Part shown: in pieces, positions 1 through 53,787 of the stretch
Position numbering within the stretch: the first letter of the stretch is position 1
Layout: each line of letters begins with the position of its first letter
Position numbers and translations under genes: made by a program
The notes under the pieces: generated by a model
What the model was told of the DNA's origin: nothing
Seen by the model: the letters and a program-made list of their open reading frames with translations, nothing else
The model's database searches: none
NCBI GenBank assembly: GCA_045046875.1
Contig: JASFYY010000134.1
Span: 1 to 53,787 of the forward strand
Length of the DNA stretch: 53,787 bases
Source of the DNA: Verrucomicrobiota bacterium
Lineage (GTDB): Bacteria > Verrucomicrobiota > Verrucomicrobiia > Verrucomicrobiales > DEV007
Reading direction: 5' to 3'

Positions 1-100
1 TCAGTGCATCAACGTAACGGGTCAATCAGGGGACTTTGCTTCCATATTTTCTGCGGACTTGCGTTGTAGCTGGCTACAGCCTATTAAGCAACCTATCCTA

Positions 101-1450
101 ATGAATCATCTTGCTTACGTTTTTGAGCGTTTTCCCTCTTTCACCCAGACTTTCTGTGTGCGTGAGGTTTTGGAGCTGGAGCGGCAAGGTATGCGGCCGT
201 TGATTTTTTCGATCCGTGATACCCGGCTTGAGGATGAAGCGCAGAAACACTTTCCTGCCGATCTCTATGAGCGAGTGCATTTTTTGCCGCAGGGAGATGA
301 ACTGGTCGAGGCGGTGAAAAAGCTGAAGGCTGAGGGCAAATTGCCGCAATCGGTGGTGCTGACTTTGCGTCACTGGAGTGATCATGGGGATCGAGCGGAC
401 AAACGACGGGTGCATGAAGCGGCTTACATCGGGGTGATGTTGCGGGAGGCAGGGGTGCAGCATGCGCATTCTCATTTTGCTGGCATTGGGGCGCGGACTT
501 GTTGGTGGTTGAAGTTTTTTTACGACATCACTTATAGTTTTACGGGTCACGCCAATGATCTTTTTTGTAAGACGGACTTTGAAGTCACGCTGGCCAAGTT
601 GATGAGCGATGCTGAGTTAGTGGTGACAGTGAGTGATTACACCGTGCGGGATTTGCAGCGGCGTTTTCCTGAATCGGCGAGCAAGGTGAAGCGAGTTTAC
701 AATGGGCTGGATCTCGAACCCTTTCGTGAAGCTGGGCAGCGACGTGATGAAGATGCGGTGTGGAGTGGAGAACGGCTTATCTTTACCGTTGGGCGTTTGA
801 TTGAGAAAAAGGGCTTTGATGATTTGATCAAAGCCTGCGCCGTGATGAAAAAAGACGGGGTAAAAGATTTCCGCTGTGTGATTGTTGGGGATGGACCTTT
901 GGAAGATGAGTTGGGGAAATTGATACGGACGAGTGGGGTTGAAGATTGTGTGGAGCTGGCGGGACCAAAATCCCAGAGCGAGATCATTGCTTATCTGGAA
1001 AGAGCAGCGATTTTCGCCTTGCCTTGTGTGACGGAAAAAGATGGAGGTAAGGATAACCTTCCTACTGTGATCATGGAGGCGATGGGCGCGCGAGTGCCTT
1101 GTGTTTCTACGATCCTGGCAGGCGTGCCGGAGATGGTGATCGATGGGGAGACCGGGCGATTGGTTGAGGAGCGACAGGTGGAAGATTTTGCTCAAGTGAT
1201 GGGGGATGTGCTGGCGGATAAAAAGCGCGCGATTGAAATGGGCATCGCTGGTGAGCTGCGTGCGATTGAGATTTTCGCCAAGGAGGTGACGGCGAAGCAG
1301 ATGAGACGTTTGCAGGTGTCGCGAGGGCTGGTGCGTTTTGATGCAACTTTGACGAGCAATGACCCGGCTTTGTGGTTTTGTTATGCCCGCCAGTGGGTGA
1401 AACGCTTTTCACGTCTGCTTCGCTGGCGGAAAAAAGATCACATTGGGTGA
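101..1450 (+). CDS. Glycosyltransferase family 4 (GT-B, WcaL-like)
   Basis: Motifs LAYVFERFPSFTQTF, HAHSHF, YSFTGHAND, VGRLIEKKG and DNLPTVIMEAM are typical of GT4. ATG at 101 preferred over TTG at 59. Confidence 0.9.
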   Translation: MNHLAYVFERFPSFTQTFCVREVLELERQGMRPLIFSIRDTRLEDEAQKHFPADLYERVHFLPQGDELVEAVKKLKAEGKLPQSVVLTLRHWSDHGDRADKRRVHEAAYIGVMLREAGVQHAHSHFAGIGARTCWWLKFFYDITYSFTGHANDLFCKTDFEVTLAKLMSDAELVVTVSDYTVRDLQRRFPESASKVKRVYNGLDLEPFREAGQRRDEDAVWSGERLIFTVGRLIEKKGFDDLIKACAVMKKDGVKDFRCVIVGDGPLEDELGKLIRTSGVEDCVELAGPKSQSEIIAYLERAAIFALPCVTEKDGGKDNLPTVIMEAMGARVPCVSTILAGVPEMVIDGETGRLVEERQVEDFAQVMGDVLADKKRAIEMGIAGELRAIEIFAKEVTAKQMRRLQVSRGLVRFDATLTSNDPALWFCYARQWVKRFSRLLRWRKKDHIG

Positions 1451-1628
1451 ATGAGCGGTGAGAATTTTTCAGGAATTTTCTAAATAGTCAGGTATAAGAA
1501 TATGGCTGATTGTCATTGGTGGTTAACCGTTGAATTTAACTGTTATTAAACTAGGTTTGCTAATTCCTGTCTTTCTTGCCTCGGTGCGAAAGGCATTTTT
1601 ATTTATATATCAAAGTTCTTTCTCTCTA

Positions 1629-4600
1629 ATGAATTTTTCTTCATCGATCTCATTGTATTGGCGTTTGCTGGCAAGTATTCTCATTGTCGCTATGGCGGTT
1701 CAGCCGATGGCTTTTGCTAATCCGGCGGCTCCGGTGATTCGCTCGGGGGCGGCGGAGTTTAATTTTGATAATCCGGCGCATTTGCTGATTCAACAGGGCA
1801 GCGACAAGTTGATCGTTGACTGGGGGGAGTTCAGTATCAGTGCGGGTGAGTTGACTCAGTTCATTCAGCCTGGAAGTGGCAGTGCGGCTTTGAACCGGGT
1901 GATGGGGGCGTTGCCGAGTTCGATTCAGGGGCAGCTTCAGGCGAATGGGCGGGTGTTGTTGATTAACCCCAACGGGGTGTTGATCGGTCCCGGTGGGCGG
2001 ATTGATACGGCGGGCTTTATCGCTTCGACTTTGGATGTCAGTGATGCGGATTTTTTGGCTGGGGGGGATTTGCGGTTTCAGGGGAACTCGCTGGCTAAGG
2101 TGGTGAACCTGGGCACGATCAATGCGATTGATGGTGGGGATATTTTTCTGATTGCGCGTGAGGTGGTGAATGCTGGAACTTTGAATGCGCCCGAGGGGAC
2201 GGTTGGACTGGCGGCTGGGCAGCAGATCGTGATCGCTGCGCAGGGTGAAGAGCGGGTGGCGATTTTGCCTGAGGGGCAGGAGGGTTCGGTGACTAATAGC
2301 GGGACGATCGCGGCGGCGACGGCAGAGCTTAAGGCGGCGGGCGGTAATGAATATGCATTGGCGGTGAACAATACCGGACTGGTGCGTGCCAAGGGTTTTG
2401 AAAAACGCGGCGGTAGGATTTATCTTTCCGTTGGTGGAGGCAAGGGGCGCATTGTTAATACCGGGACTTTGAAAGCGCGGATGGAGGACAACAGCGGCGG
2501 GCTGGTACAGGTCACTCATGCGGGAGAAGAAGCTGGAGCCGGAGTGGACATCGGTGGGCGGGTGGATGTGAAGGGAGAGGTTGGCAGTGGTGGAATGGTA
2601 TTGGTCACGGCACCTGGGATTCATGTGTTGCCTGGAGCGAGAATTGATGCCTCGGGGCAAGTGAATGGAGGTCAGATCGCTCTGCACAGTGCGGGGGATG
2701 AGGGCACGATGATCGATGGGGCTTTGGTGGCTAACGGCAAAAGTGGCGATGGTGGATTTATTCACGTGACCGGATCCTTTATCGGTCTCGGAGCGAATGG
2801 AGAAATCAGCGCTAACGGTGGCAATGGCGGAGGTTTTGTTTTACTCGGCGCGGATCCCGAGGATGGCTCGGGTCAGGTTGAGAGTTCGCAGATTGTGCTG
2901 GCGCCGGGTTCGCGGATATCAGCCAATGGGATGCGCGGAGACGGCGGCATGGTATTGATCAATGGCGCGCGGGATTCCTCGGTGATGCTGGGCGGAGAGA
3001 TCAGTGCGAGTAGCCAATCAGGAGTGGGTGGGCAGGTGATGGCTTTTGGCGGTGATGTCAGTTTGGGCGGCACGGCGATGATTGACGCAGGTGGTTATCG
3101 AGGCGGTGGGCAGGTTTATATTGGTGGAGGTCAGCGGGGACGTGATGCGAGCAAACCCAACGCACAGAATACCAGTGTGGCAGAGGGGGCGCTGATTTTA
3201 GCTAATGCCAGCGCAGGTGGGGCGGGAGCAGGTGGCAGAGTCATCCTGTGGGCGGATCGCTTGATGGACTTTCAGGGATCGATTGAGAACCGCGGAGCGG
3301 GTGGAGGTGCGGGTGGTTTTACCGAGGTGTCCGGCTTGGAGTATTTAGGGTTCAATGGCACGGTGGATACCGGTGGTGGGACTTTGTTGCTCGATCCATA
3401 CAGCTACATCATCGGGGCGACGGAGGCGGGGAATATCGTGACGGCTTTGATATCCAACAACGTGATCATTGATACCACGACGGATGTGACGGCTTACGGT
3501 TCGTCCGGGGTGAATACTGATCCTGGCGACATCACGGTGAATTCGGCGGTTCTCTACGATTCGACTTTTGATCTGACTTTCCTGGCGATGGGAGATGCTA
3601 ATTTTAATGCGAGTGTGCAGAACAGCAATGATTCGGGTGGCGATATTAATATTGTAGCGGGATGGGATGGAGTGACTGCTTATAATACCGCAGCTTTTGT
3701 GGCGGAGGATGTGAACAGCACGTCGGTGTTTGGTGCGGGTAACGGCTCGGTGAACATTGGCAGGGGATCTCAGTCTACGGGAGTAGCGGTGGGTAGTCGA
3801 TCTGGTACAACCAATGTGTTTGGCTACGATGTCAGTTTGCAGGGAGGCAACGGTGGGAATGGGCGTTTTGCACAATTGGGTTTTCAGGTGAGTGATCAGG
3901 GGGCGGCTTACGTGGTGGATGGCGGGATCACGGTGCATGCAAAAAATAATGTTTCTGCGAAGAGCGGGAGTGGATCTCGAAGTTACGCGCAAATTGGTCA
4001 TGTGGGGGCGGATCTGAGTAGTGATTCTATCATCGAAGCGGCGGCGACATCGGTGATCGAACTGTCGGTAGGGAATGATGTGATTTTTGCGGCAGGGTCT
4101 GGAGATTTGGCCTATGTGCAGTTGGGGCAGGGGGGGAGGGGAACCCGTGGAAACCACAGTGGCATCACGACGATCACGCAGGCTAATGATGTGATTTTCA
4201 CCGGAGGGGGGGATAATAGAGCCTACGCTCAACTGGGTCAGGGTGGCTATGATGCCCGTGGAAACCACAGTGGCATCACGACGATCATATATGCCAATGA
4301 TGTGATTTTTACCGCTGGGACTGGTGCCCGCGCCTACGCTCAACTGGGTCAGGGTGGCTATGATGCCCGTGGAAACCACAGTGGTACCACGACCATCACG
4401 CAGGCTAATGATGTGATTTTCACCGCACGCGGAGGGTACGCGCAACTAGGTCAGGGGGGGCTTGATGCAGGCGGAAATCACAGTGGCACGACGATCATCA
4501 CGCAGGCCAATGACTTGGTTTTTACTGCCGGAACGGTTAAGTTTGCCTATGCACAGTTGGGACAGGGGGGGAGTGGAGCCTTCGGTAATCAAAGAGGGAA

Positions 4601-7600
4601 TACTTCACTGACGCTTGGGGGGGATCTGACTCTAACCGGTTTGAATACGGTCTTTAATTATGCGCGGATTGGTAATGGTGATTTCAGCGGAAATGATAGT
4701 GGCGATGTGATGATCCGCGCAGAAGGGGGCGTCACTCTTAATAAAGCTTCGATCGGAAACCGCGTCGGTTCCGCCAAAACTTATATCGGTGTGGTGGGCG
4801 ATCTGAATGCAGATGCTACGAGTGTATTTCGCAGCGGGCCTTCGGGTGCAGGTGGCGAGCTGAGGCTGTATGTCGGTGGTAACGATAACGTCGATGCCTC
4901 AAGCCGGCTCAATGGAGTCGCCCATGGTGGCACGGCCTTTCCAAATAACCAGGGAGATTACGCTTTTGGCGACGGCCCTTATGTGGCGGGTTTTTCCTAT
5001 TACTCACTAGCTGCTCTTTACAACTACACGGTGGATACTCTGGCTGAGGCGACCGCTATTCAGACGGCTCTCAACGGTGGTAGTGATGTGACCCTTACCT
5101 ACAATCTCAATCAGGCGAATTTTGGCGCGGAGTATGACTGGGACGGTGGCACTCAGTTCATTCGCTTTGATTCGGATCTGTTTTATGATTCGAGTAATAC
5201 GCTTAACCTGTTGGCAACGGGGGACGCGCTGTTCAACGCCAGTGTGCAGAACCGCAACGCGACCGGTGGGGATATCAATATCGTGGCGGGCTGGGATGGA
5301 ATCACTGCTTACAATACGGCGGCCTTCGTGGCAGAAGATGTGAACAGCACGACGGTGTTTGGTGGTAGCATGGGCACGGTGAACATTGGTGACGGTTCGC
5401 AGACATCAGCAGTGGTAGTGGGCAGTCGTTCGGGGAATAGCAATGTTTTTGGCTATGATGTCAGTTTGCAGGGTGGCAATGCGGGGGTTGTACGCTTTGC
5501 GCAGTTGGGTTTCCAGGTGAGCAATCAAGGAGCATCTTATGTGGTAGATGGTGATATCGTGGTGCATGCGCTCAACGATGTGAGGGCGACGGGTGGGAGT
5601 GGGGGAACTTACAACTACGTCCAAATTGGTCATGTGGGGGCGGATCGAGGTTTTATCAATTCCACCGTCGAAGCGACGGCTAGCTCGGGGATCGAATTGT
5701 CGGTCGGGAATAACGTGAGTATTGAGAGTGGTGATGGTGTTTATGCTTATGCGCAGCTGGGCCAAGGGGGGTACTATGCCGTTGGTGACCACAGTGGAAC
5801 GACGACGATCACGCAGGCCAACGATGTGAGTATTGCAAGTGGTGATGGATTACATGCCTACGCGCAGCTGGGTCAGGGGGGGCTTATTGCCTTTGGTAAC
5901 TTCAGCGGAGACATCTCGCTGACGTTGGATGGAGACCTCACTATTGCTGGGCAAAATACCTCGAGACGCTACGCTCTGATCGGCAATGGAAATGGCCCGC
6001 AAACCTTTGACGATGACACGGGAAGAAGTGTCAGTGGTAATGTAACGGTGTATGTCGATGGGAATACGACGGTGGATAACGGCTGGTTGGGTAATCTTCT
6101 CGATGGAGAGGGTGTGTCCAACAGCGGGAGCATGATGCTTGAGGCTGGAGGGAATATCACTCTGGATAGGCTTCTCAATCTGGGCGGCTACAACTCGGCG
6201 GATGTCTATAGCTACATAGCGAGAGGTGACGTGAACTTCAACGCTAGCGTTCAGAATCGCAATGATACCGGAGGCGATATCAACATCGTGGCGGGTTGGG
6301 ATGGCACGACGCCGTATAACACGGCGGGCTTTGTGGCGGAGGATGTGACTTCGACGACAGTGTTTGGAGTCGGCATGGGTAGCGTGAATATCGGTGACGG
6401 CGCACAGGCAGCAGGAGTGGCGGTGGGAAGTCGCTCGGGGAATACCAATGTGTTTGGCTATGATGTGATCTTGCAGGGTGGAAATAGTGGGGATGGAAAC
6501 TTCGCGCAGTTGGGCTTCCAGGTGACGGATGGGATGACGCAGAATGGGGCAGATCTGGATATGGCGAATGTGGGTGGAGCGAATGTGGTGGTCAATGGAG
6601 GGATCATCGTGCATGCGCTCAACGATGTGAGGGCGACGGGTGGGAATGGAGCAAATTTTAACTACGTGCAGATAGGCCATGTAGGGGTGGATCAAGGTGC
6701 TTCCAATTCCACAATCGAAGCGAGTGCCAGCTCGGTGATCGAATTGTCGGTTGGGAATAACATGAGTTTTGAGGCTGGTGGTGGAAATTTTTCCTACGCG
6801 CAACTGGGTCAAGGGGGGTATAATACCGCTGGCGCCTTCAGCGGTACGACGACGATCACGCGGGTCAATGACATCAGCTTTGCGGGTGGGAATGGCGGTG
6901 GCCTTGTCGCCTACGCGCAGTTAGGCCAGGGGGGGTATAGAGCCAGTGGCAATTTCACTGGCACGACGACGATCACGAGGGCGGCCGACATCAGCTTCAT
7001 GGGTGGGAACGGAAATTTCGCCTACGCGCAGTTGGGCCAGGGTGGTGATGGAGCCATTGGCGCTAAGAGTGGGGATATAAGCGTGAAGCACACGGGTAAT
7101 CTTACGCTAAATGGGAATGGGTGGCCGGGTGGAATAGGCCACGGAGGAAGCTCGGGTGATGTAGAGGGCGACGTGATGATTCAAACGGGCGGCAATGCGA
7201 GTCTGGTCGGTGCATTTATCGGACATTCACCCGGTAGTGGGGATACTTACACATCGGGCAATACATTCATTGGGGTGGTGGGTGATCTCATCGCGGATGC
7301 GGGCAGTCGGTTCAATTCGGCACCGAACAACGGATCTGGCGACGGTGAGTTGCGCTTTTATGTGGGCGGCAGCGACAATGTGAATACTGGCACCCAGCTC
7401 AACGGAACACCCCATGGGGGCACGCTTTTCCCTAATGATCAGGGAGACTTTGTTTTCGGAAATGGAGGCTATGCTCTGCCAGGGGCTTCGAACCCGACAC
7501 CCGGCAACTTCAATTACTACAGAATCGAGCAGGGCATCTACAATTATGCCGTAGATACACTGGCCGAAGCGACCGCTATTCAGACAGATCTCAACAATGG

Positions 7601-9950
7601 CACTGACGTGACGTTGGTTTACAATCTGAATCAGGTGAACTTTGGGGCGGAGTATGATTGGGATGGAGGCACGCAGTTCATTCGATTTGATTCCGCTCTG
7701 TTTTATAATTCGACTAATACGCTGAATTTGTTGGCAACGGGGGACGCGATTTTTAATGCCAGCGTGCAGAACCGCAACGCGACGGGTGGGGATATCAATA
7801 TCGTGGCGGGCTGGGATGGATTGACGGCCTACAACACTGCGTCGTTTGTGGCGGAGGATGTGACTGTGACAGTTGCATTCGGTCAAAACAACGGCACGAT
7901 TTATATTGGCAATGGAGGACAAGCTTTGGGAGTGGCGGTGGGTAGCCGTTCGGGGACGAGCAATGTTTTTGGTTATGATGTCAGTTTGCAAGCGGGCATG
8001 GGAGCAGGAGTGAGCGGGCGCTTTGCGCAATTAGGCTTTCAGGTGAGTGACCAAGGGGCGGCTTACCTGGTAGATGGAGGGATCACGGTGCATGCGGTCA
8101 ACGATGTGAGCGTGACCGGTGGGGATACCCCCGATTTCAACTATGCGCAGATTGGCCATGTGGGGGCGGATCAAGTTGCTGATGCTACCATTGAAGCGAC
8201 GGCCACGTCGGTGATAGAGCTGTCCGTCGGAAATGATGTGAGATTCATGGGAGGGAGCGGACGTTCTGCTTATGCGCAGTTAGGTCAGGGGGGGATTTTT
8301 GCCAATGGCTCTCATAGCGGGATGACGACGATCACGCAGGCCAATAACGTGAGTTTTTTGGGAGGGGGAGGTGATACAGCTTACGCGCAACTGGGCCAGG
8401 GGGGGAGTTTTGCAGATGGCGACCACAGTGGTACTACGCTGATCAGCCAAGCCAATTTGATCAGCTTCTCGGCCGGCGGCGGGGTATTGGCCTACGCACA
8501 GTTGGGTCAAGGGGGAGCCAGTTCCGATGGGAATCATAGCGGAATGACGACGATCTCTCTGGCTAATGATGTGAGTTTCTCGGGCGGCGCTGGGGGCAAT
8601 GCCTACGCACAGCTGGGACAGGGAGGGTTTGATGCCAACGGCTCCTATAGTGGAAACACAACGATCGCCCAAGCCAATGATATCAGCTTTGCGGGGGGCG
8701 GGGGGATTTATGCTTACGCACAGCTAGGGCAAGGAGGGGCGTTTTCCGATGGTTCCCATAGCGGAATTACGATGATCACCGTTGCCAATGATGTGAGTTT
8801 CTCGGGCGGCGCTGGAAACGATGCCTACGTGCAACTGGGTCAGGGTGGAGTGCTTGCTACCGGTAATCACAGTGGGACAACGGCGATAAGCCAAGCTAAT
8901 GATATCAGTTTTTCGGGGGGAGCTGGAGGCGAATCCTACGCGCAGCTAGGACAAGGAGGGATTGTATCCAATGGCAACCACAGCGGGAGCACGACGATCA
9001 CTCAGGCTAATGATGTGAGTTTCTTGGGAGGGATTGGAGTCGATTCTTACGCGCAGCTGGGACAAGGAGGCGCTGCTTCCAGTGGTGATCATAGTGGGAA
9101 TACGACGATCGCACAGGCCAATGACGTGAGCTTTTTGGGAGGGGCGGGGGCGCGGTCTTACTCACAACTGGGACAGGGAGGGTATGTTGCCATTGGTGAC
9201 TACAGTGGGGATATCTCGTTGACCCATGCGGGTGATCTTCTGCTCACCGGTGGCAATGTGACGGATAGCTACGCTCTGATTGGGCACGGAGACCAACCTG
9301 GTGATGGTGATGCGGGTAGAGCCGTCAGTGGCGACGTGATGGTGCGCACCGGAGGAAATACGACGCTCACCAATGCCTTTATCGGACATCTTATCGACGG
9401 CGACGGCAGCTACACCAGCGGCGATACTTTCATTGGAGTGGGAACCGTCGCTGGCCCCGAGAGGCTCATCGCAAATGCTAACAGCGGCTTCTTCAGTGCG
9501 CCTACGGCACAACTCCGTTTTTATATTCCCAGTTCCTCGAGCAATCAGATTGCTGCAGGTGCTTCCCTCAACGGAACCCTTGCTCCCGGGCCGGGCATCA
9601 TCCCTAACAATCAAGGTGTCTACGCTTTTGGCCTTGGGCCTTACAATTTAGTGGATCCGGGCAATTTTGCTTTTTATGTTCCACTTCAACCTGTTGCTTC
9701 CGTTACTGCTGCCGCTGATGGAGACAACTTGCCGGGCGTGATGACCTTGCCCGCCATTGGCATTGGCGGTGGCATTGGCTTATCTGCTGCATCCTTCCCG
9801 CAGGACATTCTTTTCATCCGACCGGTGGCATTCGAACGGGATTCGTGGTGGCAATGGCCAGAGTATCGTATTGGTGGCTTTGTGGATTTTCTGCCGAATC
9901 ATTCGATGCACACTCTGGGGAGTTTCGAGTTGGAGGAGGAGGGGGAATAA
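1629..9950 (+). CDS. TpsA exoprotein with filamentous-haemagglutinin N-terminal (TPS) domain; large repetitive beta-helical adhesin-like protein
   Basis: Signal peptide (..VQPMAFA-NP), TPS domain (IVDWGEFSI, ALNRV, LINPNGVLIG), Gly/Asn/Ala-rich repeats, adjacent TpsB. ATG 1629 preferred over TTG 1530. Confidence 0.9.
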   Translation: MNFSSSISLYWRLLASILIVAMAVQPMAFANPAAPVIRSGAAEFNFDNPAHLLIQQGSDKLIVDWGEFSISAGELTQFIQPGSGSAALNRVMGALPSSIQGQLQANGRVLLINPNGVLIGPGGRIDTAGFIASTLDVSDADFLAGGDLRFQGNSLAKVVNLGTINAIDGGDIFLIAREVVNAGTLNAPEGTVGLAAGQQIVIAAQGEERVAILPEGQEGSVTNSGTIAAATAELKAAGGNEYALAVNNTGLVRAKGFEKRGGRIYLSVGGGKGRIVNTGTLKARMEDNSGGLVQVTHAGEEAGAGVDIGGRVDVKGEVGSGGMVLVTAPGIHVLPGARIDASGQVNGGQIALHSAGDEGTMIDGALVANGKSGDGGFIHVTGSFIGLGANGEISANGGNGGGFVLLGADPEDGSGQVESSQIVLAPGSRISANGMRGDGGMVLINGARDSSVMLGGEISASSQSGVGGQVMAFGGDVSLGGTAMIDAGGYRGGGQVYIGGGQRGRDASKPNAQNTSVAEGALILANASAGGAGAGGRVILWADRLMDFQGSIENRGAGGGAGGFTEVSGLEYLGFNGTVDTGGGTLLLDPYSYIIGATEAGNIVTALISNNVIIDTTTDVTAYGSSGVNTDPGDITVNSAVLYDSTFDLTFLAMGDANFNASVQNSNDSGGDINIVAGWDGVTAYNTAAFVAEDVNSTSVFGAGNGSVNIGRGSQSTGVAVGSRSGTTNVFGYDVSLQGGNGGNGRFAQLGFQVSDQGAAYVVDGGITVHAKNNVSAKSGSGSRSYAQIGHVGADLSSDSIIEAAATSVIELSVGNDVIFAAGSGDLAYVQLGQGGRGTRGNHSGITTITQANDVIFTGGGDNRAYAQLGQGGYDARGNHSGITTIIYANDVIFTAGTGARAYAQLGQGGYDARGNHSGTTTITQANDVIFTARGGYAQLGQGGLDAGGNHSGTTIITQANDLVFTAGTVKFAYAQLGQGGSGAFGNQRGNTSLTLGGDLTLTGLNTVFNYARIGNGDFSGNDSGDVMIRAEGGVTLNKASIGNRVGSAKTYIGVVGDLNADATSVFRSGPSGAGGELRLYVGGNDNVDASSRLNGVAHGGTAFPNNQGDYAFGDGPYVAGFSYYSLAALYNYTVDTLAEATAIQTALNGGSDVTLTYNLNQANFGAEYDWDGGTQFIRFDSDLFYDSSNTLNLLATGDALFNASVQNRNATGGDINIVAGWDGITAYNTAAFVAEDVNSTTVFGGSMGTVNIGDGSQTSAVVVGSRSGNSNVFGYDVSLQGGNAGVVRFAQLGFQVSNQGASYVVDGDIVVHALNDVRATGGSGGTYNYVQIGHVGADRGFINSTVEATASSGIELSVGNNVSIESGDGVYAYAQLGQGGYYAVGDHSGTTTITQANDVSIASGDGLHAYAQLGQGGLIAFGNFSGDISLTLDGDLTIAGQNTSRRYALIGNGNGPQTFDDDTGRSVSGNVTVYVDGNTTVDNGWLGNLLDGEGVSNSGSMMLEAGGNITLDRLLNLGGYNSADVYSYIARGDVNFNASVQNRNDTGGDINIVAGWDGTTPYNTAGFVAEDVTSTTVFGVGMGSVNIGDGAQAAGVAVGSRSGNTNVFGYDVILQGGNSGDGNFAQLGFQVTDGMTQNGADLDMANVGGANVVVNGGIIVHALNDVRATGGNGANFNYVQIGHVGVDQGASNSTIEASASSVIELSVGNNMSFEAGGGNFSYAQLGQGGYNTAGAFSGTTTITRVNDISFAGGNGGGLVAYAQLGQGGYRASGNFTGTTTITRAADISFMGGNGNFAYAQLGQGGDGAIGAKSGDISVKHTGNLTLNGNGWPGGIGHGGSSGDVEGDVMIQTGGNASLVGAFIGHSPGSGDTYTSGNTFIGVVGDLIADAGSRFNSAPNNGSGDGELRFYVGGSDNVNTGTQLNGTPHGGTLFPNDQGDFVFGNGGYALPGASNPTPGNFNYYRIEQGIYNYAVDTLAEATAIQTDLNNGTDVTLVYNLNQVNFGAEYDWDGGTQFIRFDSALFYNSTNTLNLLATGDAIFNASVQNRNATGGDINIVAGWDGLTAYNTASFVAEDVTVTVAFGQNNGTIYIGNGGQALGVAVGSRSGTSNVFGYDVSLQAGMGAGVSGRFAQLGFQVSDQGAAYLVDGGITVHAVNDVSVTGGDTPDFNYAQIGHVGADQVADATIEATATSVIELSVGNDVRFMGGSGRSAYAQLGQGGIFANGSHSGMTTITQANNVSFLGGGGDTAYAQLGQGGSFADGDHSGTTLISQANLISFSAGGGVLAYAQLGQGGASSDGNHSGMTTISLANDVSFSGGAGGNAYAQLGQGGFDANGSYSGNTTIAQANDISFAGGGGIYAYAQLGQGGAFSDGSHSGITMITVANDVSFSGGAGNDAYVQLGQGGVLATGNHSGTTAISQANDISFSGGAGGESYAQLGQGGIVSNGNHSGSTTITQANDVSFLGGIGVDSYAQLGQGGAASSGDHSGNTTIAQANDVSFLGGAGARSYSQLGQGGYVAIGDYSGDISLTHAGDLLLTGGNVTDSYALIGHGDQPGDGDAGRAVSGDVMVRTGGNTTLTNAFIGHLIDGDGSYTSGDTFIGVGTVAGPERLIANANSGFFSAPTAQLRFYIPSSSSNQIAAGASLNGTLAPGPGIIPNNQGVYAFGLGPYNLVDPGNFAFYVPLQPVASVTAAADGDNLPGVMTLPAIGIGGGIGLSAASFPQDILFIRPVAFERDSWWQWPEYRIGGFVDFLPNHSMHTLGSFELEEEGE
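3603..9250 (+). repeat. Intragenic nested repeats in TpsA: four large modules containing 19 copies of a ~37-aa (111-bp) xYxQLGQGG unit
   Basis: Modules begin FNASVQN..GGDINIVAGWDG at ~3603, 5232, 6237 and 7752 and hold 5, 2, 3 and 9 QLGQGG units. A 53-nt exact DNA repeat lies at 4221 and 4332. Confidence 0.9.
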
Positions 9951-10054
9951 TTGTTAATGGTTAGTTATCAATTTGCCATTCACATTAACAAAAATTTATC
10001 ATTAACAATTTACCATTTATAATTATTGCGATCCTTTTTGTCCTATCCTGCCCG

Positions 10055-11800
10055 TTGGCTTGGAGTCAGGATATTATGCGTATTGTGCCGAAGGTGGTCA
10101 AACGAGCTGATGGCGAAACGACGGTGATGGTGCCGGAGCTGCCTGCAGCTGGGGGGGATTCCAGTGTCGAGGCAGTCGGGAAGATTTCAGGTATTGTGCT
10201 GTGGGGGTCGATGGATGAGGTGCAGGCGGATTCGCCGCCGAAGATTAGGGAAGTCAAAGTTGGTAGTGAAGATCTCGAGGTTCCCGATGGAGTGTTGGAA
10301 GCTTTGCAAGCTTACCTGGATGGCCCTCTCAGTGTGGCGGCGATTGAAAACATCACTCGTGATGTGGTGCTGGCTTACCGCAAGGCGGATTTGCCAGTGG
10401 TTGATGTGGGTTTTCCGGAACAGGATGTTAGTAGCGGAGTGCTGCAATTAGTGATTGTGGTGGGTCGGGTTGGTGAGATTCGGGTGACGGGTGCTGAATA
10501 TTTTGATCCCGAGGATTATCTTAAGTATATTCGTCTCTCTCCAGGTGATTTGATTTATCAATCAACTTTGCTGCAGGACTTACGTTTTCTTAGTCGCAAT
10601 CCTTTTCGTAGTCTCAACTTGCTTTACACTCCAGGTAAGGAGTTTGGTGATGCGGATATGATCCTAGAGGTGGACGAGCAGCGACCGCTGACGGCTTATG
10701 TGGGTTATGATAATACTGGGAATGAGTTCATCGGGGTGGATCGCCTGAACTTCGGATTTGAGTGGGGCAATGTCTTTGGGCTCGGACATATTGTTAGTTA
10801 TCAATACACTACGTCAGTGGATTTTGAGGGTTTGCAGGGGCATTCGCTGTACTACCGCGCACCGATTGCGGCGACTCGTGGTGAGCTTCGTTTTCTGGGT
10901 GGTTATGTGAATACCGATGTTTCTATCCAGGCGGCGGGTCAGACTTTTAACAGCGGTGGTGAGAGTGCGCAGTTGAGCGGGGTTTATGTGCAGCCTCTGC
11001 CTACCTGGTGGGGTATCGAGCAGGACTTACATGTGGGATTTGATTTTAAGACAACGGACAATAATCTGGAGTTTGGCGGCCTGCGGGTGAGTGATACCTA
11101 CACCCAGATTTATCAATTCACGGTGGCGCAGATGGGACGCAAGCGTAGTCGTTTTGGCCTGACTCAGTTTTACAATCGCCTAGTGGTATCGCCGGGTAAC
11201 TTTTCTGGTCAGAATACTGACGAAGTGTTCAATGATTTGCGCCTCGGTGCCACGGCTTCGTATGTTTACTGGAATGGTAGTCTCACGCAGATGATTTCTT
11301 TGCCGAAGGACTTCCAGTTGCATTTGATGTTGGAAGGCCAGGCGAGCAGTAATAATCTTTTACCAAGTGAAAGCCTGATTCTCGGAGGTCAGGGATCGGT
11401 GCGTGGATTTGAGCAAAATATCACCCGGGCGGATTATGGAGCGGTGGCGAATATCGAACTTTACACGCCGGCGTTTTCTCCATTGTCAGGCTTGGGATTA
11501 GGAGGAAAGGATGCGGTGTATGAAGGAGAAGGTGGGAAACGCACCTTGATAGAGCCCGGTCGGAAGATGGAAGAGGGTTTGCGTTTTTTAGCTTTCCTTG
11601 ATCTGGGCTGGGGGGGAAGCGTGGATCGTCTTCCGCGCGAGCCATCATCACGTGAGTTGGCAGGGGCAGGAGCTGGCTTGAATTATTTTCTTAATAGCAA
11701 TCTGGTGCTGCGCGCAGCTTATGGCTGGCAGGTGTGGGAGGAAGGCTTCCTTGATGCAGAGGATGGGCGCTCACACATATCGGTGACGATGCGGTGGTAG
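10055..11800 (+). CDS. TpsB transporter (ShlB/FhaC/HecB family); true start probably upstream
   Basis: POTRA-like segment (VGFPEQDVSSGVLQLVIVVGRVG), YDNTG barrel start, loop-6 motif SVRGF, C-terminal Trp, directly downstream of TpsA. Confidence 0.92.
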   Translation: MAWSQDIMRIVPKVVKRADGETTVMVPELPAAGGDSSVEAVGKISGIVLWGSMDEVQADSPPKIREVKVGSEDLEVPDGVLEALQAYLDGPLSVAAIENITRDVVLAYRKADLPVVDVGFPEQDVSSGVLQLVIVVGRVGEIRVTGAEYFDPEDYLKYIRLSPGDLIYQSTLLQDLRFLSRNPFRSLNLLYTPGKEFGDADMILEVDEQRPLTAYVGYDNTGNEFIGVDRLNFGFEWGNVFGLGHIVSYQYTTSVDFEGLQGHSLYYRAPIAATRGELRFLGGYVNTDVSIQAAGQTFNSGGESAQLSGVYVQPLPTWWGIEQDLHVGFDFKTTDNNLEFGGLRVSDTYTQIYQFTVAQMGRKRSRFGLTQFYNRLVVSPGNFSGQNTDEVFNDLRLGATASYVYWNGSLTQMISLPKDFQLHLMLEGQASSNNLLPSESLILGGQGSVRGFEQNITRADYGAVANIELYTPAFSPLSGLGLGGKDAVYEGEGGKRTLIEPGRKMEEGLRFLAFLDLGWGGSVDRLPREPSSRELAGAGAGLNYFLNSNLVLRAAYGWQVWEEGFLDAEDGRSHISVTMRW

Positions 11801-11824
11801 CTTGCGTGCGGCGGAAGAGTTTTA

Positions 11825-11887
11825 AATGTGGCACAGCTTTGTAAGCTGTTTTTTCTGAGGAGACAGGTTGGAAACCTGTTGCACATT
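11825..11887. repeat. REP-like inverted doublet (REPIN-like)
   Basis: GTGGCACAGCTTTGTAAGCTGT at 11828 and, on the minus strand, GTGCAACAGGTTTCCAACCTGT at 11863-11884. Each is a tetranucleotide foot plus hairpin; outer AATGTG/CACATT. Confidence 0.65.
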
Positions 11888-11975
11888 GAGTGTGGAAGAG
11901 CGAATTTTTGGTTTTCATAAGCTGATTATTGGTTAAGGTTTGATGCTTCAAGAACCCTTAGGATAGATTTTATTT

Positions 11976-14900
11976 ATGATCACAAAAAATGCTCTGGTTG
12001 CAGCCATTCTTAGTTTGCTATTGCTTCCGCACGCTTTATCAGCCGCCGATGATAAAAAAACGGCAATAGCGGAGGATGGTAAAAAGAAGGATACTTCGAT
12101 GGCGGGCAACAAGCACGTCGAGGACATCATCAAGAACTTCAAGGGCAAGGGGGCGATGGTGACGGATCAAACGCCGCTGGTATCAGCTCAGGAAGCGGCG
12201 AAGGAGTTTCGCACGCGCAAAGATGTTGAGGTGGAAGTGATGGCGAGTGAGCCGGTGATTGGTCAGCCGCTGTTCATGTCTTGGGACTCACGAGGCCGAA
12301 TGTGGGTGATGCAGTATTTACAGTATCCGTTTCCCGCTGGTTTGAAAGTGGTGGAGTATGACAACTATCTGCGTGCGGTTTTTGACAAAGTTCCCGAGCC
12401 TCCTCCGCATGGAGTGAAAGGCAAGGATGTCATCACGGTGTTTGAGGACACCAATGGCGATGGCTATTATGATAAACACAAGGATGTGATCACCGGTCTG
12501 AATATCGCCACTTCGGTGGTGGTCGGGCATGGCGGGATCTGGGTGAGTAATCCACCCTATTTGTTGTTTTATCCTGATGCTAATCGTGACGATATCCCTG
12601 ATGGAGATCCGGAAGTGCGCTTGTCAGGATTCGGGATTGAAGACACCCACTCGGTGATGAGTAATATGAAGTGGGGGCCGGATGGTTGGCTGTATGGAGC
12701 TAATGGCAGTACCAGCACCGGCAATGTGAAAAATCCGGCGACGGGCAAAATGGTGAAGTGGAAGGGGCAGAACATCTGGCGTTATCATCCGGATACCACC
12801 GAGTTTGAAATATACGGTGAGGGTGGAGGTAATACCTTCAGTCTCGATATTGATGCCAAGGGGCGGGTGTTTTCCGGAACTAATCATGGCAATACCAGGG
12901 GTATGTATTATCCCCAGGGAAGTTACGGCGAGAAGGGCTGGGGCAAACATGGTCCGCTGACCAACCCTTATGCTTTTGGTTATTTCAAACACATGCGGCA
13001 TGAGGGAGATAATCGTCGTTTTCCCCAGGCGTTCATGATCTATGAGGGTGGGCTTTTTCCTGATTCTTATAAAGGGAAAATCATCGCGCCCAATTCGCTG
13101 CAGAATGTGGTGCATGTCGCGCAAGTGATGCCTGATACGTCTACTTACCGGACTAAGGATGAAGATTATTTGATGGTGACCAAGGACCGTTGGTTTCGGC
13201 CGGTGTTTGGTGCGGTGGGTCCAGAGGGAGGGATCTATATGGCGGATTGGTCGGACACTCGTTTGAGTCATGTTTATCCGGTGGATAACTGGCATAAAGA
13301 GAGTGGTCGTATTTACCGGGTCAAACCGAAGGGCATGGACATGAAACACAAAACCTTTGATTTAGGTAAAACTTCGAACGCAGATTTGGTGGCGTTGTTT
13401 GACAGTGATAACCGCTGGATGCGCCGTCGAGCAGTATTGGAGCTGGGCTGGCGTGGGGACAAAACGGTGCTGCCTGAGTTGGAAAAATTAGTGAGTGCAG
13501 ACAGCGGACAGAAATCTTTGGAAGCGCTGTGGGCTTTGAATTTGCTCGGAGGACTGACCGAGGATCTGGCGATCAAGTGGTTGGAAAATCAGGATGCGGA
13601 CATCCGAAAATGGGTGGTGCGCCTAGTGGGTGACAATCGTAAAGCAGGAACCGATTTGGGAGACAAGCTATCGGAAATGGCTGCCAAGGATGATGATGTG
13701 CAGGTGCGTTCGCAGTTGGCGGCTTCAGCTAAGAGGTTGCCCGCTAGTGTGGCGATCCCGATTGTACGTAATCTGCTCGGGCGCAGTGAGGATTTGGAGG
13801 ATTTACACATGCCGTTGATGAACTGGTGGGCATTGGAAGCTCACGCTGAAGACGGCAGTGGCGAGATTGAGAACATGGTGAAGGATGGCGGAATTTGGGA
13901 TTTGCCTTTGTTCAAACAGGAAATGGCGGCGCGCTTGATGCGGCGTTATGCGATGGCAGGCGGGAAAGCCAATTTTGAAATGTGCGCCAAGCTTTTGCAA
14001 CTGGCACCTGATGAAGAAGCGCAGAAAATACTGATGACCGGCTTGCAGCAGGCCTTTCAGGGTGCGACGATTCCCAAGTTGCCTGCGTCCTTGACCAAGG
14101 TGATGGACGAGTATGCTAAGAAGGCTGGCGACAGTGACTTGGTGTTGGGCGTGCAGCGTGGGGATAAGGTTGCTTTGAAAAAAGCCATCGCGGTGGTGAA
14201 AAACCCTAAAGCGGATACGTTGGAGCGGGTGACTTTGGCCAAGTTGTTTGGTAACACGGGTGACAAGAGTGTGATCGCGCCTCTGTTGGCGGTATTGGCT
14301 CAAGATCAGCAGAGCGCCTTGAAACGCGTGGCGATGCAATCACTGGCGAACTACGATGACATCACTGTTGCCAAGACGATCTTGACCCGCTACGGGCGCA
14401 GTTTGCCTGCTGAGCATAATGTGCGCAGTACGGCGGATCGGGTATTGGCTAGTCGCAAGGACTGGGCAAAGCTGTTTTTAGCTCAAGTGGATGCTTGGGT
14501 GATCAAAGCTAGGGACATCGATCCTGATGTGGTGCAACAGTTGAAGCTTCACAATGACGGAGAGATCAATGCTTTGGTCGCCAAACACTGGCCGGACATG
14601 CGGGCGCAACCCGCAGCTGCTAAGCAGGCGGAGATCAAACGCATTATGACTTTGCTCAAGAAGGGTGGCGGCGATGCGGAGAAGGGAGATGCTTTGTTTA
14701 CCCAGCGCTGTTTGGTTTGCCACAAGTTGTTTGATAAAGGGGGAGTAGTCGGACCTGATTTGACGGGTTATGAACGGGGCAATCTTGAGTTCTGGATGCC
14801 GGCAATGATTGATCCGAGTTTGGAAATCCGTGAAGGTTACACCAATTTTATTGTGACGATGAAAGATGGGCGCAGCTTGATCGGTATGATTGCTGACCAG

Positions 14901-15080
14901 AATCCGAAAACCGTGACTTTACGGGATCCGGCAGGGCAGTTGACCACTTTGACTCGGGATCAAATCACCTCGCTGAAAGCGTCGCCTATTTCGTTGATGC
15001 CGGAAGGTTTGTTGGTGGGATTGAAGGATGAGGAGCTGAGGGATTTGTTTGCTTATTTGATGAAGGGGGCGGGGAAGTAG
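11976..15080 (+). CDS. PVC-type membrane-bound dehydrogenase-like protein with HEAT repeats and C-terminal CxxCH heme domain
   Basis: Signal peptide; WDSRGRMWV, FEDTNGDG, WGPDGWLY and WFRPV..GPEGGIYMADW; HEAT-like region; CLVCH..VGPDL..SLMPEGL. Confidence 0.88.
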   Translation: MITKNALVAAILSLLLLPHALSAADDKKTAIAEDGKKKDTSMAGNKHVEDIIKNFKGKGAMVTDQTPLVSAQEAAKEFRTRKDVEVEVMASEPVIGQPLFMSWDSRGRMWVMQYLQYPFPAGLKVVEYDNYLRAVFDKVPEPPPHGVKGKDVITVFEDTNGDGYYDKHKDVITGLNIATSVVVGHGGIWVSNPPYLLFYPDANRDDIPDGDPEVRLSGFGIEDTHSVMSNMKWGPDGWLYGANGSTSTGNVKNPATGKMVKWKGQNIWRYHPDTTEFEIYGEGGGNTFSLDIDAKGRVFSGTNHGNTRGMYYPQGSYGEKGWGKHGPLTNPYAFGYFKHMRHEGDNRRFPQAFMIYEGGLFPDSYKGKIIAPNSLQNVVHVAQVMPDTSTYRTKDEDYLMVTKDRWFRPVFGAVGPEGGIYMADWSDTRLSHVYPVDNWHKESGRIYRVKPKGMDMKHKTFDLGKTSNADLVALFDSDNRWMRRRAVLELGWRGDKTVLPELEKLVSADSGQKSLEALWALNLLGGLTEDLAIKWLENQDADIRKWVVRLVGDNRKAGTDLGDKLSEMAAKDDDVQVRSQLAASAKRLPASVAIPIVRNLLGRSEDLEDLHMPLMNWWALEAHAEDGSGEIENMVKDGGIWDLPLFKQEMAARLMRRYAMAGGKANFEMCAKLLQLAPDEEAQKILMTGLQQAFQGATIPKLPASLTKVMDEYAKKAGDSDLVLGVQRGDKVALKKAIAVVKNPKADTLERVTLAKLFGNTGDKSVIAPLLAVLAQDQQSALKRVAMQSLANYDDITVAKTILTRYGRSLPAEHNVRSTADRVLASRKDWAKLFLAQVDAWVIKARDIDPDVVQQLKLHNDGEINALVAKHWPDMRAQPAAAKQAEIKRIMTLLKKGGGDAEKGDALFTQRCLVCHKLFDKGGVVGPDLTGYERGNLEFWMPAMIDPSLEIREGYTNFIVTMKDGRSLIGMIADQNPKTVTLRDPAGQLTTLTRDQITSLKASPISLMPEGLLVGLKDEELRDLFAYLMKGAGK

Positions 15081-15193
15081 ACATGTGGACATTGTATTAT
15101 AAAGTTGTAACACGGAGGGTGAATTTGTTTTGGGGTTTTGTTAAGGGGCGAATAGCCGGATTGGCAGTTCCTCCTCGAACTGCCTCGTCCCCC

Positions 15194-15440
15194 CACGCAA
15201 TGCCATTGCGTTCCACTTACTTACCCAAAGCTTCCTTCGCAACGTGGCACGGATTGGCAATCCGTGTATTCCCTCGAGTCGGTTCCCAGTCCACGCAATG
15301 CCATTACGTGCCACTCCTTCACCATAGACCCCTTGCCAATCGTGGCATGGATTGGCAATCCGTGTGTTCGCACGAAATAGTCTGCAAGCCACACAATACC
15401 ATTACGTCCCGTGCCCCCACGCAATGCCATTACGTGCCAC
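15194..15440. repeat. BIME-like array of alternating inverted REP elements, 98-bp period
   Basis: Motif A CACGCAATGCCATTRCGTKCCAC at 15194, 15292, 15390 (degenerate) and 15418. Motif B GTGGCAYGGATTGGCAATCCGTG at 15244 and 15342. B and the reverse complement of A share GTGG+CACG-stem-CGTG. Confidence 0.85.
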
Positions 15441-15484
15441 AGTTACCAATGCGTGCCCCTTTTATATTGTGGCAAGGGGTGGCA

Positions 15485-16894
15485 ATGCGCACTATAATAA
15501 TCAAGTTGCTGTCGGCATTGTGTTTGTTTGCAGGTTCGGCACTGGCTGCTGAAAAAGCCCCGAACGTTCTTTTTTTGTTAGCAGATGATCAACGGGCGGA
15601 TACGATTCGTTCTCTGGCTGGCAATGATCGAATTCATACACCGAATCTGGATGCCTTGGCGGCGCGCGGGATGAGCTTTTCACGTGCGACTTGTTCGTAT
15701 CCGATCTGCTGGATGAGCCGTTCGGAGATCATGAGCGGGATGCATGGGTGGGAGCACCAACAGAGTCGCCGAGGGATTGATTTTGATGAAGATACCAAGT
15801 TCTGGGCGGGGACTTTCAAACAGGCTGGTTATGATACTTGGTATGTGGGCAAGTGGCATGTGAATACCACGCCGACTAAAGCGGGCTATTCCAAAGTGGC
15901 TGGTTTTTATCGTGGTGGCGGTGGCAAGTGGATGAAGGAACAGCAGGATTGGAAGGGTTTTCCGGTAGCGGGTTATCGCGGGTGGATATTTCAATCAGAG
16001 GATGGAAAAAAGAAATACCCGGAACTGGGAGTGGGGCTGACGCCGGATATCAGCGCGAAGTTTGCCGATGCGGCGATTGGTTTGATCAAACAGCAAGGAG
16101 ACAAACCCTGGTTGATGCAGGTGAACTTCACCGCGCCGCATGATCCACTGTTCATGCCGCCGGGCATGGAAGGGAAATACAAAACGGAGTATATGAAAGT
16201 GCCGGAGAATTTCCTGCCCGAGCACCCTTTTGATCATGGCAATTTTGATGGCCGGGATGAAGCTCTGCTGGCGTGGCCGCGAAGCAAACATGCGGTGAAG
16301 GATTTGTTGCGGGTTTATTATTCGGTGGTGGATGACCTAGATGCCCAGGTCGGACGCATTTTGAAAGCGCTGGAGGAAAGTGGGGACTTGGATAATACGA
16401 TTGTGATATATTCGAGTGATCATGGAATGGCGGTGGGCAGTCACGGCTTGAGGGGGAAGCAGAATATGTATGAACATACCATCAATGTGCCGATGATTAT
16501 TGCCGGTCCGGGGATCGAAGCGGGAGCGAGAAGCAAGGCGCAGGCTTATTTGCGTGAATTGTATCCGACGACTTGTGATCTGGTGGGGATCAAGATTCCG
16601 GAGGAAGTGACAGCGAAGAGTTTCGCTGGTGTGTTGAGAGGCAAGACAGAAAAGCATCACGAGGATATTTTTGGTTATTATACCAATGCCCAACGCATGA
16701 TCCGCAGCGACGATAATTGGAAGCTGATTTATTATCCTGTGAAAGATTACTGGCAGTTATTCGATCTGAATACGGATCCTTGGGAGATGAATAATTTGGC
16801 AGGAATGCCGCAGCATCAACAGCGATTTGAATCGTTGCAGAAGCGGTTAGGGGAGTGGCGGGAAAAGCAGGGGGATCCATTGTTGGCGGAGTGA
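15485..16894 (+). CDS. Sulfatase (formylglycine-dependent S1 family)
   Basis: Signal peptide from ATG 15485; PNVLFLLADD, CWMSRSEIMSG, GKWH, APHDP, SDHG, LFDLNTDPWE. The upstream ORF extension is translated REP array. Confidence 0.92.
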   Translation: MRTIIIKLLSALCLFAGSALAAEKAPNVLFLLADDQRADTIRSLAGNDRIHTPNLDALAARGMSFSRATCSYPICWMSRSEIMSGMHGWEHQQSRRGIDFDEDTKFWAGTFKQAGYDTWYVGKWHVNTTPTKAGYSKVAGFYRGGGGKWMKEQQDWKGFPVAGYRGWIFQSEDGKKKYPELGVGLTPDISAKFADAAIGLIKQQGDKPWLMQVNFTAPHDPLFMPPGMEGKYKTEYMKVPENFLPEHPFDHGNFDGRDEALLAWPRSKHAVKDLLRVYYSVVDDLDAQVGRILKALEESGDLDNTIVIYSSDHGMAVGSHGLRGKQNMYEHTINVPMIIAGPGIEAGARSKAQAYLRELYPTTCDLVGIKIPEEVTAKSFAGVLRGKTEKHHEDIFGYYTNAQRMIRSDDNWKLIYYPVKDYWQLFDLNTDPWEMNNLAGMPQHQQRFESLQKRLGEWREKQGDPLLAE

Positions 16895-16949
16895 GTGCAT
16901 CGAGGATCTAATGGCTTTCAATAAATGAATTGCTTCGGTTAGTTGATTC

Positions 16950-17594
16950 ATGGTTATTAATAGGATGATTGAGAGATTTATAATAGTAACTCGCAGCAAA
17001 GAGGGATATAGTGAGTTGCGTTGGTCAACCAGGCATTCTCCCCGAATTGAACTTTTCCTTGGAGCTTTTTCTGATATTGAGAATTACGATTGTATTGCCA
17101 CTGCCGGAAATTCTTTTGGACTCATGGACGCGGGATTTGACTTGGCGGTGTTGAAGTACTTCGGAGCTAAATTGCAGGATGATATTCAGAATAACATTGT
17201 GCAACACTTCCTAGGTGAACAGCCTGTAGGGACGGCGTTTTTGGTCAAGACTTACAATGAAAAATGCCCTTGGGTGGCTCATGCTCCTACTATGCGAGTG
17301 CCTATGAATATTTCACGAACCGATAATGTCTACCTTGCTACATGGGCAACTTTGTTGGCTGTGCATAAAGCCAATCTGCTGGATGATGCGGGGATATCTA
17401 CCTTGGTTTTTCCAGCTTTCGGCACGGGAACCGGTGGGGTTTCTCATTTGGAGGCAGGGTTGCAGATCCGATTGGCGATTGAATATTATTTGAATCCGCC
17501 CGATATCATCAATCCAAGTGCTGCACAACTGCGACAGGAAGCTGTGTATTACGGTGGAATCAGCGGTTATGGATCACCGCGCCCTATTGAATGA
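16950..17594 (+). CDS. Macro domain (ADP-ribose-binding/processing) protein
   Basis: TAGNSFGLMDAGFD, GEQPVG, HAPTMRVP and PAFGTGTG macro-domain motifs. Start may be ATG 16965. Confidence 0.85.
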   Translation: MVINRMIERFIIVTRSKEGYSELRWSTRHSPRIELFLGAFSDIENYDCIATAGNSFGLMDAGFDLAVLKYFGAKLQDDIQNNIVQHFLGEQPVGTAFLVKTYNEKCPWVAHAPTMRVPMNISRTDNVYLATWATLLAVHKANLLDDAGISTLVFPAFGTGTGGVSHLEAGLQIRLAIEYYLNPPDIINPSAAQLRQEAVYYGGISGYGSPRPIE

Positions 17595-17770
17595 ATTGTT
17601 TATTCACTTGGAGTTTTGTAAATCATACACACTCTGAGTGCTGAGTAATAGAGAGAATATCGATTTTTGCGAAATTTGGAATTTTTGGCGGGCTCCTTAT
17701 TTCTAACTTCTTTAAAAAAACTTCACTTTTTCGTGTCCAAAATGGGCATCCGAGGCTTTTATTAGGATGA

Positions 17771-20700
17771 ATGTGCTATTTTTGGAAAAGATTGACCCCC
17801 GTCGCTTCCATGTTTCGACTCTGTAGGACGGGTGATGTTTGTGAATTTTTGGTCAGACCCCATTTGCGGGTTTTGATTTTGCTGGGGGGGCTTGTGGCGG
17901 GCAGTCTTAATGCTGCTGAGAAAACTCAAAACAAGTCGATCATTTCGGCTTCGCCCAGTGGTGTGGAATTTTTTGAAAAAAAGATCCGGCCGATTCTGGC
18001 GGGGCGTTGTTACAAATGCCATTCGGAGGAATCCGGCAAGCGTAAGGGAGGGTTGTACTTGGATCGGCGTGAAGGCTGGCATGTGGGGGGTGATACGGGT
18101 CCGGCGATCGTGCCGGGTAATGTTGATGAGAGTCTGGTGGTCGAGGCGGTGCGCTACAGCAATCCTGATTTTGAAATGCCGCCGAAGGGGAAGTTGTCAG
18201 TCGAGGAAATCGCCCTGCTTGAGCAGTGGGTGAAAATGGGCTCACCGGATCCGCGGGTGGGAGGCAGCAGTTTGAAACCGGCGAAGCGGGGGATTGATGT
18301 GGAAAAGGGACGACAGTTCTGGTCGTTCAAGCCGGTTGGGAAATCTCTGGTTCCCAAGACGAAAAATGGGAAATGGGCTTTCAATGATATTGACCGTTTT
18401 ATTCTAGCGGGTTTGGAACAGGCCGAATTAAAACCGGTCGCCAATGCGGATCGAGCTGATTGGATTCGGCGGGTATATTTTGATTTGATTGGTCTGCCGC
18501 CAACCCCGGCCCAGATCGATGCTTTTGTTACCAGCAGTGACGCGGATGCTTACGGAATTGTAGTCGATGATTTGCTGGCTTCGTCTCACTTCGGCGAGCG
18601 CTGGGGCAGGCACTGGCTCGATGTCGCTCGTTTTGCGGAATCGAGTGGGGGAGGACGCACCTTGTTGTTTCCCGATGCCTGGCGTTACCGCGATTATGTG
18701 ATCAAGGCTTTTGCGGATGACAAACCCTACGACCAATTTGTGCGTGAGCAGATTGCGGGTGATCTGTTGCCGCACCAATCAAGGGAGGAAAAAACCGAGC
18801 ATTTGACTGCGACGGCTTACCTGACACTTGGGCCGACGAATTATGAGCGGCAGGACAAACCGGTTCTCGAAACCGATGTGGTCGACGAACAACTCGATTC
18901 GATTGGTAAAGGGTTACTCGGTCTGACTTTTGGTTGTGCGCGTTGTCATGATCACAAGTTTGATCCAATTTCGACTAAGGACTACTACGCCATGGCGGGC
19001 ATCCTTATGAGCACCCAGACGATGGTGCACTCCAATGTATCTCGCTGGGTGGAAACGCCCTTGCCTTTGCCTGCGAAAGAAGAGGCGAAGTATAAAAAAC
19101 ACGAAATTCTGGTGGCGTCCCTGTCCGCTCAAGTGGCTGCCTTGAAGAAAGATCTGGATAAAGTAGCGCCGCTCAAACCTGTAGCGATCAAAGATCTGCC
19201 CGGCATTGTGGTGGATGATGCGGATGCGGTGAAAGTCGGCAAATGGAAAGAGTCGACCCATTTCAAAGCTTATGTGGGCAAGGGATACATTCATGATGAG
19301 AATTCGGGCAAGGGTAAAAAGACCCTGACTTTTTCTCCCAAGGTGATGCAGGATGGTTGGTATGAGGTTCGCCTGTCCTACACTCACGGCAGCTCGCGTT
19401 CGAATAGGGTTCCGGTGACGATTTTTTCAAAAGACGGGGAGAGGGTGGTGTATGTGAATCAAAAAAAAGCGCCACCAGTGGGTGATCGTTTTGTTTCATT
19501 GGGGCGGTTTCAATTTGATAACAATGGTCAGTGGTTTGTGATGATTTCCAACGAGGGCACCTCTGGTCATGTGACGGCGGATGCGGTGCAGTTGTTGCCG
19601 CAGGATGAGATGACGATGGCAAAACTTCCTAGGCCGGATGAGGTGGACAAACCTGAGCTGATTGCTTTCATCGTTCCTGATCCTTCGTCTTTGCCTGGAG
19701 TGGTGGTGGATAATACTGAAGCAAAATTGGTAGGGGAATGGAAACACTCGGTTCATACGCCTCCTTTTGTGGGTGTGAGTTATTTGCATGATGACAAAAA
19801 GGGCAAGGGTGAAAAGTCTGCCACCTTCACCCCGGATCTTCCCAATGCGGGGCTTTACGAAGTGCGCTTGTCTCATAACTCGAATGTCAGACGGGCGACT
19901 AATACCCCGATCACCATCAAGTCAGCCGATGGCAGTAAAACCATTCGCATCAATCAGCAGGATCCCGCTGAACACGGCAAGTTGTTCAAATCTCTAGGTG
20001 AGTTTGTTTTTGAAGCTGGAAAAAAAGGTTCGGTGATCATTTCGACCGAAGGTACGGAAGGGAAAAATGTCATCGTGGATGCGGTACAGTTTATTCCTCG
20101 TGGGGATGCGGCAAAAACAGAGGCGCTGCTTGCCAGAGAAATTCAGAAACAAGTGCAGGATCAATTGAAGACGGCGCAAGCCAAACTCAAAAAGGCGAAG
20201 AAAAACGGCAAGAAACGTCCCTTGATCATGTCGGTGAAAGATGGCAAGGAGCCGGGAGATTTTTTCATCAACATTCGTGGCATCCTGAGTAATCGCGGAC
20301 CGGATGTGCCGCGCGGTTTTCCCGAAGTGGCGATCACGAAAAATTCCCCGGTGATTCCTGCTGGCTATAAAAAGAGTGGGCGTTTGGAATTTGCCCAGTG
20401 GCTGAGTTCGGCGGAGAATCCACTGATGGCTAGAGTGATGGTGAACCGGATTTGGTATTGGGTTTTTGGCAAAGGCTTGGTCAGCACCTTGGATAATTTT
20501 GGGCTGACGGGTGAAAAGCCGTCACATCCGGAACTGCTCGATTATCTGGCTGTGGATTTTGTTGAGAACGGATGGTCGATGAAACATCTGGTGAGAGAGA
20601 TGGTTTTGTCCCACACCTATCGGTTGGGGGTTTCTGCGGATAAGGGAAATTTGGCAGCCGATCCGGAGAACCGTCTGCTGTGGAGAATGCATCGCCGCCG

Positions 20701-21211
20701 TCTGGATGCGGAATCGATTCGCGACGCGATCCTGGTGACCAGTGGTCAACTGGATCAGCGGGCAGGAGGTTCGAGTGTGAAAAAGGGAACCACAACTGAG
20801 TATGGATATAAGTTCACCAGTAATCGGCGCAGTGTTTACACCCCGGTGTTTCGCAATCAGTTGTTGGAATTGTTCGAGGCTTTTGATTTTGCCAATCCGA
20901 ACCAAGTGAGCGGTGGTCGCAATACCAGCACGATTGCGACCCAGGCGTTGTATTTTATGAATCACCCTTTTGTGATTGAGAAATCCCACGATGCCGCCAA
21001 GCGCTTGTTAGCAATGAAGGATCTGAGTGAGCCTGCGCGGATCCACCTGGCTTATCGGGAAACGCTGGGGCGTTTGCCGGGTGAAACAGAGCAGAAACTG
21101 GCGTCGGCTTTTGTCAGTAGTTCTTCAGGCACTCCGGCGCAGCAAATGGAACGTTGGGCGCAGTTTTACCAGTCGCTGTTTGGCAGTCTGGATTTCCGCT
21201 ATGTGAATTGA
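17771..21211 (+). CDS. PSD1/planctomycete cytochrome c protein (DUF1549 + DUF1553) with two inserted golvesin/xanthan-lyase C-terminal-like modules
   Basis: FFEKKIRPIL..CYKCH, WSF, GERWGRHWLD, CARCHDHKFDP, NPLMARVMVNRIW, PSHPELLD. Start uncertain (TTG 17864 precedes the hydrophobic signal). Confidence 0.88.
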   Translation: MCYFWKRLTPVASMFRLCRTGDVCEFLVRPHLRVLILLGGLVAGSLNAAEKTQNKSIISASPSGVEFFEKKIRPILAGRCYKCHSEESGKRKGGLYLDRREGWHVGGDTGPAIVPGNVDESLVVEAVRYSNPDFEMPPKGKLSVEEIALLEQWVKMGSPDPRVGGSSLKPAKRGIDVEKGRQFWSFKPVGKSLVPKTKNGKWAFNDIDRFILAGLEQAELKPVANADRADWIRRVYFDLIGLPPTPAQIDAFVTSSDADAYGIVVDDLLASSHFGERWGRHWLDVARFAESSGGGRTLLFPDAWRYRDYVIKAFADDKPYDQFVREQIAGDLLPHQSREEKTEHLTATAYLTLGPTNYERQDKPVLETDVVDEQLDSIGKGLLGLTFGCARCHDHKFDPISTKDYYAMAGILMSTQTMVHSNVSRWVETPLPLPAKEEAKYKKHEILVASLSAQVAALKKDLDKVAPLKPVAIKDLPGIVVDDADAVKVGKWKESTHFKAYVGKGYIHDENSGKGKKTLTFSPKVMQDGWYEVRLSYTHGSSRSNRVPVTIFSKDGERVVYVNQKKAPPVGDRFVSLGRFQFDNNGQWFVMISNEGTSGHVTADAVQLLPQDEMTMAKLPRPDEVDKPELIAFIVPDPSSLPGVVVDNTEAKLVGEWKHSVHTPPFVGVSYLHDDKKGKGEKSATFTPDLPNAGLYEVRLSHNSNVRRATNTPITIKSADGSKTIRINQQDPAEHGKLFKSLGEFVFEAGKKGSVIISTEGTEGKNVIVDAVQFIPRGDAAKTEALLAREIQKQVQDQLKTAQAKLKKAKKNGKKRPLIMSVKDGKEPGDFFINIRGILSNRGPDVPRGFPEVAITKNSPVIPAGYKKSGRLEFAQWLSSAENPLMARVMVNRIWYWVFGKGLVSTLDNFGLTGEKPSHPELLDYLAVDFVENGWSMKHLVREMVLSHTYRLGVSADKGNLAADPENRLLWRMHRRRLDAESIRDAILVTSGQLDQRAGGSSVKKGTTTEYGYKFTSNRRSVYTPVFRNQLLELFEAFDFANPNQVSGGRNTSTIATQALYFMNHPFVIEKSHDAAKRLLAMKDLSEPARIHLAYRETLGRLPGETEQKLASAFVSSSSGTPAQQMERWAQFYQSLFGSLDFRYVN

Positions 21212-21250
21212 TATGAATTTTTTGCTAACTAATACTAATCTTGGGTCGAT

Positions 21251-21319
21251 GCAAGCGGAGCGCTCGCCCTACAACTAGATTCACAACAAGTGATTTTGTG
21301 GGCCGAGCGCTCCGCTTGC
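21251..21319. repeat. GTAG/GTGG REP inverted doublet
   Basis: GTAGGGCGAGCGCTCCGCTTGC on the minus strand (21251-21272) and GTGGGCCGAGCGCTCCGCTTGC on the plus strand (21298-21319). Confidence 0.8.
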
Positions 21320-21346
21320 CGAGATTAACGATACATCAGATCAACT

Positions 21347-22801
21347 ATGAATAATCCCTACAATCAAATTTTGGGTCGCAGGCAGGCTTTGAAAAGTGCG
21401 GCTTGTGGTTTTGGTCACCTTGCTTTTGCTGGCATGTTAGGCAAGCAGGCGATGGCGGCCGGAACGGGGGCAGCGCCGGGCGCGATGAATCCTCTGGCGG
21501 TCAAACAGGGAGATTTACCGGCCAAAGCCAAGCGGGTGATTTTCATTTTCATGCAGGGAGGCCCCAGTCACGTGGACAGCTTTGACTACAAGCCGAGGCT
21601 GGAAAAAGATAACGGTAAAATGAGGATTTTTGATGATGCGAGAACCAAAGCCAAGACGGGCAAGGTGATCGAACATCGCATCATGAAGTCGCTGTGGGAT
21701 TACAAACGTTATGGTCAGTGCGGCTTGCCGGTTTCGGATCTTTTTCCCCACATAGCCAAACATGCGGATGACCTTTGTGTTTTAAAAGGCATGCATACCG
21801 AGGGAGTGGCGCATGGACCGGCTACTTTGTTTTTGCATACCGGCACGATGAATATGATCCGTCCGTCGATGGGGTCGTGGACCACTTATGGCTTAGGCTC
21901 GGAAAATGAAAACCTGCCGGGTTTTGTGACCATCAATCCGTCGATGGGCAATGGTGGGCCACGTAATTACAGTAATGGATTTTTACCGGCGGTGTATCAA
22001 GGTACGGCGGTGGGACGGGCGGGCATTCCTGCGAAAGAAGCGAGGATTCGGAATATCAAACATCCAAGTTTACCTGCAGAGGAACAGCGCAAGCAATTTG
22101 AACTGTTGCGGGCGATGAATCAGGCGCAAGTCAAAAGAAAGCCGCAGGAGTATGAGCTGGATGCTTTGATCAATTCTTACGAGCTGGCCTGGAGGATGCA
22201 GAATCATGCGCCAAATACTTTGGATTTATCGGGAGAATCCAAGTCGACGCTGAAGATGTATGGTATCGATGAAAAAGAGACGGACAATTTTGGTCGTCAG
22301 TGTTTGATGGGGCGTCGCTTGGCAGAAGCCGGTGTTCGGTATATTCAGATCAATTATACGGACAATACCAATAACCCGGCTTGGGATCAGCATTCGAATA
22401 TGCCCAAACACAAAGAACATGCGTTTGCTTCGGATAAACCGGTGGCGGGTTTATTGCAGGATTTGAAACAGCGAGGTTTACTGGAAGACACCTTGGTCTG
22501 GTGGGGAGGGGAGTTCGGGCGCACCCCGTATTCCCAGAGCAACGGCACGGGGCGCGATCATAATTCCGACGGTTTCACCGTGTGGTTGGCGGGTGGAGGG
22601 GTGAAAGCGGGGTTCAGTTATGGCGAAACCGATGAATTTGGTCACCGTGCGGTGGACGGCAAGATCCACATGCACGATCTGCATGCGACTATTCTGCATC
22701 AGCTTGGACTTGATCACGAACGACTGACTTACCCCTTCGACGGACGGGACTATCGCCTGACCGATGTGGCGGGGCGGGTGGTGGATGAAATTATCGCTTA
22801 A
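21347..22801 (+). CDS. DUF1501 domain protein (Tat-like N-terminus)
   Basis: GRRQALK, FMQGGPSHVD, RRLAEAGVR, WDQH, GEFGRTP, GRDH, HDLHATILH. Confidence 0.92.
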   Translation: MNNPYNQILGRRQALKSAACGFGHLAFAGMLGKQAMAAGTGAAPGAMNPLAVKQGDLPAKAKRVIFIFMQGGPSHVDSFDYKPRLEKDNGKMRIFDDARTKAKTGKVIEHRIMKSLWDYKRYGQCGLPVSDLFPHIAKHADDLCVLKGMHTEGVAHGPATLFLHTGTMNMIRPSMGSWTTYGLGSENENLPGFVTINPSMGNGGPRNYSNGFLPAVYQGTAVGRAGIPAKEARIRNIKHPSLPAEEQRKQFELLRAMNQAQVKRKPQEYELDALINSYELAWRMQNHAPNTLDLSGESKSTLKMYGIDEKETDNFGRQCLMGRRLAEAGVRYIQINYTDNTNNPAWDQHSNMPKHKEHAFASDKPVAGLLQDLKQRGLLEDTLVWWGGEFGRTPYSQSNGTGRDHNSDGFTVWLAGGGVKAGFSYGETDEFGHRAVDGKIHMHDLHATILHQLGLDHERLTYPFDGRDYRLTDVAGRVVDEIIA

Positions 22802-22900
22802 TCCGGGGGTTGAGAAAAAATGTCGTTTGTCACACTTTTTGAGTTGATGCCAATAGGTGGTAAGGTCTAGTATCCCTTTTCCTAACTTTAAAATATAAAA

Positions 22901-23494
22901 ATGAAAATTAAGAATTTCTTACTCATCGGAGCTTTGGCTCTTTCATGCCTGTCTTCAACTGCGGCTTTTGCTCAGCAGGGAGGAGTTGCCGTTGTTGACG
23001 TGGATGCGGTAGCTCGTGAAATTGGCGCTGACAAGGAGGTGCTGGGGGCGTTGAAACAAGCTCAGGACAACCTCAATTCCAAGTTGAAGGAAGCTCAAGC
23101 CACCATGCAGAAGCAGTTTAATGATGCCGTTGCCAAAGCCGGAGGGGATAAAGCAACTCCTCAGCAAAAACAACAATTGGCTCAATTCAACCAGCAATTG
23201 CAGAATCAGTTCTCGCAATACAAAGGTCAGGCCCAGGTCGCTTTGAATAGGGAACAAGCGAAACGAGTGATCGCATTTCGTGATCAGGTTCGTCCGGTCG
23301 CCATGGAAGTAGCAAAAGCTAAAGGATTGAGCGTGGTGTTGCAGAAATCGGATCAAATTCTTGGATTTCAAGAATCTGTCGATATCACCAAAGCGGTGGC
23401 GGCTAAACTGAAAGCGAGCATGCCAGCTAAAGCCAAAGAAGCTCCTAAAGCGTCTGCCAAAGCAACGCCGACTAAAGCGGTGAAGAAAAAGTAA
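22901..23494 (+). CDS. OmpH/Skp family periplasmic chaperone
   Basis: Signal peptide, VAVVDVD strand, Gln/Lys-rich coiled coil, VAKAKGLSVVL..VDITKAV C-terminus. Confidence 0.85.
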   Translation: MKIKNFLLIGALALSCLSSTAAFAQQGGVAVVDVDAVAREIGADKEVLGALKQAQDNLNSKLKEAQATMQKQFNDAVAKAGGDKATPQQKQQLAQFNQQLQNQFSQYKGQAQVALNREQAKRVIAFRDQVRPVAMEVAKAKGLSVVLQKSDQILGFQESVDITKAVAAKLKASMPAKAKEAPKASAKATPTKAVKKK

Positions 23495-23511
23495 ACAATC
23501 TTTAAATGATC

Positions 23512-23546
23512 AAAAACGGCGTTCTCAGTGAGGACGCCGTTTTTTT
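23512..23546 (+). terminator. Rho-independent terminator (potentially bidirectional)
   Basis: AAAAACGGCGTTCTC-AGT-GAGGACGCCGTTTTTTT directly after the ompH-like stop. Confidence 0.85.
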
Positions 23547-23585
23547 ATGGGATGGTGAGTGATAATTGCTAAAAAACATTTTGCA

Positions 23586-23599
23586 CTGATTCAAATCAC
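23586..23599 (+). promoter_or_regulatory. Putative FNR/CRP-family box upstream of cytochrome c peroxidase
   Basis: CTGAT-TCAA-ATCAC matches TTGAT-N4-ATCAA at 8/10 positions, centred ~51 nt upstream of the ATG. Confidence 0.4.
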
Positions 23600-23643
23600 C
23601 GTTTAGTCATATAGTTCCAACTTTAGGAATCTGGAAATTTATT

Positions 23644-24687
23644 ATGAAAAAATCCCTGTTATGTTTGCTGTTTGTTGCTGGTGTGTCTGTCACTACAAAA
23701 TCCAATGCGGATGAGATTGTTAATCGAGCCATGCTCGGCATGTTCCAGCCTTTGCCCAAGAGCATAGAAAATCCGAAAAACCCATTCAACGACGCGAAGT
23801 TGGAATTGGGTCATAAGCTGTTTTTTGAAAGAAGACTGTCTCTGGATTACACCATTTCCTGCCATTCTTGCCATAACCTCAAGCAGTATGGACAAACGGG
23901 CACGTCATTTCCCACTGGAATTTCGGATCAAAAACCCGGCAGGAATTCACCTACGGTGTTTAACGCGGCGATTCACGTGGCGCAGTTTTGGGATGGGCGT
24001 GAACCGGATGTGGAGGCGCAGGCCAAAGGGCCTATTCTGGCTGGCGCGGAAATGGGTATGCCTGATGGGGACTACGCCGTAAAGATATTAAAATCAATCC
24101 CCGGTTATGTGGAGCTTTTCAAAAAAGCCTTTCCTGATAGTGATGATGCCTTGACCTATGACAATGTAGGCAATGCGATTGGCGCCTACGAACGCAAGCT
24201 GATGACACCTTCCCGTTTTGATGACTACCTGAAAGGGGATGACAAAGCACTGACGGATGCTGAGAAAAAAGGGTTGATGACCTTTATCTCAACTGGTTGC
24301 ACCACTTGCCACAATGGCATGGGCGTGGGGGGGCATCTTTACCAGAAGCTGGGTTTGGTCAAAGCCTGGCCAAATCTAACCGATGAGGGGCGCAGTGCGG
24401 TGACAGGCAATGAAGCGGATAAATTTCACTTCAAAGTGCCTAGCTTGAGAAATATTACTGAAACCGCTCCTTACCTGCACGATGGGTCGATTAAGGAATT
24501 GGACATGATGGTGAAAAAAATGGCAGAGCACCAGTTGGGACGGACGATTTCGGATGAAGACACTCAATCGATTGTGACCTTCCTGAAGTCCTTGAAAGGT
24601 GATTTGCCCAAGGATCTGATTCAACGCCCGGATTTACCGGAAAGCGGTCCGAATACTCCCAAGCCCAAGGAGTATATTGTGAAGTAA
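23644..24687 (+). CDS. ccpA: Di-heme cytochrome c peroxidase (CcpA/MauG family)
   Basis: Signal peptide; CHSCH and CTTCH; RNSPTVFN, QFWDGR, FKVPSLRNI, APYLHDG. Confidence 0.92.
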   Translation: MKKSLLCLLFVAGVSVTTKSNADEIVNRAMLGMFQPLPKSIENPKNPFNDAKLELGHKLFFERRLSLDYTISCHSCHNLKQYGQTGTSFPTGISDQKPGRNSPTVFNAAIHVAQFWDGREPDVEAQAKGPILAGAEMGMPDGDYAVKILKSIPGYVELFKKAFPDSDDALTYDNVGNAIGAYERKLMTPSRFDDYLKGDDKALTDAEKKGLMTFISTGCTTCHNGMGVGGHLYQKLGLVKAWPNLTDEGRSAVTGNEADKFHFKVPSLRNITETAPYLHDGSIKELDMMVKKMAEHQLGRTISDEDTQSIVTFLKSLKGDLPKDLIQRPDLPESGPNTPKPKEYIVK

Positions 24688-24695
24688 ACTTTAGC

Positions 24696-24731
24696 CTACC
24701 TTTACCTCTTTGAAGGGGGTAAAAAGGAGGG
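24696..24731. terminator. Imperfect hairpin between convergent genes, probable terminator
   Basis: CCTACCTTTACCTCTTTGAAGGGGGTAAAAAGGAGG between the ccpA stop and the pilin-like gene stop. Confidence 0.45.
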
Positions 24732-24732
24732 T

Positions 24733-25113
24733 TTAGTTTGAGATGTGATTAGTAATCGAGCAGGTTACAAAAGATTCAGTCAGTGCGGGAACGTGATCTA
24801 AAAAAACATAATCGCCAGTATCAGGGCAATCTGGTGTCTCCTTGACGTATTGATCGTTTACCAGGATTGCGATCATGCCTGCAACAGAATCACCTTCTCC
24901 CAACGAATTAAAATTGGCGTAAGAGATCGCCATTTTTTGTAATTGAGCTTGTTGCAGTATGCACTTGGCCCGGGAGGATCCTTTGTTGAAACTGGTGACG
25001 CCTAGGAAGACAATGGTGATCAAACCTAATAAAACAGAGATAATAAGTGTTATCTCGATCAAGGTCATGCCTGATTGCCTGAATTTATTTTTTTTGGGAG
25101 AATAGTAATGCAT
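24733..25113 (-). CDS. Prepilin-type N-terminal cleavage/methylation protein (short pilin/pseudopilin)
   Basis: Class III signal KNKFRQSG|MTLIE followed by a hydrophobic helix; C-terminal CP..C..H pattern. Confidence 0.85.
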   Translation of the reverse strand: MHYYSPKKNKFRQSGMTLIEITLIISVLLGLITIVFLGVTSFNKGSSRAKCILQQAQLQKMAISYANFNSLGEGDSVAGMIAILVNDQYVKETPDCPDTGDYVFLDHVPALTESFVTCSITNHISN

Positions 25114-25494
25114 GGGATAGATCCGGGTTAGTGGAGAATGACAAGCTAATGAGCTACTATTTATTCATTTTTACGTATAAGTCCCACAACATCAAGCTAT
25201 TACCTAGGGAAAATCGGCTCTTATTTTAATAAAGTTTTAAATTTAAATCTTGAGAAGTCTTCGCAGAGAAGATTGTGTTCTTGTATAAAATTCAGCTGAG
25301 TTTAGATTTTCTCCATGTCTGCTCATTCCCTCCCCAGTGGCGACGTCTGCACGTTGTTCTGCTGTTTGTTGCCTAGCGGTTATTTGTTGGTTTTTTTTAC
25401 CGGAATCGGTAAAAAAACATATTTGTCCGTAAGAATCAGGGCGTTTTCGGAGTGTGGATAGGAACCCTTGCGCTCTTAGCTAACGAAGATCTTT

Positions 25495-28400
25495 ATGAAA
25501 ATCCCCTCTCACTCGACAGCCAGATTGGCTAAGCTAGTTTGTGCTAGTTTTATGATGTTATCAGCATTGCTGCTTCCGCTGAACGCCGAGGATAAAGTGA
25601 TGATGAAAAAAAGTGGAGGTAAAGAGGTCAGCTATTACAAAGATATCCGTCCGGTGTTTCAGGCGAAATGTCAGGGTTGTCACCAACCCGCTAAAGCCAA
25701 GGGAGACTACGTGATGACCGATGTGGCCAAGTTGATCGCCGGGGGGGAATCAGACCAAGCAGTGATTCCTCATCAACCGCAGCAGAGTTTATTGATTGAG
25801 CAGGTGACTCCGGTGAAGGGCGAGGTTGAGATGCCGCCGAAGGGCAAAGAAGATCCGCTGAGCAAGGTGGAGCTGAAGCTGGTCACCGATTGGATCAAAC
25901 AAGGGGCTAAAGATGATACGCCGGTGAATGCGCGTGAGGTCTATGACATGAATCACCCTCCTAAGTATGCGGTGTCGCCAGTGGTCACTTCATTGGATTA
26001 TTCTCCGGATGGCAAGCTGTTGGCAGTGGCAGGGTTTCACGAAGTGCTGTTGCACAAAGCGGATGGCTCGGGTTTGGTCGCGCGTCTGGTGGGGTTGTCA
26101 GAGCGCATTGAAAGTGTTCGTTTTTCACCGGATGGTAAACTGCTGGCGGTGACAGGAGGTTTGCCCGCTCGAATGGGGGAGGTGCAGATTTGGGATGTGG
26201 CAAAAAAGAAGCTCAAACAATCGGTGCCTGTAGGTTTTGATACACTCTATGGAGGTTCCTGGTCTCCGGATGGGAAAACGGTGGCTTTTGGCATGACCGA
26301 TAACACCGTGCGGGCGATCGATGTGGGCAATGGTAAACAGGTTTTGTTTATGGGGGGGCACAGTGATTGGGCTTTGGATACGGTTTTTTCCAGCAAAGGA
26401 ACTCATTTGGTATCCGTCGGGCGGGATATGAGTGCCAAACTGACTGAGGTGAAAAGTGAGCGTTTTGTGGACAACATCACTTCGATCACGCCAAAGGCTC
26501 TGAAAGGTGGAATCGCGGCGGTGACACGTCACCCTGTTAAGGATGAAATCCTCGTTGGTGGTTCTGACGGGGTTCCCCAGATTTATCGGATGATCAGGCA
26601 GACCGCGCGGAGGATTGGTGATAACGCAAATTTGATCCGTCAATTCCCGGCGATGCAGGGGCGGATTTGGAGCACGGCTTACAGTCCGGATGGCAAAATG
26701 ATTGCGGCTTGCAGCAGTTTGAATGGGAAGGGCTGGGTTAATATTTATAGCTCGGATTTCGATAGTGAGATGCCGAAAATGGTGAAAGCGGCTTTTGGCA
26801 AGGTGGCGACTACTCGCTCTGCGGAGGAGAAAAAGGCGGTTGAGGATTATTACACCAAGGACGTCAAGCTGCTGCATTCGGCGGCTTTTGCTGAGAGCAC
26901 TATTTTTGCGCTGGCTTTCAGTCCTGATGGTCAGACCGTGGCAGCTGCCGGTGATGATGGAAAAGTCCGCCTAATTAAGATTGCCACGGGGAAAGTGGCG
27001 AAGGCATTTGTTCCGGTTAAAATCGACGGGGCAGATGCAGTGGCAAAGGTCTTGGTTGAAAACGGCAGCAAGAAAATTCCGCTTAATCTTAAAAAAGGAA
27101 AGTTTGGCAAGAGCGTGCAACGTTCATTGCCAAAGGGGGGCAAAGTGGTGGAGCTGATGCTCAGTCCGGCGAAGATCAAGTTGGATGCGCCTAATTTATA
27201 TAGTCAGATATTGGTGATGGCAAAGCTGGCAGACGGGACCTCCGCCGACCTGACGCGTGAAGTGAAATGGATCTTGGATAAACCCCTGTTGCAAATTGAT
27301 GCCTTGGGAGTGGCGCGTCCCAAGGGAGAGGGGCAGGCGACGCTTACCGTGAGCCACGGTTCACTGAAAACCAGTATTCCAGTGATAGTCTCCGGCTTGA
27401 ATCACGCTTCCAAACCTGACTTTATTCGAGACGTGAATCCTGTGCTCAATCGTCTGGGCTGCAGTGCGGGAACTTGTCATGGAGCCAAGGCGGGTAAAAA
27501 TGGATTTAAATTATCGCTGCGTGGGTATGACCCGCTCTATGATGTCAGAGCTTTTGGGGATGACCACACCGCGAGGCGAGTGAACTACGCATCTCCGGAT
27601 GATAGTCTGATGTTAATGAAAGCTACGGGAGCGGTGCCTCATGAAGGCGGGGCTTTGACTGATATTCATTCGGACTATTATAATGTGATCCGTCAATGGA
27701 TTGCCGATGGCGCACAATTGGATTTGAAATCAAAAAAAGTCAGCCGGATTGAGCTGTTCCCAAAAAAACCGGTGATTCAGAACATCGGAGCCAGTCAACA
27801 AATTCGAGTGATTGCTTATTTTGCGGATGGCTTGCAACGCGATGTGACACGCGAAGCTTACATCAATAGCGGAAACAAAGACGTGGCCACTCACGACGAC
27901 TTTGGCTTGATCTCAACTTTGCGCCGCGGCGAAGCTCCGATCTTGGCACGTTATGAAGGATCTTACTCGGCAACTACTCTCACCGTGATGGGAGATCGCA
28001 GTGGTTATAAGTGGACCAAACAACCCGCTCAAGGACGGATTGATGAATTGGTGGCTGCCAAGTGGAAACGGATGAAAATCCAGCCTTCCGGCTTGTGCAA
28101 GGATGAAGAGTTCATTCGTCGGGTGTATCTTGATCTCAGTGGTTTGCCGCCGAGTGCCGATGCGGTGCGCAAGTTCATCGCGGACAAAGCACCGAGCCGG
28201 CAAAAAAGGGATCAATTGATTGATACTCTGATTGGCTCACCGGAATTTGTCGATCATTGGACTAATAAATGGGCGGATATGTTACAGGTGAACAGCAAGT
28301 TCCTCGGTAAAGAAGGCGCCCAACTGTTCCGCGACTGGATTCATGAACAGGTAGAAAAGAATGTCCCCTACGATAAATTTGCCTACTCGATTCTAACGGC

Positions 28401-30666
28401 GAAGGGCTCCAATATGGAGAACCCTGCAGCATCATATTATAAGGTGTTGCGCAAACCGACGGAGATCATGGAGAACACCACCCATCTGTTTCTAGCGACG
28501 CGGTTTAATTGTAATAAATGTCACGACCACCCCTTTGAGCGATGGAATCAAAATCAGTACTACGAAACTTCAGCTTATTTTGCCAGGGTTTCACTGACCA
28601 ATGATACTAAGAATAGTAAAAATCGTCGTATTGGCGGTTCCGCGGTGGAGGGTGCCAAGCCCTTGTTTGAAATGGTGGGGGATAAAAAAGATGGCGAAGT
28701 CAAGCATGAGCGTACCGGGGAGCTTACCGCTCCTAAATTTCCTTATGAAGTCAAACATACCGTAAAAAAAGGAGCTACTCGGCGTGAGGCCTTGGCGGCG
28801 TGGATGGTTGCGCCGGACAATCAGTATTTTGCCAAAAGTTATGCCAACCGGATCTGGGGTTATATGTTGGGAACCGGTATCATTGAGCCGCTTGATGATA
28901 TTCGTGCGGGCAATCCGCCGAGCAATCCCGAGCTGTTGGATTATTTGACCGAACAGTTTGTAGGTAGCGGTTTTGATGTCAGGAAACTGATGACGATGAT
29001 TTGTAAGTCACGCACCTATCAGTTGTCACTGAAGACCAATCGGTGGAATGCTGATGATGAGATCAATTATTCCCATGCGATTGCGCGCCGCCTACCGGCC
29101 GAAGTGATTTTTGATGCGCTTTACGAAGTGACCGGTAGTGTGCCGAACATACCGGGAGCCAAACCTGGCATGAGGGCAGCCCAGATCGCCGATGCACGGA
29201 CCGATTTGCCTAGCGGAATCCTGGCAAGCCTAGGCCGCCCTGTCAGGGAGAGCGCTTGTGAGTGTGAACGGGCGAATGATGTGCAACTGGGCACTATCAT
29301 GACTCTGGTGAGTGGACCGACCATTGCGGATGCGATCGCTGACCCGAAAAATGCCTTGGTCAAGTTGGTGGATGAACAAGCAGATGACCGTAAGTTGTTT
29401 GAAGAAGTTTTCCTGCGTGTGATTAATCGTCTGCCAAGCGATGCTGAAATCAAAGCGGTGGAGAAAAGTATGTCGGAAATCGAGCGGGATCATATGGGCT
29501 TGGTGGGCAAATTAGCAGAAATGGAAGCTAAGATGGTGCCAATTCGTGCGGAGCAGGAGCGGCAGCGGTTGTTGTCGATGCAAAAAGCTAATAAGGGAAT
29601 CAAGGCTTACACTGCCGAATATACTAAGAAGAGATCGCTCGCTGCGGTGGAACAGAAAAAACGTATGGCTCTCGCGGAAAAAACGCTCAAGGCTTATGCG
29701 GTCAAACAGGCGAGCAGCATGAAGAAGTGGGAGTCCGAGCTCCCAGTGAACCGGCTCTGGACCACTTGGACACCCTTGGTTCCAAAGGCAGTGAAAGCCA
29801 CTGGAGGAATCACGCTTACAGCGCAAGCTGACGGTGCCGTGATCGCGTCAGGTCCATCGAAGTCGACGGACTACAGCATCACCTTTGACAGCAAAATGTC
29901 AGGGATCACGGGCATCATGATCGAAGCTTTGCCGGACGGAAAACTGTCAGGTTTCGGGCCAGGATTGAATGGTAATGGTAACTTTGTGCTTACTGAATTG
30001 AAGTTAACTTCCACGGCAAAAAAGGCGGGATCAAAAGCGCAGGTTGCAAAATTTGTCGATGCCAAGGCTGATGTGAATCAAAAAAGTTTCAGTGTGAAAA
30101 ATGCCATCAATGGAAACATTCGCAACAACGACAAAGCATGGGCGATTGGGGGCAAGGAGCGGCAGCCACACTGGGCACGCTTCAAATTGGAAAAACCCTT
30201 GGGCGATGCCAAGGGGGCAACTTTTAATTTCTCTTTGATGTGCCGGTATAGCAAGGGGGACTACCCATTAGGTAAATTTCGGATATGGGTCACGACTTCC
30301 AAACAACCGCTGGAACTGGGCTTGCCCGTAGGTGTAGCCACAGCAATCAAAACGGCGCCCGGCCAACGCAGTCCTCAGCAGGTATCGGAGCTGGCGGCTT
30401 ATTATAAGCTGATCGACTTGGAAGGGCTGAAACATCGGTTTGCCCTGGCCAAGGAAAAGCGGCCTTTGCCAAGTGACCCTAAAATGAACGGCTTGAAAGC
30501 GGTATTGGTTAAAGCTCAGCGACCAGTTCCACAGAACGCGACTTTGTTGCAACTGCGGCAGGATGTGGAGATGAGCATTGAACAGGCAGCAAATCAACGG
30601 CTGACCACGGTTCAGGATCTGACTTGGGCTTTGATCAACAACCCTTCGTTTTTGTTTAATCACTGA
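25495..30666 (+). CDS. Multidomain DUF1549/DUF1553 protein with N-terminal cytochrome c, WD40 propeller, Ig-like domains and C-terminal beta-sandwich
   Basis: CQGCH, repeated (F/Y/W)SPDGK WD40 turns, GCSAGTCHG, CNKCHDHPF, NPPSNPELL, ACECER, DLTWALINNPSFLFNH. Confidence 0.88.
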   Translation: MKIPSHSTARLAKLVCASFMMLSALLLPLNAEDKVMMKKSGGKEVSYYKDIRPVFQAKCQGCHQPAKAKGDYVMTDVAKLIAGGESDQAVIPHQPQQSLLIEQVTPVKGEVEMPPKGKEDPLSKVELKLVTDWIKQGAKDDTPVNAREVYDMNHPPKYAVSPVVTSLDYSPDGKLLAVAGFHEVLLHKADGSGLVARLVGLSERIESVRFSPDGKLLAVTGGLPARMGEVQIWDVAKKKLKQSVPVGFDTLYGGSWSPDGKTVAFGMTDNTVRAIDVGNGKQVLFMGGHSDWALDTVFSSKGTHLVSVGRDMSAKLTEVKSERFVDNITSITPKALKGGIAAVTRHPVKDEILVGGSDGVPQIYRMIRQTARRIGDNANLIRQFPAMQGRIWSTAYSPDGKMIAACSSLNGKGWVNIYSSDFDSEMPKMVKAAFGKVATTRSAEEKKAVEDYYTKDVKLLHSAAFAESTIFALAFSPDGQTVAAAGDDGKVRLIKIATGKVAKAFVPVKIDGADAVAKVLVENGSKKIPLNLKKGKFGKSVQRSLPKGGKVVELMLSPAKIKLDAPNLYSQILVMAKLADGTSADLTREVKWILDKPLLQIDALGVARPKGEGQATLTVSHGSLKTSIPVIVSGLNHASKPDFIRDVNPVLNRLGCSAGTCHGAKAGKNGFKLSLRGYDPLYDVRAFGDDHTARRVNYASPDDSLMLMKATGAVPHEGGALTDIHSDYYNVIRQWIADGAQLDLKSKKVSRIELFPKKPVIQNIGASQQIRVIAYFADGLQRDVTREAYINSGNKDVATHDDFGLISTLRRGEAPILARYEGSYSATTLTVMGDRSGYKWTKQPAQGRIDELVAAKWKRMKIQPSGLCKDEEFIRRVYLDLSGLPPSADAVRKFIADKAPSRQKRDQLIDTLIGSPEFVDHWTNKWADMLQVNSKFLGKEGAQLFRDWIHEQVEKNVPYDKFAYSILTAKGSNMENPAASYYKVLRKPTEIMENTTHLFLATRFNCNKCHDHPFERWNQNQYYETSAYFARVSLTNDTKNSKNRRIGGSAVEGAKPLFEMVGDKKDGEVKHERTGELTAPKFPYEVKHTVKKGATRREALAAWMVAPDNQYFAKSYANRIWGYMLGTGIIEPLDDIRAGNPPSNPELLDYLTEQFVGSGFDVRKLMTMICKSRTYQLSLKTNRWNADDEINYSHAIARRLPAEVIFDALYEVTGSVPNIPGAKPGMRAAQIADARTDLPSGILASLGRPVRESACECERANDVQLGTIMTLVSGPTIADAIADPKNALVKLVDEQADDRKLFEEVFLRVINRLPSDAEIKAVEKSMSEIERDHMGLVGKLAEMEAKMVPIRAEQERQRLLSMQKANKGIKAYTAEYTKKRSLAAVEQKKRMALAEKTLKAYAVKQASSMKKWESELPVNRLWTTWTPLVPKAVKATGGITLTAQADGAVIASGPSKSTDYSITFDSKMSGITGIMIEALPDGKLSGFGPGLNGNGNFVLTELKLTSTAKKAGSKAQVAKFVDAKADVNQKSFSVKNAINGNIRNNDKAWAIGGKERQPHWARFKLEKPLGDAKGATFNFSLMCRYSKGDYPLGKFRIWVTTSKQPLELGLPVGVATAIKTAPGQRSPQQVSELAAYYKLIDLEGLKHRFALAKEKRPLPSDPKMNGLKAVLVKAQRPVPQNATLLQLRQDVEMSIEQAANQRLTTVQDLTWALINNPSFLFNH

Positions 30667-30746
30667 GATGAAAGAATGACCAGATTAGAAGATCTATTTG
30701 AATTGAATTAAAATGATTGCGGCTGAAACCTTTACCCCTTGATACT

Positions 30747-32216
30747 ATGATTAGAATACCTGGAGCTGTTGGAAAAGACCTTTGTGACTCCCATTTAAAA
30801 GCCAGCCGCCGCGATTTCCTTCGTGTCGGTGGCGCGGGAATGTTGGGCATGAGCTTGAATACTGTGTTTCGAGCGCAAGCGGCGAGCAAGGGCAGTAAAT
30901 TGGTGGGTGCACCGGGATGGGGCAAAGCCAAGAGTGTGATCATGGTTTATATGCAGGGTGGTCCCAGTCATCTTGATCTATGGGATCCCAAGGAAAATGT
31001 GCCGGACAATATCCGCAGTCAATTCAAGCCGATTCCGACAAAAATCCCCGGTGTGAATTTCACTGAGATCTTGCCCAAACTGGCAAAGGTGAATGATAAG
31101 TTCACCATGTGCCGTTCGATGAGTTACACTCCGAATGGTTTGTTCAATCACACTGCGGCGATTTATCAAATCATGACGGGATACACCACGGACAAGGTGA
31201 GTCCATCGGGGCAGTTGGAACCTCCAAGTCCCAAGGATTATCCTAACTTTGGATCGAATATCATCAAGCAGCAGCCGATGAAAGAGCCGATGCTGCCTTT
31301 TGTGATGATGCCGCGTCCTTTGCAAGAATCCAATGTGGTGAACAAAGCGGGTACTGCTGGTTTTCTAGGCAAGGCTTTTGACCCTTATTATTTGTTTCCC
31401 GATGGGGACGATCTTAACATGAATAAGATGGATAGCATCAAGGTGGACGACTTGCAGTTGCGTCCGGAAGCCTTCGCCGTTCGTTTGCGGCGTAGGGCCA
31501 GTTTGCGTGAAGCGCTGAGTGCGCAGATGCCGGTCATCGACAAGGCGGTGGAGAAATACAATCTTGATGAATATTACTCTAGGGCTTTGAACTTGATTGT
31601 TTCAGGGCGGGCTAGAGATGCTTTTAATTTGCCGGAAGAGAGCGAAAAAATGCGAGATCGTTACGGTCGCAATACGTTTGGGCAGAGCTGTTTGTTGGCA
31701 CGCCGATTGGTGGAGGCCGGAACCAAAGTGGTGGAAGTCATTTGGCCTAAAGTAGCTAACTCGGATAATCATTCGTGGGATCATCACTCGGGATTGACCA
31801 AACGGATGAAAGATCAATCCGGGCCGATGCTGGATCAGGGTTTGTCAGCTCTATTTGAAGATCTCGATGACAGGGGTTTGCTTGACGAAACCCTGGTGGT
31901 GGCCATCGGGGAATTCGGACGCAGTCCGGTGAAAGGGGTCAGTACTTCGGGCAATAGTAACAGCGCCGATGGCAGGGATCATTGGCCTTATTGTTACACC
32001 TCGGTGATTGGGGGAGCGGGAATCAAACGGGGATACGTGCATGGCAAGTCGGATAAAACCGGTTCTGCACCAGTTGAAGATCCGGTGCATCCCACTGAGA
32101 TTCTGGCGACGATTTATCATAGCTTTGGAATTGATCCCGAAACGATTGTTTACAATCACCTCAAACAACCGCGTGAATTGGTCAAAGCCCAGGCGGTGAA
32201 TAAACTTTTTGCTTAA
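30747..32216 (+). CDS. DUF1501 domain protein
   Basis: SRRDFLR Tat motif, [42 protein letters not shown] 30747 preferred. Confidence 0.92.
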
Positions 32217-32509
32217 GCCGGCGAGGGCGCTTTTTCCCAGAGATAAGACCATCTCAGGGTTGCTCGGCGACCTATGGTAGCAGGCTTATTTAGTTAAGCG
32301 AGGAAGTGGGAGCATTCTATTTACTGCTGTGGAGCAGTAATTTGAGTGAATTAGTTCTATGCTAAATTAATTCACTACCAAAAATCGGCCTCAAATGTCG
32401 ATAAAAAAGTGTATTTTTTCTTTCTTTATCAAGGATTGAACCTGTATCCTGCAAATGCTTGATGAAGAGGATGTTGCGAATTTACTAAAAGGGCTTAAAT
32501 AAAACCGTT

Positions 32510-35500
32510 ATGGAAATAAAAAATAGAATAGCTGTGATGCTATTATTGTTAGCCTGTATTTTCACCTCAGCGGCAGGAGCAGCGGAGCGTACTGCTGGTA
32601 TGGTTCACTTGAAAGAGCTGCCTCCGGTGGATGGGAGTTTGAAAGGTCTGTCCACACTGGCTCCTTTTGCTGAATGGGATGAACCTCAAGAAGTGGTGTG
32701 GGGAGCTTCCGAATGGGAGGGGACTGAAGATTTTTCCGGCACTGTTTATTTGGGCTGGAACGAGGAGTTTTTGTTTGTTTCTGCCATTATAACTGATGAT
32801 GTGATTGTCGGAGGAAATCTCACCGGGGATGGCTTGGAGATTTTTCTCGATGTTCCGCGTCAGCCGGGTGAAGCCAAAGACAAAACGCGCATATTACAAA
32901 TTGGCACGAGTATAGGAGCTGATGCCAATGGCAAAAATGCGGAGGCCCAGGTGGTATTGCGTGGAGATCGCCCAGGCCCGGTTGCTGGAGCCAAAATCGC
33001 AGCAAAAAGGCTGGATACGGGATATCAGATAACCGTGGCTTTGCCCTGGGAAACTTTGGGCATCATGGGTGTAAGTGAAGGTGTTCAGCTCGGTATAGAT
33101 GTGGTTGGACATGATTCTGACTATGAGTCGGAGGAAGATGATACTTGGGTCAAGGGTGGAGAAACCCTGGTAAGTTTGTTGAACACTCCTTGGGCTGAAG
33201 GCAATGCCAACCGTATGCTGGAAGTGCGTTTGGGGGATGATGAGGGAGGTCTCAATGTCGAGACGATGGGCTTCGGTTATAAGGTGGTTAAAAAATCGGT
33301 TAGAGTTGGGCCGGGGCAGACCATGTCGGTGAAAATCACCGGGGATGGATCGGCCAAAGAATCGGAAAACGAAGGGGGAATCGAAGAGTTGGTGATACAA
33401 GCAAGAATAGATTCTTCGCAGATAGGCAAAGGTACTGGTGTTTTAAAAATAGAACTCAATGGAGTGATTTTGGATCTCGACCGGGTGCGCAACCGGACGG
33501 AGACTTTTCGTATGGGGCAGAAAATCGAAACTTCCTACCGTGGGCCGGGTTGGTTTTTGATGTATTCACCCGATTTCAAACCAGCTCCTGTCACCTCGCC
33601 GTTTGCGATCAGGGGGGTGGATCCTTATGAGTTGGATTTTGATGTGATCGACCTGTGGAAACAAAATGGCGAGAATGTGATCAAGTTGAGTCACAGTGAC
33701 CCAAGGGTGGCGCGTGCGATCATTGCAAATATCGGACTGGGAAAACATTTGGTACCTAAAAAAGTGGCACGTTTGCCGATGCAAGCACCCACCGGACGCA
33801 TCCCATACCGTGAGCCTTCAGTAGAGAGTGAAGTTGGATTTTTGTATCAGCTCAGCGAAGGGGGAGGCATCCGGGTCGAACTCGGAGGGAGAACCTGGAT
33901 GGTGGAATCGATGTTTTCCACCACCGAGCCAGGCTGGGCAAGCTTGATGGAGAGTGGTGATGGCGGGTGGGATGAAATCGAGGCTTCCGGCGATACATTG
34001 ACTGCCAAGTCGAAAAATTTTGGCCTCAAACGAACTTTGCAACGTGACGGGGATCGTTTGATTGTAAAAGACCGGCTGGAAAATATCGCGGCGATGGATT
34101 TGCCGGTGATGGTGCGCCATAAGGTGGATCTGGGGGATGGCGTGACGGGGGTGTATTTGTCGGGTTTGCCTGTAGAATCGCCAATTTTAAAAACCGAAGA
34201 GGGGGGGCACCCTTCGTCGTTGGGTTTGTATTTGGATAAGGGAATCGGATTGATCAGTGAGGATGACCTGATGCGTACCCAGGCGTGGAATTACCGCAAC
34301 CGTTCTGAGATCGGCATCGACAATCGTCGTTTGGTGATAGCCAAAGGACAGAGTGTGACATTGGAGTATTCCATTTACCCTTTGGAGTCACCCGATCCTT
34401 TCCTTTTTGCCAACCGTATTAGGAAACATTGGGGGGTAAATTTCACCATAGATGGAAGTTTTTGTTTTTTGTCGGCATCGGCACCCATAGCTGAAAAATC
34501 TGATTTGGAATTGGGCACTTACCTCACAGGTAAGTCCGCTAAGTATGTAGCGATCAATCCCGGGGCTTTTAAAAACCGCATCGCTTATGGAACTACTTTT
34601 ACAGGCGCAGATATTAGCGGTCAGATTGACTTGATTGAAAGGATTAAGTTATCCAGAGACGATTCGGAGGGTCTGTATTCGTATAGCTGTTTTGTATCAG
34701 CGGGAGACGGGGATGCCCAGACTTTTGCCAAGGATGCGCATATCACCTATGATGGTAAACCCGGGTATTTTGGTAATCCTATTTACCCTGTGTTTTTGCC
34801 ACGTGAGGGATCGGATTTCGCAAAAAAACAAGACGAATTGATTGCTGCCCGTTGGAAAAAAATGCCGATCCAAGGCATTTACTGGGATGACCTTAATTTC
34901 ATTGCTACCCAACGCTTTGATTACAGTGCTCAATGGGGAGGGCAGGCCGCCCTGATTTCTACCAAAACGCATCAAATAGAAACAAAAATATCCGATGCGG
35001 ACTTGGTGACTTTGTCTTGGCGCTTGAAAACGGCTAAGGATCTGTTGAGCAAAGGGGTATTGATCGCCAGGGGAGCGCCGCGGACCCGAAGTTTTACTCA
35101 ATTACATTTCCCGCGTGTGGTTCGTACCACTTCGATCAGTAATTTAGCTAAAATGCAGCTTTATACGCCGATTGGTTTTGGTGACCAATTGACTGAGAGA
35201 ACAGCGGAAGACTGTTACCGGAATATGCTGGAGGCTTTGGACTATGGCGCCTTGTATTATTGGTTTAATTATCGAGTCAAACCTAATGCGCCGACGCTTA
35301 CATCCTCGATGTTTCCGATCACGTATATCGAAATGGGGCGTGGGTTTATTATTGGTGAAGAAAGAATTCTGGCCAATCGCAGTGGATATTATGGCTGGGG
35401 GGATATGAGCGAGTTTGAGACCCTGGTCTTCGACGAGGAGGGACGCCAAACCCTTGAAGTTGAAGTGCAACGCATTATCAAAAGGCAAAAAGCCTACGCC

Positions 35501-35551
35501 GAAGTGAGAATCCCGGAGGGTTACAGCGTGGCGATCATTCGCACTAAGTGA
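32510..35551 (+). CDS. Secreted protein with N-terminal CBM9/DOMON-like sugar-binding domain and possible C-terminal glycoside-hydrolase-like barrel
   Basis: Signal peptide; DFSGTVYLGWNEEFLFV..DD..GDGLEIFLD..ALPW..IDV..HDSD (CBM9-like); C-terminal QGIYWDD. Confidence 0.6.
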   Translation: MEIKNRIAVMLLLLACIFTSAAGAAERTAGMVHLKELPPVDGSLKGLSTLAPFAEWDEPQEVVWGASEWEGTEDFSGTVYLGWNEEFLFVSAIITDDVIVGGNLTGDGLEIFLDVPRQPGEAKDKTRILQIGTSIGADANGKNAEAQVVLRGDRPGPVAGAKIAAKRLDTGYQITVALPWETLGIMGVSEGVQLGIDVVGHDSDYESEEDDTWVKGGETLVSLLNTPWAEGNANRMLEVRLGDDEGGLNVETMGFGYKVVKKSVRVGPGQTMSVKITGDGSAKESENEGGIEELVIQARIDSSQIGKGTGVLKIELNGVILDLDRVRNRTETFRMGQKIETSYRGPGWFLMYSPDFKPAPVTSPFAIRGVDPYELDFDVIDLWKQNGENVIKLSHSDPRVARAIIANIGLGKHLVPKKVARLPMQAPTGRIPYREPSVESEVGFLYQLSEGGGIRVELGGRTWMVESMFSTTEPGWASLMESGDGGWDEIEASGDTLTAKSKNFGLKRTLQRDGDRLIVKDRLENIAAMDLPVMVRHKVDLGDGVTGVYLSGLPVESPILKTEEGGHPSSLGLYLDKGIGLISEDDLMRTQAWNYRNRSEIGIDNRRLVIAKGQSVTLEYSIYPLESPDPFLFANRIRKHWGVNFTIDGSFCFLSASAPIAEKSDLELGTYLTGKSAKYVAINPGAFKNRIAYGTTFTGADISGQIDLIERIKLSRDDSEGLYSYSCFVSAGDGDAQTFAKDAHITYDGKPGYFGNPIYPVFLPREGSDFAKKQDELIAARWKKMPIQGIYWDDLNFIATQRFDYSAQWGGQAALISTKTHQIETKISDADLVTLSWRLKTAKDLLSKGVLIARGAPRTRSFTQLHFPRVVRTTSISNLAKMQLYTPIGFGDQLTERTAEDCYRNMLEALDYGALYYWFNYRVKPNAPTLTSSMFPITYIEMGRGFIIGEERILANRSGYYGWGDMSEFETLVFDEEGRQTLEVEVQRIIKRQKAYAEVRIPEGYSVAIIRTK

Positions 35552-35599
35552 GCTTGCGAGGTTGCCGCTATAGGCGAATAAGAAAGCCAACAGAAGGAG

Positions 35600-36694
35600 T
35601 CAGCTATCTTCGTCCACGGTTTCGTCGCGTTGATAAATGGGCAACTGACGATAGGGCACGGTGAAGGATAATACCATCATGGTGGTGCCATAGGTGGCAC
35701 CGTTACGGGAGTTGGACCAGGAACCGTTGGCTTGTTGTTTGGGGATGTAATGAGGATACATCCAGGCCGCGTAGGTTTCCCAGTATTTTCCACCCAACTG
35801 GAACATCGCCTGAGCGTTGTAATAATTGGCGTAAAACTCGTGGGCATTGCCAACGATGCGTTGGTGAATTTTGAGGATGTAGTCACCGGCACGGTAGGTG
35901 GATTCAGTGCCATGGAAACCTGATAGCTCAAGACAGAGCAGGCCGCAACCGGAGAGGGTCTCCGAATGCCCCCAGGGATCGGTGTAACCAAATCGTCCCT
36001 CCTTGGGATCGTGATTGCGCAGCACATAGTCAACCGAGGATTTGATCGCGGCATCGGGGATCGGAGCCCCGTTCAGTTTGGCCGACCTCAAGGCCATCAG
36101 CGCCCAACCGCTGCAGGATAAGTCCGAATCACGGGAGTCCGGTTTGTAGCGCCAGCCACCCTGATGTTTTTCGGTTTTTGGCACCGCCTGGGCAGCCAGG
36201 ATAAGGCGCATGGCTTTGCCGAGAACCTGGTCAAGTTCATCCTGGGTTTGCGGATCCACCATGCCCGAACATTCCGATAAAAACAATGAGGCGATATTGT
36301 GGGCATACATCACTCCGTGACCCGAGTCTCCCATGTCAAGTAGGCCGTTGCTGCGCTGGCTGTTCAAAATGTAGTGAATGCAACGACTGAGCGTGGTTGA
36401 ATATTTCCCCTGTCCGGGAGTATGCCCCTTCGAAAGAAAGGCCATGCCCGCCAAGGCGACAATGCCGGTAGAACGGCCATAGGCATCGGGAAAGGTTCCG
36501 TCAGGATTTTGGCTGGCAGCGAGAAATTCGAGCGCGCGTTCAACCGAGCGGCCGACTTGCGTCTGGTATTTTTGAAACACCGTGTTGGAGAGGGCGCGCC
36601 CCTGGGCATGAGAGCTCAAGGGCTGCATCAAACAAAACACCGTCAACAAGAGTGCGGATATGCGTTTTTTAATGCGGTTGGCCTTGTTTCTCAT
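35600..36694 (-). CDS. Prenyltransferase/squalene-oxidase (QW) repeat protein
   Basis: Signal peptide; LAASQNPDGTF, SQRSNG, GGWRY..DLSCSGWALMALRSA, QQANGSW, LPIYQR C-terminus. Confidence 0.85.
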   Translation of the reverse strand: MRNKANRIKKRISALLLTVFCLMQPLSSHAQGRALSNTVFQKYQTQVGRSVERALEFLAASQNPDGTFPDAYGRSTGIVALAGMAFLSKGHTPGQGKYSTTLSRCIHYILNSQRSNGLLDMGDSGHGVMYAHNIASLFLSECSGMVDPQTQDELDQVLGKAMRLILAAQAVPKTEKHQGGWRYKPDSRDSDLSCSGWALMALRSAKLNGAPIPDAAIKSSVDYVLRNHDPKEGRFGYTDPWGHSETLSGCGLLCLELSGFHGTESTYRAGDYILKIHQRIVGNAHEFYANYYNAQAMFQLGGKYWETYAAWMYPHYIPKQQANGSWSNSRNGATYGTTMMVLSFTVPYRQLPIYQRDETVDEDS

Positions 36695-37054
36695 TGGGAT
36701 GGAATGTCGTTTTTTTTATCTATGTCCATGATAGCCACAGATAAAAAGAGTAGCAGTAGAATAAACCGCTTTCAAAGCTTCTCAACCTGCAATAAACCAA
36801 GTAGGGCAGCATGGGTTTGCCTACGAAGGTTTTCCGTTTCAGCCTAAGAATATCAGCAACGATCAAGAGTTCGGGGCAAAAAGAAGGGCTGCTCAAATAA
36901 TAGATAGCTGCGCTCTATGGAAGCATGGATAGCTTTCAAAAGGCGCTACAAACCCGTTTTCATTTAAGGCGTCAGACAGTTTGCCGGAAGACGAGAGCGG
37001 CGGGATGCGAGATGAGGAAAACAAATATGAAAATTTGTTTTACGGTTTGAGGGG

Positions 37055-37318
37055 TTAACCTTTAAGTTGACCGGATTTCTTCTCGGTATCGGCTCTGAAG
37101 TTGGCGGCTTTGTCTTTTTTGCAGCCGGAGGGCAGTTCGACACAATCCTGACAGGTGTTGAGCTCGATGCAATTGGGGTCACCTGCGAGGCGGCGGCGTT
37201 TGGCTTCCTGGGACATGGCGTAGGATCCGATGCCGCCAATGATAACGGTGCGCATGCCGATGGCGAAAAACTGACGCCGTGCGGGAGTGGTGGCTTTGGG
37301 GGATGAAGGTTGGCTCAT
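37055..37318 (-). CDS. Small Tat-like membrane-anchored protein with a 4-Cys motif (putative Fe-S/metal binding)
   Basis: Strong RBS AAGGAG; ARRQFF then a hydrophobic helix; C-x5-C-x2-C-x6-C; 22 nt downstream of the preceding gene. Confidence 0.75.
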   Translation of the reverse strand: MSQPSSPKATTPARRQFFAIGMRTVIIGGIGSYAMSQEAKRRRLAGDPNCIELNTCQDCVELPSGCKKDKAANFRADTEKKSGQLKG

Positions 37319-37340
37319 GGGAATCTCCTTTTAATAATGC

Positions 37341-38450
37341 TCAGGCACTGAGCTCGTTAACGTTAGTGCGGTTGCTGTTGTCATCAACTTCAGCCGTATC
37401 TTGTAATTTTATTTTGGGGGTGAAGGGGCGCACCACCATGCGGAAAGGATCGAGCACCAGAACACGTCCGGATTCTTCGATCGCGACATCAAAACCTGCG
37501 CCGACACTGCAATCGCCGCAGGCGCGTTTGGCGAGCTCTTTGTCATCAATCAAGGTGTTCGGACCGGCAACGGCGCCTTTGAATTCGCCATCGGCACTGT
37601 AGATGTTCACCCGGGCGAGCCCTTTTTCACTGGTGATGAAATCGCCGTTGGGCATCATGGTGAAATAACAAGGGTTGCAGCAACCGCAGAAGCGATCAAT
37701 TTTCATGCCGGGGCCACCCCATGATGATTTAAACTCTCCATTCAGGGAGTAAGTTTCGACACGCAGGCGACCGGGGTTGACCACTCGTAGTTGGTCGTCG
37801 CTGGCGACGGTCAAATCGAAGTAGGGGCTGGGAACAGCAAAACCAGGATTGTTTTTATTTTCGTCTTTTTCACCGAACTGGTTTTTCACTTCGCCGGTCT
37901 TGCGGTCACAGATCAGCACCTTTCGGTTGCCTCCGTCGGCCAGATAGATGGCGTCGTCACTAACGGCAATGGATGTCAGATAAGTGCGGCGGGGTAATTT
38001 GGGTGACTGCCATTTTTCCTTGCCTTCAAAATCATAAACGGTGAACTCCTTGGCAGTGCCTACGATGAGCTCGTTCTCTTTGGTGACCAGCATGCAGTGG
38101 GGAGATCCTTTGATCGGGAACTCAGCTTCTACTTCGCCTTTGGCAGCGAAGATTTTCACAGATTTGTCTCCGGCCACAGCGTATCGTCCCCCGGGCATGG
38201 CTTCGATGCGTTTGACTCGATCGAAGCCGGTGGAGATGTGCTCCTCGGGATCGTAGAGCAGCAGCTCGGGATCGGTATTTTCAAATTTACTGATGTCGTA
38301 AACAAAACGACTGTCGAGTGCGGTGGGCACCGGTTTCCGGATTTGACTGGGGCTTTGGAACTTGCGCGCTACCCATCCGGCTGCACCTCCCATTCCGAGC
38401 AATACAGCCCCCATCAATCCACGTCTTCCTATGTCGGATTTTTCTCCCAT
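37341..38450 (-). CDS. NHL/beta-propeller protein with Tat-like signal and FCGCCNPC motif
   Basis: GRRGLMG plus hydrophobic stretch; NHL-like blades (IYLADGGNRKV, NPGRLRVETY, GDFITSEKG); FCGCCNPC and CGDC. ATG 38450. Confidence 0.78.
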   Translation of the reverse strand: MGEKSDIGRRGLMGAVLLGMGGAAGWVARKFQSPSQIRKPVPTALDSRFVYDISKFENTDPELLLYDPEEHISTGFDRVKRIEAMPGGRYAVAGDKSVKIFAAKGEVEAEFPIKGSPHCMLVTKENELIVGTAKEFTVYDFEGKEKWQSPKLPRRTYLTSIAVSDDAIYLADGGNRKVLICDRKTGEVKNQFGEKDENKNNPGFAVPSPYFDLTVASDDQLRVVNPGRLRVETYSLNGEFKSSWGGPGMKIDRFCGCCNPCYFTMMPNGDFITSEKGLARVNIYSADGEFKGAVAGPNTLIDDKELAKRACGDCSVGAGFDVAIEESGRVLVLDPFRMVVRPFTPKIKLQDTAEVDDNSNRTNVNELSA

Positions 38451-38682
38451 AATATCAGCCAGCAATAGCAGTTAAAGGTAATGTTCACTCAAAAGCCGAC
38501 TTTGTCACACAAAAAAAGATACGCAATTACGGCATGCAAAAGCGGTATTCTTGTGTATATTATTTACGCCTGCTGTTCTGGTAAGAAATCTATAAGAGAT
38601 CTTATCGGACTCTGTCAATGTGCAGGGAAGGCAGCGGGCTGTAGATTATAAATTTTATTGATACGCTTCCCCTGTAAACCCC

Positions 38683-40149
38683 ATGGATCGTTTCGGACAA
38701 CAACAATTGGTTTTAGCCATCGTAGGCATGATGTCACTGCTGGCTGGAGGCTTTCTTTTTCTGCTGTTTAAAAGCCCGGCGGCGGTGCCGGTTCCCAAAA
38801 GGGTGACGGATTTTGCCGCTGAACGTGCAGCGGGCACTTTGCCGGAAGGTATGGGAGCTGCCAAAGAGGCCAAGGTGGTCGAGAAGGTGGATCTCACGGG
38901 GGTATTCACCAAGTTTGATGGCAAGGCGGGCAAAACCGATACCAACTGGCCCAATTTCCGCGGAGCGGATTACAGCAATATCGTTGATAGCAAAGTGCCG
39001 CTGGCGACCAGTTGGCCAGAGGGCGGTCCGCCTAAACTTTGGGAGATTGATCTGGGCGAGGGTTATGCCGGAGCGGCGGTGTGGGAGGGGCTTTTTTACA
39101 TCAGTGATTACGATGATGAAAAAAAAGGGGACGTCTTGCGTTGTTTTTCTTTTGAGGATGGCAAGGAGGTCTGGAGTCATTTTTATAAAAACCCGATTAA
39201 AGCCAATCACGGTTATTCACGAACAGTGCCGGCGCTCACTGCGGATTACATTGTTTCGATGGGGCCGGCTTGTCATGTGGTGTGTCTGAGTCGCGAAACC
39301 GGAGAGTTCCGTTGGGGGCTTGATTTGAAGGCTGATTACAAAACCACGGTGCCGCTGTGGTACACCGGGCAGTGTCCTTTGATCGACGGCACGACGGCGA
39401 TCATTTCACCAGGCGGCAAGGCGTTGATGATGGGGGTGGATCTTGAAACGGGGGATGTGTTGTGGGAGACGCCCAATCCGAACGGCTGGAAGATGTCACA
39501 TTCATCGATCATGCCGATGACGATGATGGGCAAAAAAATGTATGTTTACATGGCGATCGGCGGGGTGATCGGGGTCTCGGCTGAAGACGGGGATCGTGGC
39601 ACTTTGTTGTGGGAAACCAATAAATGGACCCATTCGGTCACTTCGCCTTCTCCGGTGAAGGTTGATGATAATCGGATTTTCCTCACGGTGGGTTACGGTG
39701 GTGGTAGCATGATGCTGGGTTTGAAAAAAGAGGGGGACAAGTTTGTAGCCGAGCCGATTTATGAATTGGAGAAAACCGTGTTCGCTTGTGAGCAGCAGAC
39801 GCCGATTTTTTCCCAGGAGCATTTGTATGCGATCCTGCCCAAGGATGCGGCGGCGAGTCGTGGTCAATTTGTCTGCATGAATCCGGACGGCAAGGTGGTG
39901 TGGAGCAGTGGCAAAACCAATCGTTTTGGTCTGGGGCCGTTTTTGCTGGCCAACGACCTATTTTATATACTGGATGACCATGGTGAGTTAACAATGATCA
40001 AAAAATCGGTGACGGGATATGAACAACTGGCGCATGCAGAGGTCATAGAACATGGCCATGACGCCTGGGGGCCGATGGTCATGATTGATGGTAAACTAAT
40101 TTTGAGGGACTCGAAGAGGATGATATGCCTCGATGTTTCTAAGCAATAA
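38683..40149 (+). CDS. Membrane-anchored PQQ-like (BamB-type) beta-propeller protein
   Basis: N-terminal TM helix; NWPNFRG, WPEGGPPKLW, repeated TG...W Trp-docking motifs, AWGPM..DGKLILRD. Confidence 0.85.
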   Translation: MDRFGQQQLVLAIVGMMSLLAGGFLFLLFKSPAAVPVPKRVTDFAAERAAGTLPEGMGAAKEAKVVEKVDLTGVFTKFDGKAGKTDTNWPNFRGADYSNIVDSKVPLATSWPEGGPPKLWEIDLGEGYAGAAVWEGLFYISDYDDEKKGDVLRCFSFEDGKEVWSHFYKNPIKANHGYSRTVPALTADYIVSMGPACHVVCLSRETGEFRWGLDLKADYKTTVPLWYTGQCPLIDGTTAIISPGGKALMMGVDLETGDVLWETPNPNGWKMSHSSIMPMTMMGKKMYVYMAIGGVIGVSAEDGDRGTLLWETNKWTHSVTSPSPVKVDDNRIFLTVGYGGGSMMLGLKKEGDKFVAEPIYELEKTVFACEQQTPIFSQEHLYAILPKDAAASRGQFVCMNPDGKVVWSSGKTNRFGLGPFLLANDLFYILDDHGELTMIKKSVTGYEQLAHAEVIEHGHDAWGPMVMIDGKLILRDSKRMICLDVSKQ

Positions 40150-40167
40150 TACGAACATTCAAGAGCG

Positions 40168-40797
40168 ATGGCTGAGTTAGTAAAAGAACCTGAGAAAATC
40201 ACCCGCTTCACCTTTCTGCGGAACGGGATGCGGGCATTCGTAGGATTGACCCTGGGGGTGATCGGCGGCTGGACGGCTTTTGGCGCACGCAAAAAAAATA
40301 CGGTGTGGCAGATCGATCCGATGAAGTGCGTGCAGTGCGAGCACTGTTCGACTTCCTGTGTGGTATCGCCGTCGGCGGTGAAGTGTGTGCAGTCCTATTC
40401 GATCTGTGGGTATTGCCAGTTGTGTTTTGGTTATTTCCAACCGGAAGCTCCCGAGCTGACTTCGGCGGCGGAGAACCAGCTCTGTCCCACAGATGCGATT
40501 GAGCGTGTTTTTGTTGAGGACCCTTATTGGGAATACAATATCCTTGAAGATCGTTGCATCGGTTGTGCCAAGTGCATCCAGCCATGTGAAATGTTCGGCA
40601 ACGCTTCTTTTTATCTGCAAGTGCGGCATGATGTGTGTGTGAACTGTAACAACTGTTCGATCGCGATGCAGTGTCCGTCCGATGCCTGGGTGCGCTTGCC
40701 GGCTGACCAGCCCTACATACTGAAACACAAACAGGACTACCCTTTGGAACCACAGATCGAATTGTCGCTTACGGCCAATTTACCTAAAAGAAAATGA
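40168..40797 (+). CDS. Polyferredoxin, NapG/MauM-like (up to four [4Fe-4S]) with N-terminal anchor
   Basis: 17 Cys, including CVQCEHCSTSC, CGYCQLC, LCP, CIGCAKCIQPC and CVNCNNC..QCP; N-terminal TRFTFLR plus helix. Confidence 0.85.
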   Translation: MAELVKEPEKITRFTFLRNGMRAFVGLTLGVIGGWTAFGARKKNTVWQIDPMKCVQCEHCSTSCVVSPSAVKCVQSYSICGYCQLCFGYFQPEAPELTSAAENQLCPTDAIERVFVEDPYWEYNILEDRCIGCAKCIQPCEMFGNASFYLQVRHDVCVNCNNCSIAMQCPSDAWVRLPADQPYILKHKQDYPLEPQIELSLTANLPKRK

Positions 40798-42233
40798 GGC
40801 CCCTGAGTTTAATTTCCAAGCACCTCGCGGTGCTTTCCATCTTATTTGTGGTATTGGCGGGTGCGCTGGCCGAGCCAGCTGGGGATGTGATGAATTTCCC
40901 GCAACCGGAGTTCACCAGTGGTTATGATTTTCCGCTGACCACGGTTCCGGAGCCGACCAGTGATCTGCGCGAGTGGATCGATGTGGGGGTGCTGTTCATT
41001 GTTTTGAGTTTGGCATCCTGGTTGGCGGTGAAACGTCGTTCACGTCGTGGTTTGTTCTGGGTGATGGTTTTTTCCCTGGGTTACTTTGGGTTTTACAAAC
41101 AAGGCTGTGTGTGTCCGATCGGGTCGATTCAGAATGTGGCGTTGAGTTTGTTTGATACCAACTACGCGGTGCCGATGACGGTGACGATCTTTTTTGTTAT
41201 GCCGCTGGTATTTGCGCTGCTTTTTGGGCGGGTGTTTTGTTCGTCGGTGTGCGCACTCGGGGCGATTCAGGATCTAGTGGTGATCAAACCGATCCAGTTG
41301 CCTAAAAAGCTGACCATGGCGCTGAGCATGATTCCTTATGTGTATCTGGGGATGGCGATTTTGTTTGCGGCGACCAAAACGGGTTTCATTATTTGCCGTT
41401 ACGATCCTTTTATTGGTTTTTTCCGGCTTAATGGCAATGCGCCGTATCTGTATCTCGGTGCGGGCTTTCTGATCGCGGGCATGTTCATCGCCCGTCCCTA
41501 TTGCCGCTTTTTTTGTCCCTACGGCGTGCTGCTTGGTTTCATGTCACGTTTTGCGTGGAAACATCTGACCATCACGCCGTCGAAGTGCATCGACTGTCGT
41601 TTGTGCGAGGTGTCCTGCCCTTTTGATTATATCGAAAAACCCAATACCGGTTTGGCACGCGAAAATCGCCAGACGGGGGTGAAACGACTGGGGCTGCTAT
41701 TTGCGATGATGCCGGTGATGATCATTCTCGGCGGTTGGATTGGGCACCGGATGTCGATTCCTTTGTCGAGTTATAACAATACGGTGTTTTTGGCGGAGCA
41801 GGTATTGGCTGAGAAGATCAATCCGGATCTGGAAGAGACTTTGGAGACTAAAACCTATCGTTCGATGGGAACTTCGGAGAGCGAGTTGATGGTCAACGCG
41901 ATCAAGATTCGTAAATTCATGAACATGGGAGGCTGGATTCTCGGTGGTTTCCTAGGTTTGGTTTTCAGTATCAAATTGATCGGCCTGTCGGTATCGCGTG
42001 AGCAGAAGGACTACGAAGTGATCAAACCGAGTTGTTTCAGTTGTGGCCGATGTTGTTCTTATTGTCCGAGTGATGACATGCACCGGTTGAATTTTATTCC
42101 CGGTAGCCAACCTTATTTAGAGGCGATGTCGTTGCGGGATCCGGTGTATAAACCGCCCGAAGAAGCTGAAGGTGCATCGGAAGGTGAAGAAACATCGGCC
42201 AAAGGCGGGGAGAAAAAACCCGCTGCTGTTTAA
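40794..42233 (+). CDS. NapH/MauN/YccM-like integral membrane 4Fe-4S protein
   Basis: Multiple TM helices; GCVCPIG, GRVFCSSVC, RPYCRFFCPYG, CIDCRLCEVSCP, CFSCGRCCSYCP; ATGA overlap with the upstream gene. Confidence 0.85.
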   Translation: MRPLSLISKHLAVLSILFVVLAGALAEPAGDVMNFPQPEFTSGYDFPLTTVPEPTSDLREWIDVGVLFIVLSLASWLAVKRRSRRGLFWVMVFSLGYFGFYKQGCVCPIGSIQNVALSLFDTNYAVPMTVTIFFVMPLVFALLFGRVFCSSVCALGAIQDLVVIKPIQLPKKLTMALSMIPYVYLGMAILFAATKTGFIICRYDPFIGFFRLNGNAPYLYLGAGFLIAGMFIARPYCRFFCPYGVLLGFMSRFAWKHLTITPSKCIDCRLCEVSCPFDYIEKPNTGLARENRQTGVKRLGLLFAMMPVMIILGGWIGHRMSIPLSSYNNTVFLAEQVLAEKINPDLEETLETKTYRSMGTSESELMVNAIKIRKFMNMGGWILGGFLGLVFSIKLIGLSVSREQKDYEVIKPSCFSCGRCCSYCPSDDMHRLNFIPGSQPYLEAMSLRDPVYKPPEEAEGASEGEETSAKGGEKKPAAV

Positions 42234-42274
42234 GGGCGGGCATTTAAGTGAATTTTATTTGAAATCAAAAAGCG

Positions 42275-44059
42275 ATGAGAGTTGTTGAATATGAAAAAAG
42301 TACCCAGTCCCTGCCGTATCAGCTCATTAAAGGAGCAGCGATGGTTTCGGGGGTGTTTGCCTTGGTGGTCTGCGCTTTGCTGATTGCCAATAACCTCAGC
42401 TTGAAAAAAACCGATCCGATTCACTCTCCCGCTTTACAGCGATTGGTTGAAGAGCTCAAAACCAATCCCAATGACGAAGCTTTGCGGGAGGAAATCCGTG
42501 AACTCGATCAGATCTCGCGACGGGCATTTTTTACCAGTCAGCATTTTAATCGCATGGCGATTTATATGTTGGTGGGTGGGCTGTTGGTGATGGTGGTTGC
42601 TTTCAAATCGCTTGAAGCTTACACCGCACTGCCGCCTTTCCCTGATTCGCAAGACCCCAAGGATGACTTGGTGGAAAAGGCGACCTGGGCCAGAAAGTCG
42701 ATCACGTCGGTGGGTTTGGTATTGGTGGGATTTGCGCTGATGATAGCCCTGCCGTGGGAGAGCACGCTCGATTTGCCGGAAGCGGAGGTGGCAGCGAGCG
42801 GCGAAGATGAAGAGGGTGCGACAACGGCGGGGGCTGCGACCCCTACCTCCAAGGTGGAGACGGTGGTCAAACCTGCCGCTGACGCCAAACCGGTTGCCAG
42901 TGCGGAAGAACGACTGAAGAACTGGCCGGGATTTCTTGGGCCTCGGGCTGGCTTGGCTGATGCCAAGGCTTTGCCCACCACCTGGGATGGAGAAAAAGGG
43001 GAGGGCATTCGTTGGAAAACGGAGATTCCGCTGCCGGGGTTTAATTCGCCGATTATTTGGGAGGATAAAATTTTCCTCTCAGGCGCTGATGAAAAAAATC
43101 GCGAGGTTTATTGTGTCGATCGCGAGAGTGGAAAGATCCTGTGGACAAAAAAAGTGGAGAAGATTCCGGGTTCACCTTCTTTTGAAGATTCTCCTGAAGT
43201 GAACGATGACACAGGGTACGCCGCAGCGACGATGGCGACCGATGGGGTGCGGGTGTTTGCGATTTTCTCGAATGGGGATTTGGTGGCCTTTGATTTTGAA
43301 GGCAGTCAAGTGTGGGCTAAAAACCTGGGAGTGCCTGAGAATGCTTACGGGTATTCTTCTTCGCTGGTAGTGTATGAGAGCTTGTTGTTGATACAATATG
43401 ACCGGGATGAGGACAGTTTTTTCACCGGACTTGATGTGGCGACCGGGCAAAAACGCTGGAGAACACCGCGCGACTTCGGGGCGTCGTGGTCAACGCCGCT
43501 GGTATTTAATTCCGGTGAGCGGGATGAGGTGGTTTTGGTGGCTGACCCGATGGTGGTTTCTTATGATCCTAAGAATGGAAAGGAGTTGTGGCGAGTGGAA
43601 TGCCTGGAGGGTGGCGAAATCGCACCGATGGCAGTTTATATGGACGGCTTGCTCTATGTCGCGGCAGACTACGTCAAGGTGGCGGCGATCGATGTCAAAA
43701 AACACGAAGTGGTGTGGGAGACGTCGGATATGATTCCCGGTATTGCCACGCCTTTGGTAATGGGCGATTATTACATTGGAGGTCTGGGGGACGGCGGTAT
43801 TATTTGTTATAATGCCAAGAGTGGTGAGGAAGTTTGGATGGCGGATACCGATGACGGTTTTTACGCGTCGCCGATTTTGGCGGACGGCAAAGTCTATTTG
43901 GCGGATCGCACCGGGGTGATGCACATTTTTGAACCGGGGGCGGAATACAAAGCCCTCAGCACCCCTGCTTTGGGTGAAGTGATCGTCAGCACGCCTGCGG
44001 CGATGGGCGATACCCTTTATGTGCGCGGGATGAAAAACCTCTACCGGATCGGACCATGA
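42275..44059 (+). CDS. PQQ-like beta-propeller protein with three N-terminal TM helices
   Basis: Three hydrophobic segments, an acidic/Ala linker, then NWPGFLG, GFNSPIIW, YASPILADGKVY, STPA..LYVRG. Confidence 0.85.
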   Translation: MRVVEYEKSTQSLPYQLIKGAAMVSGVFALVVCALLIANNLSLKKTDPIHSPALQRLVEELKTNPNDEALREEIRELDQISRRAFFTSQHFNRMAIYMLVGGLLVMVVAFKSLEAYTALPPFPDSQDPKDDLVEKATWARKSITSVGLVLVGFALMIALPWESTLDLPEAEVAASGEDEEGATTAGAATPTSKVETVVKPAADAKPVASAEERLKNWPGFLGPRAGLADAKALPTTWDGEKGEGIRWKTEIPLPGFNSPIIWEDKIFLSGADEKNREVYCVDRESGKILWTKKVEKIPGSPSFEDSPEVNDDTGYAAATMATDGVRVFAIFSNGDLVAFDFEGSQVWAKNLGVPENAYGYSSSLVVYESLLLIQYDRDEDSFFTGLDVATGQKRWRTPRDFGASWSTPLVFNSGERDEVVLVADPMVVSYDPKNGKELWRVECLEGGEIAPMAVYMDGLLYVAADYVKVAAIDVKKHEVVWETSDMIPGIATPLVMGDYYIGGLGDGGIICYNAKSGEEVWMADTDDGFYASPILADGKVYLADRTGVMHIFEPGAEYKALSTPALGEVIVSTPAAMGDTLYVRGMKNLYRIGP

Positions 44060-46509
44060 GCGAAGAAGCGACTTTGACAGAATCGAAAGAAGCAAAGGCT
44101 CTGGCGGAGGACAAAGACTGCCCGGGAACTTGTGACGACAAGAAAAACCCTGAGATCGACATCTCCGCAGTGGAGGAGATGGTGGGGCGTATTGGCAAGG
44201 AAGCCAAACATTTGATCCCCTTGTTGCAGGCGATTCAAAAGAAGTGGAACTGGTTGCCACCCAAGGCACTGGAGCGCATTGCTGAGATTACCGAGATCAC
44301 GCCTGATTCCATCACCGGAGTATCGACTTTTTATTCCCAGTTCCGCCATCACCCGGTGGGCAAACACATTGTCAAAACTTGCATTGGCACAGCTTGTCAC
44401 GTCAGCGGGGCTTCGGTGTTGGATGAGACCTTCCGCAGTCACTTGAAGGTGGGGAAAGGGGAACACACCAGCCCGGATGATACATTTACGGTTGAAGAGG
44501 TGGCCTGTCTGGGTTGCTGTATGCTGGCACCGGTGGTGCAGGTGGATGATACGATTTACGGGGAAGTTGAGGCTTTTAATATTCCCAACCTGCTTGAGGA
44601 CTTTCTTGCTACCGAGGATGCTAGATCGGGTGGTGGTGATGAAGGTGAGGAAGATCGCAAGAATGTGACCGGCGAAGTGCGCATTTGCATTTGCTCCAGT
44701 TGCACCGCGGGCGGCGCGTTCAAGGTTTATCAAGAGTTGCTGAATGTGGTCAAGACCATGGACCTGCCGGTCAAGATTAAGAAGGTGGGTTGTCGTGGTG
44801 CGTCTTTTGAAACGCCTTTGATTGAGGTTTCGGTTTATAATCAGGGACGGCATCGTTACGGCCTGGTCAAGGTCACTGATGTGCGCGGTTTGTTATTGAA
44901 ACATTTCCAACCCGCCAACTGGTTGCGGCGCACCACCTCGACGATGTTCGGTTTGTTGGAGAATTTGCTCACTGATGAGGATTGGGATCCACCAACCCGC
45001 TTTTCCAAGGATGTGCGGGCCAAAGTGGACATGCGTTTCGAGGGGCCGCAGCAACGTTGCGTCACCGAGCATTCGGGTGTGCTCGATCCTAAGAGCATTG
45101 ATGATTACCTTGCGTATGACGGCTTCAAGGCGATGCAGACTTGTCTCGAAGGAGGCGATCCGGATGGCATCATTCAGGAAATGCTCGACAGTGGATTGCG
45201 TGGACGTGGTGGCGCGGGTTTCCCAACCGGGATGAAGTGGCGTTTCACTCGTATCGAGGAAAACGAAACCAAATACATTATTTGTAACGGCGACGAAGGT
45301 GATCCCGGGGCGTTCATGGATCGCATGATTCTGGAGTCTTTCCCGTTCCGTGTGATTGAAGGCATGGTCATTGCGGCTTATGTGATTGGAGCGGAGCAAG
45401 GAGTGCTTTATATTCGCGCGGAGTATCCGCTGGCGACCGAACGTATTTTGAATGCCATCGCCCAGTGCGAGGAACGAGGTTACCTCGGTGATAATATTCT
45501 CGGCACGGGGATGAAGCTCAAGCTGGAAGTGGTTGAAGGCGCAGGGGCGTTTGTTTGTGGTGAAGAAACCGCTCTGATGTCAGCGATTGAGGGTGGACGC
45601 GGCATGCCAAGATTTCGTCCACCTTTTCCTGCGCAATCTGGATTGTGGGGCAAACCGACGCTGATCAATAATGTTGAAACTTTCGCTTCTATTTCGTGGA
45701 TCATTCGTAATGGCGCGGAGAAGTTTGCTGCGATTGGAACGGAAAAAAGCAAGGGCAGCAAAACTTTTGCCCTGGCGGGCAAAGTGGTTCGTGGAGGCAT
45801 GATCGAAGTGCCGATGGGTATGACCCTGCGGGAGATTGTCGAGGATATTGGTGGCGGCATTCCCAATGGGCGCAAGCTCAAAGCGGTGCTGATGGGTGGT
45901 CCGTCGGGTGGTTGTGTGCCGGAGCATTTGTGCGACACACCGGTGGATTACGAAGAGATCAGCAAAGTGGGAGCGATCATGGGGTCGGGGGGGATGGTGG
46001 TGCTCGATGACACGGATTGCATGGTGGACATTGCCAATTATTTCATGCGTTTTTTGCAGGATGAATCCTGTGGCAAATGCACCCACTGTCGAATCGGCAC
46101 CAAACGCATGGGAGAAATCCTAGAGCGTCTTTGTGCGGGTAAAGGCCGTAAAGGGGATCTGGAAAAACTAGAGACACTGGCCGGCATCACCAAGGAAGGC
46201 AGTCTTTGTGGGCTGGGGGTGACCGCTCCCAATCCGGTTTTATCCTGCATGAAGTATTTCCGCCAGGAGTTCGAGGATCATATTGCCGGCACCTGCACGG
46301 CGAAAAAATGTGTGCCGTTGATTCGTTATGATATCGACGACACCTGTATCGGTTGCACCCGTTGTGCGCAATTTTGCCCGACGGATGCCATTCCGATGAA
46401 CCCTTACCGCCATCATGTGATCCAGGATCCGATGTGCACCCGTTGTGATATTTGCCTACAGGTCTGTCCGGTGGACGCTATTCATATTGTTGATTTGGAG
46501 AAAGTATAA
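44056..46509 (+). CDS. Fused NuoE/HydC + thioredoxin-like Fe-S + NuoF/HydB NAD(H)-binding flavoprotein (BfuBC-like)
   Basis: TFYSQF, CIGTAC..CLGCC (2Fe-2S), GLRGRGGAGFPTG, CNGDEGDPGAFMDR, GEETAL, ESCGKCTHC..SLC, HIAGTCTAKKC, two C-terminal CxxCxxCxxxCP. Confidence 0.92.
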   Translation: MSEEATLTESKEAKALAEDKDCPGTCDDKKNPEIDISAVEEMVGRIGKEAKHLIPLLQAIQKKWNWLPPKALERIAEITEITPDSITGVSTFYSQFRHHPVGKHIVKTCIGTACHVSGASVLDETFRSHLKVGKGEHTSPDDTFTVEEVACLGCCMLAPVVQVDDTIYGEVEAFNIPNLLEDFLATEDARSGGGDEGEEDRKNVTGEVRICICSSCTAGGAFKVYQELLNVVKTMDLPVKIKKVGCRGASFETPLIEVSVYNQGRHRYGLVKVTDVRGLLLKHFQPANWLRRTTSTMFGLLENLLTDEDWDPPTRFSKDVRAKVDMRFEGPQQRCVTEHSGVLDPKSIDDYLAYDGFKAMQTCLEGGDPDGIIQEMLDSGLRGRGGAGFPTGMKWRFTRIEENETKYIICNGDEGDPGAFMDRMILESFPFRVIEGMVIAAYVIGAEQGVLYIRAEYPLATERILNAIAQCEERGYLGDNILGTGMKLKLEVVEGAGAFVCGEETALMSAIEGGRGMPRFRPPFPAQSGLWGKPTLINNVETFASISWIIRNGAEKFAAIGTEKSKGSKTFALAGKVVRGGMIEVPMGMTLREIVEDIGGGIPNGRKLKAVLMGGPSGGCVPEHLCDTPVDYEEISKVGAIMGSGGMVVLDDTDCMVDIANYFMRFLQDESCGKCTHCRIGTKRMGEILERLCAGKGRKGDLEKLETLAGITKEGSLCGLGVTAPNPVLSCMKYFRQEFEDHIAGTCTAKKCVPLIRYDIDDTCIGCTRCAQFCPTDAIPMNPYRHHVIQDPMCTRCDICLQVCPVDAIHIVDLEKV

Positions 46510-46516
46510 AAAAGCG

Positions 46517-48130
46517 ATGAAATTGACGATCGACAATCAGGAAATCGAGCTGGACGAAGCGACCACGATTTTTCATGCTGCCAAAGAACTTGGCATTGAG
46601 ATTCCGATCATGTGTTATCGGGAGGGCTACGACTATTTCACTTCCTGCATGATGTGCACGGTGAAGGATCAGGCGACGGGGCGCACGCATCCGGCTTGTT
46701 CTGCGCTGTGTGCCGATGGCATGGAGATCGATACTCAGTGTGATGAGATTATGGCACATCACAAATCGACGCTTGAGCTGTTGCTCAGTGAACATGTAGG
46801 TGACTGTGAAGCGCCGTGTCAGCGCTTGTGTTCGATTCACTCCGAGATCCCCAAGATGATTCGCGAGATCAAGGATGATCAATTTGAGGATGCGATTGCC
46901 ACGGTGCGCGAGGACATGGCGATCCCGTCGATTCTGGAACGATTTTGCACCGCGCCTTGTGAAAAAGGTTGCCGTCGGGCGCAGTATGATGACGGGGTTT
47001 CGATCCGTCACATGACGCGCTTTATTTCCGACTGGGATCTGAAACGCGAGACGCCTTATGTGCCGCCGATGCGGGAGAGTTCGGGAAAGAAGATTGCCAT
47101 CATTGGCTCCGGGGCTACGGGCCTAGCGAGTTCGTATTACCTGGCTCGTGAAGGTCACGCTTGTGTGATTTTTGAAAAAGAAGAGCAAATCGGAGGGCGT
47201 CTGCGTTCGGAGGAGGATTATGATCAGAGCCTGATGCAGGACTGGATCATCGAGGGTGAAGTGAAGGTGCTCAAGATGATGGGAATTGAGTTTAAAACAG
47301 CGACTTTAGGTGATGGGCTTTCGTTGCAAAGTTTACAGCAGGATTACGATGCGGTGGTATTGACTTGTGGGCAAATCGGCAATGAAGCGCTCGAAGCCTT
47401 GGGGATCCCATTTGATGAGAAAAAGGGGATTAAGGTCAATCGCAAAACGGCGATGACTGAGATTGATGGGGTGTTTGCCGCCGGGAGTATCACCAAAGCT
47501 AAGATGCCGATTTTGAAAGCGGTGCAGTCGGCGAAGGATGTGGCAGCCTGTGCAAGTCAGCATGCCAATGGTGATCAGATTGACGGCATTGTGGAGATGT
47601 ACAATCACATGATGGGCCGTTTGCAGGAAGGGGAGATTGATATTTTTGTTACCGGAGCCAATCCGATTCCACGGGTCACTCCGGATAATATTGAAGTGGA
47701 TGGTTATAATAAAGCGGATGTACAACTGGAAGGGGAGCGCTGCATGCATTGTGACTGCCGTGCTTCGCATGATTGTTCACTGAGAATTTACAGTGACAAA
47801 TACGGTGCCAAACAATCGATGTTCAAGGGGGAGCAGCGGGCGAAATACGAACATGTTAACCAGAATGCCGGGGCGGTTTATGAGTCGGGTAAGTGTATCA
47901 AATGTAGCCTTTGTGTGCAGATCACCAAAGAGGAGGACGAGACCTACGGCTTCACTTTTGTCGGACGCGGTTTTGATGTGAAAGCCGGGGTGTCGTTGGA
48001 TAAAACTTTGTGGGAAGGGCTGGAGCACGTGGCGGACAAAGTAGTGGAAGCTTGTCCGACGGGTGCGTTGTCAACCAACGAGAAGTATCAACCCGATCAG
48101 GGGAAGATTGTCGGAGCGGATCATGCTTGA
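46517..48130 (+). CDS. NuoG/HydA N-terminal Fe-S protein with inserted truncated GltD/Nfn-type flavin domain (BfuA-like, no catalytic metallo-domain)
   Basis: IPIMC..SCMMC..PAC (2Fe-2S), EHVGDCEAPC, RFCTAPCEKGCRR, IIGSGATG, GVFAAGS, CMHCDC..DC, CIKCSLC, CPTGAL. ATG 46517. Confidence 0.85.
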   Translation: MKLTIDNQEIELDEATTIFHAAKELGIEIPIMCYREGYDYFTSCMMCTVKDQATGRTHPACSALCADGMEIDTQCDEIMAHHKSTLELLLSEHVGDCEAPCQRLCSIHSEIPKMIREIKDDQFEDAIATVREDMAIPSILERFCTAPCEKGCRRAQYDDGVSIRHMTRFISDWDLKRETPYVPPMRESSGKKIAIIGSGATGLASSYYLAREGHACVIFEKEEQIGGRLRSEEDYDQSLMQDWIIEGEVKVLKMMGIEFKTATLGDGLSLQSLQQDYDAVVLTCGQIGNEALEALGIPFDEKKGIKVNRKTAMTEIDGVFAAGSITKAKMPILKAVQSAKDVAACASQHANGDQIDGIVEMYNHMMGRLQEGEIDIFVTGANPIPRVTPDNIEVDGYNKADVQLEGERCMHCDCRASHDCSLRIYSDKYGAKQSMFKGEQRAKYEHVNQNAGAVYESGKCIKCSLCVQITKEEDETYGFTFVGRGFDVKAGVSLDKTLWEGLEHVADKVVEACPTGALSTNEKYQPDQGKIVGADHA

Positions 48131-48321
48131 GGAGGGAAGATTGGGAACCACTGATTTACACTGATGGAGAGGGGTTGAGTAATCCTGGGCATGCTTTATA
48201 AAGGTCTATGAATAGGGCAATTGAGCCTTTTTGTTCTATCTGCGAGAATTTGCGTCATTTGTTTTTGAATAATGATTCCCGGCTGTCTCCCCCAAAATAA
48301 TCTGAGTGAGGCGGTTAACTT

Positions 48322-49866
48322 TTACTCGATTTTGTAGGGTCCCAGAGCGGGGGCGGTGAGGTACCAGTTTTTGGGGCGAGTGGCGAGTTTTTTGGCGAAG
48401 GATTTTTTTAATTCCTGTTCCCAGAAGTCGGTGGTTTTTTTGGATTCTGGGATGCGTCCCTGGTCGTCGATGCGATCCATCCAGGCGTTCAGTTCTTTGC
48501 TGAGGCGGGCTTTGATTTCGCTGTGGTCGGGGGAGAGCGCCAGGTTGTGTATTTCATAAGGGTCTTGCTTGAGATCGTAGAGTTCTTCTTTGGGGCGATG
48601 GGGCGCCAGCAGGGCGGCGGGTGGGCCGGTCAGTTTGCCTTGGCTGTGGAGTTCTCTCATCAGGGCAATGATGGGATACTGGAATTCTTTGTAACGGTTG
48701 AGTTCCAGAAAGGGGCGATCAGGGTATTGGTTACGCAGGTAGCGGTAACGCTGATCACGCACGGTGCGGATCATTAGCACGGTTTCGTCACCGCGATCAC
48801 GACCTCCGTAGGTGTAGCGTCGGGGGGCTTCGTTTTGCTCTCCGAGAAAAACGCGACCTTGCATTTTGGCCGGTTTTTTCACTCCGGCCAAAGCCAGGGT
48901 GGTGGCGGAGAGGTCGATGGATTCGATCAATTGATCACTGACGCTACCGCGCTGGTAGTTGGTGGGCACGGGCAAGTCGGGGTTGCCTTCGGGCCAGTGA
49001 ATGATGAGCGGGATGCTGAGGCCGGAGTCATAGACCCACTGCTTGCCGCGTGGCATGGCGCGTCCATGATCGCCTAGGAATACGATGACGGTGTTTTTAT
49101 CGAGGCCGTCGCGTTTGAGCAAATCACGGATGAAAGCGACTTTTTTATCCACCGCCATGATGGCGTTCAGATATTGGGCCCAGACCGCCCGGGAGACTGG
49201 ATGGTCGGGGTAGTAGGGAGGCAACTTGACTTTGGATGGATCAGCCAGGTGATCGGGGGTGATTTCGTTGTGGGCATTTTCCCAGGCATGGCCGCGGTGG
49301 GTTTCTGAAAAATTGATCTGGGCGTAGAAGGGTTGTTGGTTTTTCAGGTCATCCCATTTGGCGGTATCGAAAGGTTTGAGTTTGGCATCGACCGGGCTTT
49401 TATAAGTGAAATTCCAATCGGTTTTGCCGGTGCCTTTGTTGAATTTTTTCAGCTCTTTGTCTTTGGTGAGTTGTCTGAGATTGGCGGTGGTGTATCCGGC
49501 GGGACGTAACCAGTCGGTGATCACTCGCACCCCGTCAGGCAGAGGGAAATTATCTTTACGGTGAGAGCGGTGGTTCTGGGCGCCGATGGACATCGCATAC
49601 ATTCCGGTCATGAAAGAGGACCGACTGGTCGAGCAAACCCCGGTGACCGTGAAGGCACGTGTGTAGCGCACCCCGGAGGCGGCGAGTTGATCTAGCGCGG
49701 GGGTTTTGACTTCGGGCGTGCCGTAACAGCCGAGTTCCGGGCCCATGTCTTCGGCGATGATCCAGAGGATGTTAGGTTGGGCGTTTTGAGCGGAGGCTAG
49801 CGGAGTGAGCAGGACAAAAAGCAGCAAGGAAGCTGATAGGGTGAGTTTGATATGAAGCGTGCGCAT
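48322..49866 (-). CDS. Sulfatase (S1 family, sulfamidase-like)
   Basis: Signal peptide; PNILWIIAEDM, CSTSRSSFMTG, GDHG, EELYDLKQDPYE. Confidence 0.92.
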   Translation of the reverse strand: MRTLHIKLTLSASLLLFVLLTPLASAQNAQPNILWIIAEDMGPELGCYGTPEVKTPALDQLAASGVRYTRAFTVTGVCSTSRSSFMTGMYAMSIGAQNHRSHRKDNFPLPDGVRVITDWLRPAGYTTANLRQLTKDKELKKFNKGTGKTDWNFTYKSPVDAKLKPFDTAKWDDLKNQQPFYAQINFSETHRGHAWENAHNEITPDHLADPSKVKLPPYYPDHPVSRAVWAQYLNAIMAVDKKVAFIRDLLKRDGLDKNTVIVFLGDHGRAMPRGKQWVYDSGLSIPLIIHWPEGNPDLPVPTNYQRGSVSDQLIESIDLSATTLALAGVKKPAKMQGRVFLGEQNEAPRRYTYGGRDRGDETVLMIRTVRDQRYRYLRNQYPDRPFLELNRYKEFQYPIIALMRELHSQGKLTGPPAALLAPHRPKEELYDLKQDPYEIHNLALSPDHSEIKARLSKELNAWMDRIDDQGRIPESKKTTDFWEQELKKSFAKKLATRPKNWYLTAPALGPYKIE

Positions 49867-50010
49867 GGAGGTAGATTCGAGGATGAAAGGGGAGCGGTCA
49901 ATGGCGCGATGACGGGGGGATGGGAATGATGAATTATGAACAAGGAATTATGAGTGAAGAAGTGATGAGGGAGTGAAGAGCAAAAAATGAAAAATGAGGC
50001 GGCGGTTTTT

Positions 50011-51063
50011 TTAGAATTTTCGGGCGGCTTCGAAGACGGCTATCACTACTTGGGACATTTTTTTGTAATCAAGGGTTTCAGGGGTGTCGGTTTTTTTGTG
50101 GTAGTGGGGATTGCGGTAGAATGAGGTGTCGGTGATCATGACTGCGGGGTATCCGTAAGTCCAGTAATTGCGATGATCGGAGAAGTCGATGCCGGGCAAG
50201 CCGCGTGGGGCGTTGATGGATTCCACAGGTAAGGGGGTGACGCCGCTCATGGCTTTTTTCATCGCCAGGGTTTGTTTGCGGTAGTCGAAGGTGGAGGCGA
50301 TGGCGATGAAATTACCGACCGAGGGGTAGTAGAGTTGTAGGGCTTTGTTGGGGTAGCGCTGGCTTTTGGGTTGGTCGGTGAAGTAGCCGATCATTTCCAG
50401 GCAGATCATCAGTTTCACTTCGACCTTGGCTTTTTTCAAGGCACGGGCGTGGAAGGCTGAGCCCATTTTACTGGTGGCAAAAAAGGGTGGTTCTTCCAGT
50501 GGATAGGAAACGAGTTCGATCATGGTGCTTGGCGGGTGGGCGGCGAACAGTTTGGCCAGCTCGATCAATCCGGCTACGCCGGAGGCGTTGTCATCGGCTC
50601 CGGGTAGATTGCCATAGGAGTCGTAGTGAGCACCGATGACGATGCGGGGTCCTTTATCCGGACCAAAAAAAGCGGAGACGTTGCGGAACTTGGCGTTGGG
50701 GTCGACAGTGGTGGATGTGGAGAAGTGTTGTTCTTTCGTTCGGGCTCCAGTTTTTTTGAATTGTTCGAGAACGTAGTTTGCGGTTTGCTGAAGGTTTTTG
50801 TTTTCGTAAGGGGTGCGGGGGAAAAACTCCGTGCTCAGTTTTTGAACGTGGGCTTCAAGGTCTGCGGGTTTGACCTTAATGGTCGAGGGTGGGCTTTGCC
50901 CGTTGGAGGGTTGGGCAACCATGAAGAAACCAATGATCAAGGGCATCAGGACGAGGATGAAAAGCAGGGTGAAAAAACTGAACAGGCGTTTTTTGAGAGG
51001 AACGGGTTGGCGGCCAAAGAATAAGGAGGCTGCGCCAGTGCGGTTTTTAGTGGGGACGGGCAT
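50011..51063 (-). CDS. M28 family metallopeptidase (YfbL-like), membrane-anchored
   Basis: N-terminal TM; GAHYDS, GADDNASG, EEPP, LEMIG, SDH, YH zinc-site motifs. Confidence 0.9.
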   Translation of the reverse strand: MPVPTKNRTGAASLFFGRQPVPLKKRLFSFFTLLFILVLMPLIIGFFMVAQPSNGQSPPSTIKVKPADLEAHVQKLSTEFFPRTPYENKNLQQTANYVLEQFKKTGARTKEQHFSTSTTVDPNAKFRNVSAFFGPDKGPRIVIGAHYDSYGNLPGADDNASGVAGLIELAKLFAAHPPSTMIELVSYPLEEPPFFATSKMGSAFHARALKKAKVEVKLMICLEMIGYFTDQPKSQRYPNKALQLYYPSVGNFIAIASTFDYRKQTLAMKKAMSGVTPLPVESINAPRGLPGIDFSDHRNYWTYGYPAVMITDTSFYRNPHYHKKTDTPETLDYKKMSQVVIAVFEAARKF

Positions 51064-51248
51064 GGTTAGTGATTAGAATGGTAGTCGCAAGAAGAGCAAG
51101 GCATGGAATGATTTTCATCACTGAAAGGGTAACTATTAGAGTTTTGTTTTCAAGTTGATATCAGTGGTTGTAACTTTCTTGCCTTATCGTTTTTTTTCAT
51201 TCCTTGCTTGAGCTTTTGCTGTGGATTGTGCATTTAGAGGACGCAGAT

Positions 51249-52853
51249 ATGACAGAGGCAGCACAAGAGGCATTCAGCCAGACTAATTTCGGGATGTTGG
51301 ATTGGGGAATCGTTGGGGTTTACCTGATGATTTCTGTGGCGATTGGTTTGTATGTGAAGCGCTATGTATCAGATATGGCGACCTACATCGGCGCAGGGCG
51401 CAAAGTAGGCACTTGGCTGGGGGTGGCAACGATGACCGGCACGGAGTTGGGATTGATCACGGTGATGTATATGGCGCAGAAAGGCTTCAGTGCGGGTTTT
51501 GCTGCTTTTCACATGGCCTTGATTGCCGGGGTGGCGACTCTGTTTGTCGGATTGACGGGCTTCATCGTGGTGCCTTTACGAAAGTTGGAGGTGTTGACGA
51601 TTCCGGAGTTTTATGAAAAACGCTTCAGCAGGGGGATTCGGGTATTGGGTGGGGTGATGTTGGCTTTTGCCGGGATTCTGAATATGGGTTTGTTTTTGAA
51701 AGTGGGATCGATGTTCATCGTGGGTATTACCGGCATGTCGAGCGAGGGCGAAGCGCTTAAGATTGTTATGGTGGTGCTGCTGCTATTGGTGCTGATTTAC
51801 ACCACGATGGGAGGAATGATCTCGGTTATTCTGACCGATTATATTCAGTTTGTGGTATTGGCTTTTGGTTTGTTGGTGGCCACGGGCATTGCGATCATGT
51901 CATTGGGCTGGGATCATATTTTTGTGACGATTGGTGAGCAAATGGGCGAGGGCGGGTTTAATCCGGCAGCGGAGGATTCGGCTTTCGGCTGGGAGTATAT
52001 TTTGTGGATGACGGTGACCGCCGGGTTGGTGGGCAGTGCGGTTTGGCCAACGGCAGTGGCGCGGGCGCTGGCGATGGAAAGCACCCAGGCTCTCAAACGG
52101 CAGTATATGTGGTCGTCGGTTTCGTTCACGGTGCGGTTCATGCTGCCGATGTTCTGGGGCATTTGTGCTTATGTTTATGTGATGACCAGTCCGGATGGGG
52201 AGGATTTAAAAAGTTTGTTTTTTCCTCCAGAGGGGAGCGGGATCGAGCCGGTGGACAATCTTTACGCCTTGCCGGTTTTTATGGGGCGTTTGCTGCCTCC
52301 GGTGATGGTGGGTTTGATTGCGGCGGCGATGATTGCGGCTTTTATGTCCACTCACGACAGTTATTTTCTCTGTTGGAGTTCGGTGATCACCCAGGATATT
52401 ATTGCACCTTTGCGGGGAGGGAATTTATCGACCAAAGCCCGGGTCAAACTCACCCGGATCGTGATTGTTTTGATTGGCGGTTATGTGTTGTATTGGGGCA
52501 TGTTTTATAAAGGGGGAGAGGATATATGGGATTATATGGCAGTGAGCGGGGGGATATTTTTCACCGGTGCTTTTGTGGTGTTGGTGCTGGGAATTTATTG
52601 GAAGGGGGCGAGCACTTTCGGTGCGCTGTTAGGTTTGCTCTCAGGTTTTTTGATGCTGTTGGGACTGGCTCCGGTGCAACAAGCGGTGGGTTTGAGGTAT
52701 GTGAACGCTGCAGGTGAGACGATCGAGCGGCTGTCGAGTGCGCAGTTGGGGTTGATAGTGATCGCGATTGCCTTTGTGACGATGATCGCAGGTTCGCTGA
52801 TAATTCCAGATCGAGCGGCTGCGGCAGATGTGAATGAAAGGAGTAAAAACTAA
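51249..52853 (+). CDS. Sodium:solute symporter (SSS) family transporter
   Basis: Many TM helices; LDWGIV, YIGAGR, TIPEFYEKRF, GGMISVILTD, AAFMSTHDS. RBS GAGGA before ATG 51249. Confidence 0.92.
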   Translation: MTEAAQEAFSQTNFGMLDWGIVGVYLMISVAIGLYVKRYVSDMATYIGAGRKVGTWLGVATMTGTELGLITVMYMAQKGFSAGFAAFHMALIAGVATLFVGLTGFIVVPLRKLEVLTIPEFYEKRFSRGIRVLGGVMLAFAGILNMGLFLKVGSMFIVGITGMSSEGEALKIVMVVLLLLVLIYTTMGGMISVILTDYIQFVVLAFGLLVATGIAIMSLGWDHIFVTIGEQMGEGGFNPAAEDSAFGWEYILWMTVTAGLVGSAVWPTAVARALAMESTQALKRQYMWSSVSFTVRFMLPMFWGICAYVYVMTSPDGEDLKSLFFPPEGSGIEPVDNLYALPVFMGRLLPPVMVGLIAAAMIAAFMSTHDSYFLCWSSVITQDIIAPLRGGNLSTKARVKLTRIVIVLIGGYVLYWGMFYKGGEDIWDYMAVSGGIFFTGAFVVLVLGIYWKGASTFGALLGLLSGFLMLLGLAPVQQAVGLRYVNAAGETIERLSSAQLGLIVIAIAFVTMIAGSLIIPDRAAAADVNERSKN

Positions 52854-53011
52854 TGACTTGGATCTTATTATGGAAGACGCTTTTTGTGGTGGTGATGATC
52901 GTCTTTGCCTTGATGTCGGTATTGGTGACGGTGTTTGGTGCCAAGGATATTAAGAAATTGCTAAAGGCTTTGAGTGAAGAAAGTGAGGATTCTGGTGGGG
53001 ATGAGGAGTGA
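52853..53011 (+). CDS. Small single-TM protein (52 aa), probable SSS accessory subunit; not in the supplied ORF track
   Basis: TAATG stop/start overlap with the SSS gene, RBS AAGGAG; MTWILLWKTLFVVVMIVFALMSVLVTVFGAKDIKKLLKALSEESEDSGGDEE*. Confidence 0.8.
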   Translation: MTWILLWKTLFVVVMIVFALMSVLVTVFGAKDIKKLLKALSEESEDSGGDEE

Positions 53012-53053
53012 GTTTGGGGGCGGACTTTTACACCCCGAAGGGGTAATCCTATG

Positions 53054-53529
53054 TCAGTCGGGGATATCATCCCTTGGTTCGTTGTTTTGACTTTTTTTCA
53101 GAAAGATCCAAGCCATACTGCCGTCTTTCCATATTCTGGGAGTTTCATGGATAGCAGCCCAAGACGCTTTTGGAAGGTGAAGTAGACGGTAGGGACTCAA
53201 GGCGTTAACAAATTCGACTTTGGCTTCTTCACGGTGAGGGTAAAAGTCTTCCTCAATGTTGCCGAAAGTATAAGGCTTGAAGCTTCTAGGCAAAAGGCAT
53301 AGCATGATGTGTCATCGTAGCAGTAGTAGGGAATCAAGGTGGAAAAATCGGGTGGCAATTGATTGTTGTGATCCAATGAGTAAGCCAAAGATGCGAGGCT
53401 TATGTGATTGAGATTGTTGATGGAATGCAATTTCAGGGATTGGTCACGGGATTTGATAATGGGAGCTATGAGTGAGGTCAGTACAGTCAGCCCTATAAAG
53501 ATTAGGACTATTTTCTTCCAATGTTTCAT
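53054..53529 (-). pseudogene. Frameshifted pseudopilin-like (DUF1559-type) gene, or sequencing error
   Basis: ORF 53197-53529 has a TM helix then SINNLNHISLASLAYSLDHNNQLP. Overlapping ORF 53054-53305 in another frame has IWKDGS, resembling the PVC pilin C-terminal DG motif. Confidence 0.5.
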
Positions 53530-53659
53530 TAGCTGCTAATTTTTATCGTTTTTGAGGTTTACTGGTCGAGATTATTTTTTGGTATGGGCGTTGATCGGGT
53601 GCAGAACAAAAAAGTTAGCAATTGGTTATTGAAAGTTACATTATCACATCTCAACATCA

Positions 53660-53742
53660 TGTCGCCCTTATAGGGCTAGCAATAAAAACGATTTAACCCC
53701 AGCGCTTCGCGCCGGGCTATCACATTTTGTCCTTTCAGGACA
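53660..53742. repeat. Intergenic palindromic repeat element with three short hairpins
   Basis: GCCCTTATAGGGC, CCCAGCGCTTCGCGCCGGG and GTCCTTTCAGGAC in series. Confidence 0.4.
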
Positions 53743-53787
53743 GTTTGCTTTCATCTCTTTTGCACCAACAGTGCTCAATGATATAGC

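Follow-up and report, generated by a model that had tools for sequence, protein, structure and literature searches.

The window analysed here, a stretch of 53,787 nucleotides from a Verrucomicrobiota bacterium, contains six tightly packed plus-strand genes that place a flavoprotein core of the electron-bifurcating (Bfu) type beside a NapH/NosR-like membrane protein, a polyferredoxin and propeller proteins, with a divergent pair of Cys-motif genes upstream. The locus raises the question of which third substrate such a core would act on when no catalytic subunit is recognisable beside it, and on which side of the membrane.

Gene content and conservation of the locus

ORF calling reproduced exactly the six genes and the intergenic gaps (18, -4, 41, -4 and 7 nt) described in an earlier, sequence-only reading, and recovered the divergent minus-strand pair, which begins 217 nt from the first plus-strand gene:

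37055-37318, minus strand: 87-aa protein, a probable single Fe-S mini-protein, with a twin-arginine signal/anchor and C-x5-C-x2-C-x6-C
37341-38465, minus strand: exported six-bladed NHL propeller, 374 aa, with vicinal cysteines (C262, C263) in F-x-G-C-C-N-P
38683-40149, plus strand: N-anchored BamB/YxaL-type propeller (PQQ_2), 488 aa
40168-40797, plus strand: polyferredoxin, 209 aa, with 17 invariant cysteines and a Tat-like N-terminus
40794-42233, plus strand: NapH/NosR/RdhC-like polytopic membrane protein (Fer4_5), 479 aa
42275-44059, plus strand: three-helix membrane protein with a C-terminal PQQ_2 propeller, 594 aa
44056-46509, plus strand: BfuC-BfuB (HydC-HydB / NuoE-NuoF) fusion, NuoE+NuoF+2x[4Fe-4S], 817 aa
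46517-48130, plus strand: Nfn-type BfuA (Fer2_4/Fer4_20/Pyr_redox_2/Fer4_Nqo3), 537 aa from the ATG at 46517

Pfam upheld the propeller, NuoE/F fusion and NuoG-N/GltD-type domain calls, with PQQ_2 matches of 85 and 96 bits for the two cluster propellers. The Fe-S motifs attributed to a NapG-like polyferredoxin were likewise found, but the NapG likeness itself did not hold at the level of profiles, since neither NapG nor MauM matched among the NCBIfam models at E<=0.01 (the best being RnfB, at 27 bits). Among the eight cluster proteins and 18 flanking ORFs scanned there was, as claimed, no H-cluster, NiFe, pterin or nuoA-D/H-N gene, and the features that mark FeFe-, NiFe-, Fdh- and Nuo-Bfu (H-cluster, NiFe, pterin and Nuo membrane subunits, respectively) were absent from BfuA and the locus. 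A prenyltransferase-repeat gene adjoining the small Tat gene (35600-36694) was excluded from the system, being unmatched in all fetched loci. Promoter and terminator scans gave counts at or below shuffle level (6 versus 9.9 and 14 versus 14.1).

Beyond Verrucomicrobiota, the eight genes recur as a conserved unit in Bacteroidota, Planctomycetota and several further phyla, and since the set is kept across phyla the arrangement is not a matter of chance. At testable loci of the polyferredoxin (3005 homologues at E<=1e-10), the membrane protein was co-located in 72/72, the 3-TM propeller in 59/59 and the NHL propeller in 65/65. Co-occurrence of the propeller and NapGH-like genes with NuoEF/G-like genes elsewhere, which had been set as a test of the proposal, was found across phyla (BfuCB 51/55, BfuA 41/47). 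An evenly drawn sample gave 30/32, 24/29 (the 3-TM propeller), 23/29 and 20/27 for co-location with the polyferredoxin, and 20/27 in the reverse test starting from BfuA. The arm was present without the BfuCB fusion in three of the seven genomes checked, all of one genus, and trios of NHL, polyferredoxin and membrane protein that belong to a distant paralogous family are found with neither propellers nor cluster-type Bfu (L144-L148).

The flavoprotein core and its possible partners

All domains that characterise the Bfu family are present in the BfuCB fusion by Pfam (FMN domain, SLBB, B1, the C-terminal 2x[4Fe-4S] and the BfuC [2Fe-2S]), and sequence motifs place cofactor sites FMN, C1, B1, B2, B3 and B4; the best PDB match is T. 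sibiricus NfnB (9n5u_B, 669 bits). The B1 pattern occurs in 112/112, B3/B4 in 111/112 and C1 in 104/112 BfuCB proteins, with ligands invariant in the 54 aligned. At the B2 site, whose His and Cys ligands are missing in non-bifurcating homologues according to the available sections of PMC9304861, H742, C747, C752 and C655 are found in 54/54 aligned proteins and the pattern in 112/112. The residues given as criteria for bifurcating beta subunits in the accessible text of PMC7311640 (A232/M234, F367 and GGPSG) are retained in 111, 110 and 112 of 112, so that bifurcating signatures overall occur in 104-112 of the 112. The N-terminal thioredoxin domain carries the B5 site, which holds zinc in active NfnABC (available part of PMC12018979) and is degenerate here: C216 and C246 are invariant, but the fourth ligand is Ser, the residue of 21/107 proteins, Cys being that of 83/107. 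B5 aside, every bifurcating signature tried is present, in agreement with the bifurcating-type makeup claimed for the core, and bifurcating activity is likely.

BfuA is an Nfn-type subunit in which residues 2-305 align to 5-303 of 9bov_A and residues 280-518 to 429-671, revealing a deletion of about 125 residues. The second Rossmann motif, that of the NADP-binding domain, is missing in 119/121 scored homologues while being present in the control L227; one cluster, L036, retains the full NADP domain. The complete NfnL-like domain with an NADP(H) Rossmann fold that defines Nfn-Bfu (type 1) is therefore lacking, as is the Fdh/NuoG C-terminal domain. The protein here retains the A1, A2, A3 and A6/A7 cysteines and has lost A4, and the FAD 'GD' aspartate is kept in only 21 of the 108 BfuA scored. 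Erosion of the BfuA insert can be followed from 703 through 520, 444-473 and 327-345 aa to none in C-B-A fusions, with the A1/A2/A3 cysteines staying throughout; in some lineages the FAD domain is also gone, or C, B and A are fused, and the Fe-S wire is retained. Because the NADP domain was deleted and the wire kept, the third substrate would be handled outside BfuA, and is probably reached through the NapH/NosR-like membrane protein.

A search of this genome (94.7% complete) found no hydrogenase (PF02906 or PF00374) and no Rnf/Nqr subunits, while its formate dehydrogenase and complex I each have their own NuoF-type subunits. A hydrogenase or formate dehydrogenase encoded elsewhere as the true partner, the possibility against which the sequence-only reading had asked for a check, was accordingly rejected. 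The genome also encodes two further molybdopterin proteins (C136 and C20).

The membrane arm and the genes linked to it

The membrane protein carries two CX3C(P/A) motifs and two [4Fe-4S] motifs split by a two-helix insert, its cysteines being conserved in 73-76 of 76 aligned sequences. It scores 38.8 bits against Fer4_5 and 32 bits against NosR (cut-off 1000). With topology taken from hydropathy, three extra invariant cysteines (C105, C107 and C201) are predicted to lie on the outer face, which suggests a metal or thiol relay. For the membrane domain no solved relative was found, the hits being to ferredoxin motifs only, and the ESM Atlas returned unnamed NHL/SGL and Fer4_5 clusters. Complex prediction for the membrane protein, the polyferredoxin and BfuA (residues 92-521, partner) scored 0.00 and 0.00 with controls that did not fold, and so speaks neither for nor against a complex. 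In the polyferredoxin, the 17 invariant cysteines account for four [4Fe-4S] motifs plus C73. A twin arginine is present in 69 of 79 homologues, the ten exceptions being the closest relatives of the protein found here, which has one arginine. A fusion search gave a weak signal: of 461 candidates five were hits, and of these two were clean, a further two frameshifted and one chimeric. In the rare fusions P0121 and P0122 the polyferredoxin precedes a retained signal helix and then the membrane protein, so that, together with the single arginine, its location is ambiguous.

The vicinal cysteines of the NHL propeller, present in 71/71 aligned sequences, form a candidate thiol/metal redox site; the motif recurs in 146/150 representatives, the four misses being giant repeat proteins. 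Its N-terminus has a twin arginine in 27/69 and is of the hydrophobic signal type in most others. The AF2 model (pLDDT 95.9) is closest to the TRIM2 NHL domain (Z 29.6, rmsd 2.5, 255 aligned). The small Cys protein, which has no Pfam match, adjoins the NHL gene in 49/70 loci in a relaxed scan, with a 5-2-5 motif spacing in 32/36 rows. In the 488-aa propeller H176 (58/58), H273 (58/58), C231 (57/58) and the likewise conserved R180 mark a candidate ligand or metal site. Its model (pLDDT 94.6) matches YxaL (Z 33.8, rmsd 3.0, 337 aligned), Rv3035 (Z 32.3), BamB (Z 31.5) and tetrathionate hydrolase (Z 30.5), these fold searches yielding generic propeller matches and no functional assignment. The PQQ-dependent dehydrogenase model TIGR03075 gave 54 bits against a cut-off of 480, and a pqqC search of five genomes gave no match, controls included.

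The cluster lies in superoperons that also encode a GT4 glycosyltransferase with a Cys motif, an ABC exporter of the FtsX type and an 'SHC-like' cyclase cassette, an association that is new, the cassette itself being already published and uncharacterised (available text of PMC7306690, PMC12324236). One-strand superoperons occur in three phyla (L254-255, L251-252, L249, L253, L256, L132-L142), the full linked set reaching about 19 genes; in this genome all accessory genes are present, on other contigs. The linked cyclase, about 580-610 aa, retains DxDD and scores 89 bits against an SHC cut-off of 431. Among cyclase-positive genomes the arm was found in 32/34 and 45/45 in two samples and in 18/48 in a third (planctomycetes, lacking in the other 30/48), and GT4 in 63/65 arm-positive versus 4/36 arm-negative genomes, although the sampled genomes are related and such profiles overstate independence. 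The cyclase is missing from 20/65 arm-positive genomes (one family) and from 6/10 hand-picked cluster genomes. The claim of an undescribed system stands in one respect and needs amending in another. A literature search largely outside subscription journals found no account of the eight-gene cluster, nor any paper tying it to the cyclase cassette, but the cluster is no stand-alone redox system, as it travels with a GT4/ABC/propeller core and the terpenoid cassette.

Proposed electron flow and relation to known systems

The best explanation, plausible at rather less than even confidence, is an undescribed Bfu subtype whose third substrate is reached via the membrane arm and which serves a periplasmic station of an envelope pathway. 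In the cytoplasm, BfuCB would draw on both NADH and reduced ferredoxin (confurcation), and the electrons would run along A1-A2-A3 of BfuA, acting as a wire only, to the Fe-S sites on the cytoplasmic side of the NapH/NosR-like protein and then across the membrane. There they would reach the polyferredoxin, exported by Tat, together with the small Fe-S protein, the NHL propeller with its vicinal cysteines and the two anchored propellers. This station would reduce, or hold reduced, either the product exported by a larger pathway or that pathway's clients; the pathway would comprise the GT4, the exporter, additional propellers and, for most lineages, the cyclic-terpenoid cassette. Taken separately, service of the arm to the GT4/ABC/terpenoid pathway appears quite likely, electronic wiring of Bfu to the arm reasonably likely, and an outward direction of flow slightly favoured; NapH and NosR serve periplasmic clients (available part of PMC5928378). 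Against this explanation, the genome respires O2 (four COX1-family matches) and yielded neither hydrogenase nor Rnf/Nqr, and so offers no evident source of reduced ferredoxin; the genus with the arm and no BfuCB, the paralogous trios, the frequent lack of the cyclase, the 30/48 cyclase-positive planctomycetes that have no arm, the ambiguous location of the polyferredoxin and the NADP domain of L036 also count against it.

Were flow inward, the periplasmic propellers would be dehydrogenases with a glycosylated or prenylated cofactor from the GT4 and cassette, and their electrons would pass inward along the arm and be bifurcated to NAD+ and ferredoxin, perhaps that of the cassette. The number of PQQ_2 matches that a genome carries (within one family, 65 arm-positive genomes have a median of 11 and 36 arm-negative ones a median of 1, the operon itself giving up to about six) speaks for such a flow, as do the low-potential electrons that the ferredoxin and radical SAM enzyme encoded by the cassette require, and the presence of the arm in 11/12 cyclase-positive planctomycetes without a heme-copper oxidase versus 7/36 with one, as expected if it replaces a respiratory electron sink. 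We nevertheless consider inward flow unlikely, since it requires a periplasmic donor near -400 mV, since in both size and fold the propellers resemble BamB/YxaL more than they do quinoprotein dehydrogenases, and since propeller number is alike in cyclase-positive and cyclase-negative arm genomes (11 versus 11.5). Somewhat less probable is a coupling through quinone, with Bfu reducing menaquinone as a non-pumping Nuo-Bfu analogue and quinol feeding the polyferredoxin, so that the halves would meet only via the quinone pool and the membrane protein would be a NapH-like quinone/quinol site. Here the proposal that quinol is oxidised on behalf of NapG by the membrane segments of NapH (PMC5928378, in part), the quinones predicted as a Bfu third substrate (PMC9304861, in part) and the genomic separability of arm and Bfu in 4/7 cases have to be set against a NapH score of only 41 bits (cut-off 234), the three outer-face cysteines with their hint of a relay, and the fact that genomes with complex I, this one included, already reduce quinone from NADH.

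The single arginine of the polyferredoxin in this clade, the P0121 and P0122 fusions and the precedent of a cytoplasmic NapF attached via NapH (available part of PMC5928378) would fit a NapF-like polyferredoxin docked on the membrane protein, with Bfu and arm passing low-potential electrons to biosynthetic Fe-S enzymes at the membrane (radical SAM, DUF116-prenyl synthase) and the propellers acting as export or assembly scaffolds. The prevalence of the twin arginine in homologues, the rarity of the fusions (four singletons among about 3000 homologues, two visibly frameshifted) and the persistence of the arm in many cassette-less genomes make this improbable. That BfuCBA merely rides in the operon unwired, as a decaying Nfn transhydrogenase or with a partner encoded elsewhere, is suggested by the progressive BfuA deletions, by displacement of BfuA from the arm in 6/26 metagenome loci and by the genus without the fusion; it is very doubtful, given that all BfuCB cofactor ligands and A1-A3 are conserved across phyla, that the BfuB proteins of the cluster group as a single clade when set against two outgroups (support 0.93), that the fusion tracks the arm (24/25 arm-positive versus 1/30 arm-negative cyclase-positive planctomycetes), and that formate dehydrogenase and Nuo have flavoproteins of their own in a genome where no hydrogenase was found.

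In its widest and more tentative form, the confurcation model would make the cluster the redox arm of an undescribed PVC/FCB envelope pathway, in which a glycosylated, often cyclic-isoprenoid-linked lipid or new redox cofactor may be exported by the FtsX-type ABC system to an expanded family of cofactor-less PQQ-like propellers, its redox state coupled through the membrane to NADH and ferredoxin by bifurcation. If so, three orphans would be joined (the SHC-like cyclase, many PVC/FCB propellers and a Bfu without catalytic subunit), the Bfu family would gain a trans-membrane class of third reaction, and the question of the cyclase product, with its relevance to the fossil lipid record, would gain a defined gene set. 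The hosts are abundant polysaccharide-degrading aquatic and sediment bacteria, with the arm in 65/101 genomes of one Bacteroidota family sample, and named records include the cultured Sunxiuqinia elliptica and Gaoshiqia sediminis.

Among known systems, Nfn-Bfu, NfnABC and StnABC (PDB 9bov, 9n5u, 8oh5; PMC11829005, PMC12018979) resemble the cluster in BfuB (646-669 bits) and, for BfuA, in the Fe-S domain at the N-terminus, the NfnL-like clusters and the FAD motif; A4 is also missing from T. sibiricus NfnA. Unlike Nfn-Bfu, the cluster has C and B fused, no NADP-binding or Fdh/NuoG-like domain, and a linked membrane arm. Type 3 Bfu (NiFe-Bfu, Nuo-Bfu; Schut et al. 2022, PMC9304861, in the parts available) share the retained A3 and extra subunits beside bfuABC, which in the cluster are instead the NapH/NosR-like protein, Tat Fe-S proteins and propellers; no Bfu type with such an arm appears in section 5 or the searched supplementary table rows of that paper. 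The available text of PMC7306690 and PMC12324236 mentions no Bfu, ferredoxin or propeller link for the SHC-like class II terpene cyclase clade (sister to epoxy-polyprenyl cyclases), which the linked cyclase resembles in size, DxDD, low SHC score and phyla, its assignment being by size, score and distribution, not by tree. With NapGH, MauMN, NosR and RdhC (available part of PMC5928378) the membrane protein shares the four-helix module, two CX3CP-type motifs, two [4Fe-4S] motifs and an adjacent Tat-like polyferredoxin, whereas it scores far below the family cut-offs, lacks an FMN domain, has no enzyme for nitrate, N2O or amines in its vicinity, and has its ferredoxin motifs split by two helices.

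The gene cluster and its conservation

All eight open reading frames of the cluster were confirmed, with the intergenic gaps of 18, -4, 41, -4 and 7 nt that the sequence-only reading had given. They lie in a 5.6 Mb, 94.7% complete genome (G000), whose closest named relatives are Verrucomicrobiales/Verrucomicrobiota records, in a window with these features:

1530-11800: a 2806-aa ORF without Pfam match, then a ShlB/FhaC-type transporter; a probable two-partner secretion pair
35600-36694: prenyltransferase/squalene-oxidase-repeat protein; a paralogue on contig C142 is 70% identical, and the gene is not conserved beside the cluster
37055-48130: the cluster; Tat/Cys4 and NHL proteins (minus strand), then 488-aa propeller, polyferredoxin, membrane protein, 3-TM propeller, BfuCB fusion and BfuA (plus strand)

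Flanking genes encode, among others, sulfatases, DUF1549/1553, a prenyltransferase-repeat protein and a sodium:solute symporter, and the 18 ORFs scanned include no redox catalytic subunit, as the earlier reading had claimed for the locus. It had also allowed for a hydrogenase or formate dehydrogenase partner elsewhere; the genome, at this completeness, has no FeFe or NiFe hydrogenase match, and of its two other NuoF-type genes one adjoins a formate dehydrogenase alpha subunit and one lies in a nuo operon. Four COX1-family matches mark the genome as that of an oxygen respirer. Its PF03116 matches are short and partial, and an 891-aa open frame (G000:C95:65782-66405) with two partial NQR2/RnfD matches is not a normal Rnf/Nqr subunit.

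There are 3005 polyferredoxin homologues, and among the GTDB pattern matches listed 585/600 are relatives (at least 585). By record title, the best 80 of these at least 585 loci cover Verrucomicrobiota, Bacteroidota, Planctomycetota, KSB1, Sumerlaeota, Aminicenantes, Firestonebacteria, Spirochaetota and Neomarinimicrobiota; four loci (L014, L024, L059, L070) whose titles (Bifidobacteriaceae, Bacteroides fragilis) seem to clash with the closest relatives of their sequences, possibly mislabelled bins, were left out of this phylum count. Polyferredoxin loci with enough flank carry the membrane protein (72/72), 3-TM propeller (59/59) and NHL protein (65/65), in a sample skewed to close matches, together with the 488-aa propeller (53/59), BfuCB (51/55) and BfuA (41/47). 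All seven genes occur together in 31/40 loci, and 26/40 have a one-strand arrangement with the NHL gene within the operon. An evenly drawn Verrucomicrobiota sample was positive in 36/301 genomes, one more having only a distant paralogue; its 35 loci gave the membrane protein in 30/32, 3-TM propeller in 24/29, NHL in 23/29, 488-aa propeller in 21/27, BfuCB in 20/27 and a separate BfuA gene in 11/27, seven of the BfuA misses carrying a long fusion. For the 7 loci without BfuCB, the fusion lies elsewhere in 4 genomes and is absent from 3 of one genus. Starting from BfuA in metagenomes with 9 kb upstream present, polyferredoxin and membrane protein were found in 20/27 loci, the canonical control being one of the 7 misses. 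The proposed co-occurrence is thus upheld across phyla, and the cluster is real and widespread.

A probable bifurcating core with a truncated BfuA

In the 817-aa protein BfuC and BfuB are fused; its best matches among solved structures are NfnB, StnB and HydB of bifurcating enzymes (596-669 bits, top six), with complex I NuoF/Nqo1 well below (at most 380 bits). Among 112 complete fusions from fetched loci, the bifurcating signatures described in excerpts of PMC7311640 are kept in 111 (A232/M234), 110 (F367) and 112 (GGPSG). Site patterns, with Fe-S cluster numbering placed by our own reading of the cited papers, are B1 112/112, B2 His/Cys 112/112, B3/B4 111/112 and C1 104/112. By its sequence, the core qualifies on every Bfu feature tested bar B5, where the fourth ligand is Ser (Ser in 21/107); B5 holds zinc in an active NfnABC, according to excerpts of PMC12018979. 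Cluster BfuB forms one clade with support of 0.93 in a minimal FastTree test (about half of 97 segments, two outgroups only). At L153 and L169 (about 4300-10000), a tandem pair of divergent BfuCB copies precedes one BfuA.

Residues 2-305 of the 537-aa BfuA align to 5-303 of NfnA (9bov_A), and 280-518 to 429-671; the gap corresponds to the NADP-binding Rossmann fold, a deletion of about 125 residues, and the protein has no C-terminal Fdh-like domain either. Of 121 whole BfuA proteins, 119 lack the second Rossmann motif, the exceptions being the canonical control L227 and the cluster member L036 (11095-13206), whose full NADP-binding domain may reflect retention or replacement. Other clusters have BfuA of 444-473 aa, or of 327-345 aa without the FAD domain, and six single C-B-A polypeptides without any insert were confirmed by pattern; the A1, A2 and A3 cysteines are kept throughout. 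Loss of the NADP-binding domain with retention of A1-A3 suggests that the conserved third substrate is something other than NADP(H) and that BfuA acts as a wire, as in the type 3 Bfu enzymes described in excerpts of PMC9304861. The BfuC-B-A polypeptides of L132, L137 and L139-L142 (also L136), 976-1040 aa with a minimal BfuA lacking the flavin insert, accompany a short 210-aa NHL protein that still has GCCNP, and offer biochemistry the system in its simplest form.

The membrane arm and its wider gene set

The 479-aa membrane protein belongs to the Fer4_5 group; its profile scores fall far short of the NapH and NosR cut-offs, and the arm reaches no NapGH family cut-off. The protein's sequence contains two CX3C motifs and a pair of [4Fe-4S] motifs with a two-helix insert between them, plus three further invariant cysteines, C105, C107 and C201, which the positive-inside reading would place on the outer face. 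Alignment of the 209-aa polyferredoxin shows 17 invariant cysteines, and a twin-arginine motif in 69/79 homologues (the 10 closest have only one arginine there). The NHL protein, a predicted six-bladed propeller, keeps its vicinal cysteines in 146/150 representatives; its N-terminus is Tat-type in 27/69 and otherwise plain hydrophobic, a swap that argues for export, and the small Tat/Cys4 gene lies beside it in 49/70 loci. The modelled fold of the 488-aa propeller, with two His and one Cys conserved, resembles YxaL, Rv3035, BamB and tetrathionate hydrolase. Elsewhere, L144-L148 hold distantly paralogous NHL-polyferredoxin-membrane trios without propellers, and in L145 the trio comes after a complete set of HydCBA [FeFe]-hydrogenase genes and another NHL protein, one with EF hands; a 979-aa protein (L164:2357-5296; 1293 bits on the 3-TM propeller profile) is apparently two fused propellers.

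Genes that recur next to the cluster encode a 369-aa propeller, a GT4 glycosyltransferase whose N-terminus bears a CGxC motif, and an ABC exporter made of an ATPase and a permease of FtsX type. A five-gene terpenoid cassette comprises ferredoxin, radical SAM, DUF116-polyprenyl synthase (such fusions are mentioned in excerpts of PMC5898192), prenyltransferase toroid and a divergent DxDD class II cyclase, matched in 19 fetched loci, which fits the 'SHC-like' clade, of unknown function in excerpts of PMC7306690 and PMC12324236. Cassette, arm and Bfu are joined in one-strand superoperons in three phyla, with the order, in L254-L255, of ferredoxin, radical SAM, DUF116, cyclase, propellers, NHL, polyferredoxin, membrane protein, BfuCB, BfuA, propeller, GT4, ABC. 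In G000 all accessory genes are present on other contigs; the cassette radical SAM gene (G000:C36:3208-5968) is flanked by a CxC protein and a P-loop GTPase that we take, from its motifs, to be G3E/CobW-like, possibly a metallochaperone.

Arm, cyclase and both occur in 36, 34 and 32 of 301 Verrucomicrobiota, 65, 45 and 45 of 101 genomes of the Sunxiuqinia family, and 25, 48 and 18 of 201 Planctomycetota, profiles in which single-query misses in incomplete genomes do not equal absence and related genomes are not independent. Family names such as Prolixibacteraceae are our presumption from record titles and cited papers. At least 14/32, 5/45 and 6/18 double-positives, respectively, have arm and cyclase within 14 kb on one contig (pairs chosen by eye). 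DUF116 matches, stand-alone copies included, occur in 45/301 genomes. Against the linkage, the cyclase was found in only 4/10 hand-picked cluster genomes, and close radical SAM matches were missing in 5 of those checked. GT4 accompanies either module: it is in 63/65 arm-positive vs 4/36 arm-negative genomes of the Sunxiuqinia family and, with 80/91 intended genomes covered, in 23/25 arm-positive, 29/30 cyclase-only and 1/16 double-negative planctomycetes and 5/5 arm genomes of other groups, where the cyclase query gave no match. G123 (Verrucomicrobiales, 99% complete), a further case against it, has cyclase and GT4 and neither arm nor fusion. The median number of PQQ_2 matches per genome is 11 with the arm vs 1 without it. 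We read GT4, ABC and propellers as a hub, with cassette and redox arm as modules around it. Heme-copper oxidase is present in 29/30 cyclase-only and 9/25 arm-positive planctomycetes, and the arm can be read as favoured where oxidases are missing.

Proposed electron flow and comparison with known systems

Tentatively, we favour outward delivery along the whole chain: Bfu would take electrons from NADH and ferredoxin by confurcation, BfuA would relay them toward the membrane arm, and mid-to-low potential electrons would reach a periplasmic station. We prefer this because NapH, NosR and proteins of the RdhC type work for clients in the periplasm (excerpts of PMC5928378) and because confurcation is a good match for acceptors with potentials above about -400 mV (excerpts of PMC9304861). 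Inward flow, from cofactor-bearing propellers, seems rather unlikely; so, a little more, does coupling of Bfu and arm through quinone. That the system is a cytoplasm-facing electron supply for the cassette's Fe-S enzymes we consider doubtful indeed. Mere co-inheritance of Bfu and arm seems highly improbable.

The cluster is apparently uncharacterised, in line with the sequence-only reading: literature that included excerpts of PMC11406978, PMC11829005 and bioRxiv 10.1101/2025.11.21.689855 yielded no description. The core falls outside the Nfn-, hydrogenase-, Fdh- and Nuo-Bfu groups and, by its sequence features, is a new Bfu-family variant; its linkage to the larger context of GT4, ABC, propellers and cassette is new, and the variant, set inside this larger gene set, may belong to a new envelope pathway.
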